Shown one piece after another: positions 1 through 64,000 of a stretch of DNA of 64,000 bases; the stretch's first letter is position 1; each line of letters begins with the position of its first letter. The notes below the pieces were generated by a model. That model made no database searches and was not told the DNA's origin. It was given only the letters and a program-made list of their open reading frames with translations. The stretch covers positions 4,521 through 68,520 of the forward strand of contig CADEFN010000012.1 in NCBI GenBank assembly GCA_902826615.1. The letters are read 5' to 3'. This DNA is from an uncultured Gemmatimonadota bacterium. Lineage in GTDB: Bacteria > Gemmatimonadota > Gemmatimonadetes > Gemmatimonadales > Gemmatimonadaceae. The position numbers and the translations under genes were made by a program.

Positions 1-395
1 AACAGCGCTGTACGCGTGGGGGAGAGGTTCTCCTTCAGAAGCGCTGCCTCCTTTTGTCGCTCAAATACAAGCTGGTGAAGGGGCTCCGCTAGACGAGCCG
101 TCCAAGCCGGCATGAACTCGAGATGGACCGGGTCTTCGACGCGCGCTAGCGACAGGCGCGAATCCAGGTCGACCGGCACCGTTTCGGACGCGGCCTTGCG
201 AAGCAGTGCCGGGGCTGCCGCCGCTTGGGGGGCTTCGCGAACCAGAGACGACAACTGCTGGGCTAGCTCTGGTTGCAGGGCGCTGTAGCGCTTGGCGAGA
301 CGCCGGACGAATACGTGCGCATCACGCTGCTGGCCTTGAAGAGCCAGCCGGGCGAGCTGGGTCAAATCGTGGGTGAGCGTCTTGATATCGTCCAT
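1..395 (-). CDS. hypothetical protein, 5' part only (gene continues past the left edge); possibly the N-terminal region of an AAA+-type ATPase
   Basis: The minus-strand frame is open from ATG (395-393) to base 1 with no stop: MDDIKTLTHDLTQLARLALQGQQRDAHVFVRRLAKRYSALQPELAQQL...VFERQKEAALLKENLSPTRTAL. It is missing from the supplied track because it is open-ended. The ATPase idea rests only on the ending, which resembles the segment that precedes a Walker A loop. The loop itself would be off-window. Confidence 0.4.
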   Translation of the reverse strand, partial: MDDIKTLTHDLTQLARLALQGQQRDAHVFVRRLAKRYSALQPELAQQLSSLVREAPQAAAAPALLRKAASETVPVDLDSRLSLARVEDPVHLEFMPAWTARLAEPLHQLVFERQKEAALLKENLSPTRTAL

Positions 396-432
396 TTAGC
401 CTACGAACTCCAATTTTTATTGGGTTGAAATG

Positions 433-470
433 GTGGACTAGTTGTATCACTATGTCTGCAACTAGTCCAC
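433..470. promoter_or_regulatory. 12-bp perfect inverted repeat GTGGACTAGTTG-N14-CAACTAGTCCAC in an AT-rich divergent promoter region
   Basis: Read directly: arms at 433-444 and 459-470. They lie in the 100-bp spacer between the minus-strand gene starting at 395 and the DUF2188-like gene starting at 496. The geometry is operator-like. Confidence 0.3.
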
Positions 471-495
471 TGGTCAAAGCTGAACGGAGAAGAAC

Positions 496-729
496 ATGTC
501 GAAGAAGAACGTGCATATCGTTCCCCGCGAGGACGGCTGGGCCGTGCGCCGGGAACACGCCGACCGGGACTCGTCACATCACCGGACGCAGGGCGCCGCC
601 ATCGATGCAGGTCGGGAGACGGCGCGCCGGGAGCGCACCGAGGTGGTGATCCACGACCGCGGCGGTCGCATCCGTGACAAAGACAGCTACGGCAACGACC
701 CGAATCCGCCACGAGACAAGAAGCACTGA
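496..729 (+). CDS. DUF2188-like small protein
   Basis: 77 aa. VHIVPREDGWAVRRE...TQGAAIDAGRETARRERTEVVIHDRGGRIRDKDSYGNDPNPPRDKK fits the DUF2188 pattern as I remember it: a GW-x-V core, then H-x-x-G-x-I-x-x-x-x-SYG-x-DP. A paralog follows. Confidence 0.6.
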   Translation: MSKKNVHIVPREDGWAVRREHADRDSSHHRTQGAAIDAGRETARRERTEVVIHDRGGRIRDKDSYGNDPNPPRDKKH

Positions 730-943
730 GCGGGTGGGCACGACAACGGCGACAGGCAGATCGCGGTTCGCTGATTCGTCGAGCTAGCGGTGCGTGACGG
801 TCGTCGGACAATCTGCGGTGGCGCGACCTGATTCGTTTTTGGCCCCCCGATTCCAGTCGACCGAAACGTATGGCAATATGCCTTGCGCGTTGAGTAGCAG
901 GATGCCCAGGCGGGCCCGTGCCAGGAAGCAAGGCAAGAACGAG

Positions 944-1252
944 ATGGCAAAGCATGAGAACAAGGTGCTACTCCGGTCCGCAAGTGGCTGGACCGTCAAG
1001 AGTACCAAGCCGACCTCCAAAGGCCAGGTTGACGTCCACGTACTACCGTCGAAAGGCGGCTGGACGGTCAAACGCGGCGGTGCATCGCGCGCCATGAAGA
1101 AGTTCGACTCTAAGGAAGAAGCGGTGTTGTGGGCACGGCAGTCGGCAAAGAGCGGCGCAACTGACCTGGTCGTGCACGGGCGGGACGGCCTCATCAGAAG
1201 CAAGGACTCGTACGGCAACGACCCGCTGCCCCCCAAGGGCGACAAGAGGTGA
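944..1252 (+). CDS. DUF2188-like small protein (second copy)
   Basis: About 102 aa from ATG 944. The track ORF 794..1252 extends upstream without support. Sequence: VHVLPSKGGWTVKRGG...FDSKEEAVLWARQSAKSGATDLVVHGRDGLIRSKDSYGNDPLPPKGDKR. Its stop overlaps the next start (GTGA). Confidence 0.6.
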   Translation: MAKHENKVLLRSASGWTVKSTKPTSKGQVDVHVLPSKGGWTVKRGGASRAMKKFDSKEEAVLWARQSAKSGATDLVVHGRDGLIRSKDSYGNDPLPPKGDKR

Positions 1253-1956
1253 AGCGGGCCCGTGGCTCCGCGCTAGCGGAGCGGCAGTTCGAGAAGAACG
1301 TCTTTGTCAACTGTCCCTTCGACACGGGCTACTACGCCCTACTCAGACCGATGCTGTTCAGCATCGTGTCTCTTGGCTTTACACCCCGCATCGCCACCGA
1401 ACGCTCGGATTCTGTCGAAAGCAGGATCGACAAGATCTGCCAGCTCATCAAGGAGTCGCGCTACAGCATTCATGATCTCTCGCGCTTGAAACCGGGCGCC
1501 AAGCAGTTCGCGCGCATGAATATGCCTTTCGAACTCGGGTTGGACTACGGCTCGCGGCGCTTCGGAACTGGGCCGATGCGTACGAAGTTGAGTCTGATCT
1601 TGGGCGCCGAAAAGTACGACTACCAGAAGGCTCTGTCGGACCTATCTGGGATCGACATCAAGAGCCACTCCGACGAGCCCGAACGGATCGTGCGAGCGGT
1701 GAGGGACTGGTTCTTCGAAACCGCTGGCGTGCGCCCAGCACCGAGTCCGACAGCCTTGTGGTACGACTTCACAGATTTCATGACGGCCCTCTACGACGCG
1801 CGCCGGCACGAGGCTTTCGATGACGCAGAACTGGATCTGATGCCGGTTCCAGAGTTTGTCGACGTCATCCAGCAGTGGGTCGTAGCGGGGACGCCGGTCG
1901 CATCATCAAGACGACGTGCCGCCAAATCGCAGTCCGCTCGATATCGTCGAGCGTAA
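1249..1956 (+). CDS. putative TIR-like / nucleoside-2-deoxyribosyltransferase-like (SLOG-fold) domain protein
   Basis: 235 aa. The N-terminal segment VFVNCPFDTGYYALLRPMLFSIVSLGFTPRIATERSDSVESRIDKICQLIKESRYSIHDLS...RMNMPFELGL has the strand-helix-strand layout and the conserved (N)-x-x-F-E-L-G acidic motif I associate with bacterial TIR-like/SLOG domains. It is translationally coupled to the DUF2188 gene. The fold assignment is inference only. Confidence 0.45.
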   Translation: MKRARGSALAERQFEKNVFVNCPFDTGYYALLRPMLFSIVSLGFTPRIATERSDSVESRIDKICQLIKESRYSIHDLSRLKPGAKQFARMNMPFELGLDYGSRRFGTGPMRTKLSLILGAEKYDYQKALSDLSGIDIKSHSDEPERIVRAVRDWFFETAGVRPAPSPTALWYDFTDFMTALYDARRHEAFDDAELDLMPVPEFVDVIQQWVVAGTPVASSRRRAAKSQSARYRRA

Positions 1957-2068
1957 GTCCGTCGTTTGGTCTGTCCTACCAGCGGCCTCACGGGCGACCG
2001 GGTAGCGACTCCCCATGCCCAATACGGAATGGGAAGCAACGACCGGTCGCCCTTCTCCGGAACCGACG

Positions 2069-2668
2069 TCAGGAAGTCGCCGCTGCCGCACGCCGGCGCG
2101 CCTTGGCCTTCGCCCTCGAGAATAGCGTGTCGACCGAGGTGGGCGACCGCCGTAGGCTGCGCGCAATCTGCTGCGTCGAAAATCCTGCGGCCTTCAAGGC
2201 GCAAACTCGCCGTTCGCTTGGCGTCAGCATCGCGAGCACCTCGCGGTGGAGCACGCTACGCTCGACATCGGCCGCCGTATTAGACGTGGCGCCGGCCGTC
2301 GATAGCAGGGCCGCCCCTTCTGCGGCCGGAACGATTCGTTCCATCAGGCGTGAGTCTCCCCGTCGCAGCCTCGACGTCGCCACGGTCCGCAGCGTGACCC
2401 ACGCGTAGCCAGCCAGGTGCGCGATCGGGCCGATGCGTGCTTCACGCTTGGCGATGCGTCGAGCGGCCTCTTCCAGCACGTCTGCGAGCGCGACGTCGTC
2501 TCGGAACGACGGGAACTGACGGCGGAAGCGCGGCAGCATCTTCATCAGCACGCGCTCAATCCGCGGATCGAGCGGGCCACCTGTCTCGTTCACCAGCGAC
2601 ACATTGCGTGCATGCACATGGACTCCCTTCGACACGTTGCATGCCGCCAGTGCACATTGCATGCCCAC
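2069..2668 (-). CDS. sigma-70 family (ECF-like) RNA polymerase sigma factor
   Basis: Region-4 HTH: LTPSERRVCALKAAGFSTQQIARSLRRSPTSVDTLFSRAKAK. Region-2-like segment: HLAGYAWVTLRTVATSRLRR. It is a paralog of 61234..61887, which sits in the same place, divergent from virB2. The true start is probably internal, because alignment with the paralog begins near VHVHARNVSLV. Confidence 0.7.
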   Translation of the reverse strand: MGMQCALAACNVSKGVHVHARNVSLVNETGGPLDPRIERVLMKMLPRFRRQFPSFRDDVALADVLEEAARRIAKREARIGPIAHLAGYAWVTLRTVATSRLRRGDSRLMERIVPAAEGAALLSTAGATSNTAADVERSVLHREVLAMLTPSERRVCALKAAGFSTQQIARSLRRSPTSVDTLFSRAKAKARRRAAAATS

Positions 2669-2899
2669 CTGTGGAAGGTGACTGCGGCGAGCAACAGACT
2701 CGCGCGGCTGGCTGCAAGTTTTCGGCGCCAGACAGCGTTCCTGTTGATAGAGCGCGGGTGACGCGCATCGTGTTGGCGGCCAGGCGTTCCAAGAACGTCG
2801 GTGAGCGCCTCACCCACGTGCAGCAGTTTCTGCAGCGGGTCATGGGGGTCCGCATTGCAGCTTCTGCCAACCACGACTCGCGATCCGCGATGAGCCATC

Positions 2900-3223
2900 G
2901 TGTCGAGCCTTGGAGGTGTGTGGATGTCTTTCAGTGCAGCAACATCGTCGACTCGTGGCGTCGCGCGTCTGTGTCTTACGCTGGCGCTCATCGGTCACGC
3001 CACAGCAGCGTCCGCACAACAGGCGCCCTGGGAGCGGGCGGCGAACAACCTGCAGCAATCGTTCACGGGCCCCCTGGCACGCTCCTTGGCCCTCGTGGCC
3101 ATCGTGATCGGCGGCCTCATGTTCATGTTCGGGGAGGGCGGCGCAAAGCGGCAGATCTCCGGCATCGTCCTCGGCGGCGGCCTCGCGCTGTTCGCGGCCC
3201 AGTTCTTGACGTGGCTGTTCTGA
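2900..3223 (+). CDS. virB2: T4SS pilin, TrbC/VirB2 family
   Basis: Signal-like N-terminus, then TGPLARSLALVAIVIGGLMFMFGEGGAKRQISGIVLGGGLALFAAQFLTWLF, the two hydrophobic helices typical of VirB2/TrbC. It is the first gene of the T4SS operon. It matches 59 of 66 residues over this part with 62062..62439. The start is uncertain (GTG 2900 or ATG 2924). Confidence 0.8.
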   Translation: MSSLGGVWMSFSAATSSTRGVARLCLTLALIGHATAASAQQAPWERAANNLQQSFTGPLARSLALVAIVIGGLMFMFGEGGAKRQISGIVLGGGLALFAAQFLTWLF

Positions 3224-3231
3224 GTCTGGCG

Positions 3232-3546
3232 ATGACCCACAGCACCCTCACGTCAAGTCGGCCCGTCTACCGTCCGGTCTTCAAGGCCCTTCACCGTCCG
3301 CTCACGATCCTTGGGGTCGACCGACGTCTGTTCTTCCTCGCGCTGATGGTCGGAACCGCGACGTTCAACCTGTTCTATTCGTTCGTCGCCGGCCTGCTGG
3401 TATGTGGGGGCCTCTACGGATTCGCCCTGTGGGCGACATGGCGCGACCCCGCCATGCTCAACATCCTGCTGGCGTCGTCCCGTGCACGCCGTCGCTACGA
3501 CCCCGGCAAGCATCGGCACGCGGCTGTGGAGGTACAGGCGTGTTGA
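3232..3546 (+). CDS. virB3: T4SS protein VirB3/TrbD family
   Basis: 104 aa from ATG 3232, which is the tail of the spurious long track ORF 2437..3546. Sequence: FKALHRPLTILGVDRRLFFLALMVGTATFNLFYSFVAGLLVCGGLYGFALWATWRDPAMLNIL. Size, two TM helices and position between VirB2 and VirB4 fit VirB3. Its stop overlaps the virB4 start. Confidence 0.75.
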   Translation: MTHSTLTSSRPVYRPVFKALHRPLTILGVDRRLFFLALMVGTATFNLFYSFVAGLLVCGGLYGFALWATWRDPAMLNILLASSRARRRYDPGKHRHAAVEVQAC

Positions 3547-5960
3547 AGATCGGGTGGATTCTGCGCGATTACCGCGAAACCGGAGCGGTGAACGAGCTGC
3601 TTGCCGTCTGGGGCTTCGTGGGAGACGGCACGTTCATCACCAAGGCCGGGCATGTGGGCGTGGCTTTCCGGTTGAGAGGTCTCGACGTGGGCGGCCTGAC
3701 GCATGCGCAACGCCAGGCCGTGACCCATCGGATGGAAGCGGCTCTCAAGCTGCTCGACGAGCGCTTCCGGGTCTACCAGTACCTGGTCAAACGACGCGTC
3801 GACCCCTTCGAGACGCCTCGGTGCTCAGAACCTGTGGCGCAGGAAGCTCTGGCGCGGCGGACGGACTACTTGAACGGACGTCGCGACGCACTTCACGAGT
3901 TCAGCCAGTACCTCGTGTTGCTGTACGAACCACCGGCGCTCTCCCGCGTGGGGCGGTGGACGCGACGTCCCTGGCGGGACGCGATCCGAGCCGCACTGTC
4001 AGTGGACGAAGTCGTGATGCTCCTCGAGGCCGAGGTGAAGCGCGGCATCGAGACGCTGCACCACCGCGCCCAGGGGCTCCAGGCGCAACTCGTGGAGCTT
4101 AGACCCGAGCGCCTATCCTCCGACGCCGTCTTCCGGTTCCTGCGCATCCTCGCCAACTACGACGCCTCAACGCTCGCCGCAGCCACGGCGCCGCCCGAGA
4201 TCCATCTGGACTACTTCGTGGCGGCCTCGCCCGTGGAGTGCGAGCGCGACCACCTGCGCGTGGGGCGGCAGCTGCTCAAGGTGCTGTCGATGAAGGAGGC
4301 ACCGGCCCAGACTTTCGCGCATGTGCTCGGAGACCTGACCACCGTCCCTGGCGAGTTCATCGCCTGTCTGGAGTGGCAGCGCATGGCGCCGGACAAAGTG
4401 CGGCGCGACATCCAATCCCGACGGCGCCACTTCTTCAACCAGCGGGTGTCCCTCGTGAACTACGTGTCGCCCGACACAGGGCCTGAGGAGATGCTGGTCG
4501 ACGACTCCGCGACGGCCACGGTGAAGACGCTCGGTGACGCCCTGACGGAAGTGGAGGTCAATGGCCACGCCTTCGGTCTGTGCTCCCTGACGCTCGTGCT
4601 GCACGGCGACGATGCGCGCGCCCTAGGGCACCAGACCGCCGAGTCGATGAAGGTGCTGGCCGCCCACGACGGCGCCTTCTTTGAGGAGTCGTACAACCTG
4701 CTGAACGCCTGGCTCGCCATCATGCCAGGCAACGGCGCCCACAACCTCCGGCGGCTCGCGCTTCTGGAGACGCACGCCTCAGACCTCAGCTTCCTATTTA
4801 CCATCGACACGGGTCGGTCGGCGTCGTCCCCGGCCGGCGAGCCGCTGGCCACGTTCGAGACCCCGCACGGCACACCGTTCGCCTACTACCTGCACGAACA
4901 GGACGTGGCGCACACGCTTGTGCTGGGGTCGACCGGCAGCGGCAAGAGCTTCCTGCTCAATTTCCTGGTCACGAACGCCCAGCACTATCAGCCGTTCACC
5001 GTCGTGCTCGACCTTGGGCACAGCTACCGGAAGCTGGCGACCCTCCTGCGCGGCAGCTACCTGGAACTGGGACTGCGGCAGTCGTCCGTCAGCATCAACC
5101 CGTTTGCCCTGGACCCCACGCCCGAGCACCTGCACTTTCTGCACGCGTTCGTGCGGGTGTTGCTCGAAGGCCAAGACGGCTACCGCCTGAGCGACCTGGA
5201 AGACCGCGAGGTCTACGAGGCGATCGAGAGTCTATATGTGCTCGACCGCACCCAGCGACGCCTGTTCACCCTGGCCAATCTGCTGCCGCGCGCGCTGGCC
5301 GGCCGCCTGCAGAAGTGGACCGAGGGCGGGCGCTACGCTGACCTGTTCGACCACGTGGAGGACACACTGACTTTCGGTCGGCTCCAGGTGTTCGACTTCG
5401 AGGCGATGCGCGACTTCCCGGCGCTGCTCGAACCGCTGCTCTTCTACGTGCTGCATCGAGTCAACGCCCGCGTGCTGAGCCCCGAGGATGGCCCGACGCT
5501 AAAGCTCTGCGTGATGGACGAGGCCTGGCGGTTTATCCAGCACCCGATGTTGCGGGGTTACGTGCAGGAAGCGCTCAAGACGTGGCGGAAGCGGAACGCC
5601 GCGATGATCCTGGCCACGCAGTCCGTGGACGACTTCGCGTCGGCCGAGTTGCTGAGGACGGTCGTCGAGAGCTGCCCGACCAAGCTGCTGCTGGCCAATC
5701 CGGCGATGGACCGACGCCAGTATGCCGACCTGTTCCAGATGAACGACCAGGAACTCGATCTGCTGAGCCAGCTGATGCCGCGGCAACAGTTGTTGCTCAA
5801 ACGCCCCTCGCTCACCAAGGTCCTCACGCTGTCGGTGGACCCCAAGAGCTACTGGATCTACACGAACACGCCCATCGACAACGAGCGCGTCGACGCGCTC
5901 ACTCGCGAACACGGGCTCGAGGCGGGCCTCGAGCGTCTGACGGCGTCAGCCGCGAAGTAG
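3540..5960 (+). CDS. virB4: T4SS ATPase VirB4/TrbE
   Basis: About 806 aa from GTG 3540. The track ORF starts at 3402, inside virB3. Walker A: LVLGSTGSGKSF. Walker B: KLCVMDEAWRF. ILATQSV follows. The N-terminus LKIGWILRDYRETGAVNELLAVWGFVGDGTFITKAGHVG aligns with the second copy at 62747. Confidence 0.9.
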   Translation: MLKIGWILRDYRETGAVNELLAVWGFVGDGTFITKAGHVGVAFRLRGLDVGGLTHAQRQAVTHRMEAALKLLDERFRVYQYLVKRRVDPFETPRCSEPVAQEALARRTDYLNGRRDALHEFSQYLVLLYEPPALSRVGRWTRRPWRDAIRAALSVDEVVMLLEAEVKRGIETLHHRAQGLQAQLVELRPERLSSDAVFRFLRILANYDASTLAAATAPPEIHLDYFVAASPVECERDHLRVGRQLLKVLSMKEAPAQTFAHVLGDLTTVPGEFIACLEWQRMAPDKVRRDIQSRRRHFFNQRVSLVNYVSPDTGPEEMLVDDSATATVKTLGDALTEVEVNGHAFGLCSLTLVLHGDDARALGHQTAESMKVLAAHDGAFFEESYNLLNAWLAIMPGNGAHNLRRLALLETHASDLSFLFTIDTGRSASSPAGEPLATFETPHGTPFAYYLHEQDVAHTLVLGSTGSGKSFLLNFLVTNAQHYQPFTVVLDLGHSYRKLATLLRGSYLELGLRQSSVSINPFALDPTPEHLHFLHAFVRVLLEGQDGYRLSDLEDREVYEAIESLYVLDRTQRRLFTLANLLPRALAGRLQKWTEGGRYADLFDHVEDTLTFGRLQVFDFEAMRDFPALLEPLLFYVLHRVNARVLSPEDGPTLKLCVMDEAWRFIQHPMLRGYVQEALKTWRKRNAAMILATQSVDDFASAELLRTVVESCPTKLLLANPAMDRRQYADLFQMNDQELDLLSQLMPRQQLLLKRPSLTKVLTLSVDPKSYWIYTNTPIDNERVDALTREHGLEAGLERLTASAAK

Positions 5961-5969
5961 GAGGATGAG

Positions 5970-6749
5970 ATGAGATTGGGTTCCAGAGGAACGGCCGCAA
6001 TGCTGGCCTTCGGTATGGCGGTTGTTGCCGGCCCGTCGGCTGTGCGGGCGCAGAGCGGCGTGAGAGAAGTGCAAGCCTCGGAGCATTCCCTGATTCCGCT
6101 CCAGACGCGCCTCCGCTACACCACGATGATCGTCTTGCCCGATCGCGACGAGATCCTCGACGTGATCTGTGGCGACCGCGACTTCTGGGTGATCAGCGCC
6201 ACGCGCAACATCGCGCACGTCAAGCCCGCAAAGGCCGGCGCGGAGACCAACCTCAACCTGGTGACGGCCAGTGGCGCGATCTACTCGTTCGTGCTCACCG
6301 AGAAGTCCGTGCCGCCGGACCTGAAGGTCTACGTCGACACGGGCCAAATGACCCCCGCGCCGGCGCCTCGCCTGTACACCGCCGCCCATGTCGAAGCCCT
6401 GGAAGCCCAACTGTCAGAGTCGAAGGCGGTGGTGGAGGCGACTGAACGCCGCGCGACCGAAGCCGAAGTCAGCTTTCGGCACCAGTATCCGGCCACGCTG
6501 CAGTTCCCCTTCATCGCCCCCACCTACGCCAAGCCGTTCCTCGTGCGCGCCATCTGGCATGACGGCCAGCAGACGTTCGTGAAGTCCGACGCAAAGGAAC
6601 TGCCCGTGATCTACGAGATCGTCGACGGCAAGCCGAGCCTCGTGAACTTCCAGGTGGTGCGCGGCACCTACGTGGTGCCCAAGGTGCTGGACCGCGGGTA
6701 TCTGGCGCTTGGCAAGCAGCGGTTTCCCTTCGAGCAGGTGGAGCGCTAG
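5970..6749 (+). CDS. virB9: T4SS outer-membrane core protein, VirB9/TrbG/CagX-like
   Basis: 259 aa with signal peptide MLAFGMAVVAGPSAVRAQ. It sits between VirB4 and VirB10. Size and beta-rich character fit VirB9. No unique motif was checked. Confidence 0.6.
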   Translation: MRLGSRGTAAMLAFGMAVVAGPSAVRAQSGVREVQASEHSLIPLQTRLRYTTMIVLPDRDEILDVICGDRDFWVISATRNIAHVKPAKAGAETNLNLVTASGAIYSFVLTEKSVPPDLKVYVDTGQMTPAPAPRLYTAAHVEALEAQLSESKAVVEATERRATEAEVSFRHQYPATLQFPFIAPTYAKPFLVRAIWHDGQQTFVKSDAKELPVIYEIVDGKPSLVNFQVVRGTYVVPKVLDRGYLALGKQRFPFEQVER

Positions 6750-6751
6750 CG

Positions 6752-7999
6752 ATGGAGGCGCAGGACCCGGTTCCGGGCGCGGTCCCGGTCACCGACCGTC
6801 GGCCCGTGCCCGCTGGCGTGCTCCCACGCCGGTTCCAGACGTGGCTGATGGCGGGCCTGGCCGCGGGGATCGTGCTGATCATCCTCCTGGCTGGGGAGCC
6901 GCGTCCCCCGGCGGGGCCAACTCAGACGCCGGCGGCGCCGGCAGCGCCAACGGCCGACCGCCTGCGCGACTACCAGGAGCGACTCAGGGCGATGGAGGCG
7001 CGGGCCGCGACGGAAGCGGCCCAGCCGACGGTTGACCCATCGCCGACGTTCTCTGGTGAACCGGGGACGCCACGGGCCGAGGATCCTCTGGTGGCGGAGC
7101 GACGACGTCGCGACTACGACAGTCTCTTTGCGAGCAACGTCGTGCTGTCGCGGCGCACGGGGTCCGGCAAGCCGGACGAAGGGACCCCGCCGGCCGCGTC
7201 GACGCCTCCGGATGGCCGAGCCGCGCAGGCCCCGTCGCTCGACGCCATTGCCGATGCCGTCGTGCGGGCCACCGCCCGCGACGGCGCAACGGCCCCAGGA
7301 ACCGGGACGGCCGCAGGCCGCGAGCAGCGGACGGAGGCCTCGTCATCTGCCGCGGCTCAGCCTGACGGCCCGACCACCCCTGAGCACACCGACCCGATTC
7401 GCGCGGCTGGCCCGCTCCACCGCCTGCTCGAGGGCACGTTCATTGACGCCTCGCTCACGAATCGGCTCGACGGCGCAGCGGCAGCGCCCGTCGTCTGTCT
7501 CGTCACCAATCCGGTCTTCTCGCACGCGGGCCACGTGGTCGTCATCCCCGCCGGGGCCCGGGTCCTGGGGGAGACACGTCCGGTGCAAGCGCTGGGTGAG
7601 ACGCGGCTCGCGGTGGCGTTCCATCGCCTCGTGATGCCTGACGGGCGCACGTATCGGCTGGACCAGTTCCGAGGACTCAATCAGCTCGGCGACGTCGGGC
7701 TTCGCGACCAGGTCAACCAGCACTACTGGTCCACGTTCGGGGCTGCTGGCGCCGTGGGCCTCATCAGTGGCCTTGCGCAGTGGCTGGGCACGGCGGGCGT
7801 GTCGCGTGCCAGCGGCGGCGGCACGGTTGTGGTCACCGGCGGCATCGCCGAGACCTCACAGGCCAGCCAACAGGTGCTCAGTCGGTTCCTGAACCGCCTG
7901 CCCACCGTGACCATCCGCGAGGGCCACCGCGTGAAGGTCTACCTGTCGAGCGATCTCGACCTGCCGGCGTACGCCGCAGCGCCGGGCACCAGTTGGTAG
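6752..7999 (+). CDS. virB10: T4SS core protein VirB10/TrbI
   Basis: 415 aa with one N-terminal TM helix (LMAGLAAGIVLIILLAG) and a long Pro/Ala-rich linker. The C-terminal domain LLEGTFIDASLTNRLDG...VVIPAGARVLGE...RLAVAFHRLVMPDGRTYRL...GLRDQVNQHYW is typical of TrbI/VirB10. Confidence 0.8.
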   Translation: MEAQDPVPGAVPVTDRRPVPAGVLPRRFQTWLMAGLAAGIVLIILLAGEPRPPAGPTQTPAAPAAPTADRLRDYQERLRAMEARAATEAAQPTVDPSPTFSGEPGTPRAEDPLVAERRRRDYDSLFASNVVLSRRTGSGKPDEGTPPAASTPPDGRAAQAPSLDAIADAVVRATARDGATAPGTGTAAGREQRTEASSSAAAQPDGPTTPEHTDPIRAAGPLHRLLEGTFIDASLTNRLDGAAAAPVVCLVTNPVFSHAGHVVVIPAGARVLGETRPVQALGETRLAVAFHRLVMPDGRTYRLDQFRGLNQLGDVGLRDQVNQHYWSTFGAAGAVGLISGLAQWLGTAGVSRASGGGTVVVTGGIAETSQASQQVLSRFLNRLPTVTIREGHRVKVYLSSDLDLPAYAAAPGTSW

Positions 8000-8012
8000 G
8001 AGTGGAGGATCC

Positions 8013-8789
8013 ATGAAGCTCAGAGTGCTGCTCGCCGCGACCATCATCGCTGGCGTCGTCCCGTCCGTCCGCGCCCAGGTCGCCGTGATCGACCCGGCCA
8101 ACCTCACGCAGGCGGTGCTCATCGCCCAGCGGGTGCAAGAGCACTACGAAGTGCTGCAGGCGCAGTACCAGACGATTCTCAACATGTCGCAGGGTTTGGG
8201 AACCCTCGGCCGTTACCGGATCCCGACCATTAGCGCGACCCTCCACAGCGCCGGGCAATGGGCGTTCGGCCGTGGCTGGCTCCAGGGATTGAACAACGGA
8301 GACCCCACGGGCGCGGGCTACACCTCCACCACGATTCCCCTCGAGCGTCCGGTGTCCTTGCCGGCGCAACTGGGCGCCGCCGCCCGGCGCGTGATGGAAC
8401 GGCAATACGCCACCGTGGAGATTGCCGACTCGGTCGCCATGATGGGCGGTCATCAGGTCGGCGCCCTGCGCGGCTATGCGGGCCAGCTCCAGGGGGCCGT
8501 GCAGGAGCTGGAGGGCGACGTGCTGAACGGACTGCTGCGATATCACGAGATGACCGCCATTCTCGACAAGATCGCGGCCGGCGAGCTGCTGGGGCGCCGG
8601 CAGGACATGGCCACGAACCAACTGCTGTCGCATGCGCTGGAGCAGCTCCTGGCCAAGGGCAAGCGCCAGCGCGACACGGAAGCCACCACCATGAACATGC
8701 AGCTGGTGACCTGGCGCGACGCGCGGGCGGTCAACGACGCGATGGTCGTCGGCACCGGCGACGCGCTCCGCACGTGGAGGCAGCCATGA
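8013..8789 (+). CDS. TrbJ/VirB5-like secreted T4SS protein (copy 1)
   Basis: Signal peptide, then AQVAVIDPANLTQAVLIAQRVQEHYEVLQAQYQTILNMSQGL, the TrbJ/VirB5-type helical N-terminus. The C-terminal block KGKRQRDTEATTMNMQLVTWRDARAVNDAMVVGTGDALRTWRQP is shared with the next gene. Confidence 0.55.
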   Translation: MKLRVLLAATIIAGVVPSVRAQVAVIDPANLTQAVLIAQRVQEHYEVLQAQYQTILNMSQGLGTLGRYRIPTISATLHSAGQWAFGRGWLQGLNNGDPTGAGYTSTTIPLERPVSLPAQLGAAARRVMERQYATVEIADSVAMMGGHQVGALRGYAGQLQGAVQELEGDVLNGLLRYHEMTAILDKIAAGELLGRRQDMATNQLLSHALEQLLAKGKRQRDTEATTMNMQLVTWRDARAVNDAMVVGTGDALRTWRQP

Positions 8790-9592
8790 GGGCGCCTGTC
8801 GTCCGCGCGGCAATTCTGACCCTCGCCTTCGTGCTCGGCATCGGCCGCGTCGGCCACGCGCAGCTCGTCGTCCACGATCCGGCGGTGACGCTCCGCAATT
8901 CGATCACGGCCGCCGTCAAAGAGGCAGAGGTCGCGTTGCAGCGCTTGCAGCACAGCCAACTGCGGCGCATGGCCCAGCGCCTCAGCATGTTTACGAACCT
9001 GGGCAAATACGGCCTGCCGAACGCGCCGCTGTGGCGCATCCACGACTGGCAGAACCCCGCGGCCTTCTTGTTCTCGCGGGCGTACAACGCCGCCCTCAAC
9101 TACGGAGACGCGGGCGGCGTGGCGTTCCAGGACGTCAGTCAGCCCGTGCTGCCGGCGGCAGTCGCCCTCGGCATGCTGCCGTCAGCCGCTCGACGGGCCC
9201 TGACCGCCCAGCTGGCGACGTTGGACGTGGCGACCGCGTCAGCCATCACCGCTACCCACGACACGGGTCAACTGCGGTTCAACGGGCGCCGGGAACTGAC
9301 AGCCATCGAAGCGCTCGAATTCGACGTCACCGATGGCAGCCTGGCGCAAAGCGCCACGGCGGTGCTCGACAAGCTCAGTGGCGCCGTGCTGATAGGCGCC
9401 CGGCAGCGCCAGGCCCGGGCACAGCTCCTGTCCGGCGTGGTCGAACAGCTACTGGTCGAGGGCAAACGGGCCCGCGACACCGAGGCCGCCACCATGAACA
9501 TGCAACTGGTGGCGTGGCGCGACCGGGATGCTGCCAACGTGGCCTTTGTGGCCGGGTCCGGGGATGCCCTCCGCGTGTGGAGGCAGCCCTAA
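8786..9592 (+). CDS. TrbJ/VirB5-like secreted T4SS protein (copy 2)
   Basis: 268 aa from ATG 8786, with an ATGA overlap with the previous stop. The track ORF 8258..9592 over-extends. Sequence: signal peptide MRAPVVRAAILTLAFVLGIGRVGHA, QLVVHDPAVTLRNSITAAVKEAEVALQRLQ, and C-terminal EGKRARDTEAATMNMQLVAWRDRDAANVAFVAGSGDALRVWRQP. Confidence 0.55.
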   Translation: MRAPVVRAAILTLAFVLGIGRVGHAQLVVHDPAVTLRNSITAAVKEAEVALQRLQHSQLRRMAQRLSMFTNLGKYGLPNAPLWRIHDWQNPAAFLFSRAYNAALNYGDAGGVAFQDVSQPVLPAAVALGMLPSAARRALTAQLATLDVATASAITATHDTGQLRFNGRRELTAIEALEFDVTDGSLAQSATAVLDKLSGAVLIGARQRQARAQLLSGVVEQLLVEGKRARDTEAATMNMQLVAWRDRDAANVAFVAGSGDALRVWRQP

Positions 9593-9601
9593 CCGGCCAC
9601 C

Positions 9602-10453
9602 ATGCCGCCACAGCCCTCCCTGAACCTGATCCCGACCATTCAGCAGGCCATCGCCAGCCTGTTGACCACCTACGAGCCGGAATTCATCCGGCTCGGGTAC
9701 CAGCTGTTCTTGTCGTTCGCCACCATCTTGATCTCCTGGCACGGAATCAAGATGATGTTCTCGAACGACGGGCTCGGCGACCGGATGTTCGAGTTCGCGA
9801 AGCTGCTACTGTTCGTGGCGTTCGGCTACTCGTTCATTGCCTTCTACGAGAGCCCCATTCCCGGCATCGGGATCTCGTTCAGCAACCTGATCACGGACCA
9901 GACGGGCTACCTGCAAGCGGTCCTGGAGGCCCGGGCGTTCGACAATATCTACCGGCACTTCGACGCGTTGTCGGAGCACTTCATGCAGCCGGATCCGTGG
10001 TCGATCCTGGCGAATTTGATCTACTGGACGATCCTGGTCGTCATCGCCGGGGCCAAGGCGATTTCCATGGCCGTCATCGCCTTCGGCCTGATTGCTAGCG
10101 CCGTGTGCGGGCTGTTGGGCCCACTGTTCGTGCCGTTCTTCATCGTGCCCAAGATGGACTGGCTGTTCTGGGGCTGGCTGCGATCGTTCATTCAGTATTC
10201 GTTCGTGCCCGTTGTGGCCATCGCATTCCTGATGGTGTTCGAGCAATTCGTATTCCGGTACATCACGACGTTGCCACCGATGATCACCCAGGCGGAGTAC
10301 GGGGTCTACGCACTACAGGCGTTCGCTGTCGTAGTCACCTTCTGCGCTGGCATCCTGCTCGTGCCGTCGCTCACGCAGTCCATCTTCTCCGGTTCAAGCG
10401 GAGACAGCGTGCTACCCACGCGCGTGAACGTGGGGCGGTTCTTCCGCGGTTAG
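9602..10453 (+). CDS. virB6: polytopic inner-membrane T4SS protein, VirB6/TrbL-like
   Basis: 283 aa with at least 6 hydrophobic helices. It occupies the position after TrbJ-like genes, as in Trb operons (trbJ-trbL). Confidence 0.65.
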   Translation: MPPQPSLNLIPTIQQAIASLLTTYEPEFIRLGYQLFLSFATILISWHGIKMMFSNDGLGDRMFEFAKLLLFVAFGYSFIAFYESPIPGIGISFSNLITDQTGYLQAVLEARAFDNIYRHFDALSEHFMQPDPWSILANLIYWTILVVIAGAKAISMAVIAFGLIASAVCGLLGPLFVPFFIVPKMDWLFWGWLRSFIQYSFVPVVAIAFLMVFEQFVFRYITTLPPMITQAEYGVYALQAFAVVVTFCAGILLVPSLTQSIFSGSSGDSVLPTRVNVGRFFRG

Positions 10454-10462
10454 GAGTTTGTC

Positions 10463-10615
10463 ATGGCTCGCCAGTGGTCTTCAGCTCGCCGACGGGACGA
10501 GGAGTCAGTGTCTCCCGGAGTGTCGCGCCTCGTGATCCTTGTGTTCGTCGTTGCCGCCGTGCTCGGGCTGACCACCGGCGTGCTCTGGGTCGGCTGGAAC
10601 CTCGTTCGGCCGTAG
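10463..10615 (+). CDS. small single-pass membrane protein (50 aa)
   Basis: Below the track's size cut-off. Read by hand: MARQWSSARRRDEESVSPGVSRLVILVFVVAAVLGLTTGVLWVGWNLVRP. GGAG lies 8 bp upstream and the ORF fills the B6-B8 gap. There is no Cys, so it is not a VirB7-type lipoprotein. Confidence 0.35.
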   Translation: MARQWSSARRRDEESVSPGVSRLVILVFVVAAVLGLTTGVLWVGWNLVRP

Positions 10616-10636
10616 CCGTCGCGCAAGGGGAGACCG

Positions 10637-11338
10637 ATGCGGCCGCCGACCGGTGACATCAACCCGAAGTCCGTGGAGAGCGCCAGGCGGCAGTTCGTCG
10701 AGTTGTACGGCTCCGCCCTGGTCCTCAACACCTACCTGAAGATCGCCTTGGTCCTGGTGTCCCTGGTGGCGCTCGGCCTGATCGGTCTGAACGTCCACAC
10801 GGCTGCTCGCGCGTCCGAGGTCAAGCCGCTCGTCATCCGGATCGACGACGTGGGCCGGGCCGAAGCCGTGGCCTACGACGCCACGAGCTACCAGCCCCAG
10901 GCGCCCGAGCTGCGCTACTTCCTGACGCAGTTCGTGGTGAAGCACTTCAGCCGGATTCGGGCCACCGTGCAGCGCGACTACCCGGACTCCCTGTTCTTTC
11001 TGGAGCCCGCCCTGGCCGACGCCACGATCGCCCAGAACGACCAGAGCCGCGTGCTCGAAACCTTCGTTACCAACCCCGTGGCTGACGAAGTGGACGTCGT
11101 GGTGCAGAACGTCAGTCTCAGCGAACTGACGACCGTGCCGTTCAAGGCCACCGTGACGTTCCAGAAGGTCTACTACGCCCCCGGCACGCGCAACGAGCGC
11201 AGCCGCGAAACGCATGTGGCGCAGCTCCAGTTCGCGCTGCGCGACCGTGTGCCCAACGCGTTCGTCCGGGTGAACCCGCTGGGGCTGCAGGTCGCCTACT
11301 TTCGCGTGGACCAGGCGTTCGAGGAGCGGGCGCGGTGA
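10637..11338 (+). CDS. virB8: T4SS protein VirB8/TrbF
   Basis: 233 aa. The N-terminal TM helix (LKIALVLVSLVALGLIGL) is followed by KPLVIRIDDVGRAEAV...ELRYFLTQFVVKHFSR and the C-terminal NPLGLQVAYFRVDQ. NPLG is the motif I associate with TrbF/VirB8. Confidence 0.75.
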   Translation: MRPPTGDINPKSVESARRQFVELYGSALVLNTYLKIALVLVSLVALGLIGLNVHTAARASEVKPLVIRIDDVGRAEAVAYDATSYQPQAPELRYFLTQFVVKHFSRIRATVQRDYPDSLFFLEPALADATIAQNDQSRVLETFVTNPVADEVDVVVQNVSLSELTTVPFKATVTFQKVYYAPGTRNERSRETHVAQLQFALRDRVPNAFVRVNPLGLQVAYFRVDQAFEERAR

Positions 11339-11625
11339 TTGCCAACTGCGCCTTCCTGGCCGCGCTCACCGTCTTCCTGCTGGCCGGATGGCTGGCCGGC
11401 GAACTGCGCTTTCTCGCCCCACATAAGTCCCTGCTGTTTCACCTCTACGCGCCCCTGCTGGGCGGCGTCACCCTGGTGCTCTTTCTGAATCTCTGCGCGA
11501 TCTACTACAGCGTGGCCCGCTGGCTCTTCCTCCGCGAGACCGGCCGGAAGCTGCTGCACCTCGACCGCCAATTGGCTACCGACGACACGGCGATCGAGGA
11601 CCTGCGGCCGTTCCTGAAATCGTAG
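11335..11625 (+). CDS. small membrane protein (96 aa, 2-3 TM)
   Basis: The GTG start overlaps the virB8 stop. The N-terminal two-thirds are hydrophobic. No family was recognised. Confidence 0.45.
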   Translation: MIANCAFLAALTVFLLAGWLAGELRFLAPHKSLLFHLYAPLLGGVTLVLFLNLCAIYYSVARWLFLRETGRKLLHLDRQLATDDTAIEDLRPFLKS

Positions 11626-11634
11626 GAGGGTCCC

Positions 11635-12570
11635 ATGTTCAGAGAGATGGATGCACGCGCCCACGAGCGCGAACAGGCGGAGCCTGACCGCGGCGGCCGC
11701 GGCGGCATGACGCCGTTGGGAATCGACGGTCCAGAGGCGGCGCGAGACGCCCTGACGCACGACCTCGACCTGCCGCGTGGTCGGTCGCGCGAGCGCGTCC
11801 AGGCGCATGGTCGCGAGTATCGGTTGTCGGGTTCCGAGGTGCGGACGCTGGCTGCCGCCGGGGCGTTCCGTGTGGTGCCGGCGGGGGAGCTCACGCCCTC
11901 CGATACACGGACACCAACCCGGCCGTCGCGCGAGATCGAGCGCTTGGAATCGGCCGGCTTGGTGAAGACGACCCCCTACATCGTGGGGCGCACACGCACG
12001 CGTCTTGTCATGCTCACCGACCGCGGCCGTGACCTGCTTGAGGCCCACCGTCGTCCGGACCAGGGGCAGGCGCGCCAGGCCTTCTATGCCGGTGTGGCCA
12101 AGCCGAAGGAGCTGGCGCACGACACCCGGCTCCATCAGGCGTACCTGAAGGCCGCCGACCGCCTGTCTTCCCGGGGCGTCCGCGTGCGGCGCGTGGTGCT
12201 CGAGGACGAGCTGAAGCGCGACTACCAGCGCTTCCTGCAGGCCCAGAACCGCGGCCGGTCCGACAGCGATGGCACGCCCATGCGCGATGCCGAGGCCATC
12301 GCCGAGTGGGCGCGTGCCCACCAGCTGCCGTACCACGACGACCACGTGAACCTGCCCGACGTGCGGCTCGAGTGCGAGGACCGCGACGGGCGCCTCGTGA
12401 TCGAGGACCTCGAGGTCGTCACGCCGCACTACCGAGGCGCGCACGCCGCCGCCAAAGCGCGGTCGGGCTTCACGCGCTACCGCGCGGCCGGCGCCCGCGT
12501 CAGTGGGTCCGGGGGCTCCGGACGGGGCGGTCGAGGGCGGGACGCGCGCCTGGCCGAGGAGCTGCTGTGA
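11635..12570 (+). CDS. hypothetical protein with winged-helix-like segment (possible relaxosome/replication-relaxation accessory)
   Basis: 311 aa. IERLESAGLVKTTPYIVGRTRTRLVMLTDRGRDLLE looks like a MarR-type wHTH. The Gly/Arg-rich tail overlaps the next start (TGATG). The function is a guess from context. Confidence 0.5.
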   Translation: MFREMDARAHEREQAEPDRGGRGGMTPLGIDGPEAARDALTHDLDLPRGRSRERVQAHGREYRLSGSEVRTLAAAGAFRVVPAGELTPSDTRTPTRPSREIERLESAGLVKTTPYIVGRTRTRLVMLTDRGRDLLEAHRRPDQGQARQAFYAGVAKPKELAHDTRLHQAYLKAADRLSSRGVRVRRVVLEDELKRDYQRFLQAQNRGRSDSDGTPMRDAEAIAEWARAHQLPYHDDHVNLPDVRLECEDRDGRLVIEDLEVVTPHYRGAHAAAKARSGFTRYRAAGARVSGSGGSGRGGRGRDARLAEELL

Positions 12571-13559
12571 TGACGTCCGCCGACCGTATCCAAGGCGTCA
12601 TCGCGGCGGGTTTTACGGAGCGCCAAGCCCGATTCCTCGAGGCCGTGTTGCTGCACTCCGGGGTGTGCCTGGGACGTCAGTATCTGGCGCACCGGGGTGT
12701 CGTGCGCGGCCGGAAGCAGCACGACTTCTTCGCTGCGCTACGGGCCCGCCGGCTCGCCACGCGGTATCCGACGGCCCACCGTCGGGCGCACCTGTATCAC
12801 GTGCACGGGCGCCGGCTGTACCGGGCGATTGGAGAACCTGAAAGCCGCCACCGCAAGCCGATCGCCCTGGCACGGGCCGTGGAGCGCCTGATGGTGCTCG
12901 ACGCCGTGCTGGGCAGCCCCGAGATGCGATGGCTGGGTACCGCGTCAGAGAAGATTGCCTACTTCATCACGGCCACGAGCCTGCGCGTCGAGGAACTCCC
13001 GCATCTGGCGTTCGGTGTTGCGGGCGCGCGGCAGGTCCGCACGTTCCCCGACAAGCTCCCGATTGGGGTCACGGACGACGGGCGCACGCACGTCTTCCTC
13101 TACGGCGTCACCGGGGAGGTCTCGCTGGAGTTTCGGACCTTCCTTCAGCGTCATGCGGAGCTGTTCCGGGCGCTGCCCGAGTGGGAGATCCGGCTGCTCG
13201 TGCCCCGGCATCTGGCCGCCGCAGCCCCGCGGTTCGAGGCGGTCGTGCGGGACGAGTTGGCGCGTCCTCTGCGGCTCGATGCCATTTGGGAACTGCACTG
13301 GTACTTCGAGCAGCGGCAGCGGGTCGAGCGGGGTGACGCGGCCGAGGATCAGGCCGAGTTCAACCGGCTCGGCCAGGTCTTTCGAGCGCCTCGGTTCTGG
13401 GCCCTCTACCGCGCCTGGCAGCAGGAGGGCGACGCCGTGCTGAACGGCCTGGCCTCGTCTGTCTTAGCCGACGCAATGGGGCGATTCCGCGGGCGCGTCA
13501 CGAGCCAAGTGATGCCCCACAACTACCAGCACTTGGCCACCCTGGTGGGCACGGCATGA
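12570..13559 (+). CDS. hypothetical protein (possible replication-relaxation family)
   Basis: 329 aa from ATG 12570. The track ORF 12306..13559 over-extends. The N-terminus MTSADRIQGVIAAGFTERQARFLEAVLLHSGVCLGRQYL resembles the start of plasmid replication-relaxation proteins as I recall them. This is unverified. Confidence 0.45.
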   Translation: MTSADRIQGVIAAGFTERQARFLEAVLLHSGVCLGRQYLAHRGVVRGRKQHDFFAALRARRLATRYPTAHRRAHLYHVHGRRLYRAIGEPESRHRKPIALARAVERLMVLDAVLGSPEMRWLGTASEKIAYFITATSLRVEELPHLAFGVAGARQVRTFPDKLPIGVTDDGRTHVFLYGVTGEVSLEFRTFLQRHAELFRALPEWEIRLLVPRHLAAAAPRFEAVVRDELARPLRLDAIWELHWYFEQRQRVERGDAAEDQAEFNRLGQVFRAPRFWALYRAWQQEGDAVLNGLASSVLADAMGRFRGRVTSQVMPHNYQHLATLVGTA

Positions 13560-13578
13560 GGTCGGGAGGGGGAACACA

Positions 13579-13613
13579 GGGGGGAACACTGACTGGGGAG
13601 CAGTGTTCCCCCC
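13579..13613. promoter_or_regulatory. perfect 13-bp inverted repeat GGGGGGAACACTG-N9-CAGTGTTCCCCCC (terminator or oriT-type hairpin)
   Basis: Read directly. It lies 20 bp after the stop of 12570..13559 and is preceded by a direct half-repeat GGGGGAACACA (13568-13578). Confidence 0.4.
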
Positions 13614-13762
13614 ACCGATGGGTCGATTGCGCAGGAACTGTCGTCTCGAGTCGCGCGGAGTGGGGCGCGTAAGCCATTGCACATCAGCGCGATAGCCGGT
13701 ACTGGGCGCTCAGTCGACCGATACCTTCCAGCCGCAGGCAGACAGAGGAAGTAGGGAGGTTT

Positions 13763-13833
13763 GGGTGTGAGCGACCCCCCTCTCGCGCCCCGACGTTCGT
13801 CGGAGCCGCAACCCAAGGGGGTCGCTCACACCC
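13763..13833. promoter_or_regulatory. perfect 17-bp inverted repeat GGGTGTGAGCGACCCCC-N37-GGGGGTCGCTCACACCC (candidate oriT/regulatory hairpin)
   Basis: Read directly. The loop contains a small inner palindrome, CGACGTTCGTCG. It lies in the 324-bp non-coding gap upstream of the 98-aa gene and the coupling protein gene. Confidence 0.35.
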
Positions 13834-13883
13834 CGTCATGGTGAATCTGCAGGGCAACCTGCGCAGCGACAAGGAGGTCGGTC

Positions 13884-14180
13884 ATGTCCGTGATCAAACC
13901 GCGCACACGCGGCAAGCAACAGGTGCTGCACCGCACGCGCCTCGACCGCGAGAACCACGAGACGTTGTACGCGTACGCGCAATTCATTGGCGAGTCGCCC
14001 GACTACGTGCTCAACGAGGTGATCGACGTGGTGCTCGCACGCGACAAGGAGTTCGCGACGTGGCGCAGCGAGCACCCCGAGTCGTACGCGCCCGCGCCAC
14101 TGCCACGGCGTGCGCCCGCACGTCGCGGGGGCAGGCGTGCGTCACGGCCGGATCCGGCGCCCGTGCCGGCGAACGCGTAG
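13884..14180 (+). CDS. small basic protein (98 aa), possible DNA-binding accessory of the coupling protein/relaxosome
   Basis: AGGAGG lies upstream. The sequence is MSVIKPRTRGKQQVLHRTRLDRENHETLYAYAQFIGESPDYVLNEVIDVVLARD followed by a Pro/Arg-rich tail. It sits immediately 5' of the T4CP gene. Confidence 0.45.
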   Translation: MSVIKPRTRGKQQVLHRTRLDRENHETLYAYAQFIGESPDYVLNEVIDVVLARDKEFATWRSEHPESYAPAPLPRRAPARRGGRRASRPDPAPVPANA

Positions 14181-14201
14181 CCATCACCGCCTGGAGACGC
14201 C

Positions 14202-16190
14202 ATGCTTCGCGCACTCGTGGACGCCAGACGCATCGTCGCCCTCGCCGTGGCCGGCGCGGTGGGCGCGTGGGGCCTGTCCGCGTACCCGTTTGTCCCCGAC
14301 AACGCCTTTCTCGGCCTGATCGATGTGCGCGCGCCCCGCGTGTTCGCGCTGCTGCGCTACGGCTACGCCACGCTGTGGTTCAGCACGCCGTTCCTGGCCG
14401 CGTCGCTGATGGTGTCGTTGGTGGCGATCGTCGTGTATCGCCGCGTGCCCAGCGCGCAGTTCACTGCACTGCCACCGTACCCGGAGCCAGAGTCGCGTCC
14501 GGCGCCCACACTCGTGCTGGGCGAGACGCACTTCGAAGCCACGCCGGGCCGTGCGCCGGCGCCCCAGTGGCTCACGATCCCCCAACGCGGGCTCTATACC
14601 GGCATCATGGTGCTGGGCGCCGTGGGCACCGGCAAGACGTCCGCGTGCATGTATCCCTACGTCGACCAGTTACTGCGCTGGCGCGGCGTTGATCCCGACC
14701 GGAAGATCGGCGGACTCGTCCTGGAAGTGAAAGGCGACTTCTGTGGCCAGGTGCGCGCCATGCTGCAGCGCGCGGGACGCGAGGCGGACTACGTCGAGAT
14801 CGGGCTCGACTCGGGCATCTGCTACAACCCGCTGCACAACGACCTCGACCCCTACGCCGTGGCCTACGCCATCGCCACACTGCTGAACAACCTGTTCGGC
14901 AAGTCGAAGGAACCGTTCTGGCAGCAGGCCTACACCGACCTGCTCAAGTTCGTGATCCTGCTGCGGCGCATCACCGACGGCTACACGACGTTTTCGGAGG
15001 TGTACCGCTATGTGCTGGAGGACGGGCAGATCGATCGCGACATCCGTCGACTGAAGGCGGAACTGGCGAATCCACCCACCGTCCTGCGCATTCGACAGGT
15101 CGATCATCAAGCGCACTGCACGCAGGTGCCGTGGCGACACTGGCACGTCGAGGACGACGACCACGTGGCGCACCCGTACGAGGCCGACCTCGAAGCCTTC
15201 CTCGCGGCGCGCCATGTCGGTTACGTGGTGCAGAAGGCCCAGGGCACGGCATGGACCGCGCGCAAGCTGCAACTCGAGGCCGTCGAGCGCTGGTACGTGC
15301 ACGGCTGGAGCAAGCTGGATGCGCGCCTGCGATCGTCGATCGTCGAAGGCGTCGTGGTGTTCCTGTCGCTGTTCGACGACAACCCGGCCGTGCATCGCAC
15401 CTTCTGCCCGCCGCGCCGCGCGTACACCGAGGATCCGGCACCAGGCGAGCCCCGACCACTTCCGTCGTTGACCTCACTACTCGAAAGCGGGCACGTGCTC
15501 GCGCTCAACTTTCCGGTCGGCCTGAACCCTGGCTTGGCGCGCATCCTGGGCGTGATGCTGAAGCTCGACTTCCAGCGCGCGATCCTGCAGCGCATCCCGC
15601 AGATCACGGCGCATCCGACACGCCCGTGGCGCGACCTGCTTTTCGTGTGCGACGAGTATCACGCCTTCGCCACCGTGGGCGAGACTGACCCCACGGGCGA
15701 CGAGCGCACCTTCGCCCTCTCTCGGCAGGCGCGGCTGATGCCCATTGTGGCCACGCAGAGCATCAGCTCCTTACGGTCGGCGCTGCCCGGCGACGAGAGC
15801 TGGCGCACGCTCCTCCAGTGCTTCCGCACCAAGATCATCCTGGCCACCAGCGACGAGTTCACCGCGCGCACGGCGGCGGACTTGTGCGGCCGGCGCGACA
15901 AGCTGAAGGCGCACTACAGCATCTCGGAGTCGGGTCGCGACGCGCACATCTCGCTGCTCACGGGCCGCCCGACGGCCGGCAAGCAGTCGCTGAGCACGAG
16001 CAAGAGCTACGCGCCCCACGACGAGTACATCTTCCCGCCGCGCGTGTTCACGCAGCTCCAGAACGCCCAGGCCATCGCGCTGCCCTATGACGGCGTCAAC
16101 CCCCTGCCGCCCCAGTACTGCTACCTGAAACCCCACTATCTCGATGTGCAGCGCAGCTACTTCGACCACCTTGAGCTGGGACAGATATGA
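14202..16190 (+). CDS. virD4: type IV coupling protein (VirD4/TraG/TraD family)
   Basis: 662 aa with two N-terminal TM helices. Walker A: MVLGAVGTGKTSACMYP. Walker B: LLFVCDEYHAFATVG. IVATQSISSL follows. Confidence 0.85.
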   Translation: MLRALVDARRIVALAVAGAVGAWGLSAYPFVPDNAFLGLIDVRAPRVFALLRYGYATLWFSTPFLAASLMVSLVAIVVYRRVPSAQFTALPPYPEPESRPAPTLVLGETHFEATPGRAPAPQWLTIPQRGLYTGIMVLGAVGTGKTSACMYPYVDQLLRWRGVDPDRKIGGLVLEVKGDFCGQVRAMLQRAGREADYVEIGLDSGICYNPLHNDLDPYAVAYAIATLLNNLFGKSKEPFWQQAYTDLLKFVILLRRITDGYTTFSEVYRYVLEDGQIDRDIRRLKAELANPPTVLRIRQVDHQAHCTQVPWRHWHVEDDDHVAHPYEADLEAFLAARHVGYVVQKAQGTAWTARKLQLEAVERWYVHGWSKLDARLRSSIVEGVVVFLSLFDDNPAVHRTFCPPRRAYTEDPAPGEPRPLPSLTSLLESGHVLALNFPVGLNPGLARILGVMLKLDFQRAILQRIPQITAHPTRPWRDLLFVCDEYHAFATVGETDPTGDERTFALSRQARLMPIVATQSISSLRSALPGDESWRTLLQCFRTKIILATSDEFTARTAADLCGRRDKLKAHYSISESGRDAHISLLTGRPTAGKQSLSTSKSYAPHDEYIFPPRVFTQLQNAQAIALPYDGVNPLPPQYCYLKPHYLDVQRSYFDHLELGQI

Positions 16191-17164
16191 GCAGCCTGGA
16201 TCGCATTCTGCCGTTCCTGCGGCCCATCGAGGACCTGCTCGTCGACCCGGACATCACCGAAGTGATGGTGAACGCCGGCGGCCGACGCGTGTTCGTGGAG
16301 CGCAACGGCATGTTGGCGGCGGTGCCGGATCGCACGCTCGAGACCCGCAACCTCACGGTGGCTATCAAGAACATCGCCCGGGCGTGCGGCGACGAGATTT
16401 CGGACACGCAGCCCATCCTCGACGCACGCCTCGAAGATGGCTCGCGCGTGGCGGCGATGTTCCCGCCGTGCTCGGTGGATGGCCCGACGTTGACCGTGCG
16501 CAAGTTCACGCGGCGCTACGCGCTGGCTGATTTGGTTGCGGTTGGCACCCTGACGGACGCGCAGGCGGCGTCTCTGACGTCGGCCGTTCAGCAGGGGAAG
16601 AACATCCTCATCTCTGGCGGCACCGGTACCGGGAAGACCACACTCCTCAACGCGCTCGCCGCCGGCATCCCAACCGGCGACCGGATCGTGCTGATCGAAG
16701 AGACATCCGAGATCCGCATCGACCAGCCGAACGTCGTGCGCTTCGAGGCGCGGCGAGCGCAGACACCGCTCGGCCAGGAAGCGCCGACACCGCCAGTGAC
16801 GATCTCAGACTTGGTGCGAGCCACGCTCCGGCATCGTCCGGACCGCATCCTGCTGGGCGAGGTTCGAGGCGCCGAAGCCTTCGACTTGCTGCAGGCCTTG
16901 AACACGGGCCACCTGGGCAGTCTCACGACCATCCACGCGAACTCGGCGGAGCAGGCGTTGACCCGCTTGGCGCACTGCGTGTTGACGGCCAACGTCGGGT
17001 TGCCGCATCGGAGTATCCGCGAAGCCATCGCCCTGGCCGTCAACCTCGTCGCGCATCTGGCCCGACGGGACGGTCGACGCGTGGTCACCGAGATTGTCGC
17101 CGTGCTGGGCTACGACGCACCCTGCGAGCTGTTCGCGGTTGAGCCATTGGCGCCTCATCCCTGA
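16187..17164 (+). CDS. virB11: T4SS traffic ATPase VirB11 (CpaF/TadA-like)
   Basis: 325 aa. Walker A: ILISGGTGTGKTTLLNAL. Walker B: IVLIEETSEI. RPDRILLGEVRGAEAFDLLQALNTGHLGSLTTIHA follows. The start overlaps the T4CP stop (ATGA). Confidence 0.9.
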   Translation: MSSLDRILPFLRPIEDLLVDPDITEVMVNAGGRRVFVERNGMLAAVPDRTLETRNLTVAIKNIARACGDEISDTQPILDARLEDGSRVAAMFPPCSVDGPTLTVRKFTRRYALADLVAVGTLTDAQAASLTSAVQQGKNILISGGTGTGKTTLLNALAAGIPTGDRIVLIEETSEIRIDQPNVVRFEARRAQTPLGQEAPTPPVTISDLVRATLRHRPDRILLGEVRGAEAFDLLQALNTGHLGSLTTIHANSAEQALTRLAHCVLTANVGLPHRSIREAIALAVNLVAHLARRDGRRVVTEIVAVLGYDAPCELFAVEPLAPHP

Positions 17165-17182
17165 CCCGATAGACTTGGAGGA

Positions 17183-17482
17183 ATGGCCTTGGAGGATGTT
17201 GTGGAAATAATTGACATAAAAGCCCTCGCCCTGAGGGGCGCGAGCCTGGGGCTGAGCGAGATCGATGCAGAGCGGAAGGCCCTGCTCAGCGCGTTCCCAA
17301 GCCTTCGCCCAGCGGCGGGGACGCAAGAAGGGCCACCTCGCCGAAGTGGTACGCCTGGGCAACCAGCGCTGGCAACGACAAGAAGACGCCCGAAGATGAC
17401 CGCCGCTCAGAAGAAAGCTGTTGGGGCACGCATGAAGAAGTACTGGGCCGAGCGGAAGGCCAAGGAAGCCAAGAAGCGCTAG
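17183..17482 (+). CDS. hypothetical protein with Lys-rich C-terminus (99 aa)
   Basis: GGAGG lies upstream. The C-terminal KMTAAQKKAVGARMKKYWAERKAKEAKKR suggests nucleic-acid binding. It is the last gene before the tRNA-Thr fragment. Confidence 0.45.
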   Translation: MALEDVVEIIDIKALALRGASLGLSEIDAERKALLSAFPSLRPAAGTQEGPPRRSGTPGQPALATTRRRPKMTAAQKKAVGARMKKYWAERKAKEAKKR

Positions 17483-17634
17483 CCGATTCTGTGGGCCGGC
17501 ACGGGCGGCTTGACGCCAGAACCACGCTGAGCGCAGGGGGACTGGCCTGTGGCTTCGCGGGTGACTCTAGGCTGTGCGACTTCTCGGGACTAAGAAACAC
17601 ACCCGACTACATCGCAAGGCGACTCGCCCGCGGC

Positions 17635-17684
17635 GCTGATTCGTAGTCAGCAGGTCGTAGGTTCAAGTCCTATCGCCTGCTCCA
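17635..17684 (+). other. 3' half of a tRNA-Thr(CGU) gene: anticodon arm, variable loop, T-arm, 3' acceptor and CCA. The 5' half is absent, so this is a putative attR-type remnant
   Basis: GCTGA-TTCGTAG-TCAGC is an anticodon arm with anticodon CGT. It is followed by AGGTC, GTAGG-TTCAAGT-CCTAT and CGCCTGC-T-CCA. The 26 nt upstream (ACATCGCAAGGCGACTCGCCCGCGGC) give neither a D-arm nor a 5' acceptor complementary to CGCCTGC. Confidence 0.65.
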
Positions 17685-17758
17685 GAATCCTTAGCGATTT
17701 CGCGTCTCAACTGTGGCTGCCCGCCTACCCAAGCCCTGCTGACACCCAGCCTGACACC

Positions 17759-18670
17759 CTAGGGCTCCCCTGTTGCGACTCGCACGTTCGAGGACGCTTT
17801 GGCGCGTTGACGGCGCCGACGTGAACTGCGTGCCGCCGGACGGACTGGCGGCGAGCCGGCGATTCCGGGCTCAAGGCGGCGTGTCTCGATGTAGGCAACG
17901 ATCACGACCGCCACAATCTTCGAAACTAGGCGCCGAATCGTAGCCGTCGTCGTGCGAAGTTGCTCGCCGTCGGCGTCTCCGACGTCGTAGAGCGACGCTG
18001 CAGCGGCATCGGCGAAGTAGAACCGCGTACGCTCGAGGCTTCCATCATCGAACGACATGTAGGCCTGCGCGTTGTAAATACTTGAGTCGATGTCGTAGAA
18101 GAACCGATGGTACCCGGCCAGAATCGCCGCGGAGTTCGCGTAGTGATAGGACGCTTGGTTTCTGATCTCATCGTACTTTGAAAGTGCCGATTGCTCCGCC
18201 GCTTGGAGTTGCTCTCCGCAGGCGAGCCTCAAAAGGTTCTGCCAGTCAGCGAGAGCTCCTGGCGACAAGATCTGGAGTGCGAGACGGAAGGCCGGCGATT
18301 CGAGCACTTTCCGCCGGTTCGCCTCTGAAATCGCTTTGAACAGTTCATGCAGGAGCGCATAGCTGAAGCGACTCGCCCAAATGCCCATTCCGAACACCTG
18401 GCCGGCCCTCGGGTTGACTCCGGGTTTCGAAGCCCCAAGGAAGATCTGCTGGTTCCATTCGATCTGCTTCAGATCGTTGTACGCCAGAGCCAGCGAAAGA
18501 ACGAAGCCGTCTGCCGGATCGCTTCCGAAAAACACTTCCTTTTCGAATGCCGTGAGATCCGCCAACGCAAAATGTGGAAGCTCACGGAGGGGCGCCTCCT
18601 CCGGTCCAGACGAGGGCGGCTCGGTGGGTCCGGCGGCCACATCATCGCGTCTGAAAAGGCCTTTCTTCAT
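17759..18670 (-). CDS. hypothetical soluble protein (303 aa)
   Basis: Start ATG at 18670 (MKKGLFRRDDVAAGPTEPP...). The track ORF 17759..19372 over-extends through the upstream gene. It is predicted helical, with an Arg-rich tail. It lies 12 bp downstream of the membrane protein gene, so the two form an operon. Confidence 0.55.
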   Translation of the reverse strand: MKKGLFRRDDVAAGPTEPPSSGPEEAPLRELPHFALADLTAFEKEVFFGSDPADGFVLSLALAYNDLKQIEWNQQIFLGASKPGVNPRAGQVFGMGIWASRFSYALLHELFKAISEANRRKVLESPAFRLALQILSPGALADWQNLLRLACGEQLQAAEQSALSKYDEIRNQASYHYANSAAILAGYHRFFYDIDSSIYNAQAYMSFDDGSLERTRFYFADAAAASLYDVGDADGEQLRTTTATIRRLVSKIVAVVIVAYIETRRLEPGIAGSPPVRPAARSSRRRRQRAKASSNVRVATGEP

Positions 18671-18681
18671 TCGCGGCACCT

Positions 18682-19680
18682 CTAGCGCACCTTTCTGGTT
18701 CCAGTGGCGATCAGCACAGATTTGACCGACTCGCGAGGCAGAAACAGCGTGGATTCGCCGTTGTCGGTGCGCAGGTAGAATCCGTGCGTGGTCTCGTCGA
18801 TGATTAGCACGTGCTCGACACGAGTCCGGTCGCCTGCCACAACTTCGAGCGTCGCCTCGACCGGAGCGCCGCCGCCCCAAGCTGGAGCGAAAGTGGGATA
18901 CACGGCGGTTGCGTAGGCGGTGAAAAGGCCGAGTAGTGCGAAGGCCGTCGTATGCGCTTCCGAGCGGTCCGTCGCCAGTAGCCACGGACGGAACGCTGAA
19001 TACCCGGCCACCACTGCTGACCAACGACCGACGGCCTTCCAAGAGACATCGGCTGTGAACAGCGACCACAGTATCAAGGCCATACCGGCGATGACTGCCA
19101 CACGAACGATGGCGCGCGCAGCCTTGCCGCGCATGTTGGTGCGGACCACGATGGCCGTGACAAACAGGCCGACGCCGACGAGCGCCGCTACGCCACCTCG
19201 CCAGGTGAAACCCGAACTCGCCACCTGATTGGCGCCAAGGTAGATGTAGACCTGCCATGCGAGGAAGTAGGCGCCAACGATAGATGCGGTCCCGCTGACC
19301 AGTCGGGAGTTGGTCGACTTCAATGTGTATGCGACGTCCTCTCCGACTTGTCGGAAGTCCGTCGGTCGCCACAGCAGCGCAGAGTGGGCATGTCTGGGCA
19401 TCGACGGGTTTCCAATGAAGGCGGCCCCGGCCCCGAGCGCAATGAACAAGGCGCCAGTAGCGAACGCCCTCGGCCTGATCGGCTCAACATGCGCGATGCC
19501 GAGCGTCCAAAGATGCACGCTAACGATCACGAATCCCAGCGCGTAGACCGCAGGAACCGCGTACGCCACGACCTTGATCCAACCCTCGACGTCAGCTCGC
19601 GACCGTCCCAGCAATGCAGTCCGGCTGGTTGCATCCTGGCCTGCCACGCCATCCCGCAACCCGGGAACCTCGGCACTCAT
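18682..19680 (-). CDS. polytopic membrane protein (332 aa) with soluble C-terminal domain
   Basis: About 7 hydrophobic helices (VVAYAVPAVYALGFVIVSVHLW, ALFIALGAGAAFIG, IVGAYFLAWQVYIYLG, and so on). The C-terminus is APVEATLEVVAGDRTRVEHVLIIDETTHGFYLRTDNGESTLFLPRESV. No family was recognised. Confidence 0.6.
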   Translation of the reverse strand: MSAEVPGLRDGVAGQDATSRTALLGRSRADVEGWIKVVAYAVPAVYALGFVIVSVHLWTLGIAHVEPIRPRAFATGALFIALGAGAAFIGNPSMPRHAHSALLWRPTDFRQVGEDVAYTLKSTNSRLVSGTASIVGAYFLAWQVYIYLGANQVASSGFTWRGGVAALVGVGLFVTAIVVRTNMRGKAARAIVRVAVIAGMALILWSLFTADVSWKAVGRWSAVVAGYSAFRPWLLATDRSEAHTTAFALLGLFTAYATAVYPTFAPAWGGGAPVEATLEVVAGDRTRVEHVLIIDETTHGFYLRTDNGESTLFLPRESVKSVLIATGTRKVR

Positions 19681-19949
19681 GGCGACGAGCCTACTTCCGT
19701 CCGAGCAGCCTGTCCATGTGTTCGCCTGCCGGGGCGGCGGTCTCGGGCTGGAGATGCCTGGTCATCTCTAGCCCGCGCGTAAGATTCCCCTTCCAACTCG
19801 CGTTCCTCTAGGTACGTCGACAGGTTCGCTGTCACCACGTACGGCCTTTCAGGGGTCGTGCGTCCTCCCTCGTTTCACGGGTCTTCAAGAGCCGTCGGAA
19901 CCTTCACCCGCACCGCTGGTCTCAGACACGCGGTGTCCCAGGAGACGTC

Positions 19950-20273
19950 ATGTCCAAGAAGAGCGCAGAGATCGTGTCTGTACGGATCGTTCCGAATGCC
20001 ACGGGCAGCCCTGTTGGGAAGCTCGCCGATGCGGAACTGGTCTTCGAAGCCGACGCCGGCCCGTTCAGCGGGATGAAGCTCATCGGCTTCGCAGTATGGG
20101 AGCGTCGCTCCGGCAACGGGCGCAACGTGACGTTCCCGGCCCGGCAGTACTCCGTCAGCGGAGAGCGCCGGAGCTTCGCGCTGCTGCGTCCCGCCAACGG
20201 GGAGGTCAGCGCACAGGAGGCGGTTCGGGATCTGATCCTGGCGGCGTACAGCGCCGTCGAGGCTCAGGCCTGA
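19950..20273 (+). CDS. SpoVG-like protein (copy 1)
   Basis: 107 aa. IVSVRIVPNATGSPVGKLADAELVF...GMKLIGFAVWERRSGNGRNVTFPARQYSVSGERRSFALLRP...VRDLILAAY follows the SpoVG layout: V-R-(I/L) strand, K/R-A-x-A-x-(I/V) strand, I-x-V hairpin, G-x-x-V-x-x-P, then helix ...I-x-x-x-(I/V)L-x-x-Y. It is a paralog of 24289 and 43399. Confidence 0.55.
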   Translation: MSKKSAEIVSVRIVPNATGSPVGKLADAELVFEADAGPFSGMKLIGFAVWERRSGNGRNVTFPARQYSVSGERRSFALLRPANGEVSAQEAVRDLILAAYSAVEAQA

Positions 20274-20432
20274 CCGACTCGATGGAGACGCCCGGACGGT
20301 CGGCCTCACGCGGCCGTCCGGGTCTCCGGCGACACCGCCACACGGGCCGCCTCAGGCGCCGGATGGTGTCGCCATCCCAACAGCTTCGCCGCCGACGTTG
20401 CCTGTGCGCCACGAGGCGCCACCGAGGACCGC

Positions 20433-21611
20433 ATGGACACTGCGCTGCATCCCGCCATCGCTCGCCGTTCGGACGCCGCTGCGAACACCAGCGGTCCTTC
20501 GCCCCTGCCAGGCGCGCAGACGGTGTCGGTCGTGGCGGTCTACCGGTTGTCCGAGGCCGGCCGGAAGGCGTCCTTGCTGGCGGGTGGCAACGGCCGTGAG
20601 AGGCAGCAGGTGGCGCTCGACGTGCCCGTGACGCGCCTGCACCTCGTGCATGTCGAACCGAACGGGACCGCGCGGCTGAAGCTGAAGCCGCGATTCGAGT
20701 TGCGCGGCGAGAGCCAACGGGTCGTGCGGGTGGAGGAGTCCCCGCAGTACGACGCGCCGCCGTCTACCGACGCGCTCCTGCAGGACGCCGCCCGCAGCCA
20801 TCAGCTCGAAGCGACGTACCAAGCGCAGGGCGTCTCCCAGCGATCGACGCGCCTCGAGACCAGTCGCACATGGCGGGACGAGGTGGCCGTGGCGTTCCTG
20901 AGCGACGCGAACCGACGCGCCATCACGCATCCGTCGCCGACACCTCGCCGGTGCGTGCTCGCCACGGACCGCGGCCGGATGGACTTCGACGCGAAGCGCG
21001 ACCGTGGCGCCGCGCGGGACGTGCCGCTCGAGGCCTACCGCCGCTTCCATGCGGACCTTCGTGCCAGACGCGAACGCGCCCAGGACGACGTAGCCACGTT
21101 CCACGCCGCCCACGCCGAGAAGCAGCGGCTGGTAGGGGAGTGGACGACCGAGCACGGCACGGACGACCAGCGCGCGAGGCTGGCCGCCGGCGTGCTGCCA
21201 CTTGAAGAGATCGTCGAGGCGATGACCGCCCAGGCGTTCGCCATGGTGGCGCATCTCCCGGCCTACGGGCGCGACGGCGCCGCCCGGTTGCAGGCGCACC
21301 TGCGCAACGTGCCGGCCTACGCCGACGCCGTGGTCTCCGCATCCGCATTGGCCGTGACCACGCGCTACCTCACCGAGGCCTCGTCCGCGCAGTGGGCGGT
21401 GATGCAGCAGGTCAAAGCCGCTGTGCCCGATGCCCAGGTGTTCCTGCGCGAACGTGTGCTCTCGTGGACAGCCGATCCGAAGGCGCCGCGCCCGCGCATC
21501 GTGACGGTCTTGGGGTTCATGAAGGTGGGCCCTCTCACTCTGCGCCGCGAGTTCTGTATCCCTGACATGTGTTCCGCCATGCCCGAATGCGACGGAGGAC
21601 CAGAGAACTGA
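20433..21611 (+). CDS. hypothetical protein (392 aa)
   Basis: A long ORF with coding-like composition between the SpoVG-like and DUF932 genes. No motif was recognised. Confidence 0.5.
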   Translation: MDTALHPAIARRSDAAANTSGPSPLPGAQTVSVVAVYRLSEAGRKASLLAGGNGRERQQVALDVPVTRLHLVHVEPNGTARLKLKPRFELRGESQRVVRVEESPQYDAPPSTDALLQDAARSHQLEATYQAQGVSQRSTRLETSRTWRDEVAVAFLSDANRRAITHPSPTPRRCVLATDRGRMDFDAKRDRGAARDVPLEAYRRFHADLRARRERAQDDVATFHAAHAEKQRLVGEWTTEHGTDDQRARLAAGVLPLEEIVEAMTAQAFAMVAHLPAYGRDGAARLQAHLRNVPAYADAVVSASALAVTTRYLTEASSAQWAVMQQVKAAVPDAQVFLRERVLSWTADPKAPRPRIVTVLGFMKVGPLTLRREFCIPDMCSAMPECDGGPEN

Positions 21612-21736
21612 TGCGGCACTGATTGTCGCGTCCGACCCCTCTCTAGTGGCCATTCTGGCCGCGCCCTCCACGCCCGTTCAGCGGCGTGGAGTTCCTCCCC
21701 AACCACGACCCTCAGGGCTAGTTCAAGGAGCACACG

Positions 21737-22843
21737 ATGCAGAGTACTGGTGTCGCTGCAGTCACGGCGTTCACCGCACATCGGGAATGGGCCACACGCC
21801 CCCCCGACGAGCGGTTCGCCAGCGTCTCGACGCTCTACGAGGCGGCGCGCGACCGGCGCGTTCGCACCGAAGAGCGGGTGATCGAGACGAGCCAGATTCA
21901 GACCGACGCGCCGACTGACGACGGACTCGTGCTACGCGAGCCGTCCGGACAAACCTCGGCGCTCACGCACTGGAGCTTCGAGCAGCTCGCCGGCATCGCT
22001 GGTGCGCCGCCTCGCTACCTCCGCACGCTGCCGGCGTCGATCGCATCCAGTGCGATCAACTTCGGACTGCGTCGGCAACGCCGCGACGGGCTGCAGCTCT
22101 TCGTGGACCAGGCCGACCCACGGACCGTACACGCCGTCACCTCCCAGAGGTACGAGCGCGTGCACCACGACGAGCTGGCAGCGCGCGTGCTCGACCTGAT
22201 GGGGGAGCACCCCGCGTGGCACCTGCCGCCTGGCTACAAGGATGGCGTGTTCGGCGCTGTACGGATTCCGTCTGGCGCCTATCTGGGAGATCGCGACATG
22301 TTCCTCTTCTTGATCGACGGGAACCGATCGCTTGACGACCCGACCGACCCCTCGCAGGCTGGAATGTTCCGTGGGTTCATCCTGCGGAACAGCGATGTCG
22401 GAGCCGCCGCTCTCACCCTGGATCTGTTCCTGTTCCGCGCCGTGTGCGGGAACCACATCATCTGGGGCTTTCACCACCTGGCCGGCTTCCGCCGCCGGCA
22501 CGTGGGCGCGTCGATTCACGAGGCGTGGGCGGGCTCCCTTGAGTCCGTGCGCGCGTCCCTCGACGCCAGCCTCGACGACGACCGCGCCATGCTCCTGAGA
22601 GCCACCACTCAGGAACTCGGCGCGTCGCGCGAGGAGGTCCTCAACACGGTCACGGCGCGACTGGACCTGTCGCGTAAGGTGGCCGACGAGGCCTACGGGT
22701 TGGCTGACGCCTACGAGCGGAATCCGCGCTCCATCTGGGGGTACGTGCAAGGGCTGACACGACTCAGCCAGCGCACGCCCTGGCAGGACACGCGGTTCGG
22801 GCTCGACCAGGCGGCCAGTCGCCTGCTCGCCACGGTCAGCTGA
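21737..22843 (+). CDS. DUF932/DUF945-like protein (common ICE/plasmid leading-region protein)
   Basis: 368 aa. Size, context next to RadC, and segments such as HWSFEQLAGIAGAPPRYLRTLP and FLFRAVCGNHIIWGF match my recollection of DUF932. This needs an HMM check. Confidence 0.6.
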   Translation: MQSTGVAAVTAFTAHREWATRPPDERFASVSTLYEAARDRRVRTEERVIETSQIQTDAPTDDGLVLREPSGQTSALTHWSFEQLAGIAGAPPRYLRTLPASIASSAINFGLRRQRRDGLQLFVDQADPRTVHAVTSQRYERVHHDELAARVLDLMGEHPAWHLPPGYKDGVFGAVRIPSGAYLGDRDMFLFLIDGNRSLDDPTDPSQAGMFRGFILRNSDVGAAALTLDLFLFRAVCGNHIIWGFHHLAGFRRRHVGASIHEAWAGSLESVRASLDASLDDDRAMLLRATTQELGASREEVLNTVTARLDLSRKVADEAYGLADAYERNPRSIWGYVQGLTRLSQRTPWQDTRFGLDQAASRLLATVS

Positions 22844-23161
22844 CCGTGACGCGTCGCATGCCGGGCTGAGCCCGCACGCCCCGACAACCACACCCAGCAG
22901 TGCGAGCGCGGCCTGACGCCGCCTCGCACTCCTGCGGGCGACCCGTGTCGCTCGCGGCAGCCTCCGCTCTCAGAGCCAGGCGCTCCGACGGAGGGATCCG
23001 CGATGCGCTCGACTCCACACGTCACTCCACTAGCCGCCGGTCCGGGCGGCATCCCCTGTCCACCTCTTTTCGCCATTCGTCGCGCGTTCGCGTACCCCGC
23101 CGTCGCGACACGGCCGTCGTGTGCCCCCGAGCCACGCCCGCCGCTTTCCGGGAGACCGTCC

Positions 23162-23680
23162 ATGTCTGTTGACTCGCTGCCTCCATCCCGCGGCCATCGC
23201 GTCCGCGAGTTCGTCTGCTCCTACCGCACCCTCCGCGACGATCAAGGTCAGGCCGTCCGCCTGTCCACCCTCGCGCTCAGCGATCCGCGCATTGCCGCGG
23301 ACACGCTGGCGCCGCTCCTCGCCCAGGAAGCCGTCGAGATCTTCGCGGTGGCCTGCCTCTCAACGCGCCATCGGCTGCTGGCGTGGCACGTGCTGTCGCG
23401 CGGCACGCGATCCGCGACGAGCGTCTCGCTGCCCGACGTCTTCGTCCCGGCGTGTCTCACGCCCGGCACGACCGCCCTGCTCGTGGCGCACAACCACCCG
23501 AGCGGAGATCCCACCCCGAGCGCGGATGATGCCCGACTCACCCAACGACTCGCGCAGGCGGCCGATGTGATCGACATCCCGCTGCTCGACCACCTCATCG
23601 TCGGGGCCGACGGGCGCTACTACAGCTTCCGTGAAGCCGGCGTGCTGCCGCCGCGAGGTCTCGGCCTCGCGCGGCTCTGA
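23162..23680 (+). CDS. radC: RadC-like JAB/MPN domain protein
   Basis: 172 aa from ATG 23162. JAMM motif: LLVAHNHPSGDPTPSADDARLTQRL, then IPLLDHLIVGADGRYYSFRE. Confidence 0.8.
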   Translation: MSVDSLPPSRGHRVREFVCSYRTLRDDQGQAVRLSTLALSDPRIAADTLAPLLAQEAVEIFAVACLSTRHRLLAWHVLSRGTRSATSVSLPDVFVPACLTPGTTALLVAHNHPSGDPTPSADDARLTQRLAQAADVIDIPLLDHLIVGADGRYYSFREAGVLPPRGLGLARL

Positions 23681-23873
23681 CCCCGCGCCGTCCATCACGC
23701 CCCGGATGGTCGGGCGGCCCTCGGGCTCGTCAAGTCTCTCGCTCCGCTCGACCCCTCTCGGGGCTTGCGGACTTGACGGGCCCTCCGGGGCCGCCACGCC
23801 TCGGCAACTACGTGATGGCCGGCTCCCTCTGACGACTTGAGACACGACAGGACCCCAGAAGGAAGGAGATCGC

Positions 23874-24248
23874 ATGACCATGGCACTGCTGGCCCCCACC
23901 ATCACGGTGACGATCGGACGCCAGACGCGCGTCTACCACGCGTTCATCACGACGGCCCCGGCGTCGTACGACGCGCCCTCGACCCTCACGCTCCACACGG
24001 CATCGCTCGCCGACGTGGCGGGCCTCGCGGCCGATCCGGTCCGTCTCGAGCTGGCGCGTCGCCAGCGCTCGGGGCGCCTGGTGCTCGTCGAGACGACGCA
24101 GTTCGTGTGGCAGCGCGCCCGCTACCGCGAGGGGCGCTACCTGTTCGCCGCGGCCGACCCGATGCTCGTCGGCCTCAACACGCTGCAGCACTGGCTGTGG
24201 CAGCGCATCGGCCTGCCGCTGGCCGCCAAACCCCACGCGAATGCGTAG
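23874..24248 (+). CDS. hypothetical protein (124 aa), first gene of a duplicated three-gene module
   Basis: RVYHAFITTAPASYDAPSTLTLHTASLADVAGLAADPVRLELARRQRSGRLVLVETTQFVWQRARYREGRYLF is very similar to 42969..43358. Confidence 0.55.
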   Translation: MTMALLAPTITVTIGRQTRVYHAFITTAPASYDAPSTLTLHTASLADVAGLAADPVRLELARRQRSGRLVLVETTQFVWQRARYREGRYLFAAADPMLVGLNTLQHWLWQRIGLPLAAKPHANA

Positions 24249-24288
24249 CCAGCGACCCGACAACCATTCCCAAGCATTGGAGGGCTCC

Positions 24289-24600
24289 ATGGAGATCGAA
24301 GTCAAGATTCGTCGCAACGAGCACACGACGCCGGTTGGGAAGCTGGCCGATGCGGAGGTGCACTTCACGAGCGGGGTGCTGGCGGGCCTCAAGCTGGTCG
24401 GATTCGGGGTGTGGACCCGTCGGGATGGCCCGGGGTGCCACGTCACGTTCCCCGCTCGCCAGTTCACCGTCCACGGTGAACGGCGCAGCTTTGCGCTCCT
24501 GCGCGCAGTGCACGACTTGGGCGCCCAACAGCAGGTGCGGGACCTGGTGCTGCGGGCGTATGACGCGCAGACCGAGCACCCGCACGAGCACACGGCTTAG
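24289..24600 (+). CDS. SpoVG-like protein (copy 2)
   Basis: 103 aa from ATG 24289, with GGAGGG upstream. Sequence: MEIEVKIRRNEHTTPVGKLADAEVHFTSGVLAGLKLVGFGVWTRRDGPGCHVTFPARQFTVHGERRSFALLRAV. Confidence 0.55.
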   Translation: MEIEVKIRRNEHTTPVGKLADAEVHFTSGVLAGLKLVGFGVWTRRDGPGCHVTFPARQFTVHGERRSFALLRAVHDLGAQQQVRDLVLRAYDAQTEHPHEHTA

Positions 24601-24698
24601 CTTCCTGAAGGAATCGACCGCGGCGACGCCCACCGTCGCGTTAGACCGACACGAAGGGGCGCTGGTAGAGCCGGCGGCCCGGAACGTGGGCACGTTCG

Positions 24699-24923
24699 TT
24701 GGAGCGCGCCATGAGTGTGCAACTGCAATCGACCGATGTGTTCCTAACCGTGCGCGACGTGGCCGAGCGGCTAAAGGTGAACGAAGAGACAGCGCGTCGG
24801 CTCTTCGCGAGCGAGCCAGGGGTGATCGTGATCTGTTTTCCGAGGCGCGGGCGCCGCGTCTACCGGACACTGCGAATTCCAGAGGCAGTCTTCAGGCGCG
24901 TTGTTGAGAGGTTCGTGAGGTAA
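24699..24923 (+). CDS. excisionase-family (HTH_17/MerR-like) DNA-binding protein
   Basis: 74 aa. VFLTVRDVAERLKVNEETARRLFASEPGVIVICFPRRGRRVYRTLRIPEAVFRRVVERF is an HTH followed by a wing. It is a paralog of 43756..43971. Confidence 0.6.
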   Translation: MERAMSVQLQSTDVFLTVRDVAERLKVNEETARRLFASEPGVIVICFPRRGRRVYRTLRIPEAVFRRVVERFVR

Positions 24924-25537
24924 AGGATGAGCTTGGGGTCGCCCGTGGACCACACGGAAGACCTCATGGGCGGGCGACAGGGCTGGGGTTCCTATCACCA
25001 AAAACGTCTGATCGGTTACGTGGCCGACCATGAGCCGCGTCGCGGGATGGTCGGCCCGACGACAGGGCGCTGCGGTCGGCTCGTGCAATGGCGCTCCGAG
25101 CAGTTCGTAGTCTCGCGGGTGCTTAAGCCCAAGACTTCAGCTCGGTCAGCGTTCGCTGGCGACTCCCGACGGTCGAAGTCGAAACCCCGTGCGCTTGACG
25201 ACCGTTGCCGCAGTCGGAACCGCAAAGCCGTGGCGCGCGGGACCAAAGCTGCACGCAATCTAGCATTCACGCCTTGCCAGAGTCCTAAGACTGCGGTATG
25301 GTGTCCGCGAAAGTTGACCCTCGCCCCAAGAGTGTTCAACCTTCTAGCACTACGCCGGGCCGACCCTCCGCGGACCCGTTTGGCTCTAACCGAGTAGGTA
25401 ATACCGCACCGCCAATCGCCGACTGCCGAGCGAGCGATACCGCTTCGCGCGTCGTGTTTGACTGGCGAGAATTCGGACCGCACGGAAGAAGCCGATCTGG
25501 CTCGGCGAGCCCCGCCAGCGCCTTGGGAAGGGAAATC

Positions 25538-25930
25538 ATGGGTCGTGTTGAGCGAGTTGGCCTAAGGATCCTTGCGGCATTCGCCTTCCTGATCGCGACT
25601 ACTGTGCTTCGCGTAGCGGGGATCGGCGGTGCCGAGTGGCTGCTAAAGCGCATACAGGCTCGACGGACGGCCACAAACGACGTTGAGCAGAGCCGAGAAC
25701 TAGCCGCTACTGTCGACCACGCTCTCTATTACTTCGACCATCCATCACTCTGTCTGTCGAGATCGCTAGCGCTTACGATGGTGTTGCGGTTGTGTGGAGT
25801 AGACGCCACGATGGTCACAGGCATCCGTCCAGTTCCGCTCAAGGGCCACGCGTGGGTCGAGGTCGGACACTCAGTAGTGAACGACGACCCTAGGGTCGGG
25901 CAGATCTACCTTCCATTGAGTCGATTCTAG
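25538..25930 (+). CDS. lasso peptide leader peptidase, B2 protein (transglutaminase-like Cys protease)
   Basis: 130 aa from ATG 25538. The catalytic layout is C-LSRSLALTMVLRLCGVDATMVTG...KGHAWVEVGHSVVNDDP (Cys, His, Asp), as in the lasso B2/Transglut_core3 family. It sits directly upstream of the cyclase. Confidence 0.75.
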   Translation: MGRVERVGLRILAAFAFLIATTVLRVAGIGGAEWLLKRIQARRTATNDVEQSRELAATVDHALYYFDHPSLCLSRSLALTMVLRLCGVDATMVTGIRPVPLKGHAWVEVGHSVVNDDPRVGQIYLPLSRF

Positions 25931-25934
25931 ACGC

Positions 25935-27755
25935 ATGCGCGACGTAGGCTTCGTTGGAAGAATCGCACTGAAGGCTCAACCGCCAGTTGCGGTGGCGCTG
26001 TCTAAGCGCTCTGACTGGGACATCTCCGTGCGTCCTCCTGGCAGTGCCATCGCATATGACACGTCGTGCGTTATAGCCGAGACAGGAAATCGCAGAGGCG
26101 TTGTATGCGTCTACGGCTGCGTGTCGCAGGTGGACATCGCTCTCTTGGAAGACAAGCCGGACCTTGCGCCAGCCGTCATCGAAGCGTGTGCCTCTTGGCA
26201 GACCGAGTTTGCGCTTGCCTGCTGGGACTCGTTCCAAGGCCGCCTGATCCTTGCCAGAGACTCAGCCGGGGCGGTCCCTCTGTATTACCTGATCACAGAT
26301 TCAGAAATAGTGTTCAGCACCCAGTTCAAAGATCTTCTTCCATTTTCCCAGCAACAGATCGACGTGGCGCATCTCGCGACTTGCGCGGCCGCAGCTGAGG
26401 ACCTCGAACATACCTGCTACAAAGACATCAAGAAAGTGCCGCCAGGCTCATACGTTGACTCGCGCAGTGCGACCGGTCGTCCAGTCGCCTACTGGCACAT
26501 CGAGGCTATACCCGCAATAGGTGCAATCTCGGACCGCGAGTGTGAGTCTCGCACTGCAGCCCTAATTGAGCGCGCCGTGTCGCGACGTCTGAAGGGAACC
26601 GCCACCGGTTTCGCATTGAGCGGCGGCTGGGACTCGTCGTGCCTGCTAGCCGCTGCGTTGACTGTTGCCGACCCGTTACCCTTTCAATGCCCGACATACT
26701 CTTACGTCTACGACATCTCAAAAACATCCGACGAACGGCGCTATATTGAGGCCGCTGCGCAGCACTTCCACGTGAAGAATCGGCAGCTAGCAGAGTCAGA
26801 TTATCCGTTTCTCTCCGATTTAGCACCGGCGGCATCCTGGCTACTTCGGCCAACTCCGTCTCTGGCACAGTTCAGCATGCTTAGGGCGCACAGCCAAGCG
26901 TGCCATTCCGACGAGGTTGCGACCATCATCTCCGGATTCGGAGGAGATCAGTTGTTCTTGAGTGGTGATATCGCATTCCCTGTCGCAGCCTTAGGCCAGT
27001 GGCGCCGGCCTGTCGCGTCGGCTAGGCAGCTCATGCACTGGAGCGCCTATCTCAAGAAGAGCCTGCACGGCCTCGCCTTTGGCGCAGTCGCAGAATCGCG
27101 TTGGTTTGGTGGGCGCGTGCCTGCCGCAGGACGAGACTATCCAGAGTGGTTGAGCAGCAGCGCGAGTGCGTATCTGCACCAAATTGCCGCGACTGCCCGC
27201 CAGCGTGTGCGCCGGGTGGGCGTAGTTCAAGCCCGCCGAATCGAACTAGCGGAAAACGCCATTCGGATTGTTGCCGGTGGATACTCCCAAGATGCGCTCG
27301 CGCCATGTAGGGTTAGTTATCCATACTGTGACCGCGACGTGCTCGAGTTTCTGGTCGCGGTTCCTGCAACTCAGCTGCTCAGGCCCAAAGAATGGCGCTC
27401 TCTTCAGGCTCGAGTGTTTTCGAGCCGCCTGCCTAAGGCCGTTGCCTCCCGCACCGGGAAACGGGGGCCAGGCGAGGCAGTCGTTCGTGCGGTGGCGGCG
27501 GGGTGGACCACGTTGGAGAGATGGTTTCGTGATTCGCGCTGCAAAGACCTAGGACTCGTCGGCGATAAGTTTGACCAATATCTTATGACCGTTAAGCACG
27601 GAAATCAGCACTGGACTGGGCATTTGATGTGGATGATCGCCCTGGAGGCTTGGCTACGTCAGCATGAGTCTCACGAGCGTGAAGCATTGCTGCGCGCACC
27701 ACGTGCGCGCCAACGAGCGGTCGCGTCTAGCGCCGAGGAGGAGGTGAGAGCATGA
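25935..27755 (+). CDS. lasso peptide cyclase, C protein (asparagine synthetase B-like)
   Basis: 606 aa. LILARDSAGAVPLYY is followed by the ATP-pyrophosphatase loop FALSGGWDSSCLLAAAL (SGGxDS). There is no N-terminal Cys2 nucleophile, as in lasso cyclases. Confidence 0.85.
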   Translation: MRDVGFVGRIALKAQPPVAVALSKRSDWDISVRPPGSAIAYDTSCVIAETGNRRGVVCVYGCVSQVDIALLEDKPDLAPAVIEACASWQTEFALACWDSFQGRLILARDSAGAVPLYYLITDSEIVFSTQFKDLLPFSQQQIDVAHLATCAAAAEDLEHTCYKDIKKVPPGSYVDSRSATGRPVAYWHIEAIPAIGAISDRECESRTAALIERAVSRRLKGTATGFALSGGWDSSCLLAAALTVADPLPFQCPTYSYVYDISKTSDERRYIEAAAQHFHVKNRQLAESDYPFLSDLAPAASWLLRPTPSLAQFSMLRAHSQACHSDEVATIISGFGGDQLFLSGDIAFPVAALGQWRRPVASARQLMHWSAYLKKSLHGLAFGAVAESRWFGGRVPAAGRDYPEWLSSSASAYLHQIAATARQRVRRVGVVQARRIELAENAIRIVAGGYSQDALAPCRVSYPYCDRDVLEFLVAVPATQLLRPKEWRSLQARVFSSRLPKAVASRTGKRGPGEAVVRAVAAGWTTLERWFRDSRCKDLGLVGDKFDQYLMTVKHGNQHWTGHLMWMIALEAWLRQHESHEREALLRAPRARQRAVASSAEEEVRA

Positions 27756-27952
27756 AATCAATCGAGAATGGAAACGAAGCGCTGCAGGGTCAGTGGGCCG
27801 CGCCGTCGTGGGAGGCCCCGGAGCTGGTCGATCTCGGGAACGCTGTCGAGATCATCCAGGGTGGCGGCTCGTGCTGCCCCGATCACGACAACGGCTACAT
27901 CGGAGTGCCCTTCACGTCGTCGAATGACGACGAGTTCGCTGACGGCCAGTAG
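27752..27952 (+). CDS. putative lasso peptide precursor (A), 66 aa
   Basis: Sequence: MKSIENGNEALQGQWAAPSWEAPELVDLGNAVEIIQ / GGGSCCPDHDNGYIGVPFTSSNDDEFADGQ. The leader has the W/Y-x-x-P-x-L-x3-G motif. The core starts with Gly and has Asp at position 8. The start overlaps the cyclase stop (ATGA). A perfect hairpin follows the stop. Confidence 0.6.
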   Translation: MKSIENGNEALQGQWAAPSWEAPELVDLGNAVEIIQGGGSCCPDHDNGYIGVPFTSSNDDEFADGQ

Positions 27953-27968
27953 CTAGCGCACGAGTGTT

Positions 27969-27998
27969 GGGGAGGCAATCCGCAAGGATTGCCTCCCC
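27969..27998 (+). terminator. perfect 13-bp stem / 4-nt loop hairpin GGGGAGGCAATCC-GCAA-GGATTGCCTCCCC after the precursor gene (intra-operon attenuator candidate)
   Basis: Read directly, 17 nt after the precursor stop codon. There is no U-tract, so it is more likely a partial terminator or RNA-stability element. Confidence 0.4.
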
Positions 27999-28018
27999 AG
28001 CACAATCTCGAGGTGTCT

Positions 28019-28273
28019 ATGAGGCTTTCGCGGTCAGCGAGTTTAGTGTCCCATGAACGGGGTGCATTTGTGATGCAGACATCGTCGGGTAGATGCTACG
28101 GGATGAACCCGTCCGGAGCCCTCGTGCTTCATGCGCTACTAGAGAGCAACGGCAGCTCCGCGACAGTGGCAGACAGTCTGGCTGAGCAGCTGGGGCAAGA
28201 TCGCGACGAGATGCGTAGAATGGTGACGCAATACGAAGAAGAGTTGCGTCGCAAGGGAATTCTCGTCGACTAG
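28019..28273 (+). CDS. lasso peptide B1 protein (PqqD-like RiPP recognition element)
   Basis: 84 aa from ATG 28019. FVMQTSSGRCYGMNPSGALVLHALLESNGSSATVADSLAEQLGQDRDEMRRMVTQYEEELRRKGIL matches the PqqD-family pattern: beta strands, then a three-helix bundle. Confidence 0.7.
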   Translation: MRLSRSASLVSHERGAFVMQTSSGRCYGMNPSGALVLHALLESNGSSATVADSLAEQLGQDRDEMRRMVTQYEEELRRKGILVD

Positions 28274-28290
28274 AAGACATAAGCAAACCA

Positions 28291-30672
28291 GTGCCAACGC
28301 CCTCTGCCGAATTCGTCAGGTTATCGCTTAGTTTGCCACGGATGTCATGGAGCCGGTGGACTCGCCAACCACGGGAGTTCGCCCTGGCGCTGAGTCTAGT
28401 CGCGTTCGAGGCATTCGTTCTAAGTTACGCGCTCATCACCTTCGACTATGGGGTCAGAGCCCCAGTGCCAATTAGTAACGCGGAGCGCTATTTTAGCGTG
28501 TGGCTTCGGGACTCACAGCGGGGCACCTCGCGGGGCTCATTCTCGCAAGCTGAGGCGACGGCGGTGGACGGCGCCCTCCAAGGCATCGCCGACACCATTG
28601 CCACCAGTGTGTCGCGAAGCACCGTGTCGGTGGCCGGCAGCTCCGCGAGAATGGTGGTCGCTAGTCTAAGCGCCAGTGACGTTGCCGAACTCGCCATGCC
28701 AGGCATAGGGGCAGGGCAGTCGAGAACGGATGAGGCCGGAGCCGCCATTAACCTAAGCGCGGCCGCCGCAAAGCGGCTCGGAATCGATCGGTACAAGTCT
28801 AGTGGAAGTGTGCTGCGGGTGTCTGGTAAAGCGGTGGCGTTGAGCAACGTGTTTGACGACCGCTTTGGCTGGGCCGGGGCGGATGCCGTATTGGTGGCTG
28901 GAGCAAGCGAGCGGACGGGGCCCTACTCGCTCGTGGTGAAGCTGGCCGCGCCCCGGCAGGAATCGAGAGTCGCCCAGCAGGTTCTCTCGGGCGTCACGGC
29001 GTCCGGAACGCCGACGTCATCCTCTGCCCGAGTCGAACTGCAGCCGCTGGCAGACAGTCTGTATCCTGGCGCGCGAAAGTCATTCGCGGAGCTTGTGGCA
29101 CTCAGCGGGGCAGCGGCCGTGGCGTGTGTGCTGGGCCTCTTCGGAGTCGTCGTCGTGCGCGAGCGGCGGATGGCACCCTATGCCCACATTCAGCAGGCGA
29201 TCGGTCAGACGCCAAGAATTGCGCTATGTGAGCGGTTGGCGGACTACGCGCTTGTGTTCGGCGTGGGTGGGGCCATAGGCGTGGCGGCCAGCTACTTGAC
29301 CGGCGAAGCCTTGCAAGTAGTGCTGCCGAGGAACTTCCTGCCGAAGGGCGCGTTGATGCAGCTCGACAATAGCCACGTCTGGCGGCTCGCTCTAATGATT
29401 GCACTGTCTGCGTTGGTGGCGGCTTGTGTGGCGCACGCGCTGTCGTCTGCGGTCGCGAGCAGAACGCCAGTCGTTGCGGTGTTCGGGGAACGGGGTTTGC
29501 GACGAATACTGGGCGCGTCGGTGGTGCTCCAGGTTGCCGTAGCCACGTGCGTCTCCGTTCTGGCGAACTGGTATCGAACGGATCTAGTCGTCAGAGACCG
29601 AATGTACGACCAGGCGGAGTTGCGTGGCACATACGTAGCAGACTACGACAGCGCCCTCGGAACAAGATTGCTCTCTGCAGCCGAGGAAATCGAGCGGACT
29701 CTGTCTGAAAATGGCGTATCGGCCGTAGCTGCATTCACGGCTGGCGGGTTCCATCCACTAGACTTGGCGACGACGGGAGTGGCGTCGGCGCCCGGCGAAC
29801 AACCATTCAAGGAAGCGGCAGTTATTCAGATGACTCCGCACTATTTGAAGTCCAAGAATCTTCGGATACTACGTGGACGGGGGATCGAGACTGGCGATGA
29901 GCAATCGCGACGACAGGTCGCTCTGATTAGCCAAGCGCTAGCAAGAGAGATAGAAGTGGCGGGGCGATCTGCACTAGGTGCGCAGATCTTTCTCCCAGAG
30001 TTCGCACGGTTTAGAGCCGAGCTTGCGAGCGTGCCGTTCGAAGTGGTTGGGATAGTCGAAGACGCGTCATATTTCGGTTGCAAGGTGGCGTCGTGCCCGA
30101 CAGTGTACATACCATCAATGGTCCTGGCCGTGGCAAGGACTCTGGTACTCAGGGTGGGCAACGGTCACGGGCCGGTGGAGCAGCTTCAGGGCATCTTGGA
30201 GCCGACACTGCGCGGACAAGCGGCGCTAGAATCAGTCGCGAGCCGCGTAGCCATTCGGGTGACCGATCAAGCCAGAGCGAGGATGCGGCTGAGCCTCGCC
30301 GCAATGGCGCTGATGCTGGGAATGTCTGCGCTCAGCGTGTTTGCAGCGGCAGATGCGGCCGCCCAGCAGGCGATGCCTGAACAGGCGATGCGCTCTGCTC
30401 TGGGCGCGTCGCCTTGGAGCCTCGCCGCTCGATTTGGTCTCTCACGAGGAAGGTCGGTCGCATTAGGCACACTCGCTGGCATGGCGGGCGCTAGGCTGCT
30501 CGAGACGAGATTCCTTCCGGTAGACCAAGCGCTACGCGGCGGCGACTACGCCGCGGCGTGCTTGGTCATTGGGGCTGTGTCCGCCATGGCAATCGCGCCC
30601 ACGCTCAGGCGTGTGTGGGCTAGCGAACCCATGAGGATGCTAGACAGCGGGCAGGCACTGCGCCATGTCTGA
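28291..30672 (+). CDS. duplicated FtsX/MacB-type ABC transporter permease (793 aa)
   Basis: The topology is one TM helix, an extracytoplasmic domain of about 230 aa and three TM helices, repeated twice. This is the classic double-FtsX permease. No ATPase gene is adjacent. The GTG start lies 18 bp after B1. Confidence 0.65.
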   Translation: MPTPSAEFVRLSLSLPRMSWSRWTRQPREFALALSLVAFEAFVLSYALITFDYGVRAPVPISNAERYFSVWLRDSQRGTSRGSFSQAEATAVDGALQGIADTIATSVSRSTVSVAGSSARMVVASLSASDVAELAMPGIGAGQSRTDEAGAAINLSAAAAKRLGIDRYKSSGSVLRVSGKAVALSNVFDDRFGWAGADAVLVAGASERTGPYSLVVKLAAPRQESRVAQQVLSGVTASGTPTSSSARVELQPLADSLYPGARKSFAELVALSGAAAVACVLGLFGVVVVRERRMAPYAHIQQAIGQTPRIALCERLADYALVFGVGGAIGVAASYLTGEALQVVLPRNFLPKGALMQLDNSHVWRLALMIALSALVAACVAHALSSAVASRTPVVAVFGERGLRRILGASVVLQVAVATCVSVLANWYRTDLVVRDRMYDQAELRGTYVADYDSALGTRLLSAAEEIERTLSENGVSAVAAFTAGGFHPLDLATTGVASAPGEQPFKEAAVIQMTPHYLKSKNLRILRGRGIETGDEQSRRQVALISQALAREIEVAGRSALGAQIFLPEFARFRAELASVPFEVVGIVEDASYFGCKVASCPTVYIPSMVLAVARTLVLRVGNGHGPVEQLQGILEPTLRGQAALESVASRVAIRVTDQARARMRLSLAAMALMLGMSALSVFAAADAAAQQAMPEQAMRSALGASPWSLAARFGLSRGRSVALGTLAGMAGARLLETRFLPVDQALRGGDYAAACLVIGAVSAMAIAPTLRRVWASEPMRMLDSGQALRHV

Positions 30673-31858
30673 ACCTGCCAAGGGAGCGTCGACTCTCGGG
30701 GGAGTGCAGCCCGCGAGCGCGGATTGCACCGGGGACCGCCCTCAGCCACCGGGCAAAGGGAACGGCGCGGTAGGAGACGACCTCTTGGTCGGGCTCCCAA
30801 GCCTTTTGGCGTGGGGCACGTCCGGGGCAATCCTACAAGACGCCGAGCGCGTCTATGCGGAGTGGATGTGGCGGAAGCTGCGAGGGTGGGCAGAGCACCA
30901 CGGGAGGGAGCTTTGGGACGAGGTCGTTGCCCTGCCTGTAGAGAGCCAGCGTCGGCTGCTGTGCGCACCATCTACATTTCGTCTGTTGGGTATGTCCCCG
31001 GGTCTGCCGTCGCAAGCGGAAATCGGAGAGTTGAGACGGCGTGTAGCCGTTGAGAGATGGAGACTAGATCCAATACAGGCGCACGCGGAAGGATGGTCGG
31101 CGTTGGGCGACTGCCACGCTGTGGGTGGAGGTCATGAAGGGCCCGAGAGCGTCGGAGGCCCGCCGGAAGAGCAGATCCGCCGACGCCTCGTCGGGGCAGT
31201 CAGCCTGGATCTATGCAACCCCTATTCGATGAGCATGCCGGCGGGTGCCTGGGACGGTGGAGTGGGGTATCCCGAGTCGCGCTTGCCCGAATTGAACGCC
31301 GCCGTCGGTAGAGGGCTCGACTGCATCGCGCGCGCAAGCGGTACCGCACGCGCGCTTGTCGATGCAGGTGTGCGCGTCCTGCTCCCAAAAGAACTGCCGA
31401 ACGCTGGCCAGGCGACGCCTTCTGCGTCGTGGCGAGCGGCAATCGGGCTCGTTGCCATTGGCAATCCTCTTCGCGCAGAATGGTCTCCTCAAAGAATGGC
31501 TGATGCGCTCGTGCATGAAGCAATCCATCAGTTGCTTTACAAGGTGGAATTGCGCCAGCCGTTCTTCGTCGACATGGGCACCGCATCTCGCCTTGAGGTT
31601 GTGTCCCCATGGAGCGGGAGCACCTTGAAGCTCACGCAGTTCGCTCACGCGTGTCTCGTCTGGGCCGGGCTATGGCACCTCTGGCGGCGGTGGGAAGGAA
31701 AGGAGCCTGCGGTGGAACAACTCCGCAGGAGGGCGGCGGGCGGATTCGCAGGAGGAACACCGTTGAGCCTGCTCACCGTAGAGGCGCGGAGGGCGATTGA
31801 TCGCCGTGCCCTCGACGCGCTGGAGATGGTCTGCGAGTCAGTGGCGCAACGCGACTGA
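30665..31858 (+). CDS. HEXXH-motif domain protein (putative peptide-modifying enzyme)
   Basis: 397 aa. Motif: RMADALVHEAIHQLLYKVELRQPFF. It overlaps the permease gene by 8 nt and is the last gene of the lasso operon. Confidence 0.6.
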   Translation: MSEPAKGASTLGGVQPASADCTGDRPQPPGKGNGAVGDDLLVGLPSLLAWGTSGAILQDAERVYAEWMWRKLRGWAEHHGRELWDEVVALPVESQRRLLCAPSTFRLLGMSPGLPSQAEIGELRRRVAVERWRLDPIQAHAEGWSALGDCHAVGGGHEGPESVGGPPEEQIRRRLVGAVSLDLCNPYSMSMPAGAWDGGVGYPESRLPELNAAVGRGLDCIARASGTARALVDAGVRVLLPKELPNAGQATPSASWRAAIGLVAIGNPLRAEWSPQRMADALVHEAIHQLLYKVELRQPFFVDMGTASRLEVVSPWSGSTLKLTQFAHACLVWAGLWHLWRRWEGKEPAVEQLRRRAAGGFAGGTPLSLLTVEARRAIDRRALDALEMVCESVAQRD

Positions 31859-32346
31859 CCATGCGGACGAGCCTCTGCCTCGTCGTGGGCGCCGCAGTCG
31901 CGTCAGTGGACCATGTGGGGCAACTGAGGTCGCGGCCGGTCGCACAAAGGCATGGCGATTGTCTCTGTGTGGTGCGAAAAGTGCCGACAGGCAATTGTAG
32001 ACGAGAGCCTTGTGATGCTGGTCCGCCGTGACCTGAATGCCATGGAGCAACTATTGACTGCCGCGCGAGCTCAAGACTGGCCCGGCAGGCCGCCGTGCTG
32101 GCGCGCGTCTCAAGTGCGACGGCAGATGGGTGTCGGAGCGGCGTGGTCTGCGTGCGCGACCGAGCGCCTACAGCGTTAGGCGCCTCAGAGAAGTCAGCCT
32201 TGTATGCGGAAGGAGAGTGGCAAGTGCCCCCATTCGTGACAGACGGAGAGTGCGGCCTGGCGGGACAGGTGCAAGTAACGTGTCGGGGCGGGGCTGCTCA
32301 CCTTGGGCGAGGCCTGCGGCGCGTGAGTCTGCGCAGACGGGTTGAG

Positions 32347-32850
32347 ATGGCCGTCGGTATTGCGGCCTTTGTGTTGGCCCATGTGTCGGTAGGCGCTCAA
32401 AGCCAGGTGCCGGTCGATGCTGCGTCCAGCGGCGGACTGGTCTACCGCTCGCCGCTAGAACGCGAGTTGGCCGATGAGGTCATGTGCACGTGTGGCGGGT
32501 GCAACTTGCCAGCTGGAAGTTGTGGCATGATGAACTGCGAAGGAAAAGCGGCTCAACTGACGAAAGTGAAACGGCTCGTGTCGCAGGGCATGGGCAGAGA
32601 CGAGATACTCAAGGCGTTCGTTCGTGACGCTGGCGGACAGCACATTCTGGCTAGGCCACTAGACGATGGGTACCATCGACTTCTGTGGCTCGTTCCATAC
32701 GCGTTCGCAACGCTATCTGCTTTTGCATTGGCGTGGACGACGCGCAGATGGGCAGCGACGAAATCAACAGATGCGACTCGCGACCGGAACGCGGGGATAG
32801 ACGATGCCATTAGCGCCCGACTTGACGACGAACTCCACGACCTTGACTAG
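32347..32850 (+). CDS. CcmH/NrfF-like thiol-redox membrane protein
   Basis: 167 aa from ATG 32347. The track ORF 32095..32850 over-extends. The sequence has a signal peptide, the Cys cluster VMCTCGGCNLPAGSCGMMNCEGKA, GMGRDEILKAFVRDAGGQHILARP and a C-terminal TM helix, which is the CcmH layout. Confidence 0.5.
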   Translation: MAVGIAAFVLAHVSVGAQSQVPVDAASSGGLVYRSPLERELADEVMCTCGGCNLPAGSCGMMNCEGKAAQLTKVKRLVSQGMGRDEILKAFVRDAGGQHILARPLDDGYHRLLWLVPYAFATLSAFALAWTTRRWAATKSTDATRDRNAGIDDAISARLDDELHDLD

Positions 32851-32912
32851 CACAATGGTCAGGCGCCCGGTCAGGCGACTCCACTGCCAGCGCCGATACC
32901 GAAATCGAGTCA

Positions 32913-33413
32913 ATGACGACGCTTCGTGATATCGGCGAGGTCGCTATTAAGGTGATCGGGCTGTACTACGCGGGTCGAGTGCTGTCCCTGTATGTAGCGC
33001 TTATGCTGACGCCGTATCTGCTCTCTCCGCAGGCCTTTTCTGCGTCTGACCCCTTATTGGCTGCGAGTATTTCCTCAGCAGTCGGCAGTCTCGTCCTCGC
33101 GATCGTGGCGCTGAGTTCGTCAAGACGCGTGGCCGGGTGGACGTTCCCGGCCAAGGCGCTGAGTAGCGGCGGGAGCACGAAGGAGTGGCTGTTTGTTGGC
33201 ATAGCCGTCTTGGGTGCTTGGATTGCTGCGGATGCGACTGTTGGGATTCTTCGGTCTGCGGCCGCTTTTGTCTACTACAGTCAGACGGGATTGCCGCTAG
33301 CCTCTCTTGAGCGGTCAACGCCTCAAGTCGTCGCGAACGTCGTGACGGTTGTTGTCGGTGTCGTGCTTATGTCGAGGGCAAGGCGAGTCGCCCAGCGGCT
33401 TGATCGAAACTAG
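32913..33413 (+). CDS. membrane protein (166 aa, 4 TM)
   Basis: Four hydrophobic helices. No family was recognised. Confidence 0.5.
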   Translation: MTTLRDIGEVAIKVIGLYYAGRVLSLYVALMLTPYLLSPQAFSASDPLLAASISSAVGSLVLAIVALSSSRRVAGWTFPAKALSSGGSTKEWLFVGIAVLGAWIAADATVGILRSAAAFVYYSQTGLPLASLERSTPQVVANVVTVVVGVVLMSRARRVAQRLDRN

Positions 33414-33764
33414 CTAGTGGCGTGGCGGTTGTGGGTGGCCTAGCTCCGAGGCCCAGGGAATTGCGTCGGGAAGCCCTTGGGCACTTGGAAGCGCTACCCG
33501 CCGGCGGCTGTCCTTGGCGTGTCCCCCAGGTGGCCAGGGCCCTAGTGGAGTTGCGAGGCGTGCCGCAGCTGGCCACAACGTGACGCAATGCGATTGGCAG
33601 GCGACGAGGACCGCCAGTAGCGACGAGAGTACGGTCGTCCAGTCGACGCGTCGCGGACTATGGTGGCGGCTGAGCCTGAGCGCCCCGAGCGGTTCAGTTC
33701 GCGTGGCACGGCGGGCAGGCAAGGGGCACGCCGCAAGCGCGGCCAGTATCAACACGGCGACGGA

Positions 33765-34022
33765 TGACGTCCCCCCGATTCTGAGTAGCGTTTCGGTTTA
33801 GAGTCCGGCCTAGCGAAAGGGTCGGACGATGAAGAAGCGGTTCACGGAAGCACAGATCGTGGGGTTCCTGCGCGAGGCCGATGCCGGGATCCCGGTCAAG
33901 GACCTCTGTCGCAAGCACGGGTTCTCCGACGCGAGCTACTACCTCTGGCGCAGCAAGTTCGGCGGCATGAGCGTGTCGGACGCGAAGCGGCTGAAGGAGC
34001 TCGAGATCGAGAATGGCCGGCT
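33765..34022 (+). mobile_element. 5' fragment of an IS3-family (IS407-group-like) element: left inverted repeat plus the first ~64 codons of orfA
   Basis: TGACGTCCCCCCGATTCTGAGTAGCGTTTCGGTTTAGAGTCC is followed by orfA (33829...) that is nearly identical at DNA level to the orfA of the intact copy at 41110..42317. Identity ends after ...GAGAATGGCCGGCTG (~34022). The track ORF 33829..34044 is the truncated orfA. Confidence 0.75.
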
Positions 34023-34023
34023 G

Positions 34024-35006
34024 TTGACGCTCAGCCAGTCCTGACCATCCGTCCTCATTGAGCGTTGACTACGGCGGCGCAGCGTCAGGTGTCCGCGCTG
34101 GGCTTCATTCCTGGTCGGAATGGTCGGGAGCACCTGGTCGGTGCTCGGTGAGCAGAAACTCTCTCTCCTGTTCAGAATCTTCCGAGCGGCAACAATCCAG
34201 CGCGTCCTGCCGGTGGCGACGGTGGCCAGCGAGCGCTTCCAGGCATGGTTGCGAGCCAAGAACGCCCAAAGCTGAGAGGTCTACGTCGGCACGAACGCAA
34301 TGGCGCCCGGACAGCGGTCGAGGACGCGCGAAAGCGTGGCGTCTGTACGGCACGTGTGCCTCGATGCGGACGAGGCGGGGCAGCGGCTTCTGGCGGCTGT
34401 TGCAGCACTGCCCGACATCCCGCCGCCCTCCTACGTCCTGCGGACATCACCGGGCCGCGTTCGCGTGCTGTGGCGCGTGCAGGGACTCGACATACCGAGG
34501 TTGGGGGCGCTGCAGAAGCGCCTGGCCAACCAGCTCGGCGCCGATGTTGCAGCGACGTCGGCCGCGCAGCTCACCCGCCTTCCTGGATTCCTCAACCACA
34601 AGCGAAGAGAACCGTCCGCAGTGTCACTGCTCCTCGGCGCGCTGAGTCGAACCTATGCGGCCCGCGAGTTCCCTCAAATGAAGGGGTAGCGTCATTGCAC
34701 CGAAGCGGCCAAACGAACCGCGTAACCCGAGCCCGAACGTACCTGCTGTCAGTCCCGCCTGGGGTGGCGGGCGAGCACGGGCACACGCATACGTTCAGAA
34801 TGTGCTGCAGAGTCGTTCGCGGATTCGCGCTAAGCGAACACGACGCGCTGGCAGCGTTGGTTGAGTGGAACGAGCGCTGCGTGCCGCCTTGGCCGGCGTC
34901 GCATCTGGCGGCCAAGGTGCGAAACGCAGGGCGTTACGGCCGCGAGCCACTCGGCGCCCGCGTGCTCGAGCACGGCTGCGTGCCTACGTCACGGTATTGC
35001 GGCTAG
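34024..35006 (+). pseudogene. decayed RepB-type DNA primase / PriCT gene
   Basis: One frame reads ...RVLPVATVASERFQAWLRAKNAQS, then an in-frame TGA (34273-34275), then EVYVGTNAMAPGQRSRTRESVASVRHVCLDADEAG...YVLRTSPGRVRVLWRVQG...GADVAATSAAQLTRLPGFLNHKR. These are RepB-primase-like motifs. A PriCT-like segment FALSEHDALAALVEWNERCVPPWPASHLAAKVRNAGRYG lies in a different frame (34800..35006). The 5' end abuts the IS fragment. Confidence 0.5.
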
Positions 35007-35584
35007 ATCTACGCTCCGGCGTTACTCAGGAGTTGAGCCGACGGTCGTCATGTGGTCGATTCGCTCCGGGCGCTTATGGTCCTAAATGCCATTCGGATCA
35101 GGAAGACCTTACCGCGCTCCGCCAGGCGCCGACGTCCGCCGTCAGAGTGGATAGTCCTAGGTCCGGAATGCGGCGCGCTAAACACCGGCGGGCCAGCTCG
35201 CCGATTTTCGATCTCGACCATGCTGAGCCAAATGGCGTGCTTTGTGACGTAGTAGCGCCGCCCCGCCGCGGTGGGCAGGAGCCCTTGAGCGCTTGACCTC
35301 CGAGCCGCGCGACTGCCGCCCATGACCAACGCCTGCGACTCCCCCGGGGCGCCGCGCGGCGTCGAGGAGCTCGTGCCGCCAGACCAGGTCCCAACCCTCC
35401 GCTGACCGCAAGCGATCAAGGCCTCTGCGCTGACGTCGACGATGCGCAGGTGCGCTCTCCCCGTGCAGTTTTGCTCTTGACAACGCCTCTGTGGCAATGT
35501 AAACAGTGGGCGCTGTTAACGGGACGCACGTTTTCCGCCCGGGCTTGAACCGCGCTATTCGAATAAGACATTCCGGAGGGACTC

Positions 35585-35842
35585 ATGACTGGGACCAGAA
35601 TGTGTCTTAGGATTATCGGGCTTGCGCTGTTGCTTTGGCTGAAGCCAGCGCCCGCGCTCGCTGCCTGCAGTGAATACATGTGTAGCTGGTGGGTCTCCGG
35701 CGAGGAGACCTGTTACTTTTGCGGCGACACCTTCACGCTACCCAACGGCCTTGAGGTGCGATGCTACTGTATTCAAAGCGGCGCTGGCGCTGGCAGCGGC
35801 ATAATTCTGCCCGTAATGCAGGATCCCAACGGCGGATGGTGA
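35585..35842 (+). CDS. small secreted Cys-rich protein (85 aa precursor)
   Basis: Signal peptide MTGTRMCLRIIGLALLLWLKPAPALA. The mature part ACSEYMCSWWVSGEETCYFCGDTFTLPNGLEVRCYCIQSGAGAGSGIILPVMQDPNGGW has 6 Cys in the first 41 residues. GGAGGG lies upstream. Confidence 0.5.
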   Translation: MTGTRMCLRIIGLALLLWLKPAPALAACSEYMCSWWVSGEETCYFCGDTFTLPNGLEVRCYCIQSGAGAGSGIILPVMQDPNGGW

Positions 35843-36421
35843 AGAGCTTCTTGGGCGCTGACGGCTCAGATTGGCGAGTTCAGCTTCAGTGCAAGAGTGC
35901 GTCGTGCTAGTTCGGCGTTACAAGTCGCTTGTCGTTAAGCAGTAGCGCCCAGGAGCGAGCTCCGGCTCAATCGGTGCGACGAGGCACCTTCTTCGGTGTC
36001 GGGCGAGGCGCTCACAATGCGTCTTTGTCAGTGGGAGCGCGGCTCGCTCGCGGAAACCTTGGACTCGAACTGCTTCGTTGTCGACGGGACTAGGCTATGG
36101 GCGCGCCCCTCAGGTACGCCATTGAAGGAAGAGACTGGGGCGCGCTTCCCATTGGGTCTGGCCTCTGGAGACGTTGCCGCCGATCGGTGCTCTGTCACTG
36201 ATCAAGGCGCGGCAGGGCCTCGTCAGCCTACCGGAGGCCTGCGCGCGCACGCTTTCGCCGAGTCTGCCCGGTCGTCTGCTTCGGTGAGTTCAGCCGCCCA
36301 CGGAATAGGACGTCTGGACCGTCGTCGCGGCTTTGGCGGCCATGGCGCGGGCGGCCGCCCTTAGATAGTTTATCAACCCAAGTTGGCGCGATGGTGGTCT
36401 GTCGTCGCCCCTCATTTTTCT

Positions 36422-36949
36422 ATGACCATCATCCAGGTCAAGTCATTTGTCGCCCTCATCGCGGACATCGCAATAATATCGGCGGTGGGGGTCGTGCTCT
36501 ACTCGTATAACCATCGTGAGACGCCAGCCCCTACGGCTGCCGCTCTCTCGCTAGGCCAGCGCTTGCCGGACCTTCCGGAAGTGGCCTTTGCAAGCAAAGC
36601 AAACACGATCCTCCTGTACGTTCACAGCCAATGCCAATTCTGCACGCAGAGTATGGCGATGTACCGCCAACTGGCCGACATCGTGGCCTCGCGGAAGGCC
36701 GAACTGCAGATCGTCGCAGTCTCGAGAGAGCCTGGTGATATTCTGGCCGGCTACCTCGGCACAAACGGCCTTGACATCCCTCAAGTCGGTGGAATTCCGC
36801 CGGGCTGGGCGTCACTGACGGGAACACCGACTCTAGTAATCGCAGATCGCCAAGGACGGGTAGTCGCTAGCTGGGTAGGCAAACTGGATGAGCCGTCGAC
36901 TCGAGACTTGGAGTCGAAACTCGAAATCCCGGAGGGAGGCCTCGAATGA
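36422..36949 (+). CDS. membrane-anchored thioredoxin-fold protein (TlpA/redoxin-like)
   Basis: N-terminal TM helix (VALIADIAIISAVGVVLY). C-x-x-C active site in ILLYVHSQCQFCTQSM. The length fits a thioredoxin fold. An alternative TTG start lies at 36383. Confidence 0.6.
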   Translation: MTIIQVKSFVALIADIAIISAVGVVLYSYNHRETPAPTAAALSLGQRLPDLPEVAFASKANTILLYVHSQCQFCTQSMAMYRQLADIVASRKAELQIVAVSREPGDILAGYLGTNGLDIPQVGGIPPGWASLTGTPTLVIADRQGRVVASWVGKLDEPSTRDLESKLEIPEGGLE

Positions 36950-38598
36950 TGTCGCACCTGCTCGCACTCGTGATGTCGCTGTGCATCGTCCCGGCAGGCG
37001 CCGAACAGAACAGCCAACCCGGGCCAGCATCTGGCACGGTGGCGGTGGTCCGAGGGAAGGTGCAGTCGCCCCAGGATAGGCAACCGTTACGCCGAGCCGT
37101 CGTTCGGGCAATACCTGCCGACGCATCGCTCGGCGCTGCCGTTCTTGAGCCGGCAACGAGCATCACTGACGCTCTTGGCGGCTTTGAGCTTCGGGTTCCC
37201 CCAGGGCGATATCAGATCACGGCGAGCAAGCCCGGCTTTGTGACGGCGTACTATGCCGATCATGAACGCGGCGAGACGGCTAAGACAATCGTTGTCGATG
37301 GGAAGGCTCCTAAAGAGGGTGTCAACATCTCGCTCTATCGAGGAGGGGCGATCAGCGGGCTATTGTTTGACGATTTCGGTGACCCGGCTGCCAGCGTGCC
37401 AGTTACGGCGAAACGCATCACCCGTCGCGGACTAGTGCGAGTCGGCACCGGCTCAACCACGAACGACCTCGGACAGTTTCGCGTTTTCGGGCTACCAGCC
37501 GGCAGCTACTTACTCGTGGCTGAGCCCTTGAGTTCCCTGCGCGTTGATGAGCGTGACTCAATCGGGACCACTTTTTATCCGGGCGTGACTGGGCCGGAGG
37601 CGGCCGAACCCGTCCGCGTAGGCCAAGGACAGGATCTAGTCGGAATCTCCTTCGGTCTCGTCACAAACCAGCGATATCGGATTTATGGCACCGTCGTCGA
37701 TGCGGCTGGCAAGCCTGTACCGAACGCCACCGTGTTTTTGACCCAGCAGATGACGAACGCAGCTCCGGAGGAGCCAATAAGCATTAGCAGGGCTGGAGCG
37801 CAAACAGGGGTCGACGGCGAATTCTCGATCACTAACGTCGCCGCAGGTCAGTACTTCGTAGAATCCTTGAACCGCCAGCTGAAGGAAATGGCGTCTGTCA
37901 AGCTCAACGTGGCAAGCGATGTGCCAAACGTAACGCTTCAGATGGCCCGCGGGAGTTCGGTGCGCGGCCGCGTTGAGTTCTTGGATACGAGGAGTATGCC
38001 CGCCCCGCCGCCAACTTGCAGAGTCGCGGACATCCCGTTGCGGGGCGCAAGAATTGCCCCTAGTGGATTCTTGAGCTCACGGATAGGGCCTGACTGGTCG
38101 TTCGAGGTGAGCGAGATAGTAAAGGGCGCCAGAACTTTCAGGCTTCGCGATTGCGGTCCTAACCTCCGGGTCGTATCAGTGACTCAGGATGGTCGTGACG
38201 TAACCGATGAAGGCGTAGAGTTCCCTGTCGATAGCGTGCGCCACAACGTCGTCATGGCCGTCGAGACCTTAGAAAACGGGCTACATGGTACAGCTCAGAC
38301 TTCTGACGGGACTTCGATCCGCGAGTACGTGGTCGTGGCCTTCTCAGTGTCTCCTGCGCTTTGGCATGCACCTGACGAGAGGTACATACGCGTGGCGAGG
38401 CCAGACAGTGCAGGTGAGTTCGCGATGCGGGCAATGCCCGCCGGGGAGTACTTTCTTGCTGCACTTCACTACTTAGAGGATGATCAGCTCCGAGACGATG
38501 AGTTCCTGGGCCGGCTCGCTTCAGAGGCGGAGAGGGTCGTTGTTGACGCCGATCGCGTCAAGGTCGTCAAGCTGACACCGGCCGGCCAAAGGCAGTGA
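36946..38598 (+). CDS. secreted carboxypeptidase-regulatory-like (CarboxypepD_reg) repeat protein
   Basis: 550 aa with signal peptide MMSHLLALVMSLCIVPAGA. It contains repeated units such as RGKVQSPQDRQPLRRAVVRAIP...TDALGGFELRVPPGRYQITASKPGF and YGTVVDAAGKPVPNATVFL...GVDGEFSITNVAAGQYFVES. The start overlaps the previous stop (ATGA). Confidence 0.65.
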   Translation: MMSHLLALVMSLCIVPAGAEQNSQPGPASGTVAVVRGKVQSPQDRQPLRRAVVRAIPADASLGAAVLEPATSITDALGGFELRVPPGRYQITASKPGFVTAYYADHERGETAKTIVVDGKAPKEGVNISLYRGGAISGLLFDDFGDPAASVPVTAKRITRRGLVRVGTGSTTNDLGQFRVFGLPAGSYLLVAEPLSSLRVDERDSIGTTFYPGVTGPEAAEPVRVGQGQDLVGISFGLVTNQRYRIYGTVVDAAGKPVPNATVFLTQQMTNAAPEEPISISRAGAQTGVDGEFSITNVAAGQYFVESLNRQLKEMASVKLNVASDVPNVTLQMARGSSVRGRVEFLDTRSMPAPPPTCRVADIPLRGARIAPSGFLSSRIGPDWSFEVSEIVKGARTFRLRDCGPNLRVVSVTQDGRDVTDEGVEFPVDSVRHNVVMAVETLENGLHGTAQTSDGTSIREYVVVAFSVSPALWHAPDERYIRVARPDSAGEFAMRAMPAGEYFLAALHYLEDDQLRDDEFLGRLASEAERVVVDADRVKVVKLTPAGQRQ

Positions 38599-38601
38599 GA
38601 C

Positions 38602-38946
38602 ATGACTCAGCGGGCGTTGCGGCGCGGAACAGCTTTTCTGCTATCGGTGGCCTATCTTTCGAGCCAAGGTCCCCAGGTCGAAGCAGAAGCTCACGTTACG
38701 GCGGGCTCTGTGTTTGTTACGGGACTTGTTCGTCGGGCTGGAAGGTATTCGCTGCCAGAGGAACGCGTGATGACGGTGCGCGAGGCGATTCTTGCGGCCG
38801 GCGGTATTCTGGCCGGCGCCGATCTAGATCTAGTTCAGGTTCTGCGACGCGAGGAAGGCCATGATCTGGTCCTAAGGGTCGGCTTGGATTTTGCCCTGCG
38901 TGACGCAGATACAGTGGTGGTCCGCCCAAGAGAAGGCAGTGAGTGA
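38602..38946 (+). CDS. small protein with SLBB-like (soluble-ligand-binding beta-grasp) segment
   Basis: 114 aa. VTGLVRRAGRYSLPEERVMTVREAILAAGGILAGADLDLVQVLRRE...DADTVVVRPRE resembles the SLBB unit of polysaccharide-export-type proteins. This is a weak call. Confidence 0.4.
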   Translation: MTQRALRRGTAFLLSVAYLSSQGPQVEAEAHVTAGSVFVTGLVRRAGRYSLPEERVMTVREAILAAGGILAGADLDLVQVLRREEGHDLVLRVGLDFALRDADTVVVRPREGSE

Positions 38947-38990
38947 CATGTCGGGCAGCTCCTGAAGCCAGTATGCCATATACAAATCGT

Positions 38991-39123
38991 ATATGGCGCC
39001 ACGTGCGCAATACGTGCGTCCATCTCGGCTTTCGAGCGGCTCTGGCGGATCGGGAGAAAGGGAAATGCGCGTAGGCCCTTTGTGTTCAACAACTGGACGC
39101 AGTCCAAACCCCACCCTCTCCGC
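38991..39123 (+). repeat. att-like repeat unit, copy C (subfamily C/D), ending in a tRNA-like ...CCCACCCTCTCCGC
   Basis: ATATGGCGCCACGTGCGCAATACGTGCGTCCATCTCGGCTTTCGAGCGGCTCTGGCGGATCGGGAG...TGTGTTCAACAACTGGACGCAGTCCAAACCCCACCCTCTCCGC aligns along its length with 47830..47955. It shares the TCTGGCGG and CCCACCC(TCTCCGC) blocks with copies A and B. Confidence 0.55.
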
Positions 39124-39267
39124 TAAACTAAGTCACTGAAAATACACAGGCTTGCGGAATCCAATGTCCGCGCTACGGTTGAGACTCGACACGAATCCCA
39201 CCATCCCTCGCGTTGGCCGGCCACCGCCGTCCGACGCATCGTCGTCGCGCCAGTTGCCTCGAGTGAC

Positions 39268-41091
39268 CTACTTCGACGGTAGCCCGAATACCCCATATGT
39301 GCGGTTGCTCCCGGGCAGTGCGCTGCCGTCAGCCTGGTGGCCGTTGTACTCGACGCCACCGTAGTAGTTGTCTCTGATCCAGTTGTAGCGCCGTCGAAGC
39401 TGGTCGTTTCCGCGTGCAACGTCATCCGCGACCAGCTCCCGAAGTTCTGCGCCGGACCATCGATAGGCAGTGACGGTTTCGATGAAAGCGTGGTCGGGTG
39501 TGCCGACGTCGTACCAGCGGATGCCGCCCTGGTAGCGACGCCCATCCGGCCCGCCGGCGGCGACGCACACACGCACATCGTCCCACCTGCGGAGTTCCAT
39601 CTCGTTGTCTGCGAAATCGCGGGTGTCGTTGAATGCACCAGGATTCGCAGCGCCGGCGACTTCGCAGGGACCAGGTCCACAATCCGCGTCGGTGTCGCAC
39701 GCGCGCATCCCGTTGCGTGCAGGCTCGGCGCGGGTCGTGTCGGCGTCGAACGGAAATGTACGGCCAAATTGTGCCCATTCCGTCACCCTCCTCTGGGCCA
39801 CGTCGCCGTGAAGCCACTCATGCATCAGCACCGTCGCGGACGACGTCTCGGTGCCGAGTATCACCGTCATGGGACATCCACCGCCGTTCTGTCCGCCGAC
39901 GTCCCTGTCAAGTTGCAGGTTCATCGCGCAGCCGGCTTGCCTCGCGCTGTCGATGGCCGCTCGTGGCAATGCAAGCACCGCGACCATCTGCTCGAACAGG
40001 TTTGGGACGATAACAGGGTCGACGCCGCGGTCGGGTGGCAACCCCAGGTTCTTCTGCCCAGTGATGCTGATGCCAAGCACTCTGGCCAGCACGTCCACCG
40101 CAAGAAACCGACCCAGGTTCATTGCGTACACCTTCTGGCCCGGGCCGGCTGCCGCCACGAAGAGTTCCGCTGGTGCGTCCCACGTTCCCCAGATCTGAGA
40201 TCGACCGAACGGGATGACTGCGGAAGGCAATCCTCCCGGTGGCGCCACGAGGACGCCGCCGTTCGAGACTGCGAGGACGGACCCGTCGCCGGGCGCTCCC
40301 ACAACCCTCGCGCCGCCGACCCATCCCTCGGTTGAATCGAGGCGGTTGGGCCAGCGAACCCAGTAGAGCAAGTCTCCTCGGTTACTCCGCGCCAGGATGA
40401 TAGGCACTCCAGACATGACCACAACCATTGGATCTCCCGTCAGGCCGCGGCTGCCTGGACCTGCGACTTCGAGCACCTCTCGCGCCTGCCATCCTCTCTT
40501 GCCCCCAGCTCCGGCTGTGGGGCCCTGCAACGCGAACGTCAATGAACGTCGGCCGTTGGTTGCGGCCATCATGAAGAACGGTCCGTATGCAGCAAGGGTG
40601 GCGTGCCTGCCCGTACTCTTGATGTCCGGGTTGTCCTCAGCCGACCAGATGGCCGCAATGGCGGCGTCGCATGCGGCCTCCCGAAATACCACCGAGCCGT
40701 CGCCTCGCACGAAGCTCACACCCACTGCCGCACTCGAACTCGCAGCGAGGCTCGGCGGGCCTGTGGCGCCGGCGCCAATGAACTGCGCCGCAGTCCACTG
40801 GCCTGGAGACGACGAGGAGCGCGAGGACACGAAGACGGTATCGCCGTCGAGCCACGCGACGTAGAGGCGATTGCATGCGAGCACCATGGCCGCCGTCGTT
40901 CGGCCGAGCGTTGTCCATGAGGGGGCCGACAGGGCCGATGACGTCTCTTCGCTTCCCGCGACCATCGCCCCGCGCGGCGGAGGCGGTGCGTCGCTGCGAT
41001 CGATGCCCGACGCGACCACCAGCTCATTCCGTCGGGTGCGAGCGGCGACGTACACCGTCCCGGACCCCGCGTCGCGTACCGCCGTCGGCAC
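39268..41091 (-). CDS. large hypothetical protein (607 aa) with HEWLH (HExxH) motif; possibly 5'-truncated
   Basis: The long ORF is coding-like. The C-terminal half contains ATVLMHEWLHGDVAQRR and a Cys/Asp-rich segment, CDTDADCGPGPCE. The N-terminal half has repetitive beta-like segments (VYVAARTRRNELVVAS, LYVAWLDGDTVFVSS). There is no signal peptide. The terminal repeat of the IS element begins 19 bp upstream of the ATG. Confidence 0.55.
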   Translation of the reverse strand: MPTAVRDAGSGTVYVAARTRRNELVVASGIDRSDAPPPPRGAMVAGSEETSSALSAPSWTTLGRTTAAMVLACNRLYVAWLDGDTVFVSSRSSSSPGQWTAAQFIGAGATGPPSLAASSSAAVGVSFVRGDGSVVFREAACDAAIAAIWSAEDNPDIKSTGRHATLAAYGPFFMMAATNGRRSLTFALQGPTAGAGGKRGWQAREVLEVAGPGSRGLTGDPMVVVMSGVPIILARSNRGDLLYWVRWPNRLDSTEGWVGGARVVGAPGDGSVLAVSNGGVLVAPPGGLPSAVIPFGRSQIWGTWDAPAELFVAAAGPGQKVYAMNLGRFLAVDVLARVLGISITGQKNLGLPPDRGVDPVIVPNLFEQMVAVLALPRAAIDSARQAGCAMNLQLDRDVGGQNGGGCPMTVILGTETSSATVLMHEWLHGDVAQRRVTEWAQFGRTFPFDADTTRAEPARNGMRACDTDADCGPGPCEVAGAANPGAFNDTRDFADNEMELRRWDDVRVCVAAGGPDGRRYQGGIRWYDVGTPDHAFIETVTAYRWSGAELRELVADDVARGNDQLRRRYNWIRDNYYGGVEYNGHQADGSALPGSNRTYGVFGLPSK

Positions 41092-41141
41092 ATCCCCGCT
41101 GAGAAGGGGTGACGTCCGCCCCGTTTGAGTAGCACTCGGCT

Positions 41142-41996
41142 TTAGAGTCCGGTGGTTACTTTCGCCGTCTTCGTCCGTGCCGTCAACTGCTCCGCGTAGG
41201 CGGCGGGCGTCAGCCCGCCGAGTCCCTTCTTCGGACGTTCTTCCTTGTACTCACGCCGCCAGGCCTCGATGACGACCTGCGCATGCGCCAGGCTCGTGAA
41301 CCAGTGCTCGTTCAGGCACTCGTCGCGGAAGCGACCATTGAAGGACTCGATGTAGGCATTCTGCGTCGGCTTGCCTGGTTCGATCAGCCGCAGCGTCACG
41401 CCGCGGTCGTGCGCCCAGGTCAGCATGGCGCGCCCGCAGAACTCCGATCCGTTGTCCGTACGCAGCACCTGGGGCAGGCCGCGCGTGACGGCGAGCGTAT
41501 CCAAGACGCGAGTGACGGGCAGGCCGCCCAGCGCCCGCGCTGGCACGACGGCCACCGCTTCCGTGGTCGCGTCGTCGACGATCGTCAGGCACTTCAACAC
41601 GCGCCCCTCGGCCGTGCGATCGAACACGAAGTCGGCCGACCACACCTCGTTCGGCGCCTGCGGTCGAGCGAGCGGCTGCCGATCGGCGAGTGGCACCTTC
41701 TTGCGGCGCCGGCGCCGGACCTGCAGCCGCGCTTCCGCGTAGAGGCGGTCGACCCGCTTGTGATTGACCCGTCGACCTTCTTGCCGCAGCTTCAGGTAGA
41801 TCATGCCGGCCCCGTACCGGCGGTGGCGGTGCGCCAGGGCGGCGATGCGATCGCGCAGCGTGGGATCGGGATCCGGGCGTGGGACGTAGCGAAACGCCGA
41901 GGCGCTCATGTGGACGACCTGCAGTCCGTGCCGCTCGCTGAGCCCCCGCGTGACCATCTCCCGCACCACCTCGCGTCGAGCCGGTGCGGTCACCAC
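41142..41996 (-). CDS. IS3-family transposase OrfB (DDE/rve integrase core), expressed by -1 frameshift from orfA
   Basis: Sequence: ...[33 protein letters not shown]...[57 protein letters not shown]. This carries the D, D and E catalytic residues and the K/R signature. Confidence 0.85.
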
Positions 41997-42253
41997 TTTT
42001 TTCGCAACACCTCACGGGTCACCTCGTTTTCCAGGAGGGCGTCCGCGAGCAGCTTCTTCAGCCGGCCGTTTTCGATCTCGAGCTCCTTCAGACGCTTCGC
42101 GTCCGACACGCTCATGCCGCCGAACTTGCTGCGCCAGAGGTAGTAGCTCGCGTCGGAGAACCCGTGCTTGCGACAGAGGTCCTTGACCGGGATCCCGGCA
42201 TCGGCCTCGCGCAGGAACCCCACGATCTGTGCTTCCGTGAACCGCTTCTTCAT
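41990..42253 (-). CDS. IS3-family transposase OrfA (HTH)
   Basis: Sequence: [77 protein letters not shown]. This is an HTH followed by a leucine zipper. Confidence 0.85.
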
Positions 42254-42321
42254 CGTCCGACCCTTTCGCTAGGCCGGACTCTAAACCGAAACGCTACTCA
42301 GACTCGGGGGGACGTCACCGG

Positions 42322-42363
42322 TGACGTCCCCCCGAGTCTGAGTAGCGTTTCAGTTCAGAGTCC
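42322..42363 (+). repeat. solo left-end inverted repeat of a second copy of the same IS, abutting the intact copy head-to-head
   Basis: TGACGTCCCCCCGAGTCTGAGTAGCGTTTCAGTTCAGAGTCC lies 4 bp (CCGG) from the outer end of the intact IS. Similarity to the IS stops after ...AGAGTCC. Confidence 0.6.
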
Positions 42364-42476
42364 TTCCCCAGGACATTGGCCTCGTCCATTGAGAGGCACG
42401 CGCCGAATCAGATGGAGTTCGCATGCACCCGCAGCGGACGCCGGCTGATACCCGTCACGTCAAGGTGCCCGTCAGG

Positions 42477-42644
42477 TTCGAGCTCGTGCCGGCGTTCAAG
42501 GTGTGAGGGAGCGCGATTGCGCTGTACCTGTTTTGTACCTGATACTCAGGCTTTGAGTGAATTTGGTGGATTGAGGGCTTCTGATCGGGCCTAAACCGTT
42601 GATGGGAGCGAGGATCGCGGGAACGAATCCCACCCTCTCCGCCA
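42477..42644 (+). repeat. att-like repeat unit, copy A (subfamily A/B), ending in a degenerate tRNA-Ser-like T-arm, acceptor and CCA
   Basis: TTCGAGCTCGTGCCGGCGTTCAAGGTGTGAGGGAGCGCGATTGCGCTGTACCTGTTTTGTACCTGATACTCAGG...GAGCGAGGATCGCGGGAACGAATCCCACCCTCTCCGCCA aligns with 48045..48211. The last 33 nt look like GCGGG-AACGAAT-CCCAC + CCTCTCC-G-CCA. That is the tRNA-Ser-type acceptor and G73, but with a non-functional AAC in place of TTC in the loop. Confidence 0.55.
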
Positions 42645-42968
42645 ACAATAAGTCATTACAGGTCAACAATTTACAGTCTGCCAAGGGCTGAGCTGTACCT
42701 GTTTTGTACCTGAAGCACCACGTGGGTGGGTTTTCGACCCCCTCTGGGGCTTCGCACACAGCCGCGGCAGGCTGATTTAGCAGATCGCGGCGCCGCTTGG
42801 CGGGCATGGCGGCGCGCTGAATTGTGCGCCGACGTGCGGAACCTCCACTCGCCACTGCGGCGTCGATCGATGCCCACGACCTGAGGGTCATCCCCTCGGT
42901 CGATCGGTCGGATTTTCAACCGGCGGAACTGTCGGAGTTTCGCCCAGCGTTGACGCCTGCCTCATGCC

Positions 42969-43358
42969 GTGGGTTCAATCGCTGTCGGTGCTGCACGGTG
43001 GACGGTTACTGCCGCGCTGGATCAAGGTCACGGCCCACGCGTTTACCACGCGTTCATCACGACGGCGCCGGCCGCCTACCACGCGCCGTCCACCCTCACG
43101 CTGCACTCGGCCTCGCTCAACGACGTCGCTGGCCTGGCCGCCGATCCGGTGCGCCTCGAGCTGGCGCGGCGCCAGCGGTCCGGCCGGCTCGTGCTGGTTG
43201 AGACCACGCACTTCGTGTGGCAGCGCGCCCGCTACCGGGAGGGGCGGCACCTGTTCACGCCGGCCGACCCGCTGCTCGTGGGCCTGAACACGCTGCAGCA
43301 CTGGCTGTGGCACCGCATCGGCCTGCCGCCCGCTGACCGGCCGCGCGCGCACGCGTAG
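42969..43358 (+). CDS. hypothetical protein, paralog of 23874..24248
   Basis: RVYHAFITTAPAAYHAPSTLTLHSASLNDVAGLAADPVRLELARRQRSGRLVLVETTHFVWQRARYREGRHLF. DNA identity to 23931-24150 is high by eye. Confidence 0.55.
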   Translation: MGSIAVGAARWTVTAALDQGHGPRVYHAFITTAPAAYHAPSTLTLHSASLNDVAGLAADPVRLELARRQRSGRLVLVETTHFVWQRARYREGRHLFTPADPLLVGLNTLQHWLWHRIGLPPADRPRAHA

Positions 43359-43398
43359 ACCGAGCGGCCACAACTCGAGACACCCACGGAGGGACGCA

Positions 43399-43746
43399 AT
43401 GGACATTCAGGTTTGGATTCGACGGGTCGGCGTCGGAGCGCCAGCCGGAAAGCTGGCCGACGCGGAAGTTCACTTCGGCGATGGCGTGCTGGCGGGGCTC
43501 AAGCTCGTGGGCTTCGCGGTGTGGGCGCGGCGCGATGGCACCGGCAACACCGTGTCGTTCCCGGCCCGGCCGTTCGTCGTCCATGGCGAGCGGCGCAACT
43601 TTGCGCTGCTTAGGGCGGTGCAGGACCTAGCTGCGCAGCAGCCACTGCGCAACGAAATCCTGCAGGCCTATGACGCTGAAGTGCTTCGAGACCCGCGCGC
43701 GAGTCGCGCGGAGAGCCCTGCCGATTCGCAGGCGGAACTGAACTGA
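43399..43746 (+). CDS. SpoVG-like protein (copy 3)
   Basis: Sequence: MDIQVWIRRVGVGAPAGKLADAEVHFGDGVLAGLKLVGFAVWARRDGTGNTVSFPARPFVVHGERRNFALLRAV. GGAGGG lies upstream. Confidence 0.55.
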   Translation: MDIQVWIRRVGVGAPAGKLADAEVHFGDGVLAGLKLVGFAVWARRDGTGNTVSFPARPFVVHGERRNFALLRAVQDLAAQQPLRNEILQAYDAEVLRDPRASRAESPADSQAELN

Positions 43747-43755
43747 GGAGCCACC

Positions 43756-43971
43756 GTGGAGGGCCAGGAGCAGATCTTCGAGCGTCACTACTCGGTGGAA
43801 GAGCTCGCGACACTCTGGCAAGTGAGCGACGACTTCGTGCGTCGCCTGTTTCGCCACGAGCCGGGGGTTGTCGTGTTCTCGAAGTACCGACCCGGCAAGC
43901 GCACTTATCGGGTACTGCGCGTGCCGGAGTCCGTTGCGCGCAGGGTTCACAGGCGCGCCGCGCTTCCGTAG
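43756..43971 (+). CDS. excisionase-family HTH protein, paralog of 24699..24923
   Basis: Sequence: YSVEELATLWQVSDDFVRRLFRHEPGVVVFSKYRPGKRTYRVLRVPESVARRVHRR. Confidence 0.6.
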   Translation: MEGQEQIFERHYSVEELATLWQVSDDFVRRLFRHEPGVVVFSKYRPGKRTYRVLRVPESVARRVHRRAALP

Positions 43972-44226
43972 GCTGGGTCGCAGCCACAGCGTCGCGAGAG
44001 AATGCACGAGGCGCGCGCCAAACCACCCGCGGACTCCTAAAGTGGCCGCAGGAGGAGCACTGGACGTCGTAGACAGCTCCCGGCTAGCGGATCCGAGGCC
44101 TCGGATTCGGCTTCTTGCGGCGCATGGTCCGGCGATGCTCCTCGTGATCCTGCGGTGCCCACAACAGACGCCCTACCTGGCCTTTCGTCCAGCGGAGGGG
44201 CCGCGCATGTGCCGGTGGCATCCGGG

Positions 44227-44557
44227 AACTCGGGCGTCCTTGCTGCGCGTTGCAGGGCCGATGGCTACGCCTCCCGTGCCTTCCGCGACGCGTGTGCGCG
44301 CCTCGGCGTGGACCATCGCCGGACGCGGCCGTACACGCCGAGGACCAATGGCGAGGTCGAGCGATTCATCTAGACCCTGTTGCGCGAGTGGGCCTACGCG
44401 CAGCCCTATGCCACCTCGCAGGCGCGTCGTCAGGCGCTGCGGCCATGGCTGCGTACTACAACCGCCTCCGGCCGCACTCCAGTCTGCGCTATCAGCCGCC
44501 CATCACCCGACCGCAGAACGCCGCGTGATGAACAACGTGTTTGACTACAACAGCTAG
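44227..44557 (+). pseudogene. 3' remnant of an IS481-family transposase gene (in-frame stop plus frameshifts)
   Basis: ADGYASRAFRDACARLGVDHRRTRPYTPRTNGEVERFI-stop-TLLREWAYAQPYATSQARRQALRPWL, then a frame change to YYNRLRPHSSLRYQPPITR. This is the C-terminal rve signature (RPY-x-P-x-TNG-x-VERF ... YN-x-x-RPH) split over the track ORFs 44155..44373 and 44250..44528. Confidence 0.6.
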
Positions 44558-45004
44558 CTACTTCGGGCCGCAAACCACGACGCCGCCTCGGTCGCTACTC
44601 GCTGCGGCTTGAGGCGCAGAGCAGCCCGAGTGGCTAAACGCTGAGGGGGCCCCGCCACCGCCTGAAGGGTCACTATCGTAGGTGTAGATTCTTACGAGTC
44701 CGTCCTTCGTCGAGAACAGCCCATAATACACGCGCGAGTCGACACCTGGCGTAGACACGCGCATCCACGCGAGCTCCTTGGCAGACGCGTGTTCCACTAC
44801 ACATTGAACCATCTTCGCCAGCTCTGGCACCGTGGGATTGGGGCCAGCCATCGGTACCAGCACGTATCCGCAATCAACCGGACGGCCGCCGCTCGCGGCA
44901 TTTACCTCGTCCTGCAAAGAAGCCTGCTGACTGCCGTCCGCGGAAATCTCACATGCGAATACGGACGCCGCGCAGAAAACGCCGGCCACGCGCAAGAGCT
45001 GCAT
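44558..45004 (-). CDS. small secreted/lipoprotein-like hypothetical protein (148 aa)
   Basis: Signal peptide MQLLRVAGVFCAASVFAC. It is the last gene of the minus-strand secreted-protein operon. Confidence 0.5.
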   Translation of the reverse strand: MQLLRVAGVFCAASVFACEISADGSQQASLQDEVNAASGGRPVDCGYVLVPMAGPNPTVPELAKMVQCVVEHASAKELAWMRVSTPGVDSRVYYGLFSTKDGLVRIYTYDSDPSGGGGAPSAFSHSGCSAPQAAASSDRGGVVVCGPK

Positions 45005-45160
45005 TCCACGCCTCCTTTAGGCAAGAGGACCCCGGTGCGGAGCGAGGATCCTGTCCCCGGGTGGCCACCGCGGCCGGCCCGCGCCTTCCGACGGCCGCGG
45101 TGGCCTAGCTCATGCTAGTAGAGCCCCAGTATAGGCGTGGCTCGGCTCAGCATGACGACG

Positions 45161-46549
45161 TTAGGGATACACCCACGCATATGTGCCATCCGCCCGAACC
45201 ACTGCCACCTTTCCCGAGTTTAGCACCCTTAGCCCAGACATCGCGTTGCCGGCCGTGCCCGTCTGCCATGCGACATATGAGTTCGTTGGAGACGACCAGA
45301 GCCGAAGCGTCGCATTGCCTGACGGCTCCATCAAGACTTTGTCTGGGGTAGCGGAGAACGTTCCAGTCCAGACGATCGGCTGATGCGCCGCCGTATATAG
45401 AACGAGATTGCCGTCGGTCTGGAACTTGAGGTAATACTGACTGTTCGATGACACAATGGCCCAGCCCGGCCACAACATCGCGCCAGGCTCTAACGTGTCA
45501 AGCGCAAAGAAGTTGCCTACTGTAATCGTCTTAACGGTCGTCCAAGATTCCTCATACGCTGTGTCACGAACTTTCGCCAAGAGCTCGTAGACACCAGCAG
45601 GTGGGTTGAAGTACGGCGCCGTCCACGGCGCGCTCATCGCCGTGTACATCAAGGCAAACGGCTGACCTAAGTCCGCCCGCCTGATGTACCATTCGACGCG
45701 GGTGATGGCACCATCTAGGTCCTTCACGTCGATACCCAAGGTGCCCTGCGACGACAGGGGCAGCACTGAGTTGTGAACCGGACGCACGATGTGGCCAAAC
45801 GGCTTTATGTTGGTGTAACCGGTAATGCTGAAGTTCAACTTCGGAACGCAACATCCTGAAGCGTCTGTGGTGCCCGGTGTTCCAGCGTACGTGCACGCCT
45901 GATCAGGGCCGGCATCCCCGCTGCCGCCTGTGAAGGTCTTGGCTTCTTTGGTGCGCTCTTTGTCGCAGTCATTCGGATACCCGAGGTTGTTGATGCCCTC
46001 GCTCAAGCTCATGTTTGGCTGCATAAGAGAGAATGGCTCAAAGCCTACGCGCGGCGTCGTGTGAAGTAGGCCCATCACATGACCGAACTCGTGAGACGAG
46101 ACAACCCGCATTGCATTGCACTCGGACTGCAGTACTGCAATGAACGGATCCTGAAGGTATATCTCAGTGTTGGTTACGTACCCATTGTTGAAGCCGCCAG
46201 GTGGCGCGCCATTCACAGTGGTGGCCCAAGCCGTCGGGTCCCAATGAGGTGACGTCGGCGAAGGATAGGCGTGAACGGTCACTGTTGCTGTCGCGTCCCC
46301 TCGTGCACCGCTTACATCAACGCCCTCTACGCCAGTCCAGTATTGCGCGCCATCCAAGATCGCTGATCGCATGCAGCCTGTGTTCGGCACGTTGCTGTCG
46401 AAGAGGATCTGGACGCGTGCGTTGGGCGCCACACCTTGATTCCAGATGCCGGGCCTCTTCATGCCGGGCAAGCATTCGCTGTAGGCATTACCGCTAAGGC
46501 TGAGCCACGCGAGCAGCACGACACTTGCCAACAACCCCCGCCGGTTCAT
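45161..46549 (-). CDS. secreted metzincin (matrixin/M10-like) zinc protease fused to a bulb-type (B_lectin) mannose-binding lectin domain
   Basis: Signal peptide MNRRGLLASVVLLAWLSLSGNAYS. Zinc site VVSSHEFGHVMGLLH (HExxHxxGxxH). The C-terminal ~110 aa contain YYLKFQTDGNLVLY (Q-x-D-x-N-x-V-x-Y lectin motif) and further beta-prism-like repeats. Confidence 0.7.
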   Translation of the reverse strand: MNRRGLLASVVLLAWLSLSGNAYSECLPGMKRPGIWNQGVAPNARVQILFDSNVPNTGCMRSAILDGAQYWTGVEGVDVSGARGDATATVTVHAYPSPTSPHWDPTAWATTVNGAPPGGFNNGYVTNTEIYLQDPFIAVLQSECNAMRVVSSHEFGHVMGLLHTTPRVGFEPFSLMQPNMSLSEGINNLGYPNDCDKERTKEAKTFTGGSGDAGPDQACTYAGTPGTTDASGCCVPKLNFSITGYTNIKPFGHIVRPVHNSVLPLSSQGTLGIDVKDLDGAITRVEWYIRRADLGQPFALMYTAMSAPWTAPYFNPPAGVYELLAKVRDTAYEESWTTVKTITVGNFFALDTLEPGAMLWPGWAIVSSNSQYYLKFQTDGNLVLYTAAHQPIVWTGTFSATPDKVLMEPSGNATLRLWSSPTNSYVAWQTGTAGNAMSGLRVLNSGKVAVVRADGTYAWVYP

Positions 46550-47292
46550 CGGGCGCCTCCGAGCGTTGCGTGTACTTTCTGCAGTGGCGCAGCAAGTATG
46601 GCTCGCGTTCTTGCCTCTTCTAGGCGGCTGCCATGTATCGCGGTATGGCTCGAACCCGAGTCAAGGTCCCAGAGCGTGCCGTCTCGCACTTCGTACTGGC
46701 CTCGAGGGCCCATTGCATAGAGGTCGCCCTGACTATCGCGCTGGAGGAAGACTAAGTACTGGATGCCGACAGTCGGTCGTCTAGACCTGTTGTCCGAGGC
46801 GGTAACCGTCGTCTGGCCGACGACGACACTGCCTCCGGACACCCTATAGGACAGCCGCGACCCGCCGGCCGTATTGGTGCCTGACGTTTTGATCGGCTCA
46901 ATAAGATTGGCCTCAACGATGCTGAGGATCCAATCGCGGTCTGGCGCGATGATGCCCGTGACAGAAGTCGGCTCGACGAGAGCCACCAGATCGGCTTGGC
47001 GCGTCAGGTATTCGTGGTATGAAATGCCGCGTGGCGTAGGGGCCACGTCAGGAGGGACGAGGTCTACTCGGAGGTCCACCTGCGTCGCTCCAGGTGGGAT
47101 GCGTGGCACGAAGTCGAGGCCGCGGCGGTAATGAATGGCTGGTGGCGACACCCGTGGGCGCTCGGCAATAGGGCCCTGTGGTGTCCCGCCCAGCACATTG
47201 ATCCGCTCGGACGCGTGCGTGCTGAGAACTCGGGGACTGGTCGAGATCACTGACGTTGCGACGACTGCCACAGCCAGAACTGCTCGCTTCAT
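46546..47292 (-). CDS. secreted hypothetical protein (248 aa)
   Basis: Start at ATG 47292 (MKRAVLAVAVVATSVISTSP...). The stop overlaps the protease start by 4 nt. Confidence 0.5.
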   Translation of the reverse strand: MKRAVLAVAVVATSVISTSPRVLSTHASERINVLGGTPQGPIAERPRVSPPAIHYRRGLDFVPRIPPGATQVDLRVDLVPPDVAPTPRGISYHEYLTRQADLVALVEPTSVTGIIAPDRDWILSIVEANLIEPIKTSGTNTAGGSRLSYRVSGGSVVVGQTTVTASDNRSRRPTVGIQYLVFLQRDSQGDLYAMGPRGQYEVRDGTLWDLDSGSSHTAIHGSRLEEARTRAILAAPLQKVHATLGGAR

Positions 47293-47829
47293 CGAACGAC
47301 TCCTTGTGTCACCGCACACTGCGGCGCCGGTTAGAGTAACTAGCTGTCGAGGAGGCTACGGTCAGTCGCGGCAGCGTAGTCACATGGAGGGGGCAGGTGA
47401 ACTCCGCGACGCTTATATCACGGGCCAAGGTCGCGGGAGACGGACAAGGGAAAGACTTCGTGCAAGATGGATGTTGGTCGTAGATCCCAAGCCACGACGT
47501 TCATGGCGGGTGGATGGCACCGGTCTTAGTGTGAGGGCTTATTCATTGAGAAGATGGCCCCATGTAGGGTCCAAGTTGCCGTGAATCACACCGGAAGAAT
47601 CTGAGGGCAGTCTGTGTGAGTCAGGTGGGCGCCCCCCAACTCCGCTCACGGGTACCGTGAGTCCGCGCGGGTCGATGATGCGCAGGGTGAGGTCTACCGG
47701 CCAAGAGCTTGAAGCACGGCGCAGGGACGAGCTCCGGTTGAGGCGAGCGCTCCGTCGACCCTGCCGAAAGCGTCCCCTTCGGCCGACGTCAAGGACTCCG
47801 TCGATCGGGGCGTGCCATGTACGTCGCGC

Positions 47830-47955
47830 ATATGGCGCCGCGTGCGCATTGCGTGCGTCCATCTGGGCTTTCGAGCGGTTCTGGCGGATCAGGAGGAAGC
47901 GGAAAGCCCGCAAGGTCTGTGTGTTCAACAACTGGACGCAGTCCGAATCCCACCC
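47830..47955 (+). repeat. att-like repeat unit, copy D (subfamily C/D)
   Basis: ATATGGCGCCGCGTGCGCATTGCGTGCGTCCATCTGGGCTTTCGAGCGGTTCTGGCGGATCAGGAGG...TGTGTTCAACAACTGGACGCAGTCCGAATCCCACCC aligns with 38991..39116. It lies 90 bp upstream of copy B. Confidence 0.55.
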
Positions 47956-48044
47956 GGTCGACCGACAGGCGTCTTTGTGGGATCCGGTGGTTGACGCAGC
48001 CGCCCCCGGCCTCGAGCTAATCGTGGCCGGGGAGGCTCGCAAGA

Positions 48045-48211
48045 TTCGAGCTCCTGACGGCGTTCAAGAAGTGAGGGCGCGATTGCGCTGTACCTGGTTT
48101 GTACCTGATACTCAGGTTTCTAGAGGTTCTGGCGGTTTCTGGCGGTTCCGATCAGGCCTAAGTCGTTGATGAGAGCGAGGATCGCGGGAACGAATCCCAC
48201 CCTCTCCGCCA
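48045..48211 (+). repeat. att-like repeat unit, copy B (subfamily A/B), integrase-proximal (putative attL of the right-hand element)
   Basis: TTCGAGCTCCTGACGGCGTTCAAGAAGTGAGGGCGCGATTGCGCTGTACCTGGTTTGTACCTGATACTCAGG...GAGCGAGGATCGCGGGAACGAATCCCACCCTCTCCGCCA. It contains the tandem 10-mers TTCTGGCGGT x2 (48127-48146). It is followed by TCAACAACTTACA and CGGGCAATGG x2 (48251-48270), just before the integrase start. Confidence 0.6.
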
Positions 48212-48285
48212 TATTAAAATCAACAACTTACAACGATCTGGTCCTCCTGGCGGGCAATGGCGGGCAATGGTGCTAGAATTCCGCC

Positions 48286-49497
48286 GTGGCGCTAAATCTG
48301 TACAGGCGGCACCGGGAAGCCTGCGAAGCCGGCCGCGCGTTTGACGCCCGCTCGGGCGAGTTCGAAGAGCGGAAGCGCGACTGGAAGCGCTGCGGCTGCC
48401 TGATTTTCGCCTCGGGAACGCTCGGCCGGAAGTTCTCCCGCCGCTCCCTCAACACCGACGACTGGGCGAAGGCTCGCGAGCTCGCCGGCGAGTTCGAGAA
48501 GGCCGACTCATGGGCCGACCGCCCAGCTGCGCCGCCGCCCCCAGAGCCCGTCGCTGAGAAGCCGCGCGTTACGCTCGAGGCGGCCTCCGAAGCCTACCTC
48601 GCGAACCGCGAGGCTGCCGGGCTGAAGCCTCCCACCCTCCGCAAGTACGACACGTTCGCCAAGCAGATCGGGGCCTTCGCCGACGACCTAGGCTACGTGA
48701 TGCTCGATCAGTTCACGCCTGGCGACATCGATCGATTCTGGGCGAACTGGAAGCTCGGCCCGAGGGCTAAGGGCAAGCGCCTGACGACACTGCGGGCGTT
48801 CTTCCGCTTCTGTGTCAACCGGAAGTGGATCCCCGAGTCGCCGGTCAGTTCCGACATCAAGGCGCCTGTCGGCTCCAGCCGCGGCGCCAACAAGGCGCCC
48901 TTCACTGACGACGAGATCAACCGGATCATCGCGGCCTGTGAAAGGGTCAAGGTTGAGTGGAAGAACGAGACCGGGACTGGCGAGTGGACCGGTGAGGACC
49001 TGAAGGATCTGATCTGGCTGATGCTCTACACCGGGTTTCGCATCTCGGATGCAACCCTGTTCAGCATCAAGCGGCTGCACGGCGACCAAGTGTTCGTCCG
49101 TGCGAAGAAGAACGGCGGGGACGTCTTTGCGTACGTGCCCGACTGGCTGGCGGAACGGCTTGCGGTGCGCGCCAAGCGATTCGGTCAGCGGCCGTTCATC
49201 GTGGCGCGCTCCGATCGGCTCGAGACGATCACGAACATCTGGCGCCGACGCCTTGCCAAGGCGTTCGCCGCGGCAGGCCCGTTCGAGGAGACGCCGACGC
49301 CTCATCGATTGCGCCACACGTTCGCCCGCATCCTCCTACAGAAGGGCGTTCCCGTCGCCGACGTGGCCGACCTGCTCGGCGACGACGAGAAGACGGTGCG
49401 TGACCACTACGCCCGGTGGGTGCCAGAGAGGCAGGAGCGGCTGACCAGGATCCTCAAGGACGCCTTCAGCGAACGGCCGAAGCCGCCCACCAATTGA
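48286..49497 (+). CDS. int: tyrosine-type site-specific integrase
   Basis: 403 aa. The catalytic domain has ...GFRISDATLF (Arg I), HRLRHTFARILLQKGVPVADVADLLGD (H-x-x-R) and VRDHYARW (Tyr). It sits next to the tRNA-like att unit. Confidence 0.9.
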   Translation: MALNLYRRHREACEAGRAFDARSGEFEERKRDWKRCGCLIFASGTLGRKFSRRSLNTDDWAKARELAGEFEKADSWADRPAAPPPPEPVAEKPRVTLEAASEAYLANREAAGLKPPTLRKYDTFAKQIGAFADDLGYVMLDQFTPGDIDRFWANWKLGPRAKGKRLTTLRAFFRFCVNRKWIPESPVSSDIKAPVGSSRGANKAPFTDDEINRIIAACERVKVEWKNETGTGEWTGEDLKDLIWLMLYTGFRISDATLFSIKRLHGDQVFVRAKKNGGDVFAYVPDWLAERLAVRAKRFGQRPFIVARSDRLETITNIWRRRLAKAFAAAGPFEETPTPHRLRHTFARILLQKGVPVADVADLLGDDEKTVRDHYARWVPERQERLTRILKDAFSERPKPPTN

Positions 49498-49773
49498 GGC
49501 CGTCGGGCCTCTGTTCATCCACCAGTGTTCGACCGGCTGACGCCCTCGTCGAAGACGGCTCTCCTTACCGCATAGTTCGCGTTACTCACCGCCTGGGCGC
49601 CGCACGCTGGCGACACCAACCAGAAGGCGCGGCTGATCTGCGAGCATTGCGATCGACACGTCCAAGTCGCAGCGCGCGTTCGGTGAATCGTCTTGACATC
49701 GACGACTCGGCTATAGGAAAGTGCATCACCGTGCTGCATGTTCGCCATATTTTCGCCACCTGCGCGTCCTGTT

Positions 49774-49971
49774 ATGCCAACCTCTAAACACCGTATTTCC
49801 ATCAGTTTAGCTGACACCGAGTACTCCGAGCTGTCTGACGCTGCAGAGAACAGCAGAGTGTCGATGGCTTGGCTTGCGCGGCAAGCCCTGATCGAATTCC
49901 TCGAGCGGCAGCGGAAGAAACGCGGGCCCGCCCCTGTTCCAGTGCAGACGCTGCCGAGGGCTGCGCGATGA
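49774..49971 (+). CDS. ribbon-helix-helix (CopG/Arc-like) protein
   Basis: 65 aa from ATG 49774. KHRISISLADTEYSELSDAAENSRVSMAWLARQALIEFLER is a beta strand plus two helices. The stop overlaps the methyltransferase start (ATGA). Confidence 0.55.
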   Translation: MPTSKHRISISLADTEYSELSDAAENSRVSMAWLARQALIEFLERQRKKRGPAPVPVQTLPRAAR

Positions 49972-51971
49972 CTGCCATCAAGCAAACTGGCGGCGCAGCA
50001 GAACCCGAATCGGTCGCGATGAACCCGAGCCGGTACGACCACATTCCGCGGTCCGGCCTGATCAAGATGCTCCAGGACTACGACGACGCCTTGCTCGAAG
50101 CAGGCCAGGACGGCATCGTCATGAGCTACACGGGCCGGACGGCCCCATGGCAGATCATCCGTCTCGTCAAGCCGAAACTCAGTCGCATCATAAAAAAGCT
50201 CTCGATTGGGGCCGAGAAGCTTCAATCCGAGAACGAGATCTGGGACGGAGAGAATCTCTCGGCGATGGTCACGCTCTACAAGTATCGCGGCCAAGTCGAT
50301 CTCATTCTCACCGACCCGCCGTACAACACGGGCGAGGATTTCCGCTACAACGACAAGTGGGACAAGGACCCGAACGATCCCGACCTCGGCGACCTCGTGT
50401 CGAAGGACGACGGATCGCGCCACAGTAAATGGCTGCGTTTCATGACTCCGCGCCTCTGGATGATGCGCGAGATGCTGAGACCCGGTGGCGTCATTGCGAT
50501 TTGCATCGACCATCGCGAACTGTTCCGTCTGGGCATGCTGATGGACGAAATCTTCCACGAGGAGAACCGTCTCGCCCTGATCAACTGGCAGAAAACGACG
50601 CCAAAGAACCAGGCGACGCACGTATCAATCACCACCGAGTACATCCTCGTTTATGCCAAATCCGCAGCTGTGGCGAAGACTGGCGAGACAAGCCGCTCCG
50701 CGCTAGCAGAAGCCAGATTCCACAATCCCGACAAAGACCAGATCAGCGACTGGAAACGTGGCGACCTGACCGGCAAGGGGCGCAGCAAGTTGGCGGACTA
50801 CGCCGTCCAGTCGCCAGTCACGGGCGAGTTCTGCGACCCCGGCGATCGCCACTGGGCCAACAAGCGCTCACAGATGAAGACGTGGCTGGAGGAGTGGGAC
50901 GTCCACTACGAGGACTTCGATCTCAAGGACGGCCGCGGCATCGCCTTGGCGCTCAAGGGCTGGGGAGCCGCCAAGACGAAAGAGAAGCGCGAACAGGTTC
51001 TCGGCAAGGCGCGGAAGGCCGCGCTGAAGCGCTGGGAGGCGGGCAACTGGCCCTATCTGTATTGGGGACTCGACGCCCATCAGAAGCCGGTCTGCAAGCA
51101 GCGTCGCGCTGTCATCAAACAGGGTGCAGTCCCGACATCGTTCTGGGTGGACGAAGATGAAGGCCCCCTCAAGCTGGATGACGTGTCCTGGCTGCGCCAC
51201 ATGAGCGGTCGCTCACGCGACGGCGTCGAAGAACTGGACCACGTCGTCGGCAAAGGACACGGATTCGACACCGTCAAGCCGCTGAAGCTGTTCAAGAAGA
51301 TCATCCAGATATGGTGTCACCCGAACGGCATCGTGATGGACCCATTCGCGGGCTCCGGCACGAGCGCCCACGCCGTCCTTGATCTCAACAACGAGACCGG
51401 CGCCACCCGGCGGTTCGTGTTGATTGAACAAGGCAACACGGAGAAGGGCGACCACTACGCGAAGACGCTGACCGCAGACCGTATTCGCAGGGTCATCACT
51501 GGCGAGTGGGCCGCTGGGAATCGCGGACCCCTACCCGGCGGTTTCCGTTTCATGGAATTGAAGCGCGAGAAGATCGATGCTGATGCGGTAAAGGCACTCG
51601 CCCGCGAAGAGATGATCGATCTCCTGCTCACAAGTTACTGGGACAAGGCAGAGCGCGCGAAGTCCTACCTGCGCCGCCTGCCAGCCGGCAAGCACAAGCA
51701 CTTGTTCGCCGTGAATCCGAAGGATGAAGGATTCTTCCTGGTGTGGCAGTCGTCAGACCAGCCGTCCGTTCTGAGCCGCGATGTGTTCAAGGAGATCGTC
51801 GCCGAATCGAAGGCGGCGGCGCTCAAGTCCCGCTACCACGTGTACGCGTCAATTGCGCCTTACACCGGAGCGGGAATCGAGTTCTACAAGATTCCCGACA
51901 AAGTCCTGGAGCATATCGGCTTCAACCCGCGATCGGACGCGTTCAACAACGAGGATAACGCGGTTGCTTGA
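49968..51971 (+). CDS. mod: type III restriction-modification DNA methyltransferase (Mod, beta-class N6A/N4C)
   Basis: 667 aa. Motif IV LILTDPPYNTGEDFRYND precedes motif I IVMDPFAGSGTSAHAV (beta-class order). A large variable region lies between them. It is followed by Res. Confidence 0.85.
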   Translation: MTAIKQTGGAAEPESVAMNPSRYDHIPRSGLIKMLQDYDDALLEAGQDGIVMSYTGRTAPWQIIRLVKPKLSRIIKKLSIGAEKLQSENEIWDGENLSAMVTLYKYRGQVDLILTDPPYNTGEDFRYNDKWDKDPNDPDLGDLVSKDDGSRHSKWLRFMTPRLWMMREMLRPGGVIAICIDHRELFRLGMLMDEIFHEENRLALINWQKTTPKNQATHVSITTEYILVYAKSAAVAKTGETSRSALAEARFHNPDKDQISDWKRGDLTGKGRSKLADYAVQSPVTGEFCDPGDRHWANKRSQMKTWLEEWDVHYEDFDLKDGRGIALALKGWGAAKTKEKREQVLGKARKAALKRWEAGNWPYLYWGLDAHQKPVCKQRRAVIKQGAVPTSFWVDEDEGPLKLDDVSWLRHMSGRSRDGVEELDHVVGKGHGFDTVKPLKLFKKIIQIWCHPNGIVMDPFAGSGTSAHAVLDLNNETGATRRFVLIEQGNTEKGDHYAKTLTADRIRRVITGEWAAGNRGPLPGGFRFMELKREKIDADAVKALAREEMIDLLLTSYWDKAERAKSYLRRLPAGKHKHLFAVNPKDEGFFLVWQSSDQPSVLSRDVFKEIVAESKAAALKSRYHVYASIAPYTGAGIEFYKIPDKVLEHIGFNPRSDAFNNEDNAVA

Positions 51972-54327
51972 GCTCAAGGTCTTCCAGAGCGAAAGCGCGA
52001 AGCTGATTGCTGATCGCTACGCCCTCTTCGCAAATCACCCGGACCGGCCGCGCAAGGGAAGCAGGCCGCGACCATTTTTCCAGGCGCTCTCCGCTCTCAC
52101 GGGTGCAGGCAAGACGCCGATCCTCGCGCAAGCCGTTTCGATCATGCGCGGGCATTTCGGGACCGAGCCGATCATTCTTTGGATGTCGAAGGCGCGCTCC
52201 GTCGTTGCGCAGACCTACGCAAACTTTTCGGGCGGTAAGTACAGCGAGCTTGTTGACGGGTTCCGTGTCATCAACATCCAGAACATCAATCCGGAACTCA
52301 TCGCAGACGGCACGACGCCGCTTCTGCTCATGACCACCACAGGCCTGTTCAACAACAGGGAGCAGTCTGAAGGTGCACTCAACATTTATAAGAAAGACAA
52401 CGATCTCTTCGGAGACAAGTCGCCCTGGGAGCGGCTCATTGAGCGCCTCGGGGGCGCAAAGCGGCGCCCGCTGGTCATCGTTTACGACGAAGGCCACAAT
52501 CTTTCCGAGCAGCAGACCGAGCTGCTTGCAGAACTTGAACCTGACGCCTATTTGTTGGCGAGTGCCACGCTCAAGTTGCCAGCAAATTTCCAGAAGTCCG
52601 TTATCCAGCCGATCAAGCTGTGGGTCGAAGAGTCGGAAGTTGCCGATCCGTTCGTCCGCCTCGGCGCAGTCGACGAAAATGGCCGGCCTGAAGCCGAGCG
52701 ATTCATAACGACGGCCGTCAGCAGCGAGAAGGTCGTCGCGGCGCAACTCGTCAAGAAAGCCATTCAGTTCGACGGCACCACGGCGCCGATGGAGAGCTGC
52801 CTTGACGACCTAGTGAACCGGCTCGACCTGCTGAGGGAAGAGATTGCGCTGCGCGGTCTCGACTTCACTCCGAAGGTGATCTACGTCTGCCGAACCAACA
52901 TCACCGACGAAGGTGACAAGGACGACGCCAGCAAGCCGTTTATCCATCGGAAGGCGCCCCCCATCAGGATCTGGCGCTACCTCGTCGAGGAGAAGGGCGT
53001 TTCGCCGAAGGACATCGCGATCTACGCGAACCTGACCTTCGGGGCCGGCAACAAGCCGGACGAGGTGAATCTCTTCTCGAAAGGTGAAAGCGACTTCGAC
53101 GAATTCCACGGAGGCGATTACGAGCACATAATCTTCAATCTGTCGCTCCAGGAAGGATGGGACGATCCCGCCTGTTATCTCGCGTACATAGACAAGAGCA
53201 TGGGCTCGGCGATCCAGGTCGAGCAGATCATCGGTCGCGTCCTGCGCCAGTACGGCGCCGCGCACTATGAGAACCCACTTCTGAACAGCGCGCATTTCTT
53301 CCTGCGCGTCGACAAGGAAAGCGTTTTTGCCGACGCCATTCAGAAGGTCAAAACGAAGCTGCAATCCGAGGGTGCGCCCATTGAGATTTCGGCCAGCTTC
53401 GGAGCCAAGGGCGGAGGAGCGGAAGACCTCAAACCGAAGGACGACCTCGGCGTCGAGCTTCACCACATCTTCGTCGACTCAGAAGCTGCTCGCACGCGCA
53501 TCGGCGAGATCATCGACGAGTTTCCGCAGTTCACCGAAGGCGACGTCAACACCGTCGGCGAAGCGCATGCGGCGACGCAAATCGTCGACCTGGAGTCGCT
53601 AGGCAAGGATGCCGCGGCGGCCGAGTGGACGACCGACGGCCATACGAATCCGGTCAGGCTGCGCTGGCTCGCGAACACCGCGATCAAGTCACGATCCTCA
53701 CGCGCGCTCGCCGTCATCGACCTCAAGAACCAGAAGTTCGACGTCCGGGTGCAGCTCCAGAGCAAAGCCGACAAGCTCACGGACAAGCTCGCGAGCGAAG
53801 TGGTCGAAGCGTTCTATGATCACTCGGACCTCGTGTACGAGAGCATCAAGCCGTTCCAGTTTGGGACGCTGCGAGTGCCCAAAGCTGCTCCCCTCTTTAC
53901 GAACGGCCTTTACGAGCGCTACACCGGATTCAACAAGTTTGAACTAGCATTCGCGAAGGCGCTCGATGGGAACGGCGCTCTCTGGCACCGCAACCCTTCG
54001 GGCGGCGGATTCTTCATCCCGCTGCTGTCTGAAGGCGACTCGGCATCGTTTTATCCGGACTTCATTGTCTGGATGAAGGGTCTGGTGTACTGCGTCGACA
54101 CCAAGGGCGGCCATTTACTGTCCGACGCCGTCGCACGCAAACTGTTCGACATCAAGGAAGACGGCAAGACGAAGCTCCAGGTGCGTTTTGTAACGGAAGG
54201 CAAACAGGAGCAGCTTCGCGGCAAAGTCATTAAGGGCGGTTTCACCGTCTGGAAGATGAAATCAGGATCGCCGACATCCATCCACGTGACCAGCCTCGAG
54301 AAGGCCGTTACGGAATCGCTGAAGTAG
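51964..54327 (+). CDS. res: type III restriction enzyme Res subunit (SF2 helicase plus PD-(D/E)xK nuclease)
   Basis: The probable TTG start at 51964 overlaps the mod stop. The track ORF starts at 51781, inside mod. Motif I: ALTGAGKTPIL. Motif II: LVIVYDEGHNL. Motif III: LLASATL. Motif VI-like: QIIGRVLRQ. C-terminal nuclease: FYPDFIVWMKGLVYCVDTKG. Confidence 0.85.
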   Translation: MLELKVFQSESAKLIADRYALFANHPDRPRKGSRPRPFFQALSALTGAGKTPILAQAVSIMRGHFGTEPIILWMSKARSVVAQTYANFSGGKYSELVDGFRVINIQNINPELIADGTTPLLLMTTTGLFNNREQSEGALNIYKKDNDLFGDKSPWERLIERLGGAKRRPLVIVYDEGHNLSEQQTELLAELEPDAYLLASATLKLPANFQKSVIQPIKLWVEESEVADPFVRLGAVDENGRPEAERFITTAVSSEKVVAAQLVKKAIQFDGTTAPMESCLDDLVNRLDLLREEIALRGLDFTPKVIYVCRTNITDEGDKDDASKPFIHRKAPPIRIWRYLVEEKGVSPKDIAIYANLTFGAGNKPDEVNLFSKGESDFDEFHGGDYEHIIFNLSLQEGWDDPACYLAYIDKSMGSAIQVEQIIGRVLRQYGAAHYENPLLNSAHFFLRVDKESVFADAIQKVKTKLQSEGAPIEISASFGAKGGGAEDLKPKDDLGVELHHIFVDSEAARTRIGEIIDEFPQFTEGDVNTVGEAHAATQIVDLESLGKDAAAAEWTTDGHTNPVRLRWLANTAIKSRSSRALAVIDLKNQKFDVRVQLQSKADKLTDKLASEVVEAFYDHSDLVYESIKPFQFGTLRVPKAAPLFTNGLYERYTGFNKFELAFAKALDGNGALWHRNPSGGGFFIPLLSEGDSASFYPDFIVWMKGLVYCVDTKGGHLLSDAVARKLFDIKEDGKTKLQVRFVTEGKQEQLRGKVIKGGFTVWKMKSGSPTSIHVTSLEKAVTESLK

Positions 54328-54424
54328 TCATCACTGCGCCGCCGCAGGTCGCTCGGGCGAGATCGCATCGTCCAGACGATGGGAGGGCAGCCCCGGAATC
54401 GGCGCGATCGGGTAGGTGTCTTGG

Positions 54425-54850
54425 CTAGGCCGAAGTACGGACAGGCTCGGTTGGGGCAATCTGCCCAGCCAGCTCCTGAATCTGGCGTAGGAGCGCCGAA
54501 CGCGGCGCCACGAGATCGAGAGCTACCACGCGCAATCGCTTGCCCGCATGGACTACGACATGCTGTGCAGCGCCTGTGCCTTCGTCGGCGGCGTAAACGA
54601 GGGTTCCACCGGGCAGGTCGAGCGCTACGGCATACGCTAAGAGTTCGTACAGGTCCGCGTTCCGATAGCCGCCCACCGGCAAGCGCTTGTACTTTGCGTC
54701 GCCGACCCAAACGATTCGACGGCCCTCCAGCAGACACAGATCGGGCTTCAGCGGTACGACGCCTGCCTCATCAAGATGCACCGTGCGCGGCCGATCTGGG
54801 AACCGCGCGCTCTCGAGGCCGATGGCGGCCCGAAGAGGATAGTCAACATT
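54425..54850 (-). pseudogene. C-terminal fragment of a McrC-like PD-(D/E)xK nuclease gene
   Basis: LKPDLCLLEGRRIVWVGDAKYKRLPVGGYRNADLYELLAYAVALDLPGGTLVYAAD matches the McrC C-terminal pattern (P-D ... D-x-K-Y-K ... Y-Q/E-hydrophobic-x-x-Y). The N-terminal ~250 aa expected for McrC and any McrB gene are absent. Confidence 0.5.
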
Positions 54851-55164
54851 AACGGTTAAGGGGGTTGGGTGACGAAACGCCCGTTGTCGGACCCTGTGCC
54901 CCAGGCGCTCCGCGCTCTCCCTCCCCGTTCGCACGGCCGATCGTAGCGCCATCGACTATGCGGCCGCCGCCAGCGGAGGCTTGCAGCTCGCGTCTGGCGG
55001 CGAGGCGTCGAAAGCGCTGGAAGAAGACTATGTCCGCATGGTCGAGGACGGGCTGCATCTGGAGGATGCCGAGCCGTTCGAGGGTCTCATGGCGCGCTGC
55101 GCCGATATCGCCGAGCGGGCTAATCTAATGCGGAGCGGGATAGAGAAACGGGGAGGAGAGGCGT

Positions 55165-56946
55165 GTGCGTATATCGCGGGTGAAGATTAGCAACTTCGCC
55201 AATTTCTCGGCGATCGACGTCGAGACCGGCGAGAACATCGTCATTGTCGGCGAGAACAAGGTCGGCAAAAGCAACTTCGTCCGGGCGCTGCAGCTAATCC
55301 TCGACCCCGGCCTTTCCGAACGCGACCGCCAGCTTGGGCTCGAGCAGTTCTGGGACGGGCTGGGCGAAGACAAGCTGGGCGAGACCATCGAGGTCGCGGT
55401 CGAACTGACCGACTTCACGGACGACCCGCGGCTGATGGCGCATCTCAATGATTGCGTGGTCGATCCTGGTCCGCCGATGGTCGCGAGGCTCACATACCGC
55501 TTTCAGCCGAAGGTCAATCTCGGCCGCGATCCCGAGAGCCTTGCAGACTATGAGTACATCATCTTCGGCGGTGACGATCCCGAGATGTCGATCGGCGCCT
55601 CGGTGCGGCGAATGCTGCCGCTCGACGTGCAGGTTGCGCTGCGCGATGCCGACAAGGACTTGTCGAACTGGCGCAACTCGCCGCTGAGGCCTTTGATCGA
55701 GGAACTTGCAACGTCCCTCAACGAGGACGCACGCGAAGAGATTCAGGAGCAAGTTAACGAGGCGCAGGCCGAGCTGGTTGGTCACGCCGAGGTGGTGGCG
55801 ACGGCTGAGCGGATAAGCGCGCGGCTGATCGCCATTGCGGGCGAGCAGCATGCCGTCCCGTTGACGCTCGGTCTCGCGCCGACGCGGGTCGATGCGCTGC
55901 TGCGTAGTCTCCGCCTGCTGATCGACAGTGGCGCGCGCGGTATCCCCGACGCCAGCCTTGGCACCGCCAATCTGATCTTCTTGGCGCTCAAGAGCCTTGA
56001 GCTTGATCGTCTCGTGGAGGACGGCGAGCGCGATCACACCTTTTTCGTCGTCGAAGAGCCGGAGGCACATCTCCACCCACATGTCCAGCGCCTCGTCTAT
56101 CGCTATTTCCTGGGCGGTGGCGGAGACGACGAGGAGACGCCGCCGCTCACGACGATCCTGACGACGCACTCGCCGCATATCGCCAGCGTCACGCCGATCC
56201 GCTCGATCGTGCTGCTGCGGCATGACGCGGAGGCGGATGCGACGATCGCGATTTCGACCGCCGCAGCGCCGCTCGACGAGCGCGACGAGGCAGATCTTCA
56301 GCGCTACATCGATGTGAGTCGCGGCGAGATATTCTTTGCCCGGGGCGTCATCCTGGTCGAGGGCGATGCGGAGCGATTTCTGGTGCCGGCCTTTGCCGAG
56401 GCGCTGGACATTCCGCTCGACATGCTGGGCATTACCGTGTGCTCGGTCGGCGGCACGAATTTCACGCCCTACGTCAAGCTGCTGGGCCCGGAGGGCCTCA
56501 ACATCCCGCACGTTATTCTGACGGACCGGGACCCGAATGGGGAACACCCGCCGTTCGTCCGCCGCCGCTTGATCAAGGTACTGGAGTTACTCGAAGACGA
56601 GGTGGACTACGGGCCACTGGACGCCGACGCAGTGATCGCCCGTGCCACGCCGTTCGGCTATTTCGTGAACGGCAATACGCTCGAGCCGGAGCTCTTCACT
56701 GGCGGGCTAGCCGAGGCGATGCAGGACGTCATTGACCAGGAGCTGGCGATCAACCAGGCCACGCGCAACCGCGTTCAGGGTTGGGTCGACGATCCCGACA
56801 CGCTTGATGAGGAGCGCCTGCTCGCGCTGATCGAGCGAATTGGCAAAGGGCGTTTCGCGCAGGCGCTCGCGCCGCATGCCAGCGACGACAATTGCCCGGA
56901 CTATATCCGGCGAGCGCTGGAGCATATCCGCCATGCCGTTGCGTAG
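55165..56946 (+). CDS. gajA: OLD-family ATPase/TOPRIM nuclease, GajA-like (Gabija component A)
   Basis: 593 aa. The N-terminus is VRISRVKISNFANFSAIDVETGENIVIVGENKVGKSNF (ABC-type Walker A). FFVVEEPEAHLHP is the Walker B/D-loop. TOPRIM: GVILVEGDAERFLVPAFAE ... HVILTDRDPNG. A UvrD-like helicase gene follows with a 14-nt overlap. Confidence 0.8.
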   Translation: MRISRVKISNFANFSAIDVETGENIVIVGENKVGKSNFVRALQLILDPGLSERDRQLGLEQFWDGLGEDKLGETIEVAVELTDFTDDPRLMAHLNDCVVDPGPPMVARLTYRFQPKVNLGRDPESLADYEYIIFGGDDPEMSIGASVRRMLPLDVQVALRDADKDLSNWRNSPLRPLIEELATSLNEDAREEIQEQVNEAQAELVGHAEVVATAERISARLIAIAGEQHAVPLTLGLAPTRVDALLRSLRLLIDSGARGIPDASLGTANLIFLALKSLELDRLVEDGERDHTFFVVEEPEAHLHPHVQRLVYRYFLGGGGDDEETPPLTTILTTHSPHIASVTPIRSIVLLRHDAEADATIAISTAAAPLDERDEADLQRYIDVSRGEIFFARGVILVEGDAERFLVPAFAEALDIPLDMLGITVCSVGGTNFTPYVKLLGPEGLNIPHVILTDRDPNGEHPPFVRRRLIKVLELLEDEVDYGPLDADAVIARATPFGYFVNGNTLEPELFTGGLAEAMQDVIDQELAINQATRNRVQGWVDDPDTLDEERLLALIERIGKGRFAQALAPHASDDNCPDYIRRALEHIRHAVA

Positions 56947-58750
56947 CGTCAGCAATGCCTATCTCGCGCAGGCGGCCGACCTGGCCGGCAATCCAGGTCA
57001 GCAAGCAGCCTATGACTCCACGGGCAACTGCGTGGTGTTGGCGGGACCGGGCAGCGGCAAGACCAAAACGCTGGTGCTCAAGCTTGCGCGGATCATGGCG
57101 GAGGACGTGCGTGCGCCGCGCGGCGCGGCCTGCATCACCTATAGCCAGGAGTGCGCGCGCGAACTGACGCGGCGCCTGGAGCGGCTCGGTCTGCGCGAGG
57201 CATCTAACCTCTTCATCGGAACGGTGCATGGCTTCTGCCTGCGACACCTGCTCATGCCCTATGGGCGGCTTGCGAATCTGCCGGCGCCATTCCCGCTTTC
57301 GGTTGCCACGCAGCGGCAAAGCGACCAGGCGATGCGGCGGGTTGGGGACCGGCTGTTCGGAGTCGGCCATCCCAACAAGCCGATGGACCTCGGGCGGCAT
57401 CGGCGATCGGTTTTGGACCGGACATCAATCATCTGGAACGACCAAGCGGAGCTAGCCGCATGGGCGGAAGAGTACGAGGCGGAACTGCGGCGGCTGGGTC
57501 TCATCGACTTCGACGACTTGGTGATCTTCGGACAGCGGCTGGTCTCGGAGCATGACTGGGTGCTGCCGCTGCTCCAGGCGAAATTGCCGGTGCTCGCGGT
57601 CGACGAGTATCAGGACCTCGGCGTGGCGCTGCATCGCATCGTCACGCGGGTGGCGTTCGATGGCGGTGTCCGGCTCTTTGCGGTCGGGGATCCGGATCAA
57701 TCGATTTACGGATTTACCGGTGCGGACGGAGCTCTGCTTCAGGAGCTGGGCGTGCGCGACGATGTCGAGCGCGTCCAACTCCAACTCAACTACCGCTCAG
57801 CGTCGCGCATCGTCAAGGCATCGGAATTGGCATTGGGCGAGGCGCGCGGCTACGAGTCGAACGACCCTGAGCGGCAGGCGGTCATCGAATTCGTGCAGTG
57901 CGACGACGGGCTTGAGGGCCAGGCGGCGCATGCGGTCGCCGAGATCATTCCTGAGGCGCTCGCGGCCAAGCCGGGCCGCGCGCTTGGCGATATCGCCATT
58001 CTCTATCGAGACTATCGGGCCGGCGACGTGGTGGCGGAAGCCGTGGCGGCGGCCGGCCTCGACTTCGTCCGTGTCGACACCGCGGCGCCTTATCGCAAAG
58101 TCGCACTCACCAGCTGGATCGAGGATTGCGCGGCATGGTGCGCGGGCGGCTGGCGCGAGGCCCGGCCGCAACTGCGCGGCCTGCTAGATCGCTGGCTCGG
58201 ATTTCATCGCACACGGATTCCCGACGCGCAGGCGCGAGAAGAAGCGCAGCGCCTGACGGAGCTTCTCTGGTCGCTTCGGGTCGAAGAGGGGCGCGCCCGG
58301 GAATTTGTGGCCGGCGTGAGAGCCGGAATGCTCGATGCGTTGATGGCGGCTGAACCGAGTCTCGCCGACCAGCGCGAGCAGGTTGATCGCATGTCCGCCG
58401 CGCTCGCTATCGGGCGCGCGCTCGCAGATCTTGACCTGGCGAGCCTTGGGGGGCGCGATGGCTCGCCGCTGCATCTGAACCTGTTGACGCTGCACTCTGC
58501 GAAGGGGTGCGAATATGATGTCGTGATCATGGTCGGCCTCGATCTCGGGAGCCTGCCCTGGCGCAATGAGCAGCCAGCGGTCCGCCGCGAGAGCCGGCGA
58601 TTGTTCTATGTCGGCCTCACGCGTGCCCGCGACGAGATCCATATGCTCTATTCCGGTTATGTGGACACGGCCCGGGGGCGGATGAACTGGGGGCGCTCTC
58701 CGTTCCTGGATGAACTTGAAGCCCGAATGGAGGAGGCCGAGGGCGAATGA
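56933..58750 (+). CDS. gajB: UvrD/PcrA/Rep-like SF1 helicase, GajB-like (Gabija component B)
   Basis: 605 aa from ATG 56933. Motifs: [14 protein letters not shown] (I), [11 protein letters not shown] (II), [16 protein letters not shown] (III), [16 protein letters not shown] (V) and [16 protein letters not shown] (VI). Confidence 0.85.
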
Positions 58751-59667
58751 CCATGCTGTCATTTCGCGAGGCCCAGACCGTCGAAGACCTAGCCGACCTG
58801 CTCTACGATGTCCTGCCCGGAAGCGGAAACAGCAGGACCGCCTTTCCGCTCGCGGCCGCGCAGGCTGGCGTTGGCGACCTATGGGTCCCAGGCAGCAAGC
58901 GACCTGCAATCGTCCAGCTTCTGACCGCGACGCTCGAACAAGGCCGCTCAAGTTTTGCCGAGCTGATCGTGGCGATCGTCCGCCAGGCGATGACCTACCG
59001 GCGCGGCAAGGGTAACCCTCTGACTCGCGCAGAGATCGATCGACTGAACAGCCTACTTCCTGGTGTGGAGTTCAGGATTCCAGAGTTGCTGGATCCAGGT
59101 TTTCTGAGCAGTTTCAGACGTGGGAATGCAGAGGAGGCTGCGCCGCAATCGACAGCGGCGTTGAGTGCGGCTAAGGCGCAAGAACTCGCCGCGCTGCTCA
59201 TCGAGATCACCAAGCTGAATCCGCAGGCGCGGGGCCTGCGTTTCGAGGGCTTTCTCAACGAGTTGTTCGCCGGATTTGGGCTTGCGCCGCGCGGCGCCTT
59301 CCGGCTTGTGGGGGAGCAGATCGACGGTAGTTTCAGGCTGAACGGCCAGACCTATCTGGTAGAGGCAAAATGGCATGGTCCGCAGATCGGCTTCGCCGAC
59401 CTCATGACCTTTTCAGGTAAGGTCAGTGGAAAGGCATCGTGGTCGCGCGGGCTGTTCGTGAGCAGTTCCGGGTTCACCGCTGACGGCCTCGAGGCATTCT
59501 CGCGCGGGCGGCAGACCAACCTGATCTGCGCTGATGGACTCGACCTCTATGAAGTGCTCTCGCGCCAGGCTTCCCTAATCCAGGTTCTCGAAGCGAAGGA
59601 GCGCCGGGCGGCCGAGACGAACCTGGCGTTTGTCGCCGTGCGTGACCTCAATCTTGGCGGAAACTGA
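58747..59667 (+). CDS. Mrr_cat-like PD-(D/E)xK restriction endonuclease domain protein with unknown N-terminal domain, coupled to gajB
   Basis: 306 aa. The start overlaps the gajB stop (ATGA). The C-terminal half is [65 protein letters not shown]...[10 protein letters not shown]. This shows E-x-x-D-G ... (V/L)-E-A-K-W, the Mrr-type core. Confidence 0.65.
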
Positions 59668-59777
59668 AGCGCACCTCTTGGGCCCAAGGCGATGGTGCAA
59701 CGACCTGTTGCACAAATTCGCCGTCGGACCGGATCGGCGGGTCAGAGGTATAGCGTCGCGGCATCGATACCGACCTC

Positions 59778-60020
59778 GAGCCGCTCGGTCGTGCAAACCG
59801 TGCACCGAAATCGCGCGAAGCCCCCGGCCAAGAAGCCGCAGCGCAGAAACTGCGAAACTCGTCTTCCACGAACCGGGGACGCCCCTGGCCGTCGCGCATT
59901 CGCGCGGCCTCGGCGAGGAAACTCTCGACGTGCTCCCCGACCACGGCGTACAAGGCGGAGGCACTCGGATCGCGTGGTGCGTACTCGACGGCGGGCACGC
60001 GGGCATCGGTGCCGACGACA
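59778..60020 (-). pseudogene. N-terminal remnant of an IS91-family transposase gene (frameshifted, truncated)
   Basis: VEYAPRDPSASALYAVVGEHVESFLAEAARMRDGQGRPRFVEDEFRSF (track ORF 59648..60139) continues in another frame as FLRCGFLAGGFARFRCTVCTTERL (track ORF 59742..60134). This is the IS91 zinc-binding N-terminus. Similarity stops after ERL. Confidence 0.55.
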
Positions 60021-60615
60021 TGCCATCGCTTCGGCGGCCAGAATTGTGTCGGCGCGCCGATCGCGCGACGCCATGTGCCGGACGCTGCGTACGTAGGAAC
60101 TCGCGCCCGTGGCAGGAATTGCGGGCGAGCGCAACGCAACTATGTCAGCGGCAGGCAGGTCAGACCAAACACCTGGTGAGATTCGACGTGGGGTGGGTCT
60201 CTCGTCTCAAGCTGCGAGTGACGGCGCAGTGACTACCTTGACCGCCGCCGGCAAGTCTGCTGCCCTGACGCCCTACCGCGCCTCTGCAAGGACGCCGACT
60301 TCGAGTCGAGGCTCTCGGGACCAGGGAGCGTGACGATCCCCGGCGAAGCCCTCCCGGAGCACGCGGGTGGCCCCGGCGTGGGCGCCGGTTCCAACCGCGA
60401 ATTCCCTTCGACCCTGGCCGTGGCACAGTCCTCACAATCTACGGTCCTCAGCCCACGAAGCTCGTCGACGCGCATCCGCAGCGGCCGCCCGCAGCAGCCG
60501 CAGTTGACGTTGAAGAAGTCGTCGCAAGGCATTGTCGCCATGACCTACGCGGGCCAGTGTGGCCGCGGGAGCTTCGGCCACGGCGCAGTCCGAGCTTGAC
60601 CGCAGCGGCGGCGAG

Positions 60616-60876
60616 TCATCGGCGTGCCACCCGTGGCGTGCGGAGAGCGTTCAGGCGAGGCTTTGCAGGGCGAAGTGCTCGCCTCAGCCGCTTGAGGTCA
60701 GCCTCAAGGGACGGCAGGGTAGTCCCAAGGTGGTTCGCGATCGCGGCGTCCGAAAACCCCGCGATGTGCCACACACAGATCAGACGCTGGCGCTCGGTGA
60801 GCCGCCCGGACCGTGAGGGTGTCTTCGTGGGGCGGGGTTGACCTTGCGGCTCGACACGTCGCTTCGATGGGGCCAC
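60616..60876 (-). CDS. small sigma-70 region-4 / LuxR-type HTH protein (86 aa)
   Basis: Sequence: LTERQRLICVWHIAGFSDAAIANHLGTTLPSLEADLKRLRRAL. Confidence 0.45.
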   Translation of the reverse strand: MAPSKRRVEPQGQPRPTKTPSRSGRLTERQRLICVWHIAGFSDAAIANHLGTTLPSLEADLKRLRRALRPAKPRLNALRTPRVARR

Positions 60877-61022
60877 GCTCGATTAGGCGCAAGCACCGTG
60901 CCGACGAGCGACGCGTCGTTCGCGAGGAGATCTAGCAGTTCGAGACGCGGATCCCGATCCCGCCGGGTAGGTGCTACCCGCAGAGGTCGAGGAGCCAACG
61001 GGTGCAAGCTACCCAGCGGGTA

Positions 61023-61268
61023 TCAACTACCCGTCGGATCGTCGCTTCCCTGGAGAGCCCGAAACGCTCGGTAACACTCCGAGCAGTTCGCCAAGTGCAC
61101 GTACCCAGGGTCTTCGATGGGCAGCGTCCGACGGGCGAGTGCTAGCAGCGTGGCCGGGGAGAGGCAGCCGTCTCGCGTTGGGTTGGGATTCGCTCGGCCG
61201 AGCACCTCATCAATTGCGTCTGAGATTCGACGGTCATCCAGTTTTGACTTCCGTGGTCCGTCGGCCAT
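61023..61268 (-). CDS. putative anti-sigma factor (zf-HC2-like), 81 aa
   Basis: From ATG 61268: MADGPRKSKLDDRRISDAIDEVLG...CLSPATLLALARRTLPIEDPGYVHLANCSECYRAFRALQG (H-x3-C-x2-C). It lies immediately downstream of, and overlaps the tail of, the sigma factor gene. Confidence 0.45.
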   Translation of the reverse strand: MADGPRKSKLDDRRISDAIDEVLGRANPNPTRDGCLSPATLLALARRTLPIEDPGYVHLANCSECYRAFRALQGSDDPTGS

Positions 61269-61887
61269 CAATGGTCCCCGTCGCCTGTGATCGAGATCGC
61301 TGCCGCTTTGGTGGAACGAGCTGACGTGTGGTCCGAGGCAGCTGGCTGATGCTGACATCGCTGCGAATCTTCTGTTTGGCTCGCGAGAAGAGTGTATCGA
61401 CAGAAACCACCGAGCGGCCCAGAGCTGACGCAATCTCCTGGGCAGAGAAGCCGGCCATCTTCCACAGGCAGACCATTCGCTCCTCGGGCGACAGCCTCGC
61501 CAGGACTTCGCGCAGGAGGATATCGCGTTCCACCTGTTCCGGAGAACCGAACTGCGCCTGCGCCACGGCGATGTGCTCGTGGCTGGCCTCCGGCGCCAAG
61601 GTCTGCTGAATGAGCCGCGTCGCGGGGCGCCGTATGTGTGACGTCGCGACGCTGCGCACCGTCACCCAGGCGTAGCCGTGGATGCGCTCGATGGGGCCAC
61701 CGCGTGCCTCACGACTGGCGATGCGGTGTCCGGCCTCCTCCATGACCTCCGTGATGGCCACGTCGTCCTGCAGGTTGGGAAACCGTCGTCGAAGCTTTGG
61801 CAGCAGTCCAGCCAGCACACGCTCGATTCGGTCACCGAGCGGTTTCCCGTTGCTGTCCAGCAGCCCGAGCGCGCGCATGTGATCCAT
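61234..61887 (-). CDS. sigma-70 family (ECF-like) sigma factor, paralog of 2069..2668
   Basis: IHGYAWVTVRSVATSHIRR (region 2) and LSPEERMVCLWKMAGFSAQEIASALGRSVVSVDTLFSRAKQK (region 4). It is divergent from virB2 copy 2. Confidence 0.7.
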   Translation of the reverse strand: MDHMRALGLLDSNGKPLGDRIERVLAGLLPKLRRRFPNLQDDVAITEVMEEAGHRIASREARGGPIERIHGYAWVTVRSVATSHIRRPATRLIQQTLAPEASHEHIAVAQAQFGSPEQVERDILLREVLARLSPEERMVCLWKMAGFSAQEIASALGRSVVSVDTLFSRAKQKIRSDVSISQLPRTTRQLVPPKRQRSRSQATGTIDGRRTTEVKTG

Positions 61888-62061
61888 GACACGTCCCGTC
61901 CCGGCACCCGAGGGAGGGGCACCGCTATTTCGAGGCCAGTGGCGACAGTATAGACCTCGCGCGTTAACGATTCGAGGCCCTGTAAGGTTTCAGTGGCTCG
62001 CTGCGTTCAATCCGTTACGGGACGGCTTTGCTGGAAGGCGTCCCCGGATCCGAGGTGAACG

Positions 62062-62439
62062 ATGCGCGAGAGTCTTCTGCGTCGGCGTGGGCCTGAGAGA
62101 TACAGCGATCCGAAACCGCAGCGTAGCACAAGCCTCGCGTGTTCGACGGGCCCCCGTTCGCACCGCCGAGTCCGGGTCAGCCGTACTGTCGCCGTCCTCA
62201 CGGCCGCCCTGCTGCTGCCGGCCGCGGCGCTTGCGCAGTCCCCATGGGAACGCGCGGCCGGCAACCTCGAGCAAACGTTCACCGGGCCGCTGGCGCGGTC
62301 ATTGGCACTTGTTGCGATCGTTCTCGGCGGCCTGATGTTCATGTTCGGCGAGGCCGGGGCAAAGCGTCAGATCAGCGGCATCGTGTTCGGTGGCGGCTTG
62401 GCCCTGTTCGCGGCGCAGTTCCTGACCTGGCTGTTCTGA
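62062..62439 (+). CDS. virB2: T4SS pilin TrbC/VirB2 (second element)
   Basis: The C-terminal 66 aa match 59 of 66 residues of the first copy (...TGPLARSLALVAIVLGGLMFMFGEAGAKRQISGIVFGGGLALFAAQFLTWLF). The start is uncertain. Confidence 0.8.
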   Translation: MRESLLRRRGPERYSDPKPQRSTSLACSTGPRSHRRVRVSRTVAVLTAALLLPAAALAQSPWERAAGNLEQTFTGPLARSLALVAIVLGGLMFMFGEAGAKRQISGIVFGGGLALFAAQFLTWLF

Positions 62440-62450
62440 GGCGATCCGCC

Positions 62451-62750
62451 ATGCTTGCCAGCCAGCCGCCCTCGTTCCGCCCGGTATACAAGGCGCTCCA
62501 CCGCCGTCTGACGGTCTGGGGTGTCGAGCGGCGCCTGTTCTTTCTGGCACTGCTGATGGGCGCCGCGACGTTCAACCTTTTCTACTCATTCCTCGCCGGC
62601 CTGCTGATGTTCGGCGGCTTGTACGGCTTCGCCGCTTGGGCGACCACGCGCGACCCGGACATGCTCCAGATCCTCCTGTCGTCGTCTCGGCTCCGCCGTC
62701 GCTTCGACCCGGCGAAGCACGAACGCCAGGACATCGAGGTGACCGCATGA
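62451..62750 (+). CDS. virB3: T4SS VirB3/TrbD (second element)
   Basis: 99 aa from ATG 62451, the tail of track ORF 62139..62750. Sequence: YKALHRRLTVWGVERRLFFLALLMGAATFNLFYSFLAGLLMFGGLYGFAAWATTRDPDMLQIL. Confidence 0.75.
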   Translation: MLASQPPSFRPVYKALHRRLTVWGVERRLFFLALLMGAATFNLFYSFLAGLLMFGGLYGFAAWATTRDPDMLQILLSSSRLRRRFDPAKHERQDIEVTA

Positions 62751-64000
62751 TGCGCCTGGACCGCATTCTTCGCGACTACGCCGAGGCGGGCGCGGTGAAC
62801 GCCCAGATCGCCCTCTGGGGTTTCGTCGATGACCACACCTTCCTGACGAAAGCCGGGCACGTCGGAGTCGTCTATCGGATCCGCGGCACCGACGCCGAGG
62901 GGCTCACCCATGACCAGCGACGCGTGCTCGTCCATCAGATGGAGGCGGCCCTCCGCCTGCTCGATGACCGGTGTCGCGTGTATCAGTACGTGCTCAAGGA
63001 GGAGGCCGTCCCGTTCGTAGCGGCGCCGTGCTCACGCCCGGTAGCCCAGGAGGCGGTAGCCCGTCGCGCCGACTTTCTGAACAGCCGCCTCGCGGGCCTC
63101 TTTACCGTCGATCACTTCCTCGTCCTGATCTACGAACCAGCCGCGGCACGCTCGACCAGGTCGGTCGCCGACGCCCTCCGTCAGCCGCGCGAGACGCTGC
63201 GCAATTGGCTGTCCCACGGGCGTCGCTGCCGGCTCGTGGAGGCGGACCTCGATCGGGCCATCGAGTCGCTCCATCACCGGGCGAAGGGCCTGGAGTCGCA
63301 TCTTGCCGACGTCGGCATCGAGCGGCTTGCCAAGCGTGGCGCCTTCACCTTCTTCCGACGCTTGGTGAACTACGACCCGGCGCGCGCCGCCGCGGCGTCT
63401 CTGGCCTACGACACCCACCTCGACTACTTCGTCGCGGATTCGCCCATCGAGTGCCACCGCGATCATCTGCTGGTCGGGCGCCACGCCGTCAAGGTGTTGA
63501 CGATGAAGGAGCCGCCAGCCCAGACGTTCGCGCACATGCTCGCGGACATCGTAACGGTGCCAAGTCAATGCGTCATGTGTCTGGAGTGGCAACGGCTACC
63601 GGCTGACCGCGTGCGGCGGGACATCCAGTCGCGCCGGCGGCACTTCTTCAACAAGCGGGTGTCGCTCATCAACTACGTGTCATCCGAGACGCGGCCCGAA
63701 GAGATGCTCGTGGACGACTCCGCGAATGCGATGGTGCGCCAGCTCGGGGACGCGCTGACTGAGACCGAGGTGCATGGTCACTTCTTCGGGATGGCCTCTC
63801 TGTCGCTTGTGCTGATAGGCACCGACCGGCGTGCCCTGGATGGAGCCGCAGCGGACGCGATAAAGATGCTGGCGTCCCATGATGGAGCGGCGTTCGAAGA
63901 GTCCTACAACCTGTTGAACGCCTGGCTCGCTGTCATTCCAGGCAACGGCGCCTACAACCTTCGACGGCTGTCGCTGCTCGAAACGAACCTTGCCGACCTG
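62747..64000 (+). CDS. virB4: T4SS ATPase VirB4/TrbE (second element), 5' 418 codons; continues past the right edge
   Basis: The frame is open from ATG 62747 to the end of the window, so it is not in the track. MMRLDRILRDYAEAGAVNAQIALWGFVDDHTFLTKAGHVGVVYRIRG... aligns with the first VirB4, with clearly lower identity than the pilins. Confidence 0.85.
   Translation, partial: MMRLDRILRDYAEAGAVNAQIALWGFVDDHTFLTKAGHVGVVYRIRGTDAEGLTHDQRRVLVHQMEAALRLLDDRCRVYQYVLKEEAVPFVAAPCSRPVAQEAVARRADFLNSRLAGLFTVDHFLVLIYEPAAARSTRSVADALRQPRETLRNWLSHGRRCRLVEADLDRAIESLHHRAKGLESHLADVGIERLAKRGAFTFFRRLVNYDPARAAAASLAYDTHLDYFVADSPIECHRDHLLVGRHAVKVLTMKEPPAQTFAHMLADIVTVPSQCVMCLEWQRLPADRVRRDIQSRRRHFFNKRVSLINYVSSETRPEEMLVDDSANAMVRQLGDALTETEVHGHFFGMASLSLVLIGTDRRALDGAAADAIKMLASHDGAAFEESYNLLNAWLAVIPGNGAYNLRRLSLLETNLADL

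Follow-up and report, generated by a model that had tools for sequence, protein, structure and literature searches.

Does this locus encode a complete lasso-peptide pathway, and do the permease and HExxH protein at its end belong to it? A first-pass annotation of the window (the whole 64 kb stretch of DNA analysed here) had proposed a six-gene lasso cluster on an integrative island. The region 25538-31858 is indeed a real, intact lasso-peptide gene cluster, with six intact ORFs in one direction on the + strand in the order B2-C-A-B1-ADOP permease-HExxH (Table 1), whose enzymes keep their catalytic residues (motifs read from the sequence). As far as sequence can indicate, it is likely an intact operon that travels as cargo in an ICE-like element and would make a tailored lasso peptide.

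Gene layout and setting

The close packing with overlaps seen at first pass holds: B2 and C are separated by 4 nt, C and A overlap by 4 nt (ATGA), gaps of 66 and 17 nt precede B1 and the permease gene, and the permease and HExxH genes overlap by 8 nt. All six ORFs exist as first called, but some starts are less certain. B1 more likely begins at ATG 28019 (84 aa) than at TTG 27989, since both gene callers picked the former; TTG 27989 falls within the 18-bp hairpin described below. The permease could start at GTG 28291 (793 aa) or ATG 28342 (776 aa). The HExxH gene could start at TTG 30785, since residues 1-36 of the longer product are unconserved and of low pLDDT; AGGAGA stands upstream of this TTG. 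A consensus scan for promoter-like sites found 3 against 1.8 expected, which is not evidence of function.

Table 1. Features of the cluster, with positions in the window.
Feature	Position	Strand	Basis or remark
Promoter-like site TTGCCA-17-TATGGT	25274..25302	+	no more than a weak candidate; lies ~235 nt 5' of B2
B2, lasso leader peptidase, transglutaminase-like Cys protease, 130 aa	25538..25930	+	NF033537, PF13471
C, Asn-synthetase-like lasso cyclase, 606 aa	25935..27755	+	PF00733, NF033535, PP-loop
A, 66-aa precursor	27752..27952	+	SD, leader register, conservation in L077
Precursor leader, 36 aa (WEAPELVDLG...IQ)	27752-27859	+	leader register
Predicted core, 30 aa, GGGSCCPDHDNGYIGVPFTSSNDDEFADGQ	27860-27949	+	leader register
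Hairpin, 18-bp stem, GCAA loop	27964..28003	+	folding vs shuffles; directly 3' of precursor gene
B1, PqqD-type RiPP recognition element, 84 aa	28019..28273	+	PF05402, NF033530
ADOP-like duplicated FtsX/MacB-type permease, 793 aa	28291..30672	+	TIGR03434, MacB_PCD, FtsX
Alpha-KG-HExxH-type oxygenase, 397 aa	30665..31858	+	TIGR04267, motifs, AF2 fold

The proposed island location is borne out by the flanks: VirB4, TrbI, VirD4, VirB11, DUF932, RadC and an Xis-like HTH protein on one side; a RepB primase fragment, IS genes and a tyrosine recombinase on the other. The cluster is also more AT-rich than the T4SS block, as had been noticed (GC 61.4% vs 67.2%), with a GC3 of 0.62-0.68 in five of its six genes (0.81 in the short precursor gene) against 0.83-0.88 in T4SS and integrase genes. 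These values support a lower-GC3 cargo within an ICE-like region, distinct in codon composition from its backbone.

Leader peptidase, cyclase and recognition element

Every protein of the cluster apart from the precursor has a profile match, with the cyclase and ADOP models below cutoff, and the lasso core machinery has very probably been identified correctly. B2 matches the lasso_biosyn_B2 model NF033537 (70.1 bits, curated cutoff 33) and PF13471 (1.7e-19); it has a hydrophobic N-terminal helix and catalytic residues C72 (CLSRSLAL), H104 (HAWVE) and D116, the C...H...D of a transglutaminase-like peptidase read at first pass. B1, as anticipated, is a PqqD-like RRE (PF05402, 8.2e-9 and 36.1 bits, cutoff 23.4; NF033530, 5.7e-9), with a full-length but weak match to the lasso RRE TfuB1 (6jx3_B).

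The AsnB-like protein retains the PP-loop S229GGWDS, as first described, and matches PF00733 (3.4e-25) and GATase_7. Its N-terminus reads MRDVG..., without the Cys2 glutaminase nucleophile. The top NCBIfam match is the lasso cyclase model NF033535, at 124 bits, below the cutoff of 525. Scoring under the lasso-specific cutoffs, with a nearest relative only 29% identical, counts against the lasso reading.

The gene order had been called atypical, as had the precursor's position 3' of the cyclase. Only the placement of B1 after A is special: the order B2-C-A is shared with the locus of the nearest cyclase relative (L003, a complete lasso cluster in the order B1-B2-C-A) and with acidobacterial lasso BGCs already described from metagenomes (PMC9064862, BGC 482.1), nor is it out of the ordinary in this clade for the precursor to follow the cyclase.

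Precursor peptide and downstream hairpin

The 66-aa ORF behaves as a lasso precursor, a reading supported by its leader and by conservation in a divergent sister contig (L077). The leader follows the register W(-17)xxP(-14)xL(-12)xxxG(-8)xxxxxI(-2)Q; the documented lasso register is Y(-17)/P(-14)/L(-12), plus Ile(-2) (PMC10368454). From this canonical register the core GGGSCCPDHDNGYIGVPFTSSNDDEFADGQ and a Gly1-Asp8 ring are predicted; the calculated monoisotopic masses are 3060.18 Da for the linear core and 3042.17 Da for the lasso form. The departures, Trp instead of Tyr(-17) and Ile instead of Thr(-2), count against the lasso reading. The same -17/-14/-12 spacing and Ile(-2) occur in the L077 leader, and Asp8 is the only acceptor in the ring range conserved in both. 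The two precursors are 54% identical over 54 aa, conserving EAL..W..P.WE.PE.VD.G.AV..IQG...CCPDH..G.IG; FTSS is common to both by eye, offset by one column, giving a core motif G...CCPDH...FTSS. Several sequencing projects together contain 15 contigs that encode the identical peptide. Since the two cysteines (C5, C6) are adjacent within the ring, they could form only a vicinal disulfide, or be free thiols, bind metal or carry another modification.

A strong SD (GGAGGAGGTGA) lies upstream of the precursor gene. The 81-nt stretch with the hairpin that follows folds at -49 kcal/mol (z = -7.6; 0/200 shuffles fold as well); the hairpin has no T-run. A 14-bp hairpin of unrelated sequence lies at the matching position in L077. 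The hairpin after the window's precursor gene probably stabilises the mRNA or attenuates it in part, thereby setting how much precursor is made relative to enzymes.

The permease and the HExxH protein

The permease is, as first proposed, a double-FtsX protein not of McjD type (PF12704 MacB_PCD, 3.9e-13; FtsX, 1.5e-4). It aligns end to end with TIGR03434 ADOP (its residues 57-784 on profile positions 46-800 of 803), scoring just 85.6 bits where the cutoff is 622, and a hydropathy scan gives six strongly hydrophobic segments around two large loops of ~220 and ~240 aa. Its description as "the exporter" is something we infer rather than read: no ABC ATPase gene, for this permease or otherwise, and no McjD-type exporter was found in the 64 kb window. 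MacB-type pumps are thought to act on periplasmic substrates, so the ADOP protein may not be the primary exporter. The chances that it serves export or immunity for the lasso peptide seem about even.

The HExxH protein, earlier suspected of being a tailoring enzyme, scores 54.2 bits (cutoff 40) against the TIGR04267 aKG-HExxH beta-hydroxylase model. Its motifs H284EAIH288, Y292, S314PW and H328 are invariant in 33 family members. The best PDB match of its AF2 model (pLDDT 87) is ChlBHExxH (ChlH, 8s5f; E 2.4e-9, TM 0.57/0.67), with SjiH (22ob) also among the best; zincins match only at E ~0.1. Enzymes of the alpha-KG-HExxH type are known to act on His, Asp, Phe, Gln and Pro (PMC13060819). That the window protein is an oxygenase which modifies the lasso peptide encoded here is reasonably probable.

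The sister contig bears on both proteins. L077 retains the C-A-B1-ADOP-HExxH block, with identities of 51% (to the C-terminal part of its cyclase), 54, 41, 34 (over 786 aa) and 38%. Retention of this block together with the core motif indicates that permease and oxygenase were inherited with the lasso genes. The L077 HExxH protein (P0012, ~38-39% identity) is also the closest of 1.84 billion representatives to that of the window, which with the synteny argues for inheritance of the whole block as a unit. An IS insertion has cut L077 short, removing B2 and the cyclase N-terminus, and besides the ADOP gene this contig carries a classical ABC_membrane gene directly after HExxH, which the window does not.

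Other readings of the locus

Among GTDB genomes, the closest HExxH relatives (30-35% identity) come from six, five labelled Acidobacteriota and one Heliobacteriaceae (L004-L008, L010), where the gene is linked to a ~807-aa ADOP at loci also holding a C39-peptidase ABC transporter and usually a TPR protein and MacB-type ATPase, with no lasso genes detected. The pair could therefore act independently of the lasso peptide, as an autonomous two-gene module that transports, resists or modifies a different peptide. This is unlikely given the synteny with L077 at 34-54% identity, the tight or overlapping spacing of both genes (-8 to +17 nt), and the lack of a second precursor-like ORF near them in the window; transfer from one RiPP class to another is moreover known for tailoring enzymes of the HExxH family (PMC13060819). 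The HExxH protein might, instead of hydroxylating, cleave backbone, as a zincin or in the manner of PflC/PosC, trimming the tail after FTSS to leave a 21-residue lasso, possibly amidated: conservation with L077 ends there, the last 9 residues being unrelated, HExxH is the classical zincin motif, and PflC/PosC cleave backbone both oxidatively and hydrolytically (PMC12636437). We consider this quite unlikely, as both fold and profile place the protein with the oxygenases rather than the zincins (4l7a, E 0.12), there is no ARMD-like conserved C-terminal recognition motif, and the family's most often described activity is hydroxylation.

A cluster that rides the mobile element as a silent or decaying passenger, with no product, would fit the IS-rich, mobile neighbouring DNA, the truncated L077 copy and the lack of either ATPase or McjD-type exporter in the window; this is quite improbable with six intact ORFs, retained catalytic residues, a strong SD at the precursor gene, and the same precursor recurring unchanged across projects. 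Very improbable, finally, is that the Asn-synthetase-like protein amidates a C-terminus or forms a nitrile, in the way of nitrilobacillin biosynthesis, so that a linear hydroxylated peptide would result. AS-like and alpha-KG-HExxH enzymes do occur together in the non-lasso pes cluster (PMC13060819), HExxH adjoins an AS-like gene at two loci where B2 was not detected (L013, L014), and the cyclase scores are low; against this, the gene is flanked by a bona fide lasso B2 and a PqqD RRE, leader register and Gly1/Asp8 are canonical, and its nearest relative sits in a complete lasso cluster.

A possible pathway

If the locus makes a tailored lasso peptide, the strong RBS would drive precursor translation, and the stable hairpin probably protects or partly terminates the transcript, leaving precursor in excess over enzymes. 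B1 would bind the leader via W(-17)/P(-14)/L(-12). The oxygenase would most likely hydroxylate the leader-bound linear peptide (+16 Da per hydroxyl, one or more); candidate targets are the conserved core residues of types the family hydroxylates, Pro7, Asp8, His9 and Phe18. For B1-assisted tailoring of a linear precursor there are precedents in CanE and MslH (PMC9266682), BsfK (PMC10368454) and the leader-gated PflC (PMC12636437). B2 would then cleave after Ile(-2)-Gln(-1), and the ATP-dependent cyclase would close an 8-residue ring between the Gly1 amine and the side chain of Asp8, with the Cys5-Cys6 pair inside the ring and a 22-residue acidic tail threaded through it. The permease may then handle the product at the membrane, in self-protection or periplasm-to-outside extrusion, relying on an ATPase encoded elsewhere.

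Comparison with known systems

The cluster is a good genome-mining lead, though not a novel type of system. Set against the literature searched, where no alpha-KG-HExxH oxygenase was found described in a lasso BGC, the new features are this oxygenase and an ADOP permease within a lasso cluster, a Cys-Cys pair inside the ring of a predicted core, and an Ile(-2) leader without a kinase.

Among the nearest counterparts are paeninodin-type, split-B lasso BGCs with Ile/Val(-2) leaders, namely the Bradymonas bsf cluster and its Acidobacteriaceae/Sphingomonadales relatives (PMC10368454). They likewise have separate B1 (PqqD RRE) and B2 (Cys protease) genes, an AS-like cyclase, a leader with Ile at -2 and YxxPxL spanning -17 to -12, and a ring closed between Gly1 and Asp8. 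Every reported Ile/Val(-2) cluster, however, encodes a kinase or phosphotransferase and the window cluster none; it also has Trp for Tyr(-17), B1 after the precursor, and a tailoring enzyme and transporter from different families. An iron/alpha-KG oxygenase step recalls canucin A, where CanE works on the linear precursor with B1 help and yields beta-hydroxy-Asp; CanE is of the canonical Fe/2-OG type (PMC9266682), whereas the window enzyme is built on the unrelated HExxH fold seen in ChlH. It shares that fold, the HExxH...SPW...H signature and a TIGR04267 score above cutoff with ChlH (only ~13% identical), BpmH, PflC/PosC and PesO, all RiPP tailoring enzymes; those characterised belong to cyclophane (triceptide), biphenomycin, Gln-rich Pseudomonas and nitrilobacillin pathways.

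Like McjD of microcin J25 and other lasso D genes, the permease is a membrane protein inside a lasso operon, presumably for export or self-protection. Unlike McjD, an ABC_membrane domain fused to ABC_tran, this duplicated FtsX/MacB-type protein has two periplasmic domains and comes with neither an ATPase domain nor an ATPase gene; L077 has both transporter types. Cysteines in the core recall the disulfide-containing classes I, III and IV, but there the disulfides connect the ring with the tail or two positions of the tail (PMC13352647), while the only two here both lie in the ring.

Lasso Machinery

The six plus-strand ORFs of the block follow one another at spacings of +4, -4, +66, +17, and -8 nt. 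The first-pass annotation had read them as a six-gene lasso peptide cluster, and this core interpretation is upheld by profile matches for B2, B1, the permease, and the HExxH protein, and by readable catalytic motifs; judged by sequence, the catalytic signatures of B2, the cyclase (C), and the HExxH protein are far above chance. In profile searches, B2 scores 70.1 bits against NF033537 (cutoff 33) and 1.7e-19 against PF13471. Its sequence contains a C72/H104/D116 triad with spacings of 32 and 12 residues, as in the McjB triad C150/H182/D194. B1 matches the PqqD-type profile PF05402 (36.1 bits, cutoff 23.4), by which it is predicted to be a RiPP recognition element (RRE) for leader binding; its match to the lasso RRE TfuB1 (6jx3_B) is full-length but weak. 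The cyclase matches PF00733 (89.9 bits, 3.4e-25), with a PP-loop (S229GGWDS) and no Cys2 nucleophile. The expected profile-HMM recognition was thus obtained for B2 and B1, which exceed their cutoffs, and for the cyclase at the level of PF00733, but not with lasso-specific models: NF033535 ranks first among NCBIfam models, generic AsnB (TIGR01536) second, and NF033561 third, with scores for both lasso models far under their cutoffs. Sequence-only searches of the PDB with B2 and the permease returned nothing useful.

The ORFs lie where first placed, apart from minor corrections to three starts. B1 most likely begins at ATG 28019 (84 aa) rather than at TTG 27989, because the latter falls within a hairpin. 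The permease begins at either 28291 or 28342, and the HExxH protein may begin at TTG 30785, since its first 36 residues show no conservation and model poorly.

The Precursor and Its Hairpin

The 66-aa precursor ORF (A) was described as lying downstream of and overlapping the cyclase gene, and it does overlap the cyclase stop codon, as ATGA. Its SD sequence, GGAGGAGGTGA, is the strongest in the operon. The leader, numbered back from Gln36 as position -1, reads W(-17)-E-A-P(-14)-E-L(-12)-V-D-L-G(-8)-N-A-V-E-I-I(-2)-Q(-1). In register it agrees exactly with the recognition motif Tyr(-17)/Pro(-14)/Leu(-12), but with W for Y, and with Ile for Thr(-2). Ile(-2) is a rare variant, experimentally validated in BsfA and previously found in Bradymonadales, Acidobacteriaceae, and Sphingomonadales (PMC10368454). 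In addition to this register, the core has the other expected features of a lasso precursor, starting at Gly1 and having its acidic residue (Asp8) within positions 7-9. The predicted core, GGGSCCPDHDNGYIGVPFTSSNDDEFADGQ, has 30 aa, a net charge of about -6, and a predicted Gly1-Asp8 ring. It is long, yet inside the known lasso range, which includes achromonodin-1 at 30 aa and pandonodin at 33 (PMC13352647).

The hairpin directly 3′ of the precursor stop has an 18-bp stem and a GCAA loop, with no T-run; the 81 nt around it give -49 kcal/mol (z = -7.6). Contigs from several sequencing projects, 15 in all, carry the exact precursor. A word-indexed protein search retrieved only the precursor itself, with no detectable homologue.

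A Divergent Sister Cluster

When the HExxH protein was searched exhaustively with HMMER, 928 representatives were found. The best of these (P0012, 38-39% identity) is encoded on L077, a divergent sister contig from ENA, in the order IS element, cyclase 3′ fragment, 65-aa peptide, PqqD, permease (788 aa, MacB_PCD/FtsX), HExxH, and the start of an ABC_membrane gene. Identities to the window are 51% for the cyclase C-terminus, 54% for the precursor, 41% for B1, and 34% for the permease. Taken together, this synteny and these identities establish, as far as gene comparison goes, that C, A, B1, and the permease and HExxH genes were passed down as one block.

The two precursors share EAL..W..P.WE.PE.VD.G.AV..IQ/G...CCPDH..G.IG (aligned, with the slash at the leader-core junction), in which Gly1 and Asp8 are both kept. 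An FTSS segment common to both can be found by eye, offset one column by a gap, and the last nine residues have diverged completely. By this alignment, constraint acts on the leader register, on Gly1, on Cys5-Cys6-Pro7-Asp8-His9, and on the FTSS segment. L077 also has a hairpin right 3′ of its precursor gene, with a 14-bp stem and an unrelated sequence. Its IS element (rve and HTH_Tnp_1, minus strand; L077 1-1271) has removed B2 and the first ~390 cyclase residues, and this copy is probably dead.

Word-indexed protein searches gave a single weak match for the HExxH protein and, for the cyclase, relatives at no more than 29% identity; a cyclase scan of GTDB species genomes gave no relative, and JGI metagenome scans with the precursor and cyclase C-terminal alignments gave no further family member. 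The lineage appears to be rare, or to be missing from the collections searched.

The HExxH Protein

The proposal that this gene encodes an extra tailoring enzyme was supported by profile and by fold. Residues 218-363 score 54.2 bits against TIGR04267 (IPR026337, alpha-KG-HExxH-type peptide beta-hydroxylase; cutoff 40), and H284, E285, H288, Y292, S314, P315, W316, and H328 are invariant in 33 aligned family members. The motifs, read as H284EAIH...S314PW...H328, align with HEHRHQ...SPW...H of the known tailoring oxygenase ChlH, in a weak sequence match spanning HExxHQxLY...SPW...H. An AF2 model (pLDDT 87, pTM 0.87) matches ChlBHExxH (8s5f) by Foldseek with E 2.4e-9 and TM 0.57/0.67. The only strong PDB matches of the model are 8s5f, an alpha-KG-dependent oxygenase domain, and SjiH (22ob), for which a literature search found nothing relevant; zincin peptidases reach an E of about 0.1 at best. 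By profile and fold, the protein is predicted to be a peptide oxygenase of the alpha-KG-HExxH type.

Enzymes of this family have varied substrates. ChlH hydroxylates His and Asp, PesO hydroxylates Pro, and PflC and PosC combine Gln and Asn hydroxylation with oxidative backbone cleavage (PMC12636437, PMC13060819, PMC12257519); BpmH was predicted in one paper, and reported in a later one, to be involved in the biphenomycin pathway (PMC12636437, PMC12257519). Phe is also among the substrates, according to a family review (PMC13060819). Four residues conserved in the core, Pro7, Asp8, His9, and Phe18, belong to these substrate types, so that each is a candidate hydroxylation site and none can be singled out.

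The Permease

Against TIGR03434 (acidobacterial duplicated orphan permease, ADOP), the permease scores 85.6 bits, under the cutoff of 622, with residues 57-784 aligned to profile positions 46-800 of 803. Because the score is below cutoff despite this end-to-end alignment, we term it ADOP-like, a divergent relative. It also has MacB_PCD and FtsX matches. In a hydropathy scan, two extracytoplasmic loops, one of about 220 aa and one of about 240 aa, are bordered by six strongly hydrophobic segments, a pattern that fits a duplicated FtsX/MacB layout.

The exporter had been suggested not to be of the McjD type. This agrees with the ADOP-like assignment, and no McjD-type half-transporter (ABC_membrane plus ABC_tran) was found in the window; L077, in contrast, encodes an ABC_membrane protein 3′ of HExxH as well as its ADOP. 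No ABC ATPase was detected anywhere in the 64 kb: a tblastn search with a MacB-type ATPase was empty, and the only Walker A motifs are those of T4SS ATPases. MacB-type pumps are believed to take their substrates from the periplasm. Given this, and the ABC_membrane gene in L077, we rate a role in immunity or in periplasm-to-outside extrusion no less likely than primary export. Acidobacterial BGCs have been reported to contain MacB/FtsX genes, in association with antibacterial products (PMC7849407); the ADOP family name itself received only two incidental mentions in the literature searched.

The ADOP-HExxH Pair Outside Lasso Clusters

The closest HExxH relatives in GTDB genomes (30-35% identity) are in six MAGs, five labelled Acidobacteriota and one (L006) Heliobacteriaceae. 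In all six loci (L004-L008 and L010), HExxH is linked to an ADOP permease of ~807 aa and a C39-peptidase ABC transporter, usually with a ~740-aa TPR protein; a MacB-type ATPase is present in four (L004, L006, L008, and L010). No lasso genes were detected in these loci, and a search of L004-L010 for conserved small ORFs as candidate precursors gave only alternative-frame noise. In further gene-context look-ups, P0014 is also near a C39 ABC transporter; the contigs of P0013, P0016, and P0002 were too short or uninformative. The six loci look like an uncharacterized system of a RiPP- or bacteriocin-like kind; ADOP has an ATPase neighbor in four of them.

ADOP and HExxH are thus paired outside lasso clusters too, in clusters that seem to serve the export of other peptides, which speaks for the two genes being functionally linked. 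The pair may, however, act as a semi-autonomous module. The linkage offers a testable handle on ADOP permease function.

More distant HExxH genes in two Vicinamibacterales loci, L013 (2500-13000) and L014 (7500-17000), adjoin asparagine synthetase (AS)-like genes. Scanned together, these loci gave one PqqD and HPr-kinase-like, sulfotransferase, and nucleotidyltransferase matches; no B2 was detected in either neighborhood. They could be kinase-type lasso clusters or another AS-dependent type of RiPP. AS-like enzymes are also capable of amidating or nitrilating C-termini (PMC13060819), and for this reason we leave the two loci unclassified.

A more ambitious reading joins these points, and as a whole we hold it to be rather doubtful. 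In it, ADOP and the alpha-KG-HExxH enzyme would make up a RiPP “finishing” module that is conserved and portable, occurs chiefly in Acidobacteriota-labelled genomes, and has been inserted both into clusters for C39/ABC-exported peptides and into this lasso lineage. The product here would represent a new subtype of lasso peptide, with a conserved Cys-Cys-Pro-Asp-His in its ring that is oxidatively modified or binds a metal instead of forming a ring-tail disulfide. If true, this would give the ADOP family its first functional context, in handling oxidized RiPPs at the envelope.

Genomic Context

The genes upstream of the cluster encode VirB4/TrbE, TrbI, VirD4, VirB11, DUF932, RadC, and an Xis-like HTH protein. 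The earlier description of an integrative island is supported by the T4SS genes, the coupling protein VirD4, the Xis-like HTH, and the tyrosine recombinase, but extends only to an ICE-like region; no tRNA was found in the window. The block had also been described as more AT-rich than the T4SS regions, and GC3 bears this out: it is 0.62-0.68 in five of the six lasso genes (0.81 in the short precursor gene), against 0.83-0.88 in the T4SS and integrase genes. Relatives of the cluster have 51-59% GC. From the GC3 contrast and the neighboring genes, the cluster is therefore recently acquired cargo in an ICE-like, defense-rich region. Being carried on apparently conjugative DNA, it is also of interest for the routes by which RiPP pathways move between uncultured soil-type bacteria.

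Features of the cluster and its surroundings (window coordinates)
Feature	Position	Strand	Remarks
DUF932 gene	21737-22843		Upstream of lasso operon
RadC gene	23003-23680		Upstream of lasso operon
HTH_17 gene (excisionase/AlpA-like)	24699-24923		74 aa; upstream of lasso operon; intervening 156-aa ORF apparently spurious
Lasso operon	25538-31858	+	Six genes
Precursor gene	27752-27952	+	66 aa
Hairpin	27964-28003		Directly 3′ of precursor stop
CcmH/NrfF-like gene and gene for four-TM protein (166 aa)	32095-33413		From 236 nt downstream of HExxH
Orphan IS3-type HTH_Tnp_1 ORF; truncated RepB-primase N-terminal domain	33829-34689 and 41142-41996
Cys-rich ORF (85 aa)	35585-35842
rve transposase (IS)		-	Further on than RepB-primase fragment; covered by the coordinates given for that fragment and the HTH_Tnp_1 ORF
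Tyrosine recombinase	48286-49497
N6/N4 DNA methylase	49869-51971		Adjoins tyrosine recombinase
ResIII helicase/nuclease	51781-54327
AAA_15 + OLD-type TOPRIM nuclease, then UvrD-family helicase	55165-58750		Gene pair typical of Gabija
Mrr_cat nuclease	58747-59667		3′ of Gabija-like pair

Two sets of neighbors were considered as cluster members and rejected. The 156-aa ORF upstream of B2 has no family match and an Arg-rich, low-complexity sequence. The CcmH-like and 166-aa membrane protein genes are separated from HExxH by a gap and are missing from L077. The CcmH/NrfF-like protein has an unusually Cys-rich motif, MCTCGGCNLPAGSCGMMNC; a thiol-redox role on the Cys-Cys peptide is conceivable but unsupported.

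On the 3′ side of the cluster, the HTH_Tnp_1 ORF, the RepB fragment, and the rve gene are signs of IS activity and gene decay. The 85-aa ORF has a signal-peptide-like N-terminus followed by seven cysteines (CSEYMCSWW...CYFCGD...CYC). It has no family match and was called as a gene by JGI; a small secreted protein or a peptide of bacteriocin-like kind is conceivable. The stretch from the recombinase through the ResIII gene has the look of a type III-like R-M module, situated at what is probably the end by which the element integrated.

A Proposed Pathway

The machinery and its co-inheritance can be read from the genes themselves. In the most likely mechanism, the linear precursor would be hydroxylated under RRE guidance; B2 would then cleave after Ile-Gln, a Gly1-Asp8 lactam would be formed, and the ADOP would handle the product at the envelope. 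Our inferences concern when each step occurs, which residue is hydroxylated, what becomes of the two cysteines, what the permease does, and threading; the predicted product is a threaded lariat.

Comparison With Known Lasso Clusters

The layout had been called atypical, in part because B1 and B2 flank C and A. In the locus of the nearest cyclase relative (L003; P0009, 29% identity), the order is B1-B2-C-A, with a Thr(-2) leader and the core GSVGCTNDGHCCSKFVAED, and in published acidobacterial metagenomic lasso BGCs, A likewise follows C (PMC9064862). B2-C-A with a trailing precursor is therefore normal for the clade, and what is special here is B1 after A, Ile(-2) without a kinase, HExxH with ADOP, and Cys-Cys in the ring. 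L003 (1-12795) also has, 3′ of its lasso genes, NeuB, UDP-GlcNAc 2-epimerase-like, and CMP-sugar transferase-like genes, and further a cyanophycin-synthetase/Mur-ligase-like gene and an ABC transporter, which hints at a sugar- or amino-acid-decorated lasso peptide.

A full-text search of the accessible literature found neither an HExxH/TIGR04267 enzyme nor an FtsX-type permease tied to a lasso BGC. Within the literature searched, three features of the cluster have not previously been described for lasso peptides. It is a well-defined, testable target for genome mining, and leaves current understanding unchallenged.

All reported Ile/Val(-2) clusters encode a kinase (PMC10368454), whereas this one has Ile(-2) without it. 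In the literature searched, lasso hydroxylation is represented by CanE, a canonical Fe/2-OG enzyme that forms beta-hydroxy-Asp on the linear precursor with the assistance of B1, and by the unassigned ResE (PMC9266682). The enzyme here has instead the HExxH fold, and would add to CanE a second class of enzymes for lasso tailoring; each new tailoring chemistry enlarges what these prized scaffolds can yield. Finally, lasso peptides of disulfide classes I and III have ring-tail disulfides, whereas the Cys-Cys pair here is inside the predicted ring, and such a ring-embedded Cys-Cys-Pro-Asp-His has no counterpart in the four lasso disulfide classes.

Follow-up and report, generated by a model that had tools for sequence, protein, structure and literature searches.

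The penultimate leader residue of lasso peptide precursors is typically Thr but not obligatorily so, because BsfA from Bradymonas, which carries Ile(-2), has been experimentally validated to undergo processing (PMC10368454, published in 2023). For oxidative tailoring of a lasso peptide, canucin A from Streptomyces canus offers a precedent, in which β-hydroxyaspartate is set on the linear precursor by the Fe/2OG enzyme CanE with the aid of B1 (reviewed in PMC9266682). A further RiPP enzyme of relevance is ChlH (ChlBH; PDB 8s5f; Morishita et al., 2024), which hydroxylates Asp and His residues, as described in PMC12636437.

Here we analysed a 64-kb stretch of DNA, hereafter the window, in which a lasso precursor gene encoding an Ile(-2) leader lies in a tightly packed operon with the order B2, C, A, hairpin, B1, permease, and HExxH. 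Building on the observed gene identities, motif register, catalytic residues, operon layout and oxygenase fold, we consider it likely that the operon, which is the cargo of a conjugative element, directs the maturation of a lasso precursor by split B proteins, its tailoring by the HExxH enzyme, and export or self-protection through the permease.

Core lasso genes and operon layout

All features lie on the forward strand, with positions given for the window. The B2 leader peptidase is a transglutaminase-like protein of 130 aa (25538..25930; PF13471, E 3.5e-19) that scores 68 bits against NF033537 (lasso_biosyn_B2, cutoff 33), and its Cys72/His104/Asp116 triad is invariant in an alignment with six relatives (A3). 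It is followed by the Asn-synthetase-like lasso cyclase C of 606 aa (25935..27755; PF00733, E 3.4e-25; NF033535, E 6.8e-36), which falls below the NF033535 cutoff (equivalog/exception level) and whose best homologs are 26-32% identical, while its SGGxDS PP-loop is invariant (alignment A1). Word-based protein searches with the cyclase and with the HExxH protein returned almost nothing. One of the few hits, P0005, turned out to be the asparagine synthase of a polysaccharide cluster instead of a lasso cyclase and was excluded from the query alignment. The 84-aa PqqD-like RiPP recognition element B1 (28019..28273; PF05402, 36.1 bits, cutoff 23.4) is displaced to a position after the precursor gene, whereas in the relatives all B1 genes are located upstream of B2. 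No tblastn match was obtained between this B1 and those of the relatives, although the latter detect each other. None of the ORFs between 23.0 and 33.4 kb matched a kinase family, and hence the HPr-kinase-like kinase that marks the phosphorylated Ile/Val(-2) group (Bsf-/paeninodin-like) was not found here.

Direct translation of 27752..27952 gives the 66-aa precursor MKSIENGNEALQGQWAAPSWEAPELVDLGNAVEIIQGGGSCCPDHDNGYIGVPFTSSNDDEFADGQ. Its start codon overlaps the cyclase stop codon (ATGA), and a Shine-Dalgarno sequence can be read directly at 27735..27746 (GAGGAGGAGGTG, with GGAGGAGG placed 7-8 nt before the ATG). This ORF is the sole match in the window to a lasso-leader pattern for which six-frame translation of about 2 Mb of related loci yields about 8 false matches, and contigs of at least six independent sequencing runs carry a gene for an identical peptide. 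The ORF is therefore a genuine lasso precursor and not a chance reading frame. A word-based search of 5.8 billion proteins returned only the precursor itself, leaving the core without a direct comparison; as a bare sequence, it belongs to a familiar RiPP class, in which it is unremarkable apart from its isolation.

Immediately downstream of the precursor stop codon, folding revealed a fully paired stem of 18 bp that is capped by a GCAA loop and has no U-tract (27964..28003). The folded 81-nt segment reaches -49 kcal/mol (z = -7.6), and none of 200 shuffled sequences was as stable; the hairpin may serve as an intra-operon attenuator or as an mRNA stabiliser. Upstream of B2, a consensus scan gave weak evidence for a sigma-70-like promoter candidate (TTGCCA-17-TATGGT, 25274..25302; 3 sites against 1.1 expected). 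Downstream, at a distance of 366 bp from the HExxH gene, lies a gene for a membrane-anchored CcmH-domain protein with a CxCxxC...CxxxxC segment (32224..32850; PF03918, E 1e-7), and the 366-bp gap contains no convincing second precursor. This protein, for which no homolog was found in the other lasso loci, may handle thiols or disulfides, and a predicted multi-pass membrane protein of 166 aa without a family match (32913..33413) may be an immunity protein; the membership of both in the cluster is uncertain. The 64-kb window contains no tRNA genes. Among GTDB representative genomes, the best cyclase match is 32% identical, and the best hits together with the ADOP-like permease would at most suggest Acidobacteriota as the host phylum. 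The gene cluster is very isolated, and all metagenome copies of the operon are 100% identical at the nucleotide level, so that they carry no selection signal (dN/dS).

The HExxH oxygenase and the duplicated permease

The last gene of the operon (30665..31858) encodes an aKG-HExxH-type oxygenase of 397 aa and starts 8 nt before the end of the permease gene. The protein scores 54.2 bits against TIGR04267 (IPR026337; cutoff 40, E 1.7e-14), and HEAIH (284-288), Y292, SPW (314-316), and H328 are invariant between it and 20 homologs (alignment A2). H284, E285, H288, and H328 align with ChlH and are putative metal ligands, following the assignment in the literature. ChlH (8s5f) was also retrieved by profile search (E 7e-8) and by Foldseek with an AF2 model of the oxygenase (pLDDT 85.5; E 3e-9, TM 0.59-0.70), the next unrelated Foldseek matches having E > 0.1. 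A literature search on SjiH (PDB 22ob) yielded nothing relevant. To our knowledge, the aKG-HExxH fold has so far been known from triceptides, biphenomycins, and Pfl/Pos peptides, and we are aware of no report of an HExxH-type oxygenase gene beside lasso genes, so that we regard this enzyme as a more unusual feature of the cluster than Ile(-2).

The core of the lasso precursor contains five Asp, one Glu, one His, and two Asn residues. By analogy with the hydroxylases described above, the oxygenase probably β-hydroxylates this Asp/His-rich core, for which it provides a concrete candidate chemistry. We infer its action on the lasso peptide from the operon, and the modified residue is a prediction. 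No further lasso locus carrying an HExxH gene turned up among 80 genome loci retrieved with the cyclase, among 79 metagenome loci retrieved with the HExxH alignment, or in plasmid records; the link between oxygenase and peptide consequently rests on one operon. Should the oxygenase act on the precursor, lasso peptide tailoring would gain an oxygenase fold that was discovered only recently.

The preceding gene (28291..30672) encodes a duplicated FtsX/MacB-type, ADOP-like permease of 793 aa (PF12704, PF02687). It aligns over its full length with TIGR03434 (57-784 of 793, E 2e-24), but with 85.6 bits it misses the cutoff of 622, and we therefore name it an ADOP-like duplicated FtsX/MacB permease and not a member of ADOP. 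It is presumed to be an exporter or an immunity protein, and no ABC ATPase is encoded in the window. Duplicated FtsX permeases also flank the lasso loci L012, L022, L025, L059, and L044.

The genes for the closest homologs of the HExxH protein (30-39% identical) immediately adjoin those for true ADOP permeases (TIGR03434, 747-826 bits). This is the case in at least 11 metagenome loci, which, where the available sequence suffices, belong to grasp-with-spasm RiPP clusters and not to lasso clusters. That the two genes recur side by side in soil metagenomes may indicate that their functions are coupled in a hitherto unstudied way. Together with the lack of an HExxH gene in the other lasso loci examined, this recurrence is what one would expect if permease and oxygenase formed an independent module, devoted to export, to immunity, or to some other substrate, and if the lasso product were left unhydroxylated. 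We hold this to be rather unlikely, though it is the alternative that survives best. Even in the grasp-with-spasm loci, a precursor accompanies the HExxH gene within a RiPP cluster, as would suit peptide tailoring, and in the operon described here no gene other than that of the lasso precursor resembles a precursor gene. Furthermore, the 8-nt overlap places the HExxH gene in the lasso transcript, and the permease is at least as close to lasso-linked permeases as to HExxH-linked ADOPs, its tblastn matches being L025, L012, and L022 among the former and only L150 among the latter. Tailoring of the lasso precursor by the oxygenase remains our preferred reading.

Leader recognition and the penultimate isoleucine

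The leader comprises 36 aa (27752..27859). Its segment WEAPELVDLG (W20 to G29, 27809-27838) corresponds to W(-17)xxP(-14)xL(-12)x3G(-8) in the exact register from -17 to -8, in agreement with a first-pass annotation of this DNA that had recognized a preserved (Y/W)xxPxLx3G motif. For comparison, 64 precursors with a common leader register were collected from 58 related loci; 63 of these precursors have Tyr at position -17 and one has Trp, so that W(-17) is itself a departure from the norm. The leader terminates in Ile(-2) (27854-27856) and Gln(-1), and so departs from the Thr(-2) usual in lasso precursors. Among the related precursors, this position is occupied by Ile in three, by Val in two, and by Leu in two, and Ile(-2) recurs in the relative L044 (ELIQ/GCGG). 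The annotation had presented Ile(-2) as an oddity, which is justified as far as its rarity goes (3 of 64) but is overstated in view of the BsfA precedent. It had made no mention of W(-17) as a deviation, of the displaced and divergent B1, of the missing kinase, of the oxygenase and permease genes in the operon, or of the mobile element.

Since the B2 protein of the window is closest to those of Acidobacteriota clusters with Thr(-2), its sequence relationships suggest that Ile(-2) probably arose here independently of the Bsf group. The leader deviates at two recognition positions, W(-17) and I(-2), and B1 is very divergent; with these reservations, we regard leader processing as a plausible prediction. 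If the leader is processed, nature would have provided, independently of BsfA, another example of Ile(-2) processing, in this instance without a kinase, and the pairing of a Trp(-17) leader with a very divergent B1 would help in understanding how leaders are recognised and in engineering this step.

Core peptide, ring, and C-terminus

Re-derivation of the coordinates placed the core GGGSCCPDHDNGYIGVPFTSSNDDEFADGQ at 27860..27949, as the first-pass annotation had done for both the core and the ORF. The first core residue is small (Gly), and an Asp falls within positions 7-9, namely Asp8 (27881-27883). In an alignment with the closest relatives (A4), the leader Pro, G(-8), G1, and D8 are invariant while position 10 varies, and the corresponding ring segments read GCSGCCCD in L010, GSVGCTND in L007, GSCGGPMD in L014, and GRPNLTCD in L012. 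The annotation had named, as evidence against this precursor, a different conserved small ORF in homologous clusters or a lack of conservation of this ORF in sequence or length beside homologous cyclases. The comparison does not refute the precursor, as L007, L008, L010, and L012 each contain a small ORF whose leader is in register with it, in many cases straight after the cyclase gene. Since the homologous clusters agree in leader register and in G1 and all retain Asp8, the comparison supports cleavage at IQ/GGG and a predicted G1-D8 ring of eight residues (GGGSCCPD), as first annotated.

The three consecutive Gly residues and a second Asp at position 10 would also permit G2-D8, G3-D10, or G2-D10 rings of seven, eight, and nine residues, respectively, and with Ile(-2), cleavage is less firmly anchored than by the usual Thr. 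We judge such a shifted register improbable, as W/Y(-17)xxPxL lies at a fixed distance from the cleavage site, both in the 64 related precursors and in the literature (PMC10368454), and as it is Asp8 that is invariant in the closest relatives whereas position 10 varies.

With cleavage before Gly1 and a G1-D8 ring, the only two Cys residues of the core, the adjacent Cys5 and Cys6 (27872-27877), fall within the predicted ring, and five acidic residues follow D8 (D10, D23, D24, E25, and D28). All of these were correctly listed in the first-pass annotation, although their peculiarity was in part exaggerated. A core of 30 residues is indeed at the upper end of those characterised, which include achromonodin-1 with 30 aa and pandonodin with 33 aa (PMC13352647), but among the related precursors it is ordinary, 29 of the 64 cores being at least as long. 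Likewise, Cys residues inside the ring are shared by 18 of the 64, and a CC pair at positions 5-6 is present in L010, the closest genome relative, while the acidic tail is a common trait of this clade. Cys5 and Cys6 could form a vicinal disulfide or remain free as metal-binding thiols.

The tail was also considered as a site of oxygenase action. The aKG-HExxH enzymes PflC and PosC cleave before a C-terminal ARMD sequence, with a small first residue being decisive (PMC12636437), and the core described here ends with ADGQ, so that a PflC/PosC-like enzyme might oxidatively remove a short C-terminal peptide, for instance after Phe26, and leave a C-terminal amide, instead of or besides β-hydroxylation. 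We find this quite improbable: the resemblance consists of a four-residue tail starting with Ala and nothing more, and the precursors beside the closest HExxH homologs share no common C-terminal motif. That the ORF is silent, or that the cluster is defunct and the ORF a coincidental or degenerate reading frame next to a paralog of Asn synthetase, is scarcely credible. Peptide homologs are indeed missing and the cyclase scores below the cutoff, but all four core genes are intact with their catalytic residues retained, a strong ribosome-binding site precedes the precursor gene, whose translation is coupled to that of the cyclase, the leader motif keeps its proper register, and hypervariable cores are normal for lasso peptides.

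Proposed biosynthesis and comparison with known systems

We propose that the PqqD-like B1 would bind the leader via W(-17)xxP(-14)xL(-12), and that the B2 cysteine protease would cut between Gln(-1) and Gly1, tolerating Ile in place of Thr at position -2. The cyclase would then adenylate the side chain of Asp8 and join it to the Gly1 amine, giving an eight-residue ring threaded by an acidic loop and tail of 22 residues. The Fe(II)/aKG HExxH oxygenase would most likely β-hydroxylate one or more Asp residues of the core, or else His or Asn, and by analogy with CanE and canucin, it would probably act on the linear, leader-bearing precursor. Finally, the duplicated FtsX permease would export the product or protect the producer. 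The calculated monoisotopic masses are 3060.177 Da for the linear core, 3042.167 Da for the lasso peptide, and 3040.151 Da for its form with a Cys5-Cys6 disulfide, each hydroxyl adding 15.995 Da.

A more far-reaching interpretation is offered tentatively, as a possibility that we consider doubtful: the operon may be the first case in which an aKG-HExxH oxygenase tailors a lasso peptide, with β-hydroxy-Asp (or hydroxy-His) beside a vicinal Cys pair in the ring and an anionic, metal-chelating product outside the current classes, and the permease-HExxH pair may be a portable "modify-and-export" cassette shared by graspetide-type and lasso RiPPs, here on a conjugative element.

Among described systems, the Bsf cluster of Bradymonas sediminis (PMC10368454) resembles the window in its split B1/B2 proteins, Ile(-2), the leader register from -17 to -12 (YxxPxL in Bsf), and a predicted Gly1-Asp8 ring. 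It differs in having Tyr instead of Trp at position -17, and, like all other Ile/Val(-2) clusters of that study, it encodes a kinase, Ser3 being phosphorylated, whereas the window has no kinase and an aKG-HExxH gene in its stead. Canucin A and CanE serve as the model for the proposed tailoring step, yet CanE is a canonical cupin-type Fe/2OG enzyme acting on a C-terminal Asp, and the enzyme described here has the unrelated HExxH fold. ChlH is the best match to this fold, with aligned HExxH, downstream His, and SPW, although the two proteins are only about 14% identical. In triceptide clusters, ChlH cooperates with a radical-SAM cyclophane synthase or forms a fusion protein with it, and it requires prior formation of the cyclophane; the oxygenase of the window, unlike ChlH, is a stand-alone protein encoded after a permease gene in a lasso operon.

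Core Cys residues are shared with the disulfide-containing lasso classes I, III, and IV (for example, sviceucin, BI-32169, and pandonodin; PMC13352647). The bonds in the known disulfide classes connect ring and tail, ring and loop, or tail and tail, whereas the window core has an adjacent Cys pair inside the ring. Classes I, III, and IV are defined by two disulfides or by a single ring-tail or tail-tail bond, neither of which two adjacent ring Cys residues could provide, and the peptide would therefore belong to no defined class if oxidised and to class II if reduced. As a separate observation, Cys-rich relatives carry thiol-disulfide genes, for example those for MauE and a DsbA-like protein in L044, and the window has the CcmH-domain gene nearby.

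The grasp-with-spasm clusters (L101, L102, and their relatives), finally, have a permease gene followed by an HExxH gene on one strand, as in the window. They encode an ATP-grasp ligase, a SPASM protein, a C39 ABC exporter, and precursors with double-Gly leaders, and thus belong to a different RiPP class; their permeases are bona fide ADOP proteins, whereas that of the window is divergent.

Precursor gene and operon

The reading frame at 27752-27952 (+) translates into the leader MKSIENGNEALQGQWAAPSWEAPELVDLGNAVEIIQ followed by the core GGGSCCPDHDNGYIGVPFTSSNDDEFADGQ and very probably encodes a lasso precursor. When the sequence was re-read and translated, the coordinates and residue statements of the first-pass annotation all proved right. 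The ATG shares an ATGA overlap with the stop codon of the 606-aa gene upstream and is preceded by a GGAGGAGG ribosome-binding site. Homologs of the precursor were not detectable among 5.8 billion proteins; the identical peptide occurs on contigs of one JGI metagenome and in at least five Logan runs, so that it is not an assembly artefact.

The gene belongs to a single compact plus-strand operon, in which the transglutaminase-like B2 peptidase (25538-25930, +; NF033537, 68 bits, cutoff 33) and the 606-aa Asn-synthetase-like cyclase (25935-27755, +) retain the conserved Cys-His-Asp triad and SGGxDS loop, respectively. The precursor is followed by a PqqD-type B1 (28019-28273, +), a duplicated FtsX/MacB permease of 793 aa (28291-30672, +) and a 397-aa aKG-HExxH protein (30665-31858, +), whose gene overlaps that of the permease by 8 nt. 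Between precursor and B1, a GC-rich hairpin with a perfect 18-bp stem and no U-tract (27964-28003; 81-nt fold, -49 kcal/mol, z = -7.6) probably boosts transcript levels of the precursor over those of the genes that follow it. Beyond a 366-bp gap lie a CcmH-domain membrane protein (32224-32850) and then a 166-aa membrane protein, both uncertain cluster members.

Comparison with related precursors

The cyclase is isolated, its best metagenome relative being 29% identical and its best match among 185,579 species genomes, in a Thermoanaerobaculia MAG, 32%. Next to the cyclase of the nearest relatives lies a small ORF in the same YxxPxLx3G-x5-Tx register, located immediately downstream in L007, L008, L010 and L012, as in the window. 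Since P(-14), G(-8), Gly1 and Asp8 are invariant in an alignment of the closest precursors, the predicted IQ/GGG cleavage and G1-D8 ring, both proposed in the first reading, are well supported. The refuting condition named in that reading is thereby answered in favour of the finding.

When 80 genome loci and two metagenome loci were searched for the leader pattern, 64 distinct precursors emerged from 58 loci, the window peptide among them. Against this set, three traits previously regarded as exceptional lose that standing. Position -2 is occupied by Thr in 57/64, Ile in three, Val in two and Leu in two; the rare Ile(-2) occurs once in the window and twice in the Lihuaxuella locus L044 (ELIQ/GCGG), was already validated by experiment in BsfA, and has Ile/Val(-2) counterparts in Acidobacteriaceae and Sphingomonadales (PMC10368454). 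Cores of at least 30 aa are found in 29/64, and the 30-aa core is large only relative to characterised peptides, which include achromonodin-1 (30 aa) and pandonodin (33 aa; PMC13352647). Ring cysteines are present in 18 precursors, and the CC pair in three, which are the window peptide, L010 (GCSGCCCDCECC...) and L007, the latter two being its closest relatives. Acidic tails are likewise strongest among the nearest relatives. Taken with the BsfA precedent, these counts indicate that the traits characterise the clade rather than the window peptide alone.

The nearest genome relative, L010:9566-9700 (Thermoanaerobaculia MAG DASUSN010000145.1), encodes the 27-residue core GCSGCCCDCECCRRCCCGDVPVEEVLA, in which 10 residues are Cys and ring positions 5-7 read CCC, which gives it a metallothionein-like look; its cluster is otherwise canonical (B1-B2-C-A-ABC-HlyD-S8 peptidase).

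A putative peptide oxygenase and its permease partner

The 397-aa protein matches TIGR04267 (aKG-HExxH-type peptide beta-hydroxylase; 54.2 bits, cutoff 40), a family with 928 representatives at E <= 1e-3 among 1.84 billion proteins, and keeps all invariant subfamily residues (HEAIH 284-288, Y292, SPW 314-316, H328). A PDB profile search returned ChlH as the sole match (8s5f, E 7e-8), with the motifs aligned. The AF2 model (pLDDT 85.5) matches the HExxH domain of ChlBH (E 3e-9, TM 0.59-0.70), followed by SjiH and by nothing else below E 0.1. ChlH hydroxylates Asp and His, BpmH acts in biphenomycin maturation, and PflC and PosC perform Gln hydroxylation and oxidative backbone cleavage (PMC12636437). 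Given the stretches D8-H9-D10-N11 and N22-D23-D24-E25-F-A-D28 in the core, the most likely function of the enzyme is to beta-hydroxylate Asp and/or His, judged by operon membership alone. The literature searched contained no paper linking an HExxH oxygenase with a lasso cluster.

The closest HExxH homologs directly adjoin true ADOP duplicated permeases (TIGR03434, 747-826 bits) in loci L090-L103 (e.g. L101:5459-9119, L102:5468-9098, L093:2230-5826, L103:7956-11658), in most of them with the permease preceding the HExxH gene on the same strand, as in the window. Those with enough sequence, including L101 and L102, are grasp-with-spasm RiPP clusters encoding a double-Gly precursor, an ATP-grasp ligase (TIGR04192), a SPASM protein (TIGR04193), a C39 ABC exporter and a DarD-like ATPase. 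The pair thus recurs across RiPP classes, a coupling for which we found no description in the literature searched. Such recurrence would fit a tailoring-plus-export cassette; together with the lack of lasso genes at all 79 metagenome loci that a scan with the subfamily alignment returned, it also allows the pair to work independently of the lasso peptide. Duplicated FtsX permeases without an HExxH gene flank the related lasso loci L012, L022, L025, L059 and L044, and the window permease is too divergent to assign to a source lineage.

What the grasp-with-spasm precursors adjoining HExxH homologs have in common is an acidic stretch, D-x-D-(F/Y/I)-(D/E), close to the C-terminus (VDLDFEE, DSDYDL, DADYDW, DSDIDS; L102:50-253, L106:714-905 and 1124-1297, L107:4173-4364 (-)), which loosely resembles D8-H-D10 and NDDEF of the window core. 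It may be an oxygenase target motif, or simply the sites of ATP-grasp cross-linking.

A mobile setting

The window is a mobile element. A type IV secretion/conjugation region (3402-17164) includes a VirB4/TrbE-like ATPase (3402-5960), TrbI (6752-7999) and a TraG/VirD4 coupling protein (14202-16190); DUF932 (21737-22843), RadC (23003-23680) and an excisionase-like HTH gene (24699-24923) also precede the operon, marking it as cargo of a conjugative element. Downstream, an integrase (48286-49497) is followed by a defence island with a type III-like restriction-modification system (methylase and Res helicase, 49869-54327), a Gabija-like pair of OLD-family AAA/TOPRIM ATPase and UvrD helicase (55165-58750) and an Mrr-type endonuclease (58747-59667). 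The lasso block 23874-33413 is 100% identical in nucleotide sequence to JGI contig Ga0558718_04981 (L001), and the aligned flanks carry 78 mismatches and 12 gaps (RadC, for example, five synonymous differences), a pattern consistent with recent transfer or a sweep of the block. Two repeats enclose the operon and an 8-kb segment, suggesting mosaic insertion: a 300-nt direct repeat (23928-24227/43038-43337, 86% identical), located within the 124-aa ORF that precedes the operon, and a 272-nt IS-like inverted repeat (33760-34031/42051-42322, 97%) close to an HTH_Tnp_1 gene.

Distinctive features of the pathway

What stands out in the peptide and its pathway is Trp(-17), a displaced and divergent B1, and the lack of a kinase. 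Position -17 is Tyr in 63/64 precursors and Trp in the window only. The B1 gene sits after A instead of before B2, and its product failed to match the B1 of any relative in tblastn, though those readily detect one another. The B2 proteins closest to that of the window come from Thr(-2) Acidobacteriota clusters, which makes an independent change to Ile(-2) probable.

The second Ile(-2) cluster, L044:2702-13700 (Lihuaxuella thermophila DSM 46701), encodes two 40-aa, four-Cys precursors beside genes for a MacB-type ATPase with a duplicated FtsX permease, MauE and a DsbA-like thioredoxin. Every Ile/Val(-2) cluster of the BsfA study contains a kinase (PMC10368454); the window cluster has none, and none was seen among the ORFs of the scanned part of L044, which qualifies the published claim that all such clusters encode one. 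The real novelty is the pathway, in which W(-17), the displaced divergent B1 and the missing kinase are combined with an aKG-HExxH oxygenase and an ADOP-like permease in one operon; among lasso hydroxylases, CanE is so far the only one that acts on Asp, and it is a canonical, B1-assisted Fe/2OG enzyme (PMC9266682).

Follow-up and report, generated by a model that had tools for sequence, protein, structure and literature searches.

In the window, a 64,000-nucleotide stretch of DNA from an uncultured Gemmatimonadota bacterium (contig CADEFN010000012.1), three genes, gajA, gajB and one designated P3, are packed head to tail on the plus strand (Table 1). We propose that this is probably not a three-component Gabija system but a canonical Gabija pair with one more gene appended in the operon, for a nuclease that is probably autonomous and has a novel helical domain at its N terminus. 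As P3 also ends several unrelated defence operons, it is most likely a separate defence gene rather than a third Gabija subunit. Gabija itself adds nothing new here, and the useful result is the third gene, which represents a large and strongly conserved nuclease family, unnamed in the libraries searched, and which is found repeatedly, without a promoter of its own, at the end of defence or toxin-antitoxin operons of at least five unrelated kinds.

Table 1. Coordinates of the gajA-gajB-P3 locus in the window and the evidence for each feature.
Feature	Coordinates	Strand	Evidence
AbiEii/AbiGii toxin gene, 3′ remnant of about 77 terminal codons	54903-55133	+	tblastn
gajA, OLD-family ABC-type ATPase and TOPRIM nuclease, 593 aa	55165-56946	+	PADLOC, Pfam, motifs
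gajB, UvrD-like SF1 helicase, 605 aa	56933-58750	+	PADLOC, Pfam, motifs
P3, two-domain Mrr-type nuclease gene	58747 or 58753-59667	+	ORF, Mrr_cat match, homologues
P3 N-terminal all-helical domain, aa 1-122	58747-59112	+	AF2 model, conservation
P3 variable linker, aa 123-140, probably disordered	59113-59166	+	pLDDT, low identity
P3 C-terminal PD-(D/E)xK (Mrr_cat) nuclease domain	59167-59664	+	Pfam, conservation, Foldseek

The first-pass annotation of this DNA had recognized a GajA-like and a GajB-like gene with a 14-nt overlap, and both open reading frames and the overlap (gajB ATG at 56933, gajA TAG at 56944-56946, by sequence inspection) were confirmed. The PADLOC search that it had proposed matched both proteins end to end, GajA with PDLC00070 (E = 9.1e-235), where residues 1-592 cover positions 1-595 of a 596-position model, and GajB with PDLC00117 (E = 1.4e-232), where residues 5-602 cover positions 2-603 of 604. 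GajA carries the Pfam domains AAA_15, AAA_21 and OLD-like_TOPRIM, with the Walker A motif GENKVGKS at 29, EGDAE at 399 and DRD at 454 all intact, and GajB carries UvrD-helicase and UvrD_C, with GPGSGKT at 38 and DEYQD at 224 likewise intact. The gene arrangement is that of Gabija, an OLD ATPase-TOPRIM protein with a UvrD/PcrA/Rep-like helicase encoded immediately downstream on the same strand. The helicase had been thought too long for a GajB, but the best-fitting model, PDLC00117, itself has 604 positions, and therefore 605 aa is a normal length for this GajB subfamily. Judged by their sequences, gajA and gajB are a canonical and ordinary two-gene Gabija system.

The third gene had also been described as starting on the helicase stop codon through an ATGA junction, and such a junction is present. 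The stop codon of gajB is the TGA at 58748-58750, and the ATG at 58747 does overlap it by 4 nt and would yield a protein of 306 aa; a second in-frame ATG at 58753, which yields 304 aa, coincides with the start position in nearly all P3 homologues (beginning MLSF or MMSF). Because the homologues start at 58753, and a Shine-Dalgarno-like run precedes both ATG codons, translation need not begin at the ATGA overlap. Whichever start is used, the gap between gajB and P3 is at most 2 nt.

In its C-terminal part, P3 had been claimed to hold an Mrr_cat-like core, and this reading was upheld, as the Pfam family Mrr_cat (PF04471) matches residues 163-266 with 27.6 bits against a gathering score of 21, and both of the motifs named, EQIDG (189-194) and VEAKW (205-209), are present. 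The active-site residues are E167, D193, E206 and K208, among which D193 and E206 are invariant in 59 diverse sequences (down to 33% identity) and K208 is invariant within the close clade. An AF2 model built on a 59-sequence alignment, with identity down to 33%, reached a pLDDT of 91 and places beta-strands at residues 191-208, 234-239 and 259-263; an earlier run on 26 sequences, 82-94% identical to the window protein, had given a pLDDT of 55 and was discarded. The best Foldseek matches of the C-terminal domain were the nuclease domain of MspJI (E = 1.7e-3), AF1548, EndoMS and FokI, and these matches to solved nucleases are weak, with a TM score of about 0.3 over the whole model even at the best E value; in BFVD, the domain matched phage proteins named 'restriction endonuclease'. 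By sequence and model together, the C-terminal domain of P3 is an Mrr-type PD-(D/E)xK nuclease domain with its catalytic residues intact.

The N-terminal domain, mostly modelled at pLDDT 80-98, contains the conserved elements LPGSG (23-27), W46 and GSKxPA (49-54), and is 69-89% identical across all genomic contexts. It is joined to the nuclease domain by a linker in which residues 127-133 have a pLDDT below 50, and whose identity between loci is 18-56%, versus at least 69% for both domains. It had been noted as a domain of no known identity, and our searches agree with that view: none of the Pfam matches of 25 diverse N-domains was significant in a search at E <= 5, the insignificant ones being EAD7 (E = 0.048, in 2 of the 25 members) and AbiJ_NTD4 (E = 0.083), and no significant match was returned by PDB profile searches, by Foldseek against PDB and BFVD, or by PHROGs. 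A homotypic, EAD-like adaptor shared with GajA or GajB was considered and rejected, because hhalign of the N-domain with either protein gave a probability of at most 2%. The Mrr_N winged-helix domain found at the N terminus of E. coli Mrr was also not found in P3, the modelled domain being all-helical. Having neither a structural nor a sequence analogue, the domain can only by a guess be called a sensor.

P3 has over 2100 close homologues, and at E <= 1e-3 its family falls into 2402 clusters at 50% identity. No PADLOC model matched P3 except, weakly, mREase_IV (E = 0.0037), and P3 has no NCBIfam or PHROGs family match and matches none of the HEC/PDC models, including the PADLOC candidate PDC-S02 at E <= 0.01; a relative of 35% identity, P0215, does match PDC-S02 weakly, through its C-terminal part only (E = 1.1e-8).

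The genomic contexts of P3 bear most directly on the claim that it supplies Gabija with an additional effector or sensor, and they speak against it. The same gene lies directly downstream of four non-Gabija operon types, on the same strand and 3-17 nt after their stop codons, namely RosmerTA (RmrT-RmrA) in 8 loci, a RES/Xre toxin-antitoxin pair in four (L036-L039), HmaB-HmaC in L040 and a type XI retron RT in L034, and it also adjoins QatABCD. A 35%-identical relative is embedded within an Hma system, in the order HmaA-P3-HmaB-HmaC, and on rhizobial plasmids relatives with the P3 C-terminal domain lie between AbiE and Hachiman. Both domains are 69-94% identical whatever the partner system, and neither varies with the partner. 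Since P3 lacks a promoter and invariably has the orientation of the operon before it, an integron-type cassette with attC was considered, and no common inverted repeat was evident downstream of P3. Simple promoter and terminator scans of 54.3-60.4 kb gave nothing above the shuffled background.

P3 might also be a fortuitous neighbour without a defence role, such as a restriction gene in decay or a nuclease with a housekeeping function in the mobile element, and its failure to match any curated defence model would fit such an origin. This explanation is highly improbable, however, as dN/dS stays at about 0.05 whatever the context, the catalytic residues have been preserved, and all neighbourhoods examined are defence or toxin-antitoxin systems. 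Beyond the P3 stop, sequence conservation is lacking across most loci, and with its flanks unconserved P3 is not a backbone gene of the element; on the same ground, a role as the backbone or anchor of a mobile-element hotspot was rejected. By guilt by association, P3 would be a defence gene. The conserved family, the unmatched N-domain and the recurrent last position in defence operons provide good support for P3 as a candidate new single-gene defence system.

Around Gabija, P3 is both frequent and dispensable. The synteny of the third gene in other genomes, which the first-pass annotation had put forward for checking, was found, with P3 placed directly after gajB in 27 of the 55 genomic loci collected through P3; in 3 further loci a RES/Xre pair stands between gajB and P3, so that gajAB lies upstream in 30 of 55. 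In a GajB-centred sample of about 24 loci from the closest GajB clade (at least 83% identity), 11 carry an intact P3, 4-5 have none, and 9 have a pseudogene, deleted or truncated, beside intact gajAB. Within the GajB clade of 72-77% identity, P3 is present in none of about 30 loci. Conversely, 7 loci are devoid of Gabija and retain only 55-80 nt of the gajB 3′ end before P3, which is intact in 6 of them and shortened in L050. Four such intact copies have dN/dS values of 0.045-0.083, at dS up to 0.83, and P3 thus keeps its selective constraint after the loss of gajAB, whereas an obligate subunit was predicted to lose it. P3 is therefore neither restricted to Gabija loci nor conserved throughout the GajAB subfamily, and the comparison of loci indicates that P3 does not need Gabija and that Gabija does not need P3.

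In the lineage of the window, nonetheless, the three genes behave as one 4.5-kb cassette, which has nucleotide homology to about 30 alphaproteobacterial genomes. The homology sets in at the start codon of gajA or about 230 bp before it, inside an AbiEii relic (from window position 54934 on in several loci), and stops at 59654-59668, the P3 stop, while the flanks are not common to these genomes. The gene upstream of the cassette varies, being AbiEi/Eii in at least 10 loci and IetAS in at least 7. In the window, a tblastn search with the AbiEii protein of locus L014 found 64% identity to query residues 261-337 in the remnant listed in Table 1, which is, by this homology, the relic of an AbiEi-AbiEii pair that stands intact before gajA in at least 10 related loci; the plasmid hits H23-H25 also overlap or adjoin AbiEii genes. 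Purifying selection is strong on each of the three cassette genes (dN/dS of 0.062 for gajA, 0.039 for gajB and 0.048 for P3), their pairwise distances correlate at 0.87-0.91, and in the closest GajB clade they co-evolve and move together. The gajB-P3 junction is as tight as that of gajA and gajB. Given this co-evolution, joint transfer and tight junction, P3 and Gabija may cooperate functionally in the closest GajB lineage.

These features are what a true three-component Gabija would have, in which P3 was recruited in this clade as an extra effector or back-up for GajAB, and might cut DNA unwound by GajB or nicked by GajA, or fire when an anti-Gabija protein (e.g. Gad1) blocks GajAB. The single cassette with its sharp boundaries, the distance correlations, the junction of at most 2 nt or a 4-nt overlap and the occurrence of P3 in most members of the closest GajB clade are all in keeping with such a system. 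Nevertheless, we consider it unlikely, because the same P3 follows operons of at least four unrelated kinds and occurs within one of a fifth kind, no P3 domain changes with the partner, hhalign finds no region common to P3 and GajA/GajB, selection maintains P3 where Gabija is gone, P3 pseudogenes are tolerated beside intact gajAB, and the sister GajB clade is entirely without P3. The reading as a third subunit is thus unsupported.

The same recurrence in many operons would suit another role, that of a generic terminal 'plug-in', an abortive-infection nuclease or addiction toxin with no foreign-DNA recognition of its own. Silenced by its N-domain or by low coupled expression, P3 would back up or stabilize the preceding operon, and a trigger shared by many infections, for instance DNA ends, nicks or the shut-off of host transcription, would release it. 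In accord with this, P3 always comes last, lacks a promoter and follows widely differing operons at 3-17 nt, is extremely conserved across contexts (70% aa identity or more), and has neither a partner methylase nor a recognizable DNA-modification reader domain. However, no conserved antitoxin-like partner or regulatory gene adjoins P3, and its Mrr_cat architecture and size of about 304 aa parallel those of E. coli Mrr, an enzyme that restricts directly. The present data fit a toxin and direct restriction alike, and we regard the plug-in role as possible but unlikely. It is quite doubtful that P3 is a portable second-stage effector cooperating with Gabija, RosmerTA, Hma, retrons and RES toxins, the N-domain of which senses a product common to many defence systems or infections, such as nicked or unwound DNA or the inhibition of the upstream system.

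Based on these findings, we favour a locus in which two defence modules are stacked in one transcription unit, within what would be the cargo region of an integrative element with an integrase, a type III-like restriction-modification pair and type IV secretion genes. First, the Gabija module would act as published for Gabija, with the GajAB complex nicking or cleaving DNA on sensing infection. Second, P3 would act as a self-sufficient Mrr-type PD-(D/E)xK nuclease, the helical N-domain recognizing a target or trigger and the C-terminal domain cutting DNA, its presumed substrate, as type IV (Mrr/MspJI-like) restriction enzymes do. Lacking a promoter region of its own, P3 could be expressed via read-through or translational coupling from the preceding operon, and in this lineage gajA-gajB-P3 has become a co-inherited cassette. 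The locus would be a clear example of how independent defence modules fuse into one transcription unit and then spread as a cassette, and it cautions that a tight overlap and synteny in one clade are insufficient for calling a gene a subunit of the neighbouring system.

Compared with known systems, the locus has the gene order, overlapping reading frames and intact ATPase, TOPRIM and helicase motifs of Gabija, and differs in nothing essential, its sole oddity being the appended downstream gene, as the longer GajB subfamily is already in PADLOC. Like the type IV enzymes of the E. coli Mrr/MspJI type, P3 is a single polypeptide of about 300 aa with a C-terminal Mrr_cat nuclease behind an N-terminal (in P3 putative) recognition domain, and E. 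coli Mrr likewise adjoins another restriction system, but the all-helical N-domain of P3 matches neither the Mrr_N winged helix nor SRA-like domains nor any other Pfam or PDB domain. No account of a GajA-GajB-Mrr operon came up in literature searches. A published non-canonical Gabija gene set, 'Type II Gabija', consists of GajB and a MazF-like GajC that replaces GajA (PMC13069673), whereas the window locus keeps GajA and its extra gene is an unrelated Mrr-type nuclease; the identity of P3 with that GajC was therefore rejected, and P3 should not be called by this name. Close parallels in organization are the type IV nucleases BrxU/GmrSD embedded in BREX operons (Picton 2021, cited in PMC12881386) and the nuclease candidates embedded in Hma (bioRxiv 10.1101/2024.01.29.577857), which share with P3 the arrangement of an independently acting nuclease gene that lies within, or is added to, a defence operon of several genes and gives complementary protection, although those nucleases are of the DUF262/DUF1524 or HNH type, while the P3 family is of the Mrr_cat type.

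Three tightly packed ORFs, gajA, gajB and P3 (the Mrr_cat nuclease gene 3′ of gajB), are present where the first-pass annotation had placed a three-gene Gabija variant, and the 14-nt overlap of gajA and gajB can be read in the sequence. GajA carries the Pfam domains AAA_15/AAA_21 and OLD-like_TOPRIM, retains an intact Walker A (GENKVGKS) and the TOPRIM motifs EGDAE and DRD, and matches PADLOC model PDLC00070 over residues 1-592 (E = 9.1e-235); GajB carries UvrD-helicase and UvrD_C, retains the helicase motifs GPGSGKT and DEYQD, and matches model PDLC00117 over residues 5-602 (E = 1.4e-232). Both models match near full length, and the Gabija assignment is thereby upheld. The 605-aa GajB, earlier judged long against ~500 aa, is typical of an already modelled subfamily, since PDLC00117 itself has 604 positions. 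An ATGA overlap, at which P3 had been said to begin, does exist, with the gajB stop TGA shared with ATG 58747, but nearly all P3 homologues begin at the position of the second in-frame ATG (MLSF/MMSF), so the start used in the window is uncertain. Whichever ATG is used, the gajB-P3 spacing here is at most 2 nt; in other genomes 3-6 nt separate the gajB stop from the P3 ATG.

Features of the window and domains of P3 (nucleotide positions are those of the window; aa positions those of P3)
Feature	Position	Strand	Remark
IS3-type/IS3-family transposase	41142-41996	-	upstream of the defence genes
Tyrosine recombinase	48286-49497	+	upstream of the defence genes
Mod of type III-like pair	49869-51971	+	700-aa ORF; N6_N4_Mtase domain match
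Res of type III-like pair	51781-54327	+	848-aa ORF; ResIII-helicase domain match
McrC-like fragment	54425-54952	-	175-aa ORF; Pfam McrBC profile, only last ~68 positions (251-318/318)
AbiEii/AbiGii toxin gene 3′ end	54903-55133	+	64% identity to AbiEii residues 261-337
gajA	55165-56946	+	ORF; stop TAG 56944-56946
gajB	56933-58750	+	ORF; start ATG 56933, 14 nt before gajA stop; stop TGA 58748-58750
P3	start ATG 58747 or ATG 58753	+	ORF of 306 or 304 aa
P3 N-domain	aa 1-122		all-helical (AlphaFold2 model)
P3 linker	aa 123-140		low confidence (AlphaFold2 model)
P3 C-domain	aa 141-300		alpha/beta PD-(D/E)xK (AlphaFold2 model)
TrbC/VirB2 and VirB3 genes	62062-62750	+	downstream of P3

The third gene was correctly read as an Mrr-type nuclease: P3 matches Pfam Mrr_cat above the cut-off (27.6 bits against 21, residues 163-266), its C-domain is modelled as a PD-(D/E)xK fold (AlphaFold2 model from a diverse alignment, pLDDT 91), and D193 and E206 are invariant in 59 family sequences with identity down to 33%, with K208 invariant within the close clade. 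PADLOC gave a marginal mREase_IV match only, and profile searches gave no NCBIfam or PHROGs family. In Foldseek searches the C-domain weakly matched the nuclease domains of MspJI, AF1548, EndoMS and FokI, and also the Rpb5 fold, in the PDB, and phage 'restriction endonucleases' in BFVD. The N-domain matched no known family or structure in Pfam and PDB searches, and hhalign found no segment in common with GajA or GajB. The family, a large one, has over 2100 close members; clustering at 50% identity gives 2402 clusters (E <= 1e-3), 245 of them with E <= 1e-30, and the P3-type C-domain is found behind other N-termini too. Mrr enzymes are known to form oligomers.

Among 55 genomic loci collected through P3, gajA-gajB lies directly upstream in 27 and is separated from P3 by a RES/Xre pair in 3 more, so that the third gene is syntenic with gajAB in 30/55. 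Blastn homology ends sharply, on the 5′ side at window position 55165, or 54934 within the AbiEii relic, and on the 3′ side at 59654-59668, the P3 stop; the genes upstream vary by locus (AbiEi/AbiEii in at least 10, IetAS in at least 7), and the sequence 3′ of P3 is unlike between most loci. Therefore, gajA-gajB-P3 constitutes a discrete 4.5-kb cassette, whose hosts include Hyphomicrobiales, Sphingomonadales, Acetobacteraceae and even one Silanimonas MAG. Across the 23 cassettes in which gajA, gajB and P3 are all intact, dN/dS was 0.062 for GajA, 0.039 for GajB and 0.048 for P3, and pairwise protein distances among the three correlated at 0.87-0.91.

P3 is, however, not specific to Gabija, and the claim of a three-gene system finds no support here. 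It directly follows RmrT-RmrA (RosmerTA) in 8 loci, a RES/Xre toxin-antitoxin pair in four (L036-L039; L-numbers denote related loci found through P3 or GajB), HmaB-HmaC in L040 and a type XI retron RT in L034, and it stands beside divergent QatABCD in 5-7 loci; in L115 and L122 the order is RmrA-P3-GajA-GajB, with P3 attached to RosmerTA. A 35%-identical homologue is embedded as HmaA-P3-HmaB-HmaC in one place, and C-domain relatives lie between AbiE and Hachiman on 2 conjugative rhizobial plasmids. In all same-strand contexts the P3 ATG lies 3-17 nt after the upstream stop. Across contexts, identity is 69-89% in the N-domain and 77-94% in the C-domain, and the linker alone varies; this near-constancy argues against partner-specific contacts. 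In L036, RES/Xre and P3 are preceded by a gene (4493-6526) whose 677-aa product has a GAP1-N1 domain (GTPase-associated conflict system); this may be a further partner context.

Gabija and P3 can also be lost separately. In a second, GajB-centred metagenomic sample, P3 was intact in 11 loci, a pseudogene in 9 and absent in 4-5 of the GajB clade of at least 83% identity, and was present in 0/~30 loci of the 72-77% clade. Some pseudogenes have internal deletions and are followed by a 1115-aa NERD-STAND gene, and others are truncated at ~aa 76; the relic together with the NERD-STAND gene marks the position after gajB as a site of module replacement. In L058-L061, L069 and L102 the relic is a 70-aa in-frame ORF just after gajB, joining residues ~1-40 to ~185-196, and the next gene encodes the 1115-aa NERD + STAND-NTPase protein, or in L069 a 530-aa ORF. 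Conversely, gajB is reduced to 55-80 nt of its 3′ end before P3 in seven loci (L007, L011, L019, L020, L023, L033, L050), and P3 is intact in 6/7, being cut short in L050. The Gabija-less copies of L019, L020, L023 and L033 have dN/dS of 0.045-0.083 with dS up to 0.83, which indicates that P3 is kept by selection after Gabija loss; in the RosmerTA context dN/dS is 0.051.

Two observations concern the flanks. Downstream of P3, at 15-130 nt from its stop codon, 17 loci share a conserved non-coding stretch of ~100 nt, Gabija present or not (among them L003, L008-L011, L013, L014, L016, L019-L021, L023, L033, L063, L064 and L072). It reads GATGACGGTATAG ... CGTAGYGTAG ... GGTCTGACGG, with a related version (CTGACGGTACTTTGCTGAAG) in other loci and only a faint echo in the window (GGCGATGGTGCAACGACC). 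The stretch could encode a small RNA, belong to a terminator region or serve as a recombination site. In L003, L004, L008, L010 and L022 (760-4375), genes for an AAA ATPase (336 aa) and a subtilase (850 aa) lie directly upstream of gajA, a pair whose predicted products fit the IetAS architecture, and the resulting same-strand arrays, IetAS-GajAB-P3, comprise four to five genes.

From the genes around it, the cassette in the window lies in a defence island that is decaying and belongs to an integrative element. The AbiEii relic retains ~230 bp upstream of gajA, the rest of the toxin gene being deleted, and in its place at least 10 related cassettes have an intact AbiEi-AbiEii pair, so AbiE-Gabija-P3 was the ancestral array. 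Between Gabija and an apparent type III-like restriction-modification pair (49869-54327; G+C 0.59-0.60 versus 0.65-0.70 across much of the window) sits what is probably a truncated McrC-like gene, another decayed defence gene; the listed Mod and Res ORFs overlap by ~190 nt, and Res therefore probably starts further downstream. With a recombinase and transposase upstream and TrbC/VirB2 and VirB3 downstream, the island is apparently the cargo of an integrative element that is probably conjugative. A sigma-70-like gene also lies downstream of P3, and no tRNA genes were found within the 64-kb window.

Based on these findings, the best reading of the locus is a canonical Gabija with an appended autonomous Mrr-type nuclease; the Gabija, the nuclease and the cassette of the first-pass annotation are real, but the placing of P3 in a three-gene Gabija finds no support. 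P3 would be expressed from the operon upstream and may restrict foreign DNA directly or else act as a triggered abortive nuclease; it may also act in synergy with Gabija in this clade, although the data do not require it. The published 'GajC' was considered for P3 and rejected, being unrelated, MazF-like and a stand-in for GajA. No description of a GajA-GajB-Mrr operon was found in the literature searched, and the novelty is confined to the uncharacterised P3 family. The appending of P3 to Gabija resembles the nesting of type IV enzymes in other defence systems, known for Hma (bioRxiv 10.1101/2024.01.29.577857) and for BREX (Picton 2021, cited in PMC12881386).
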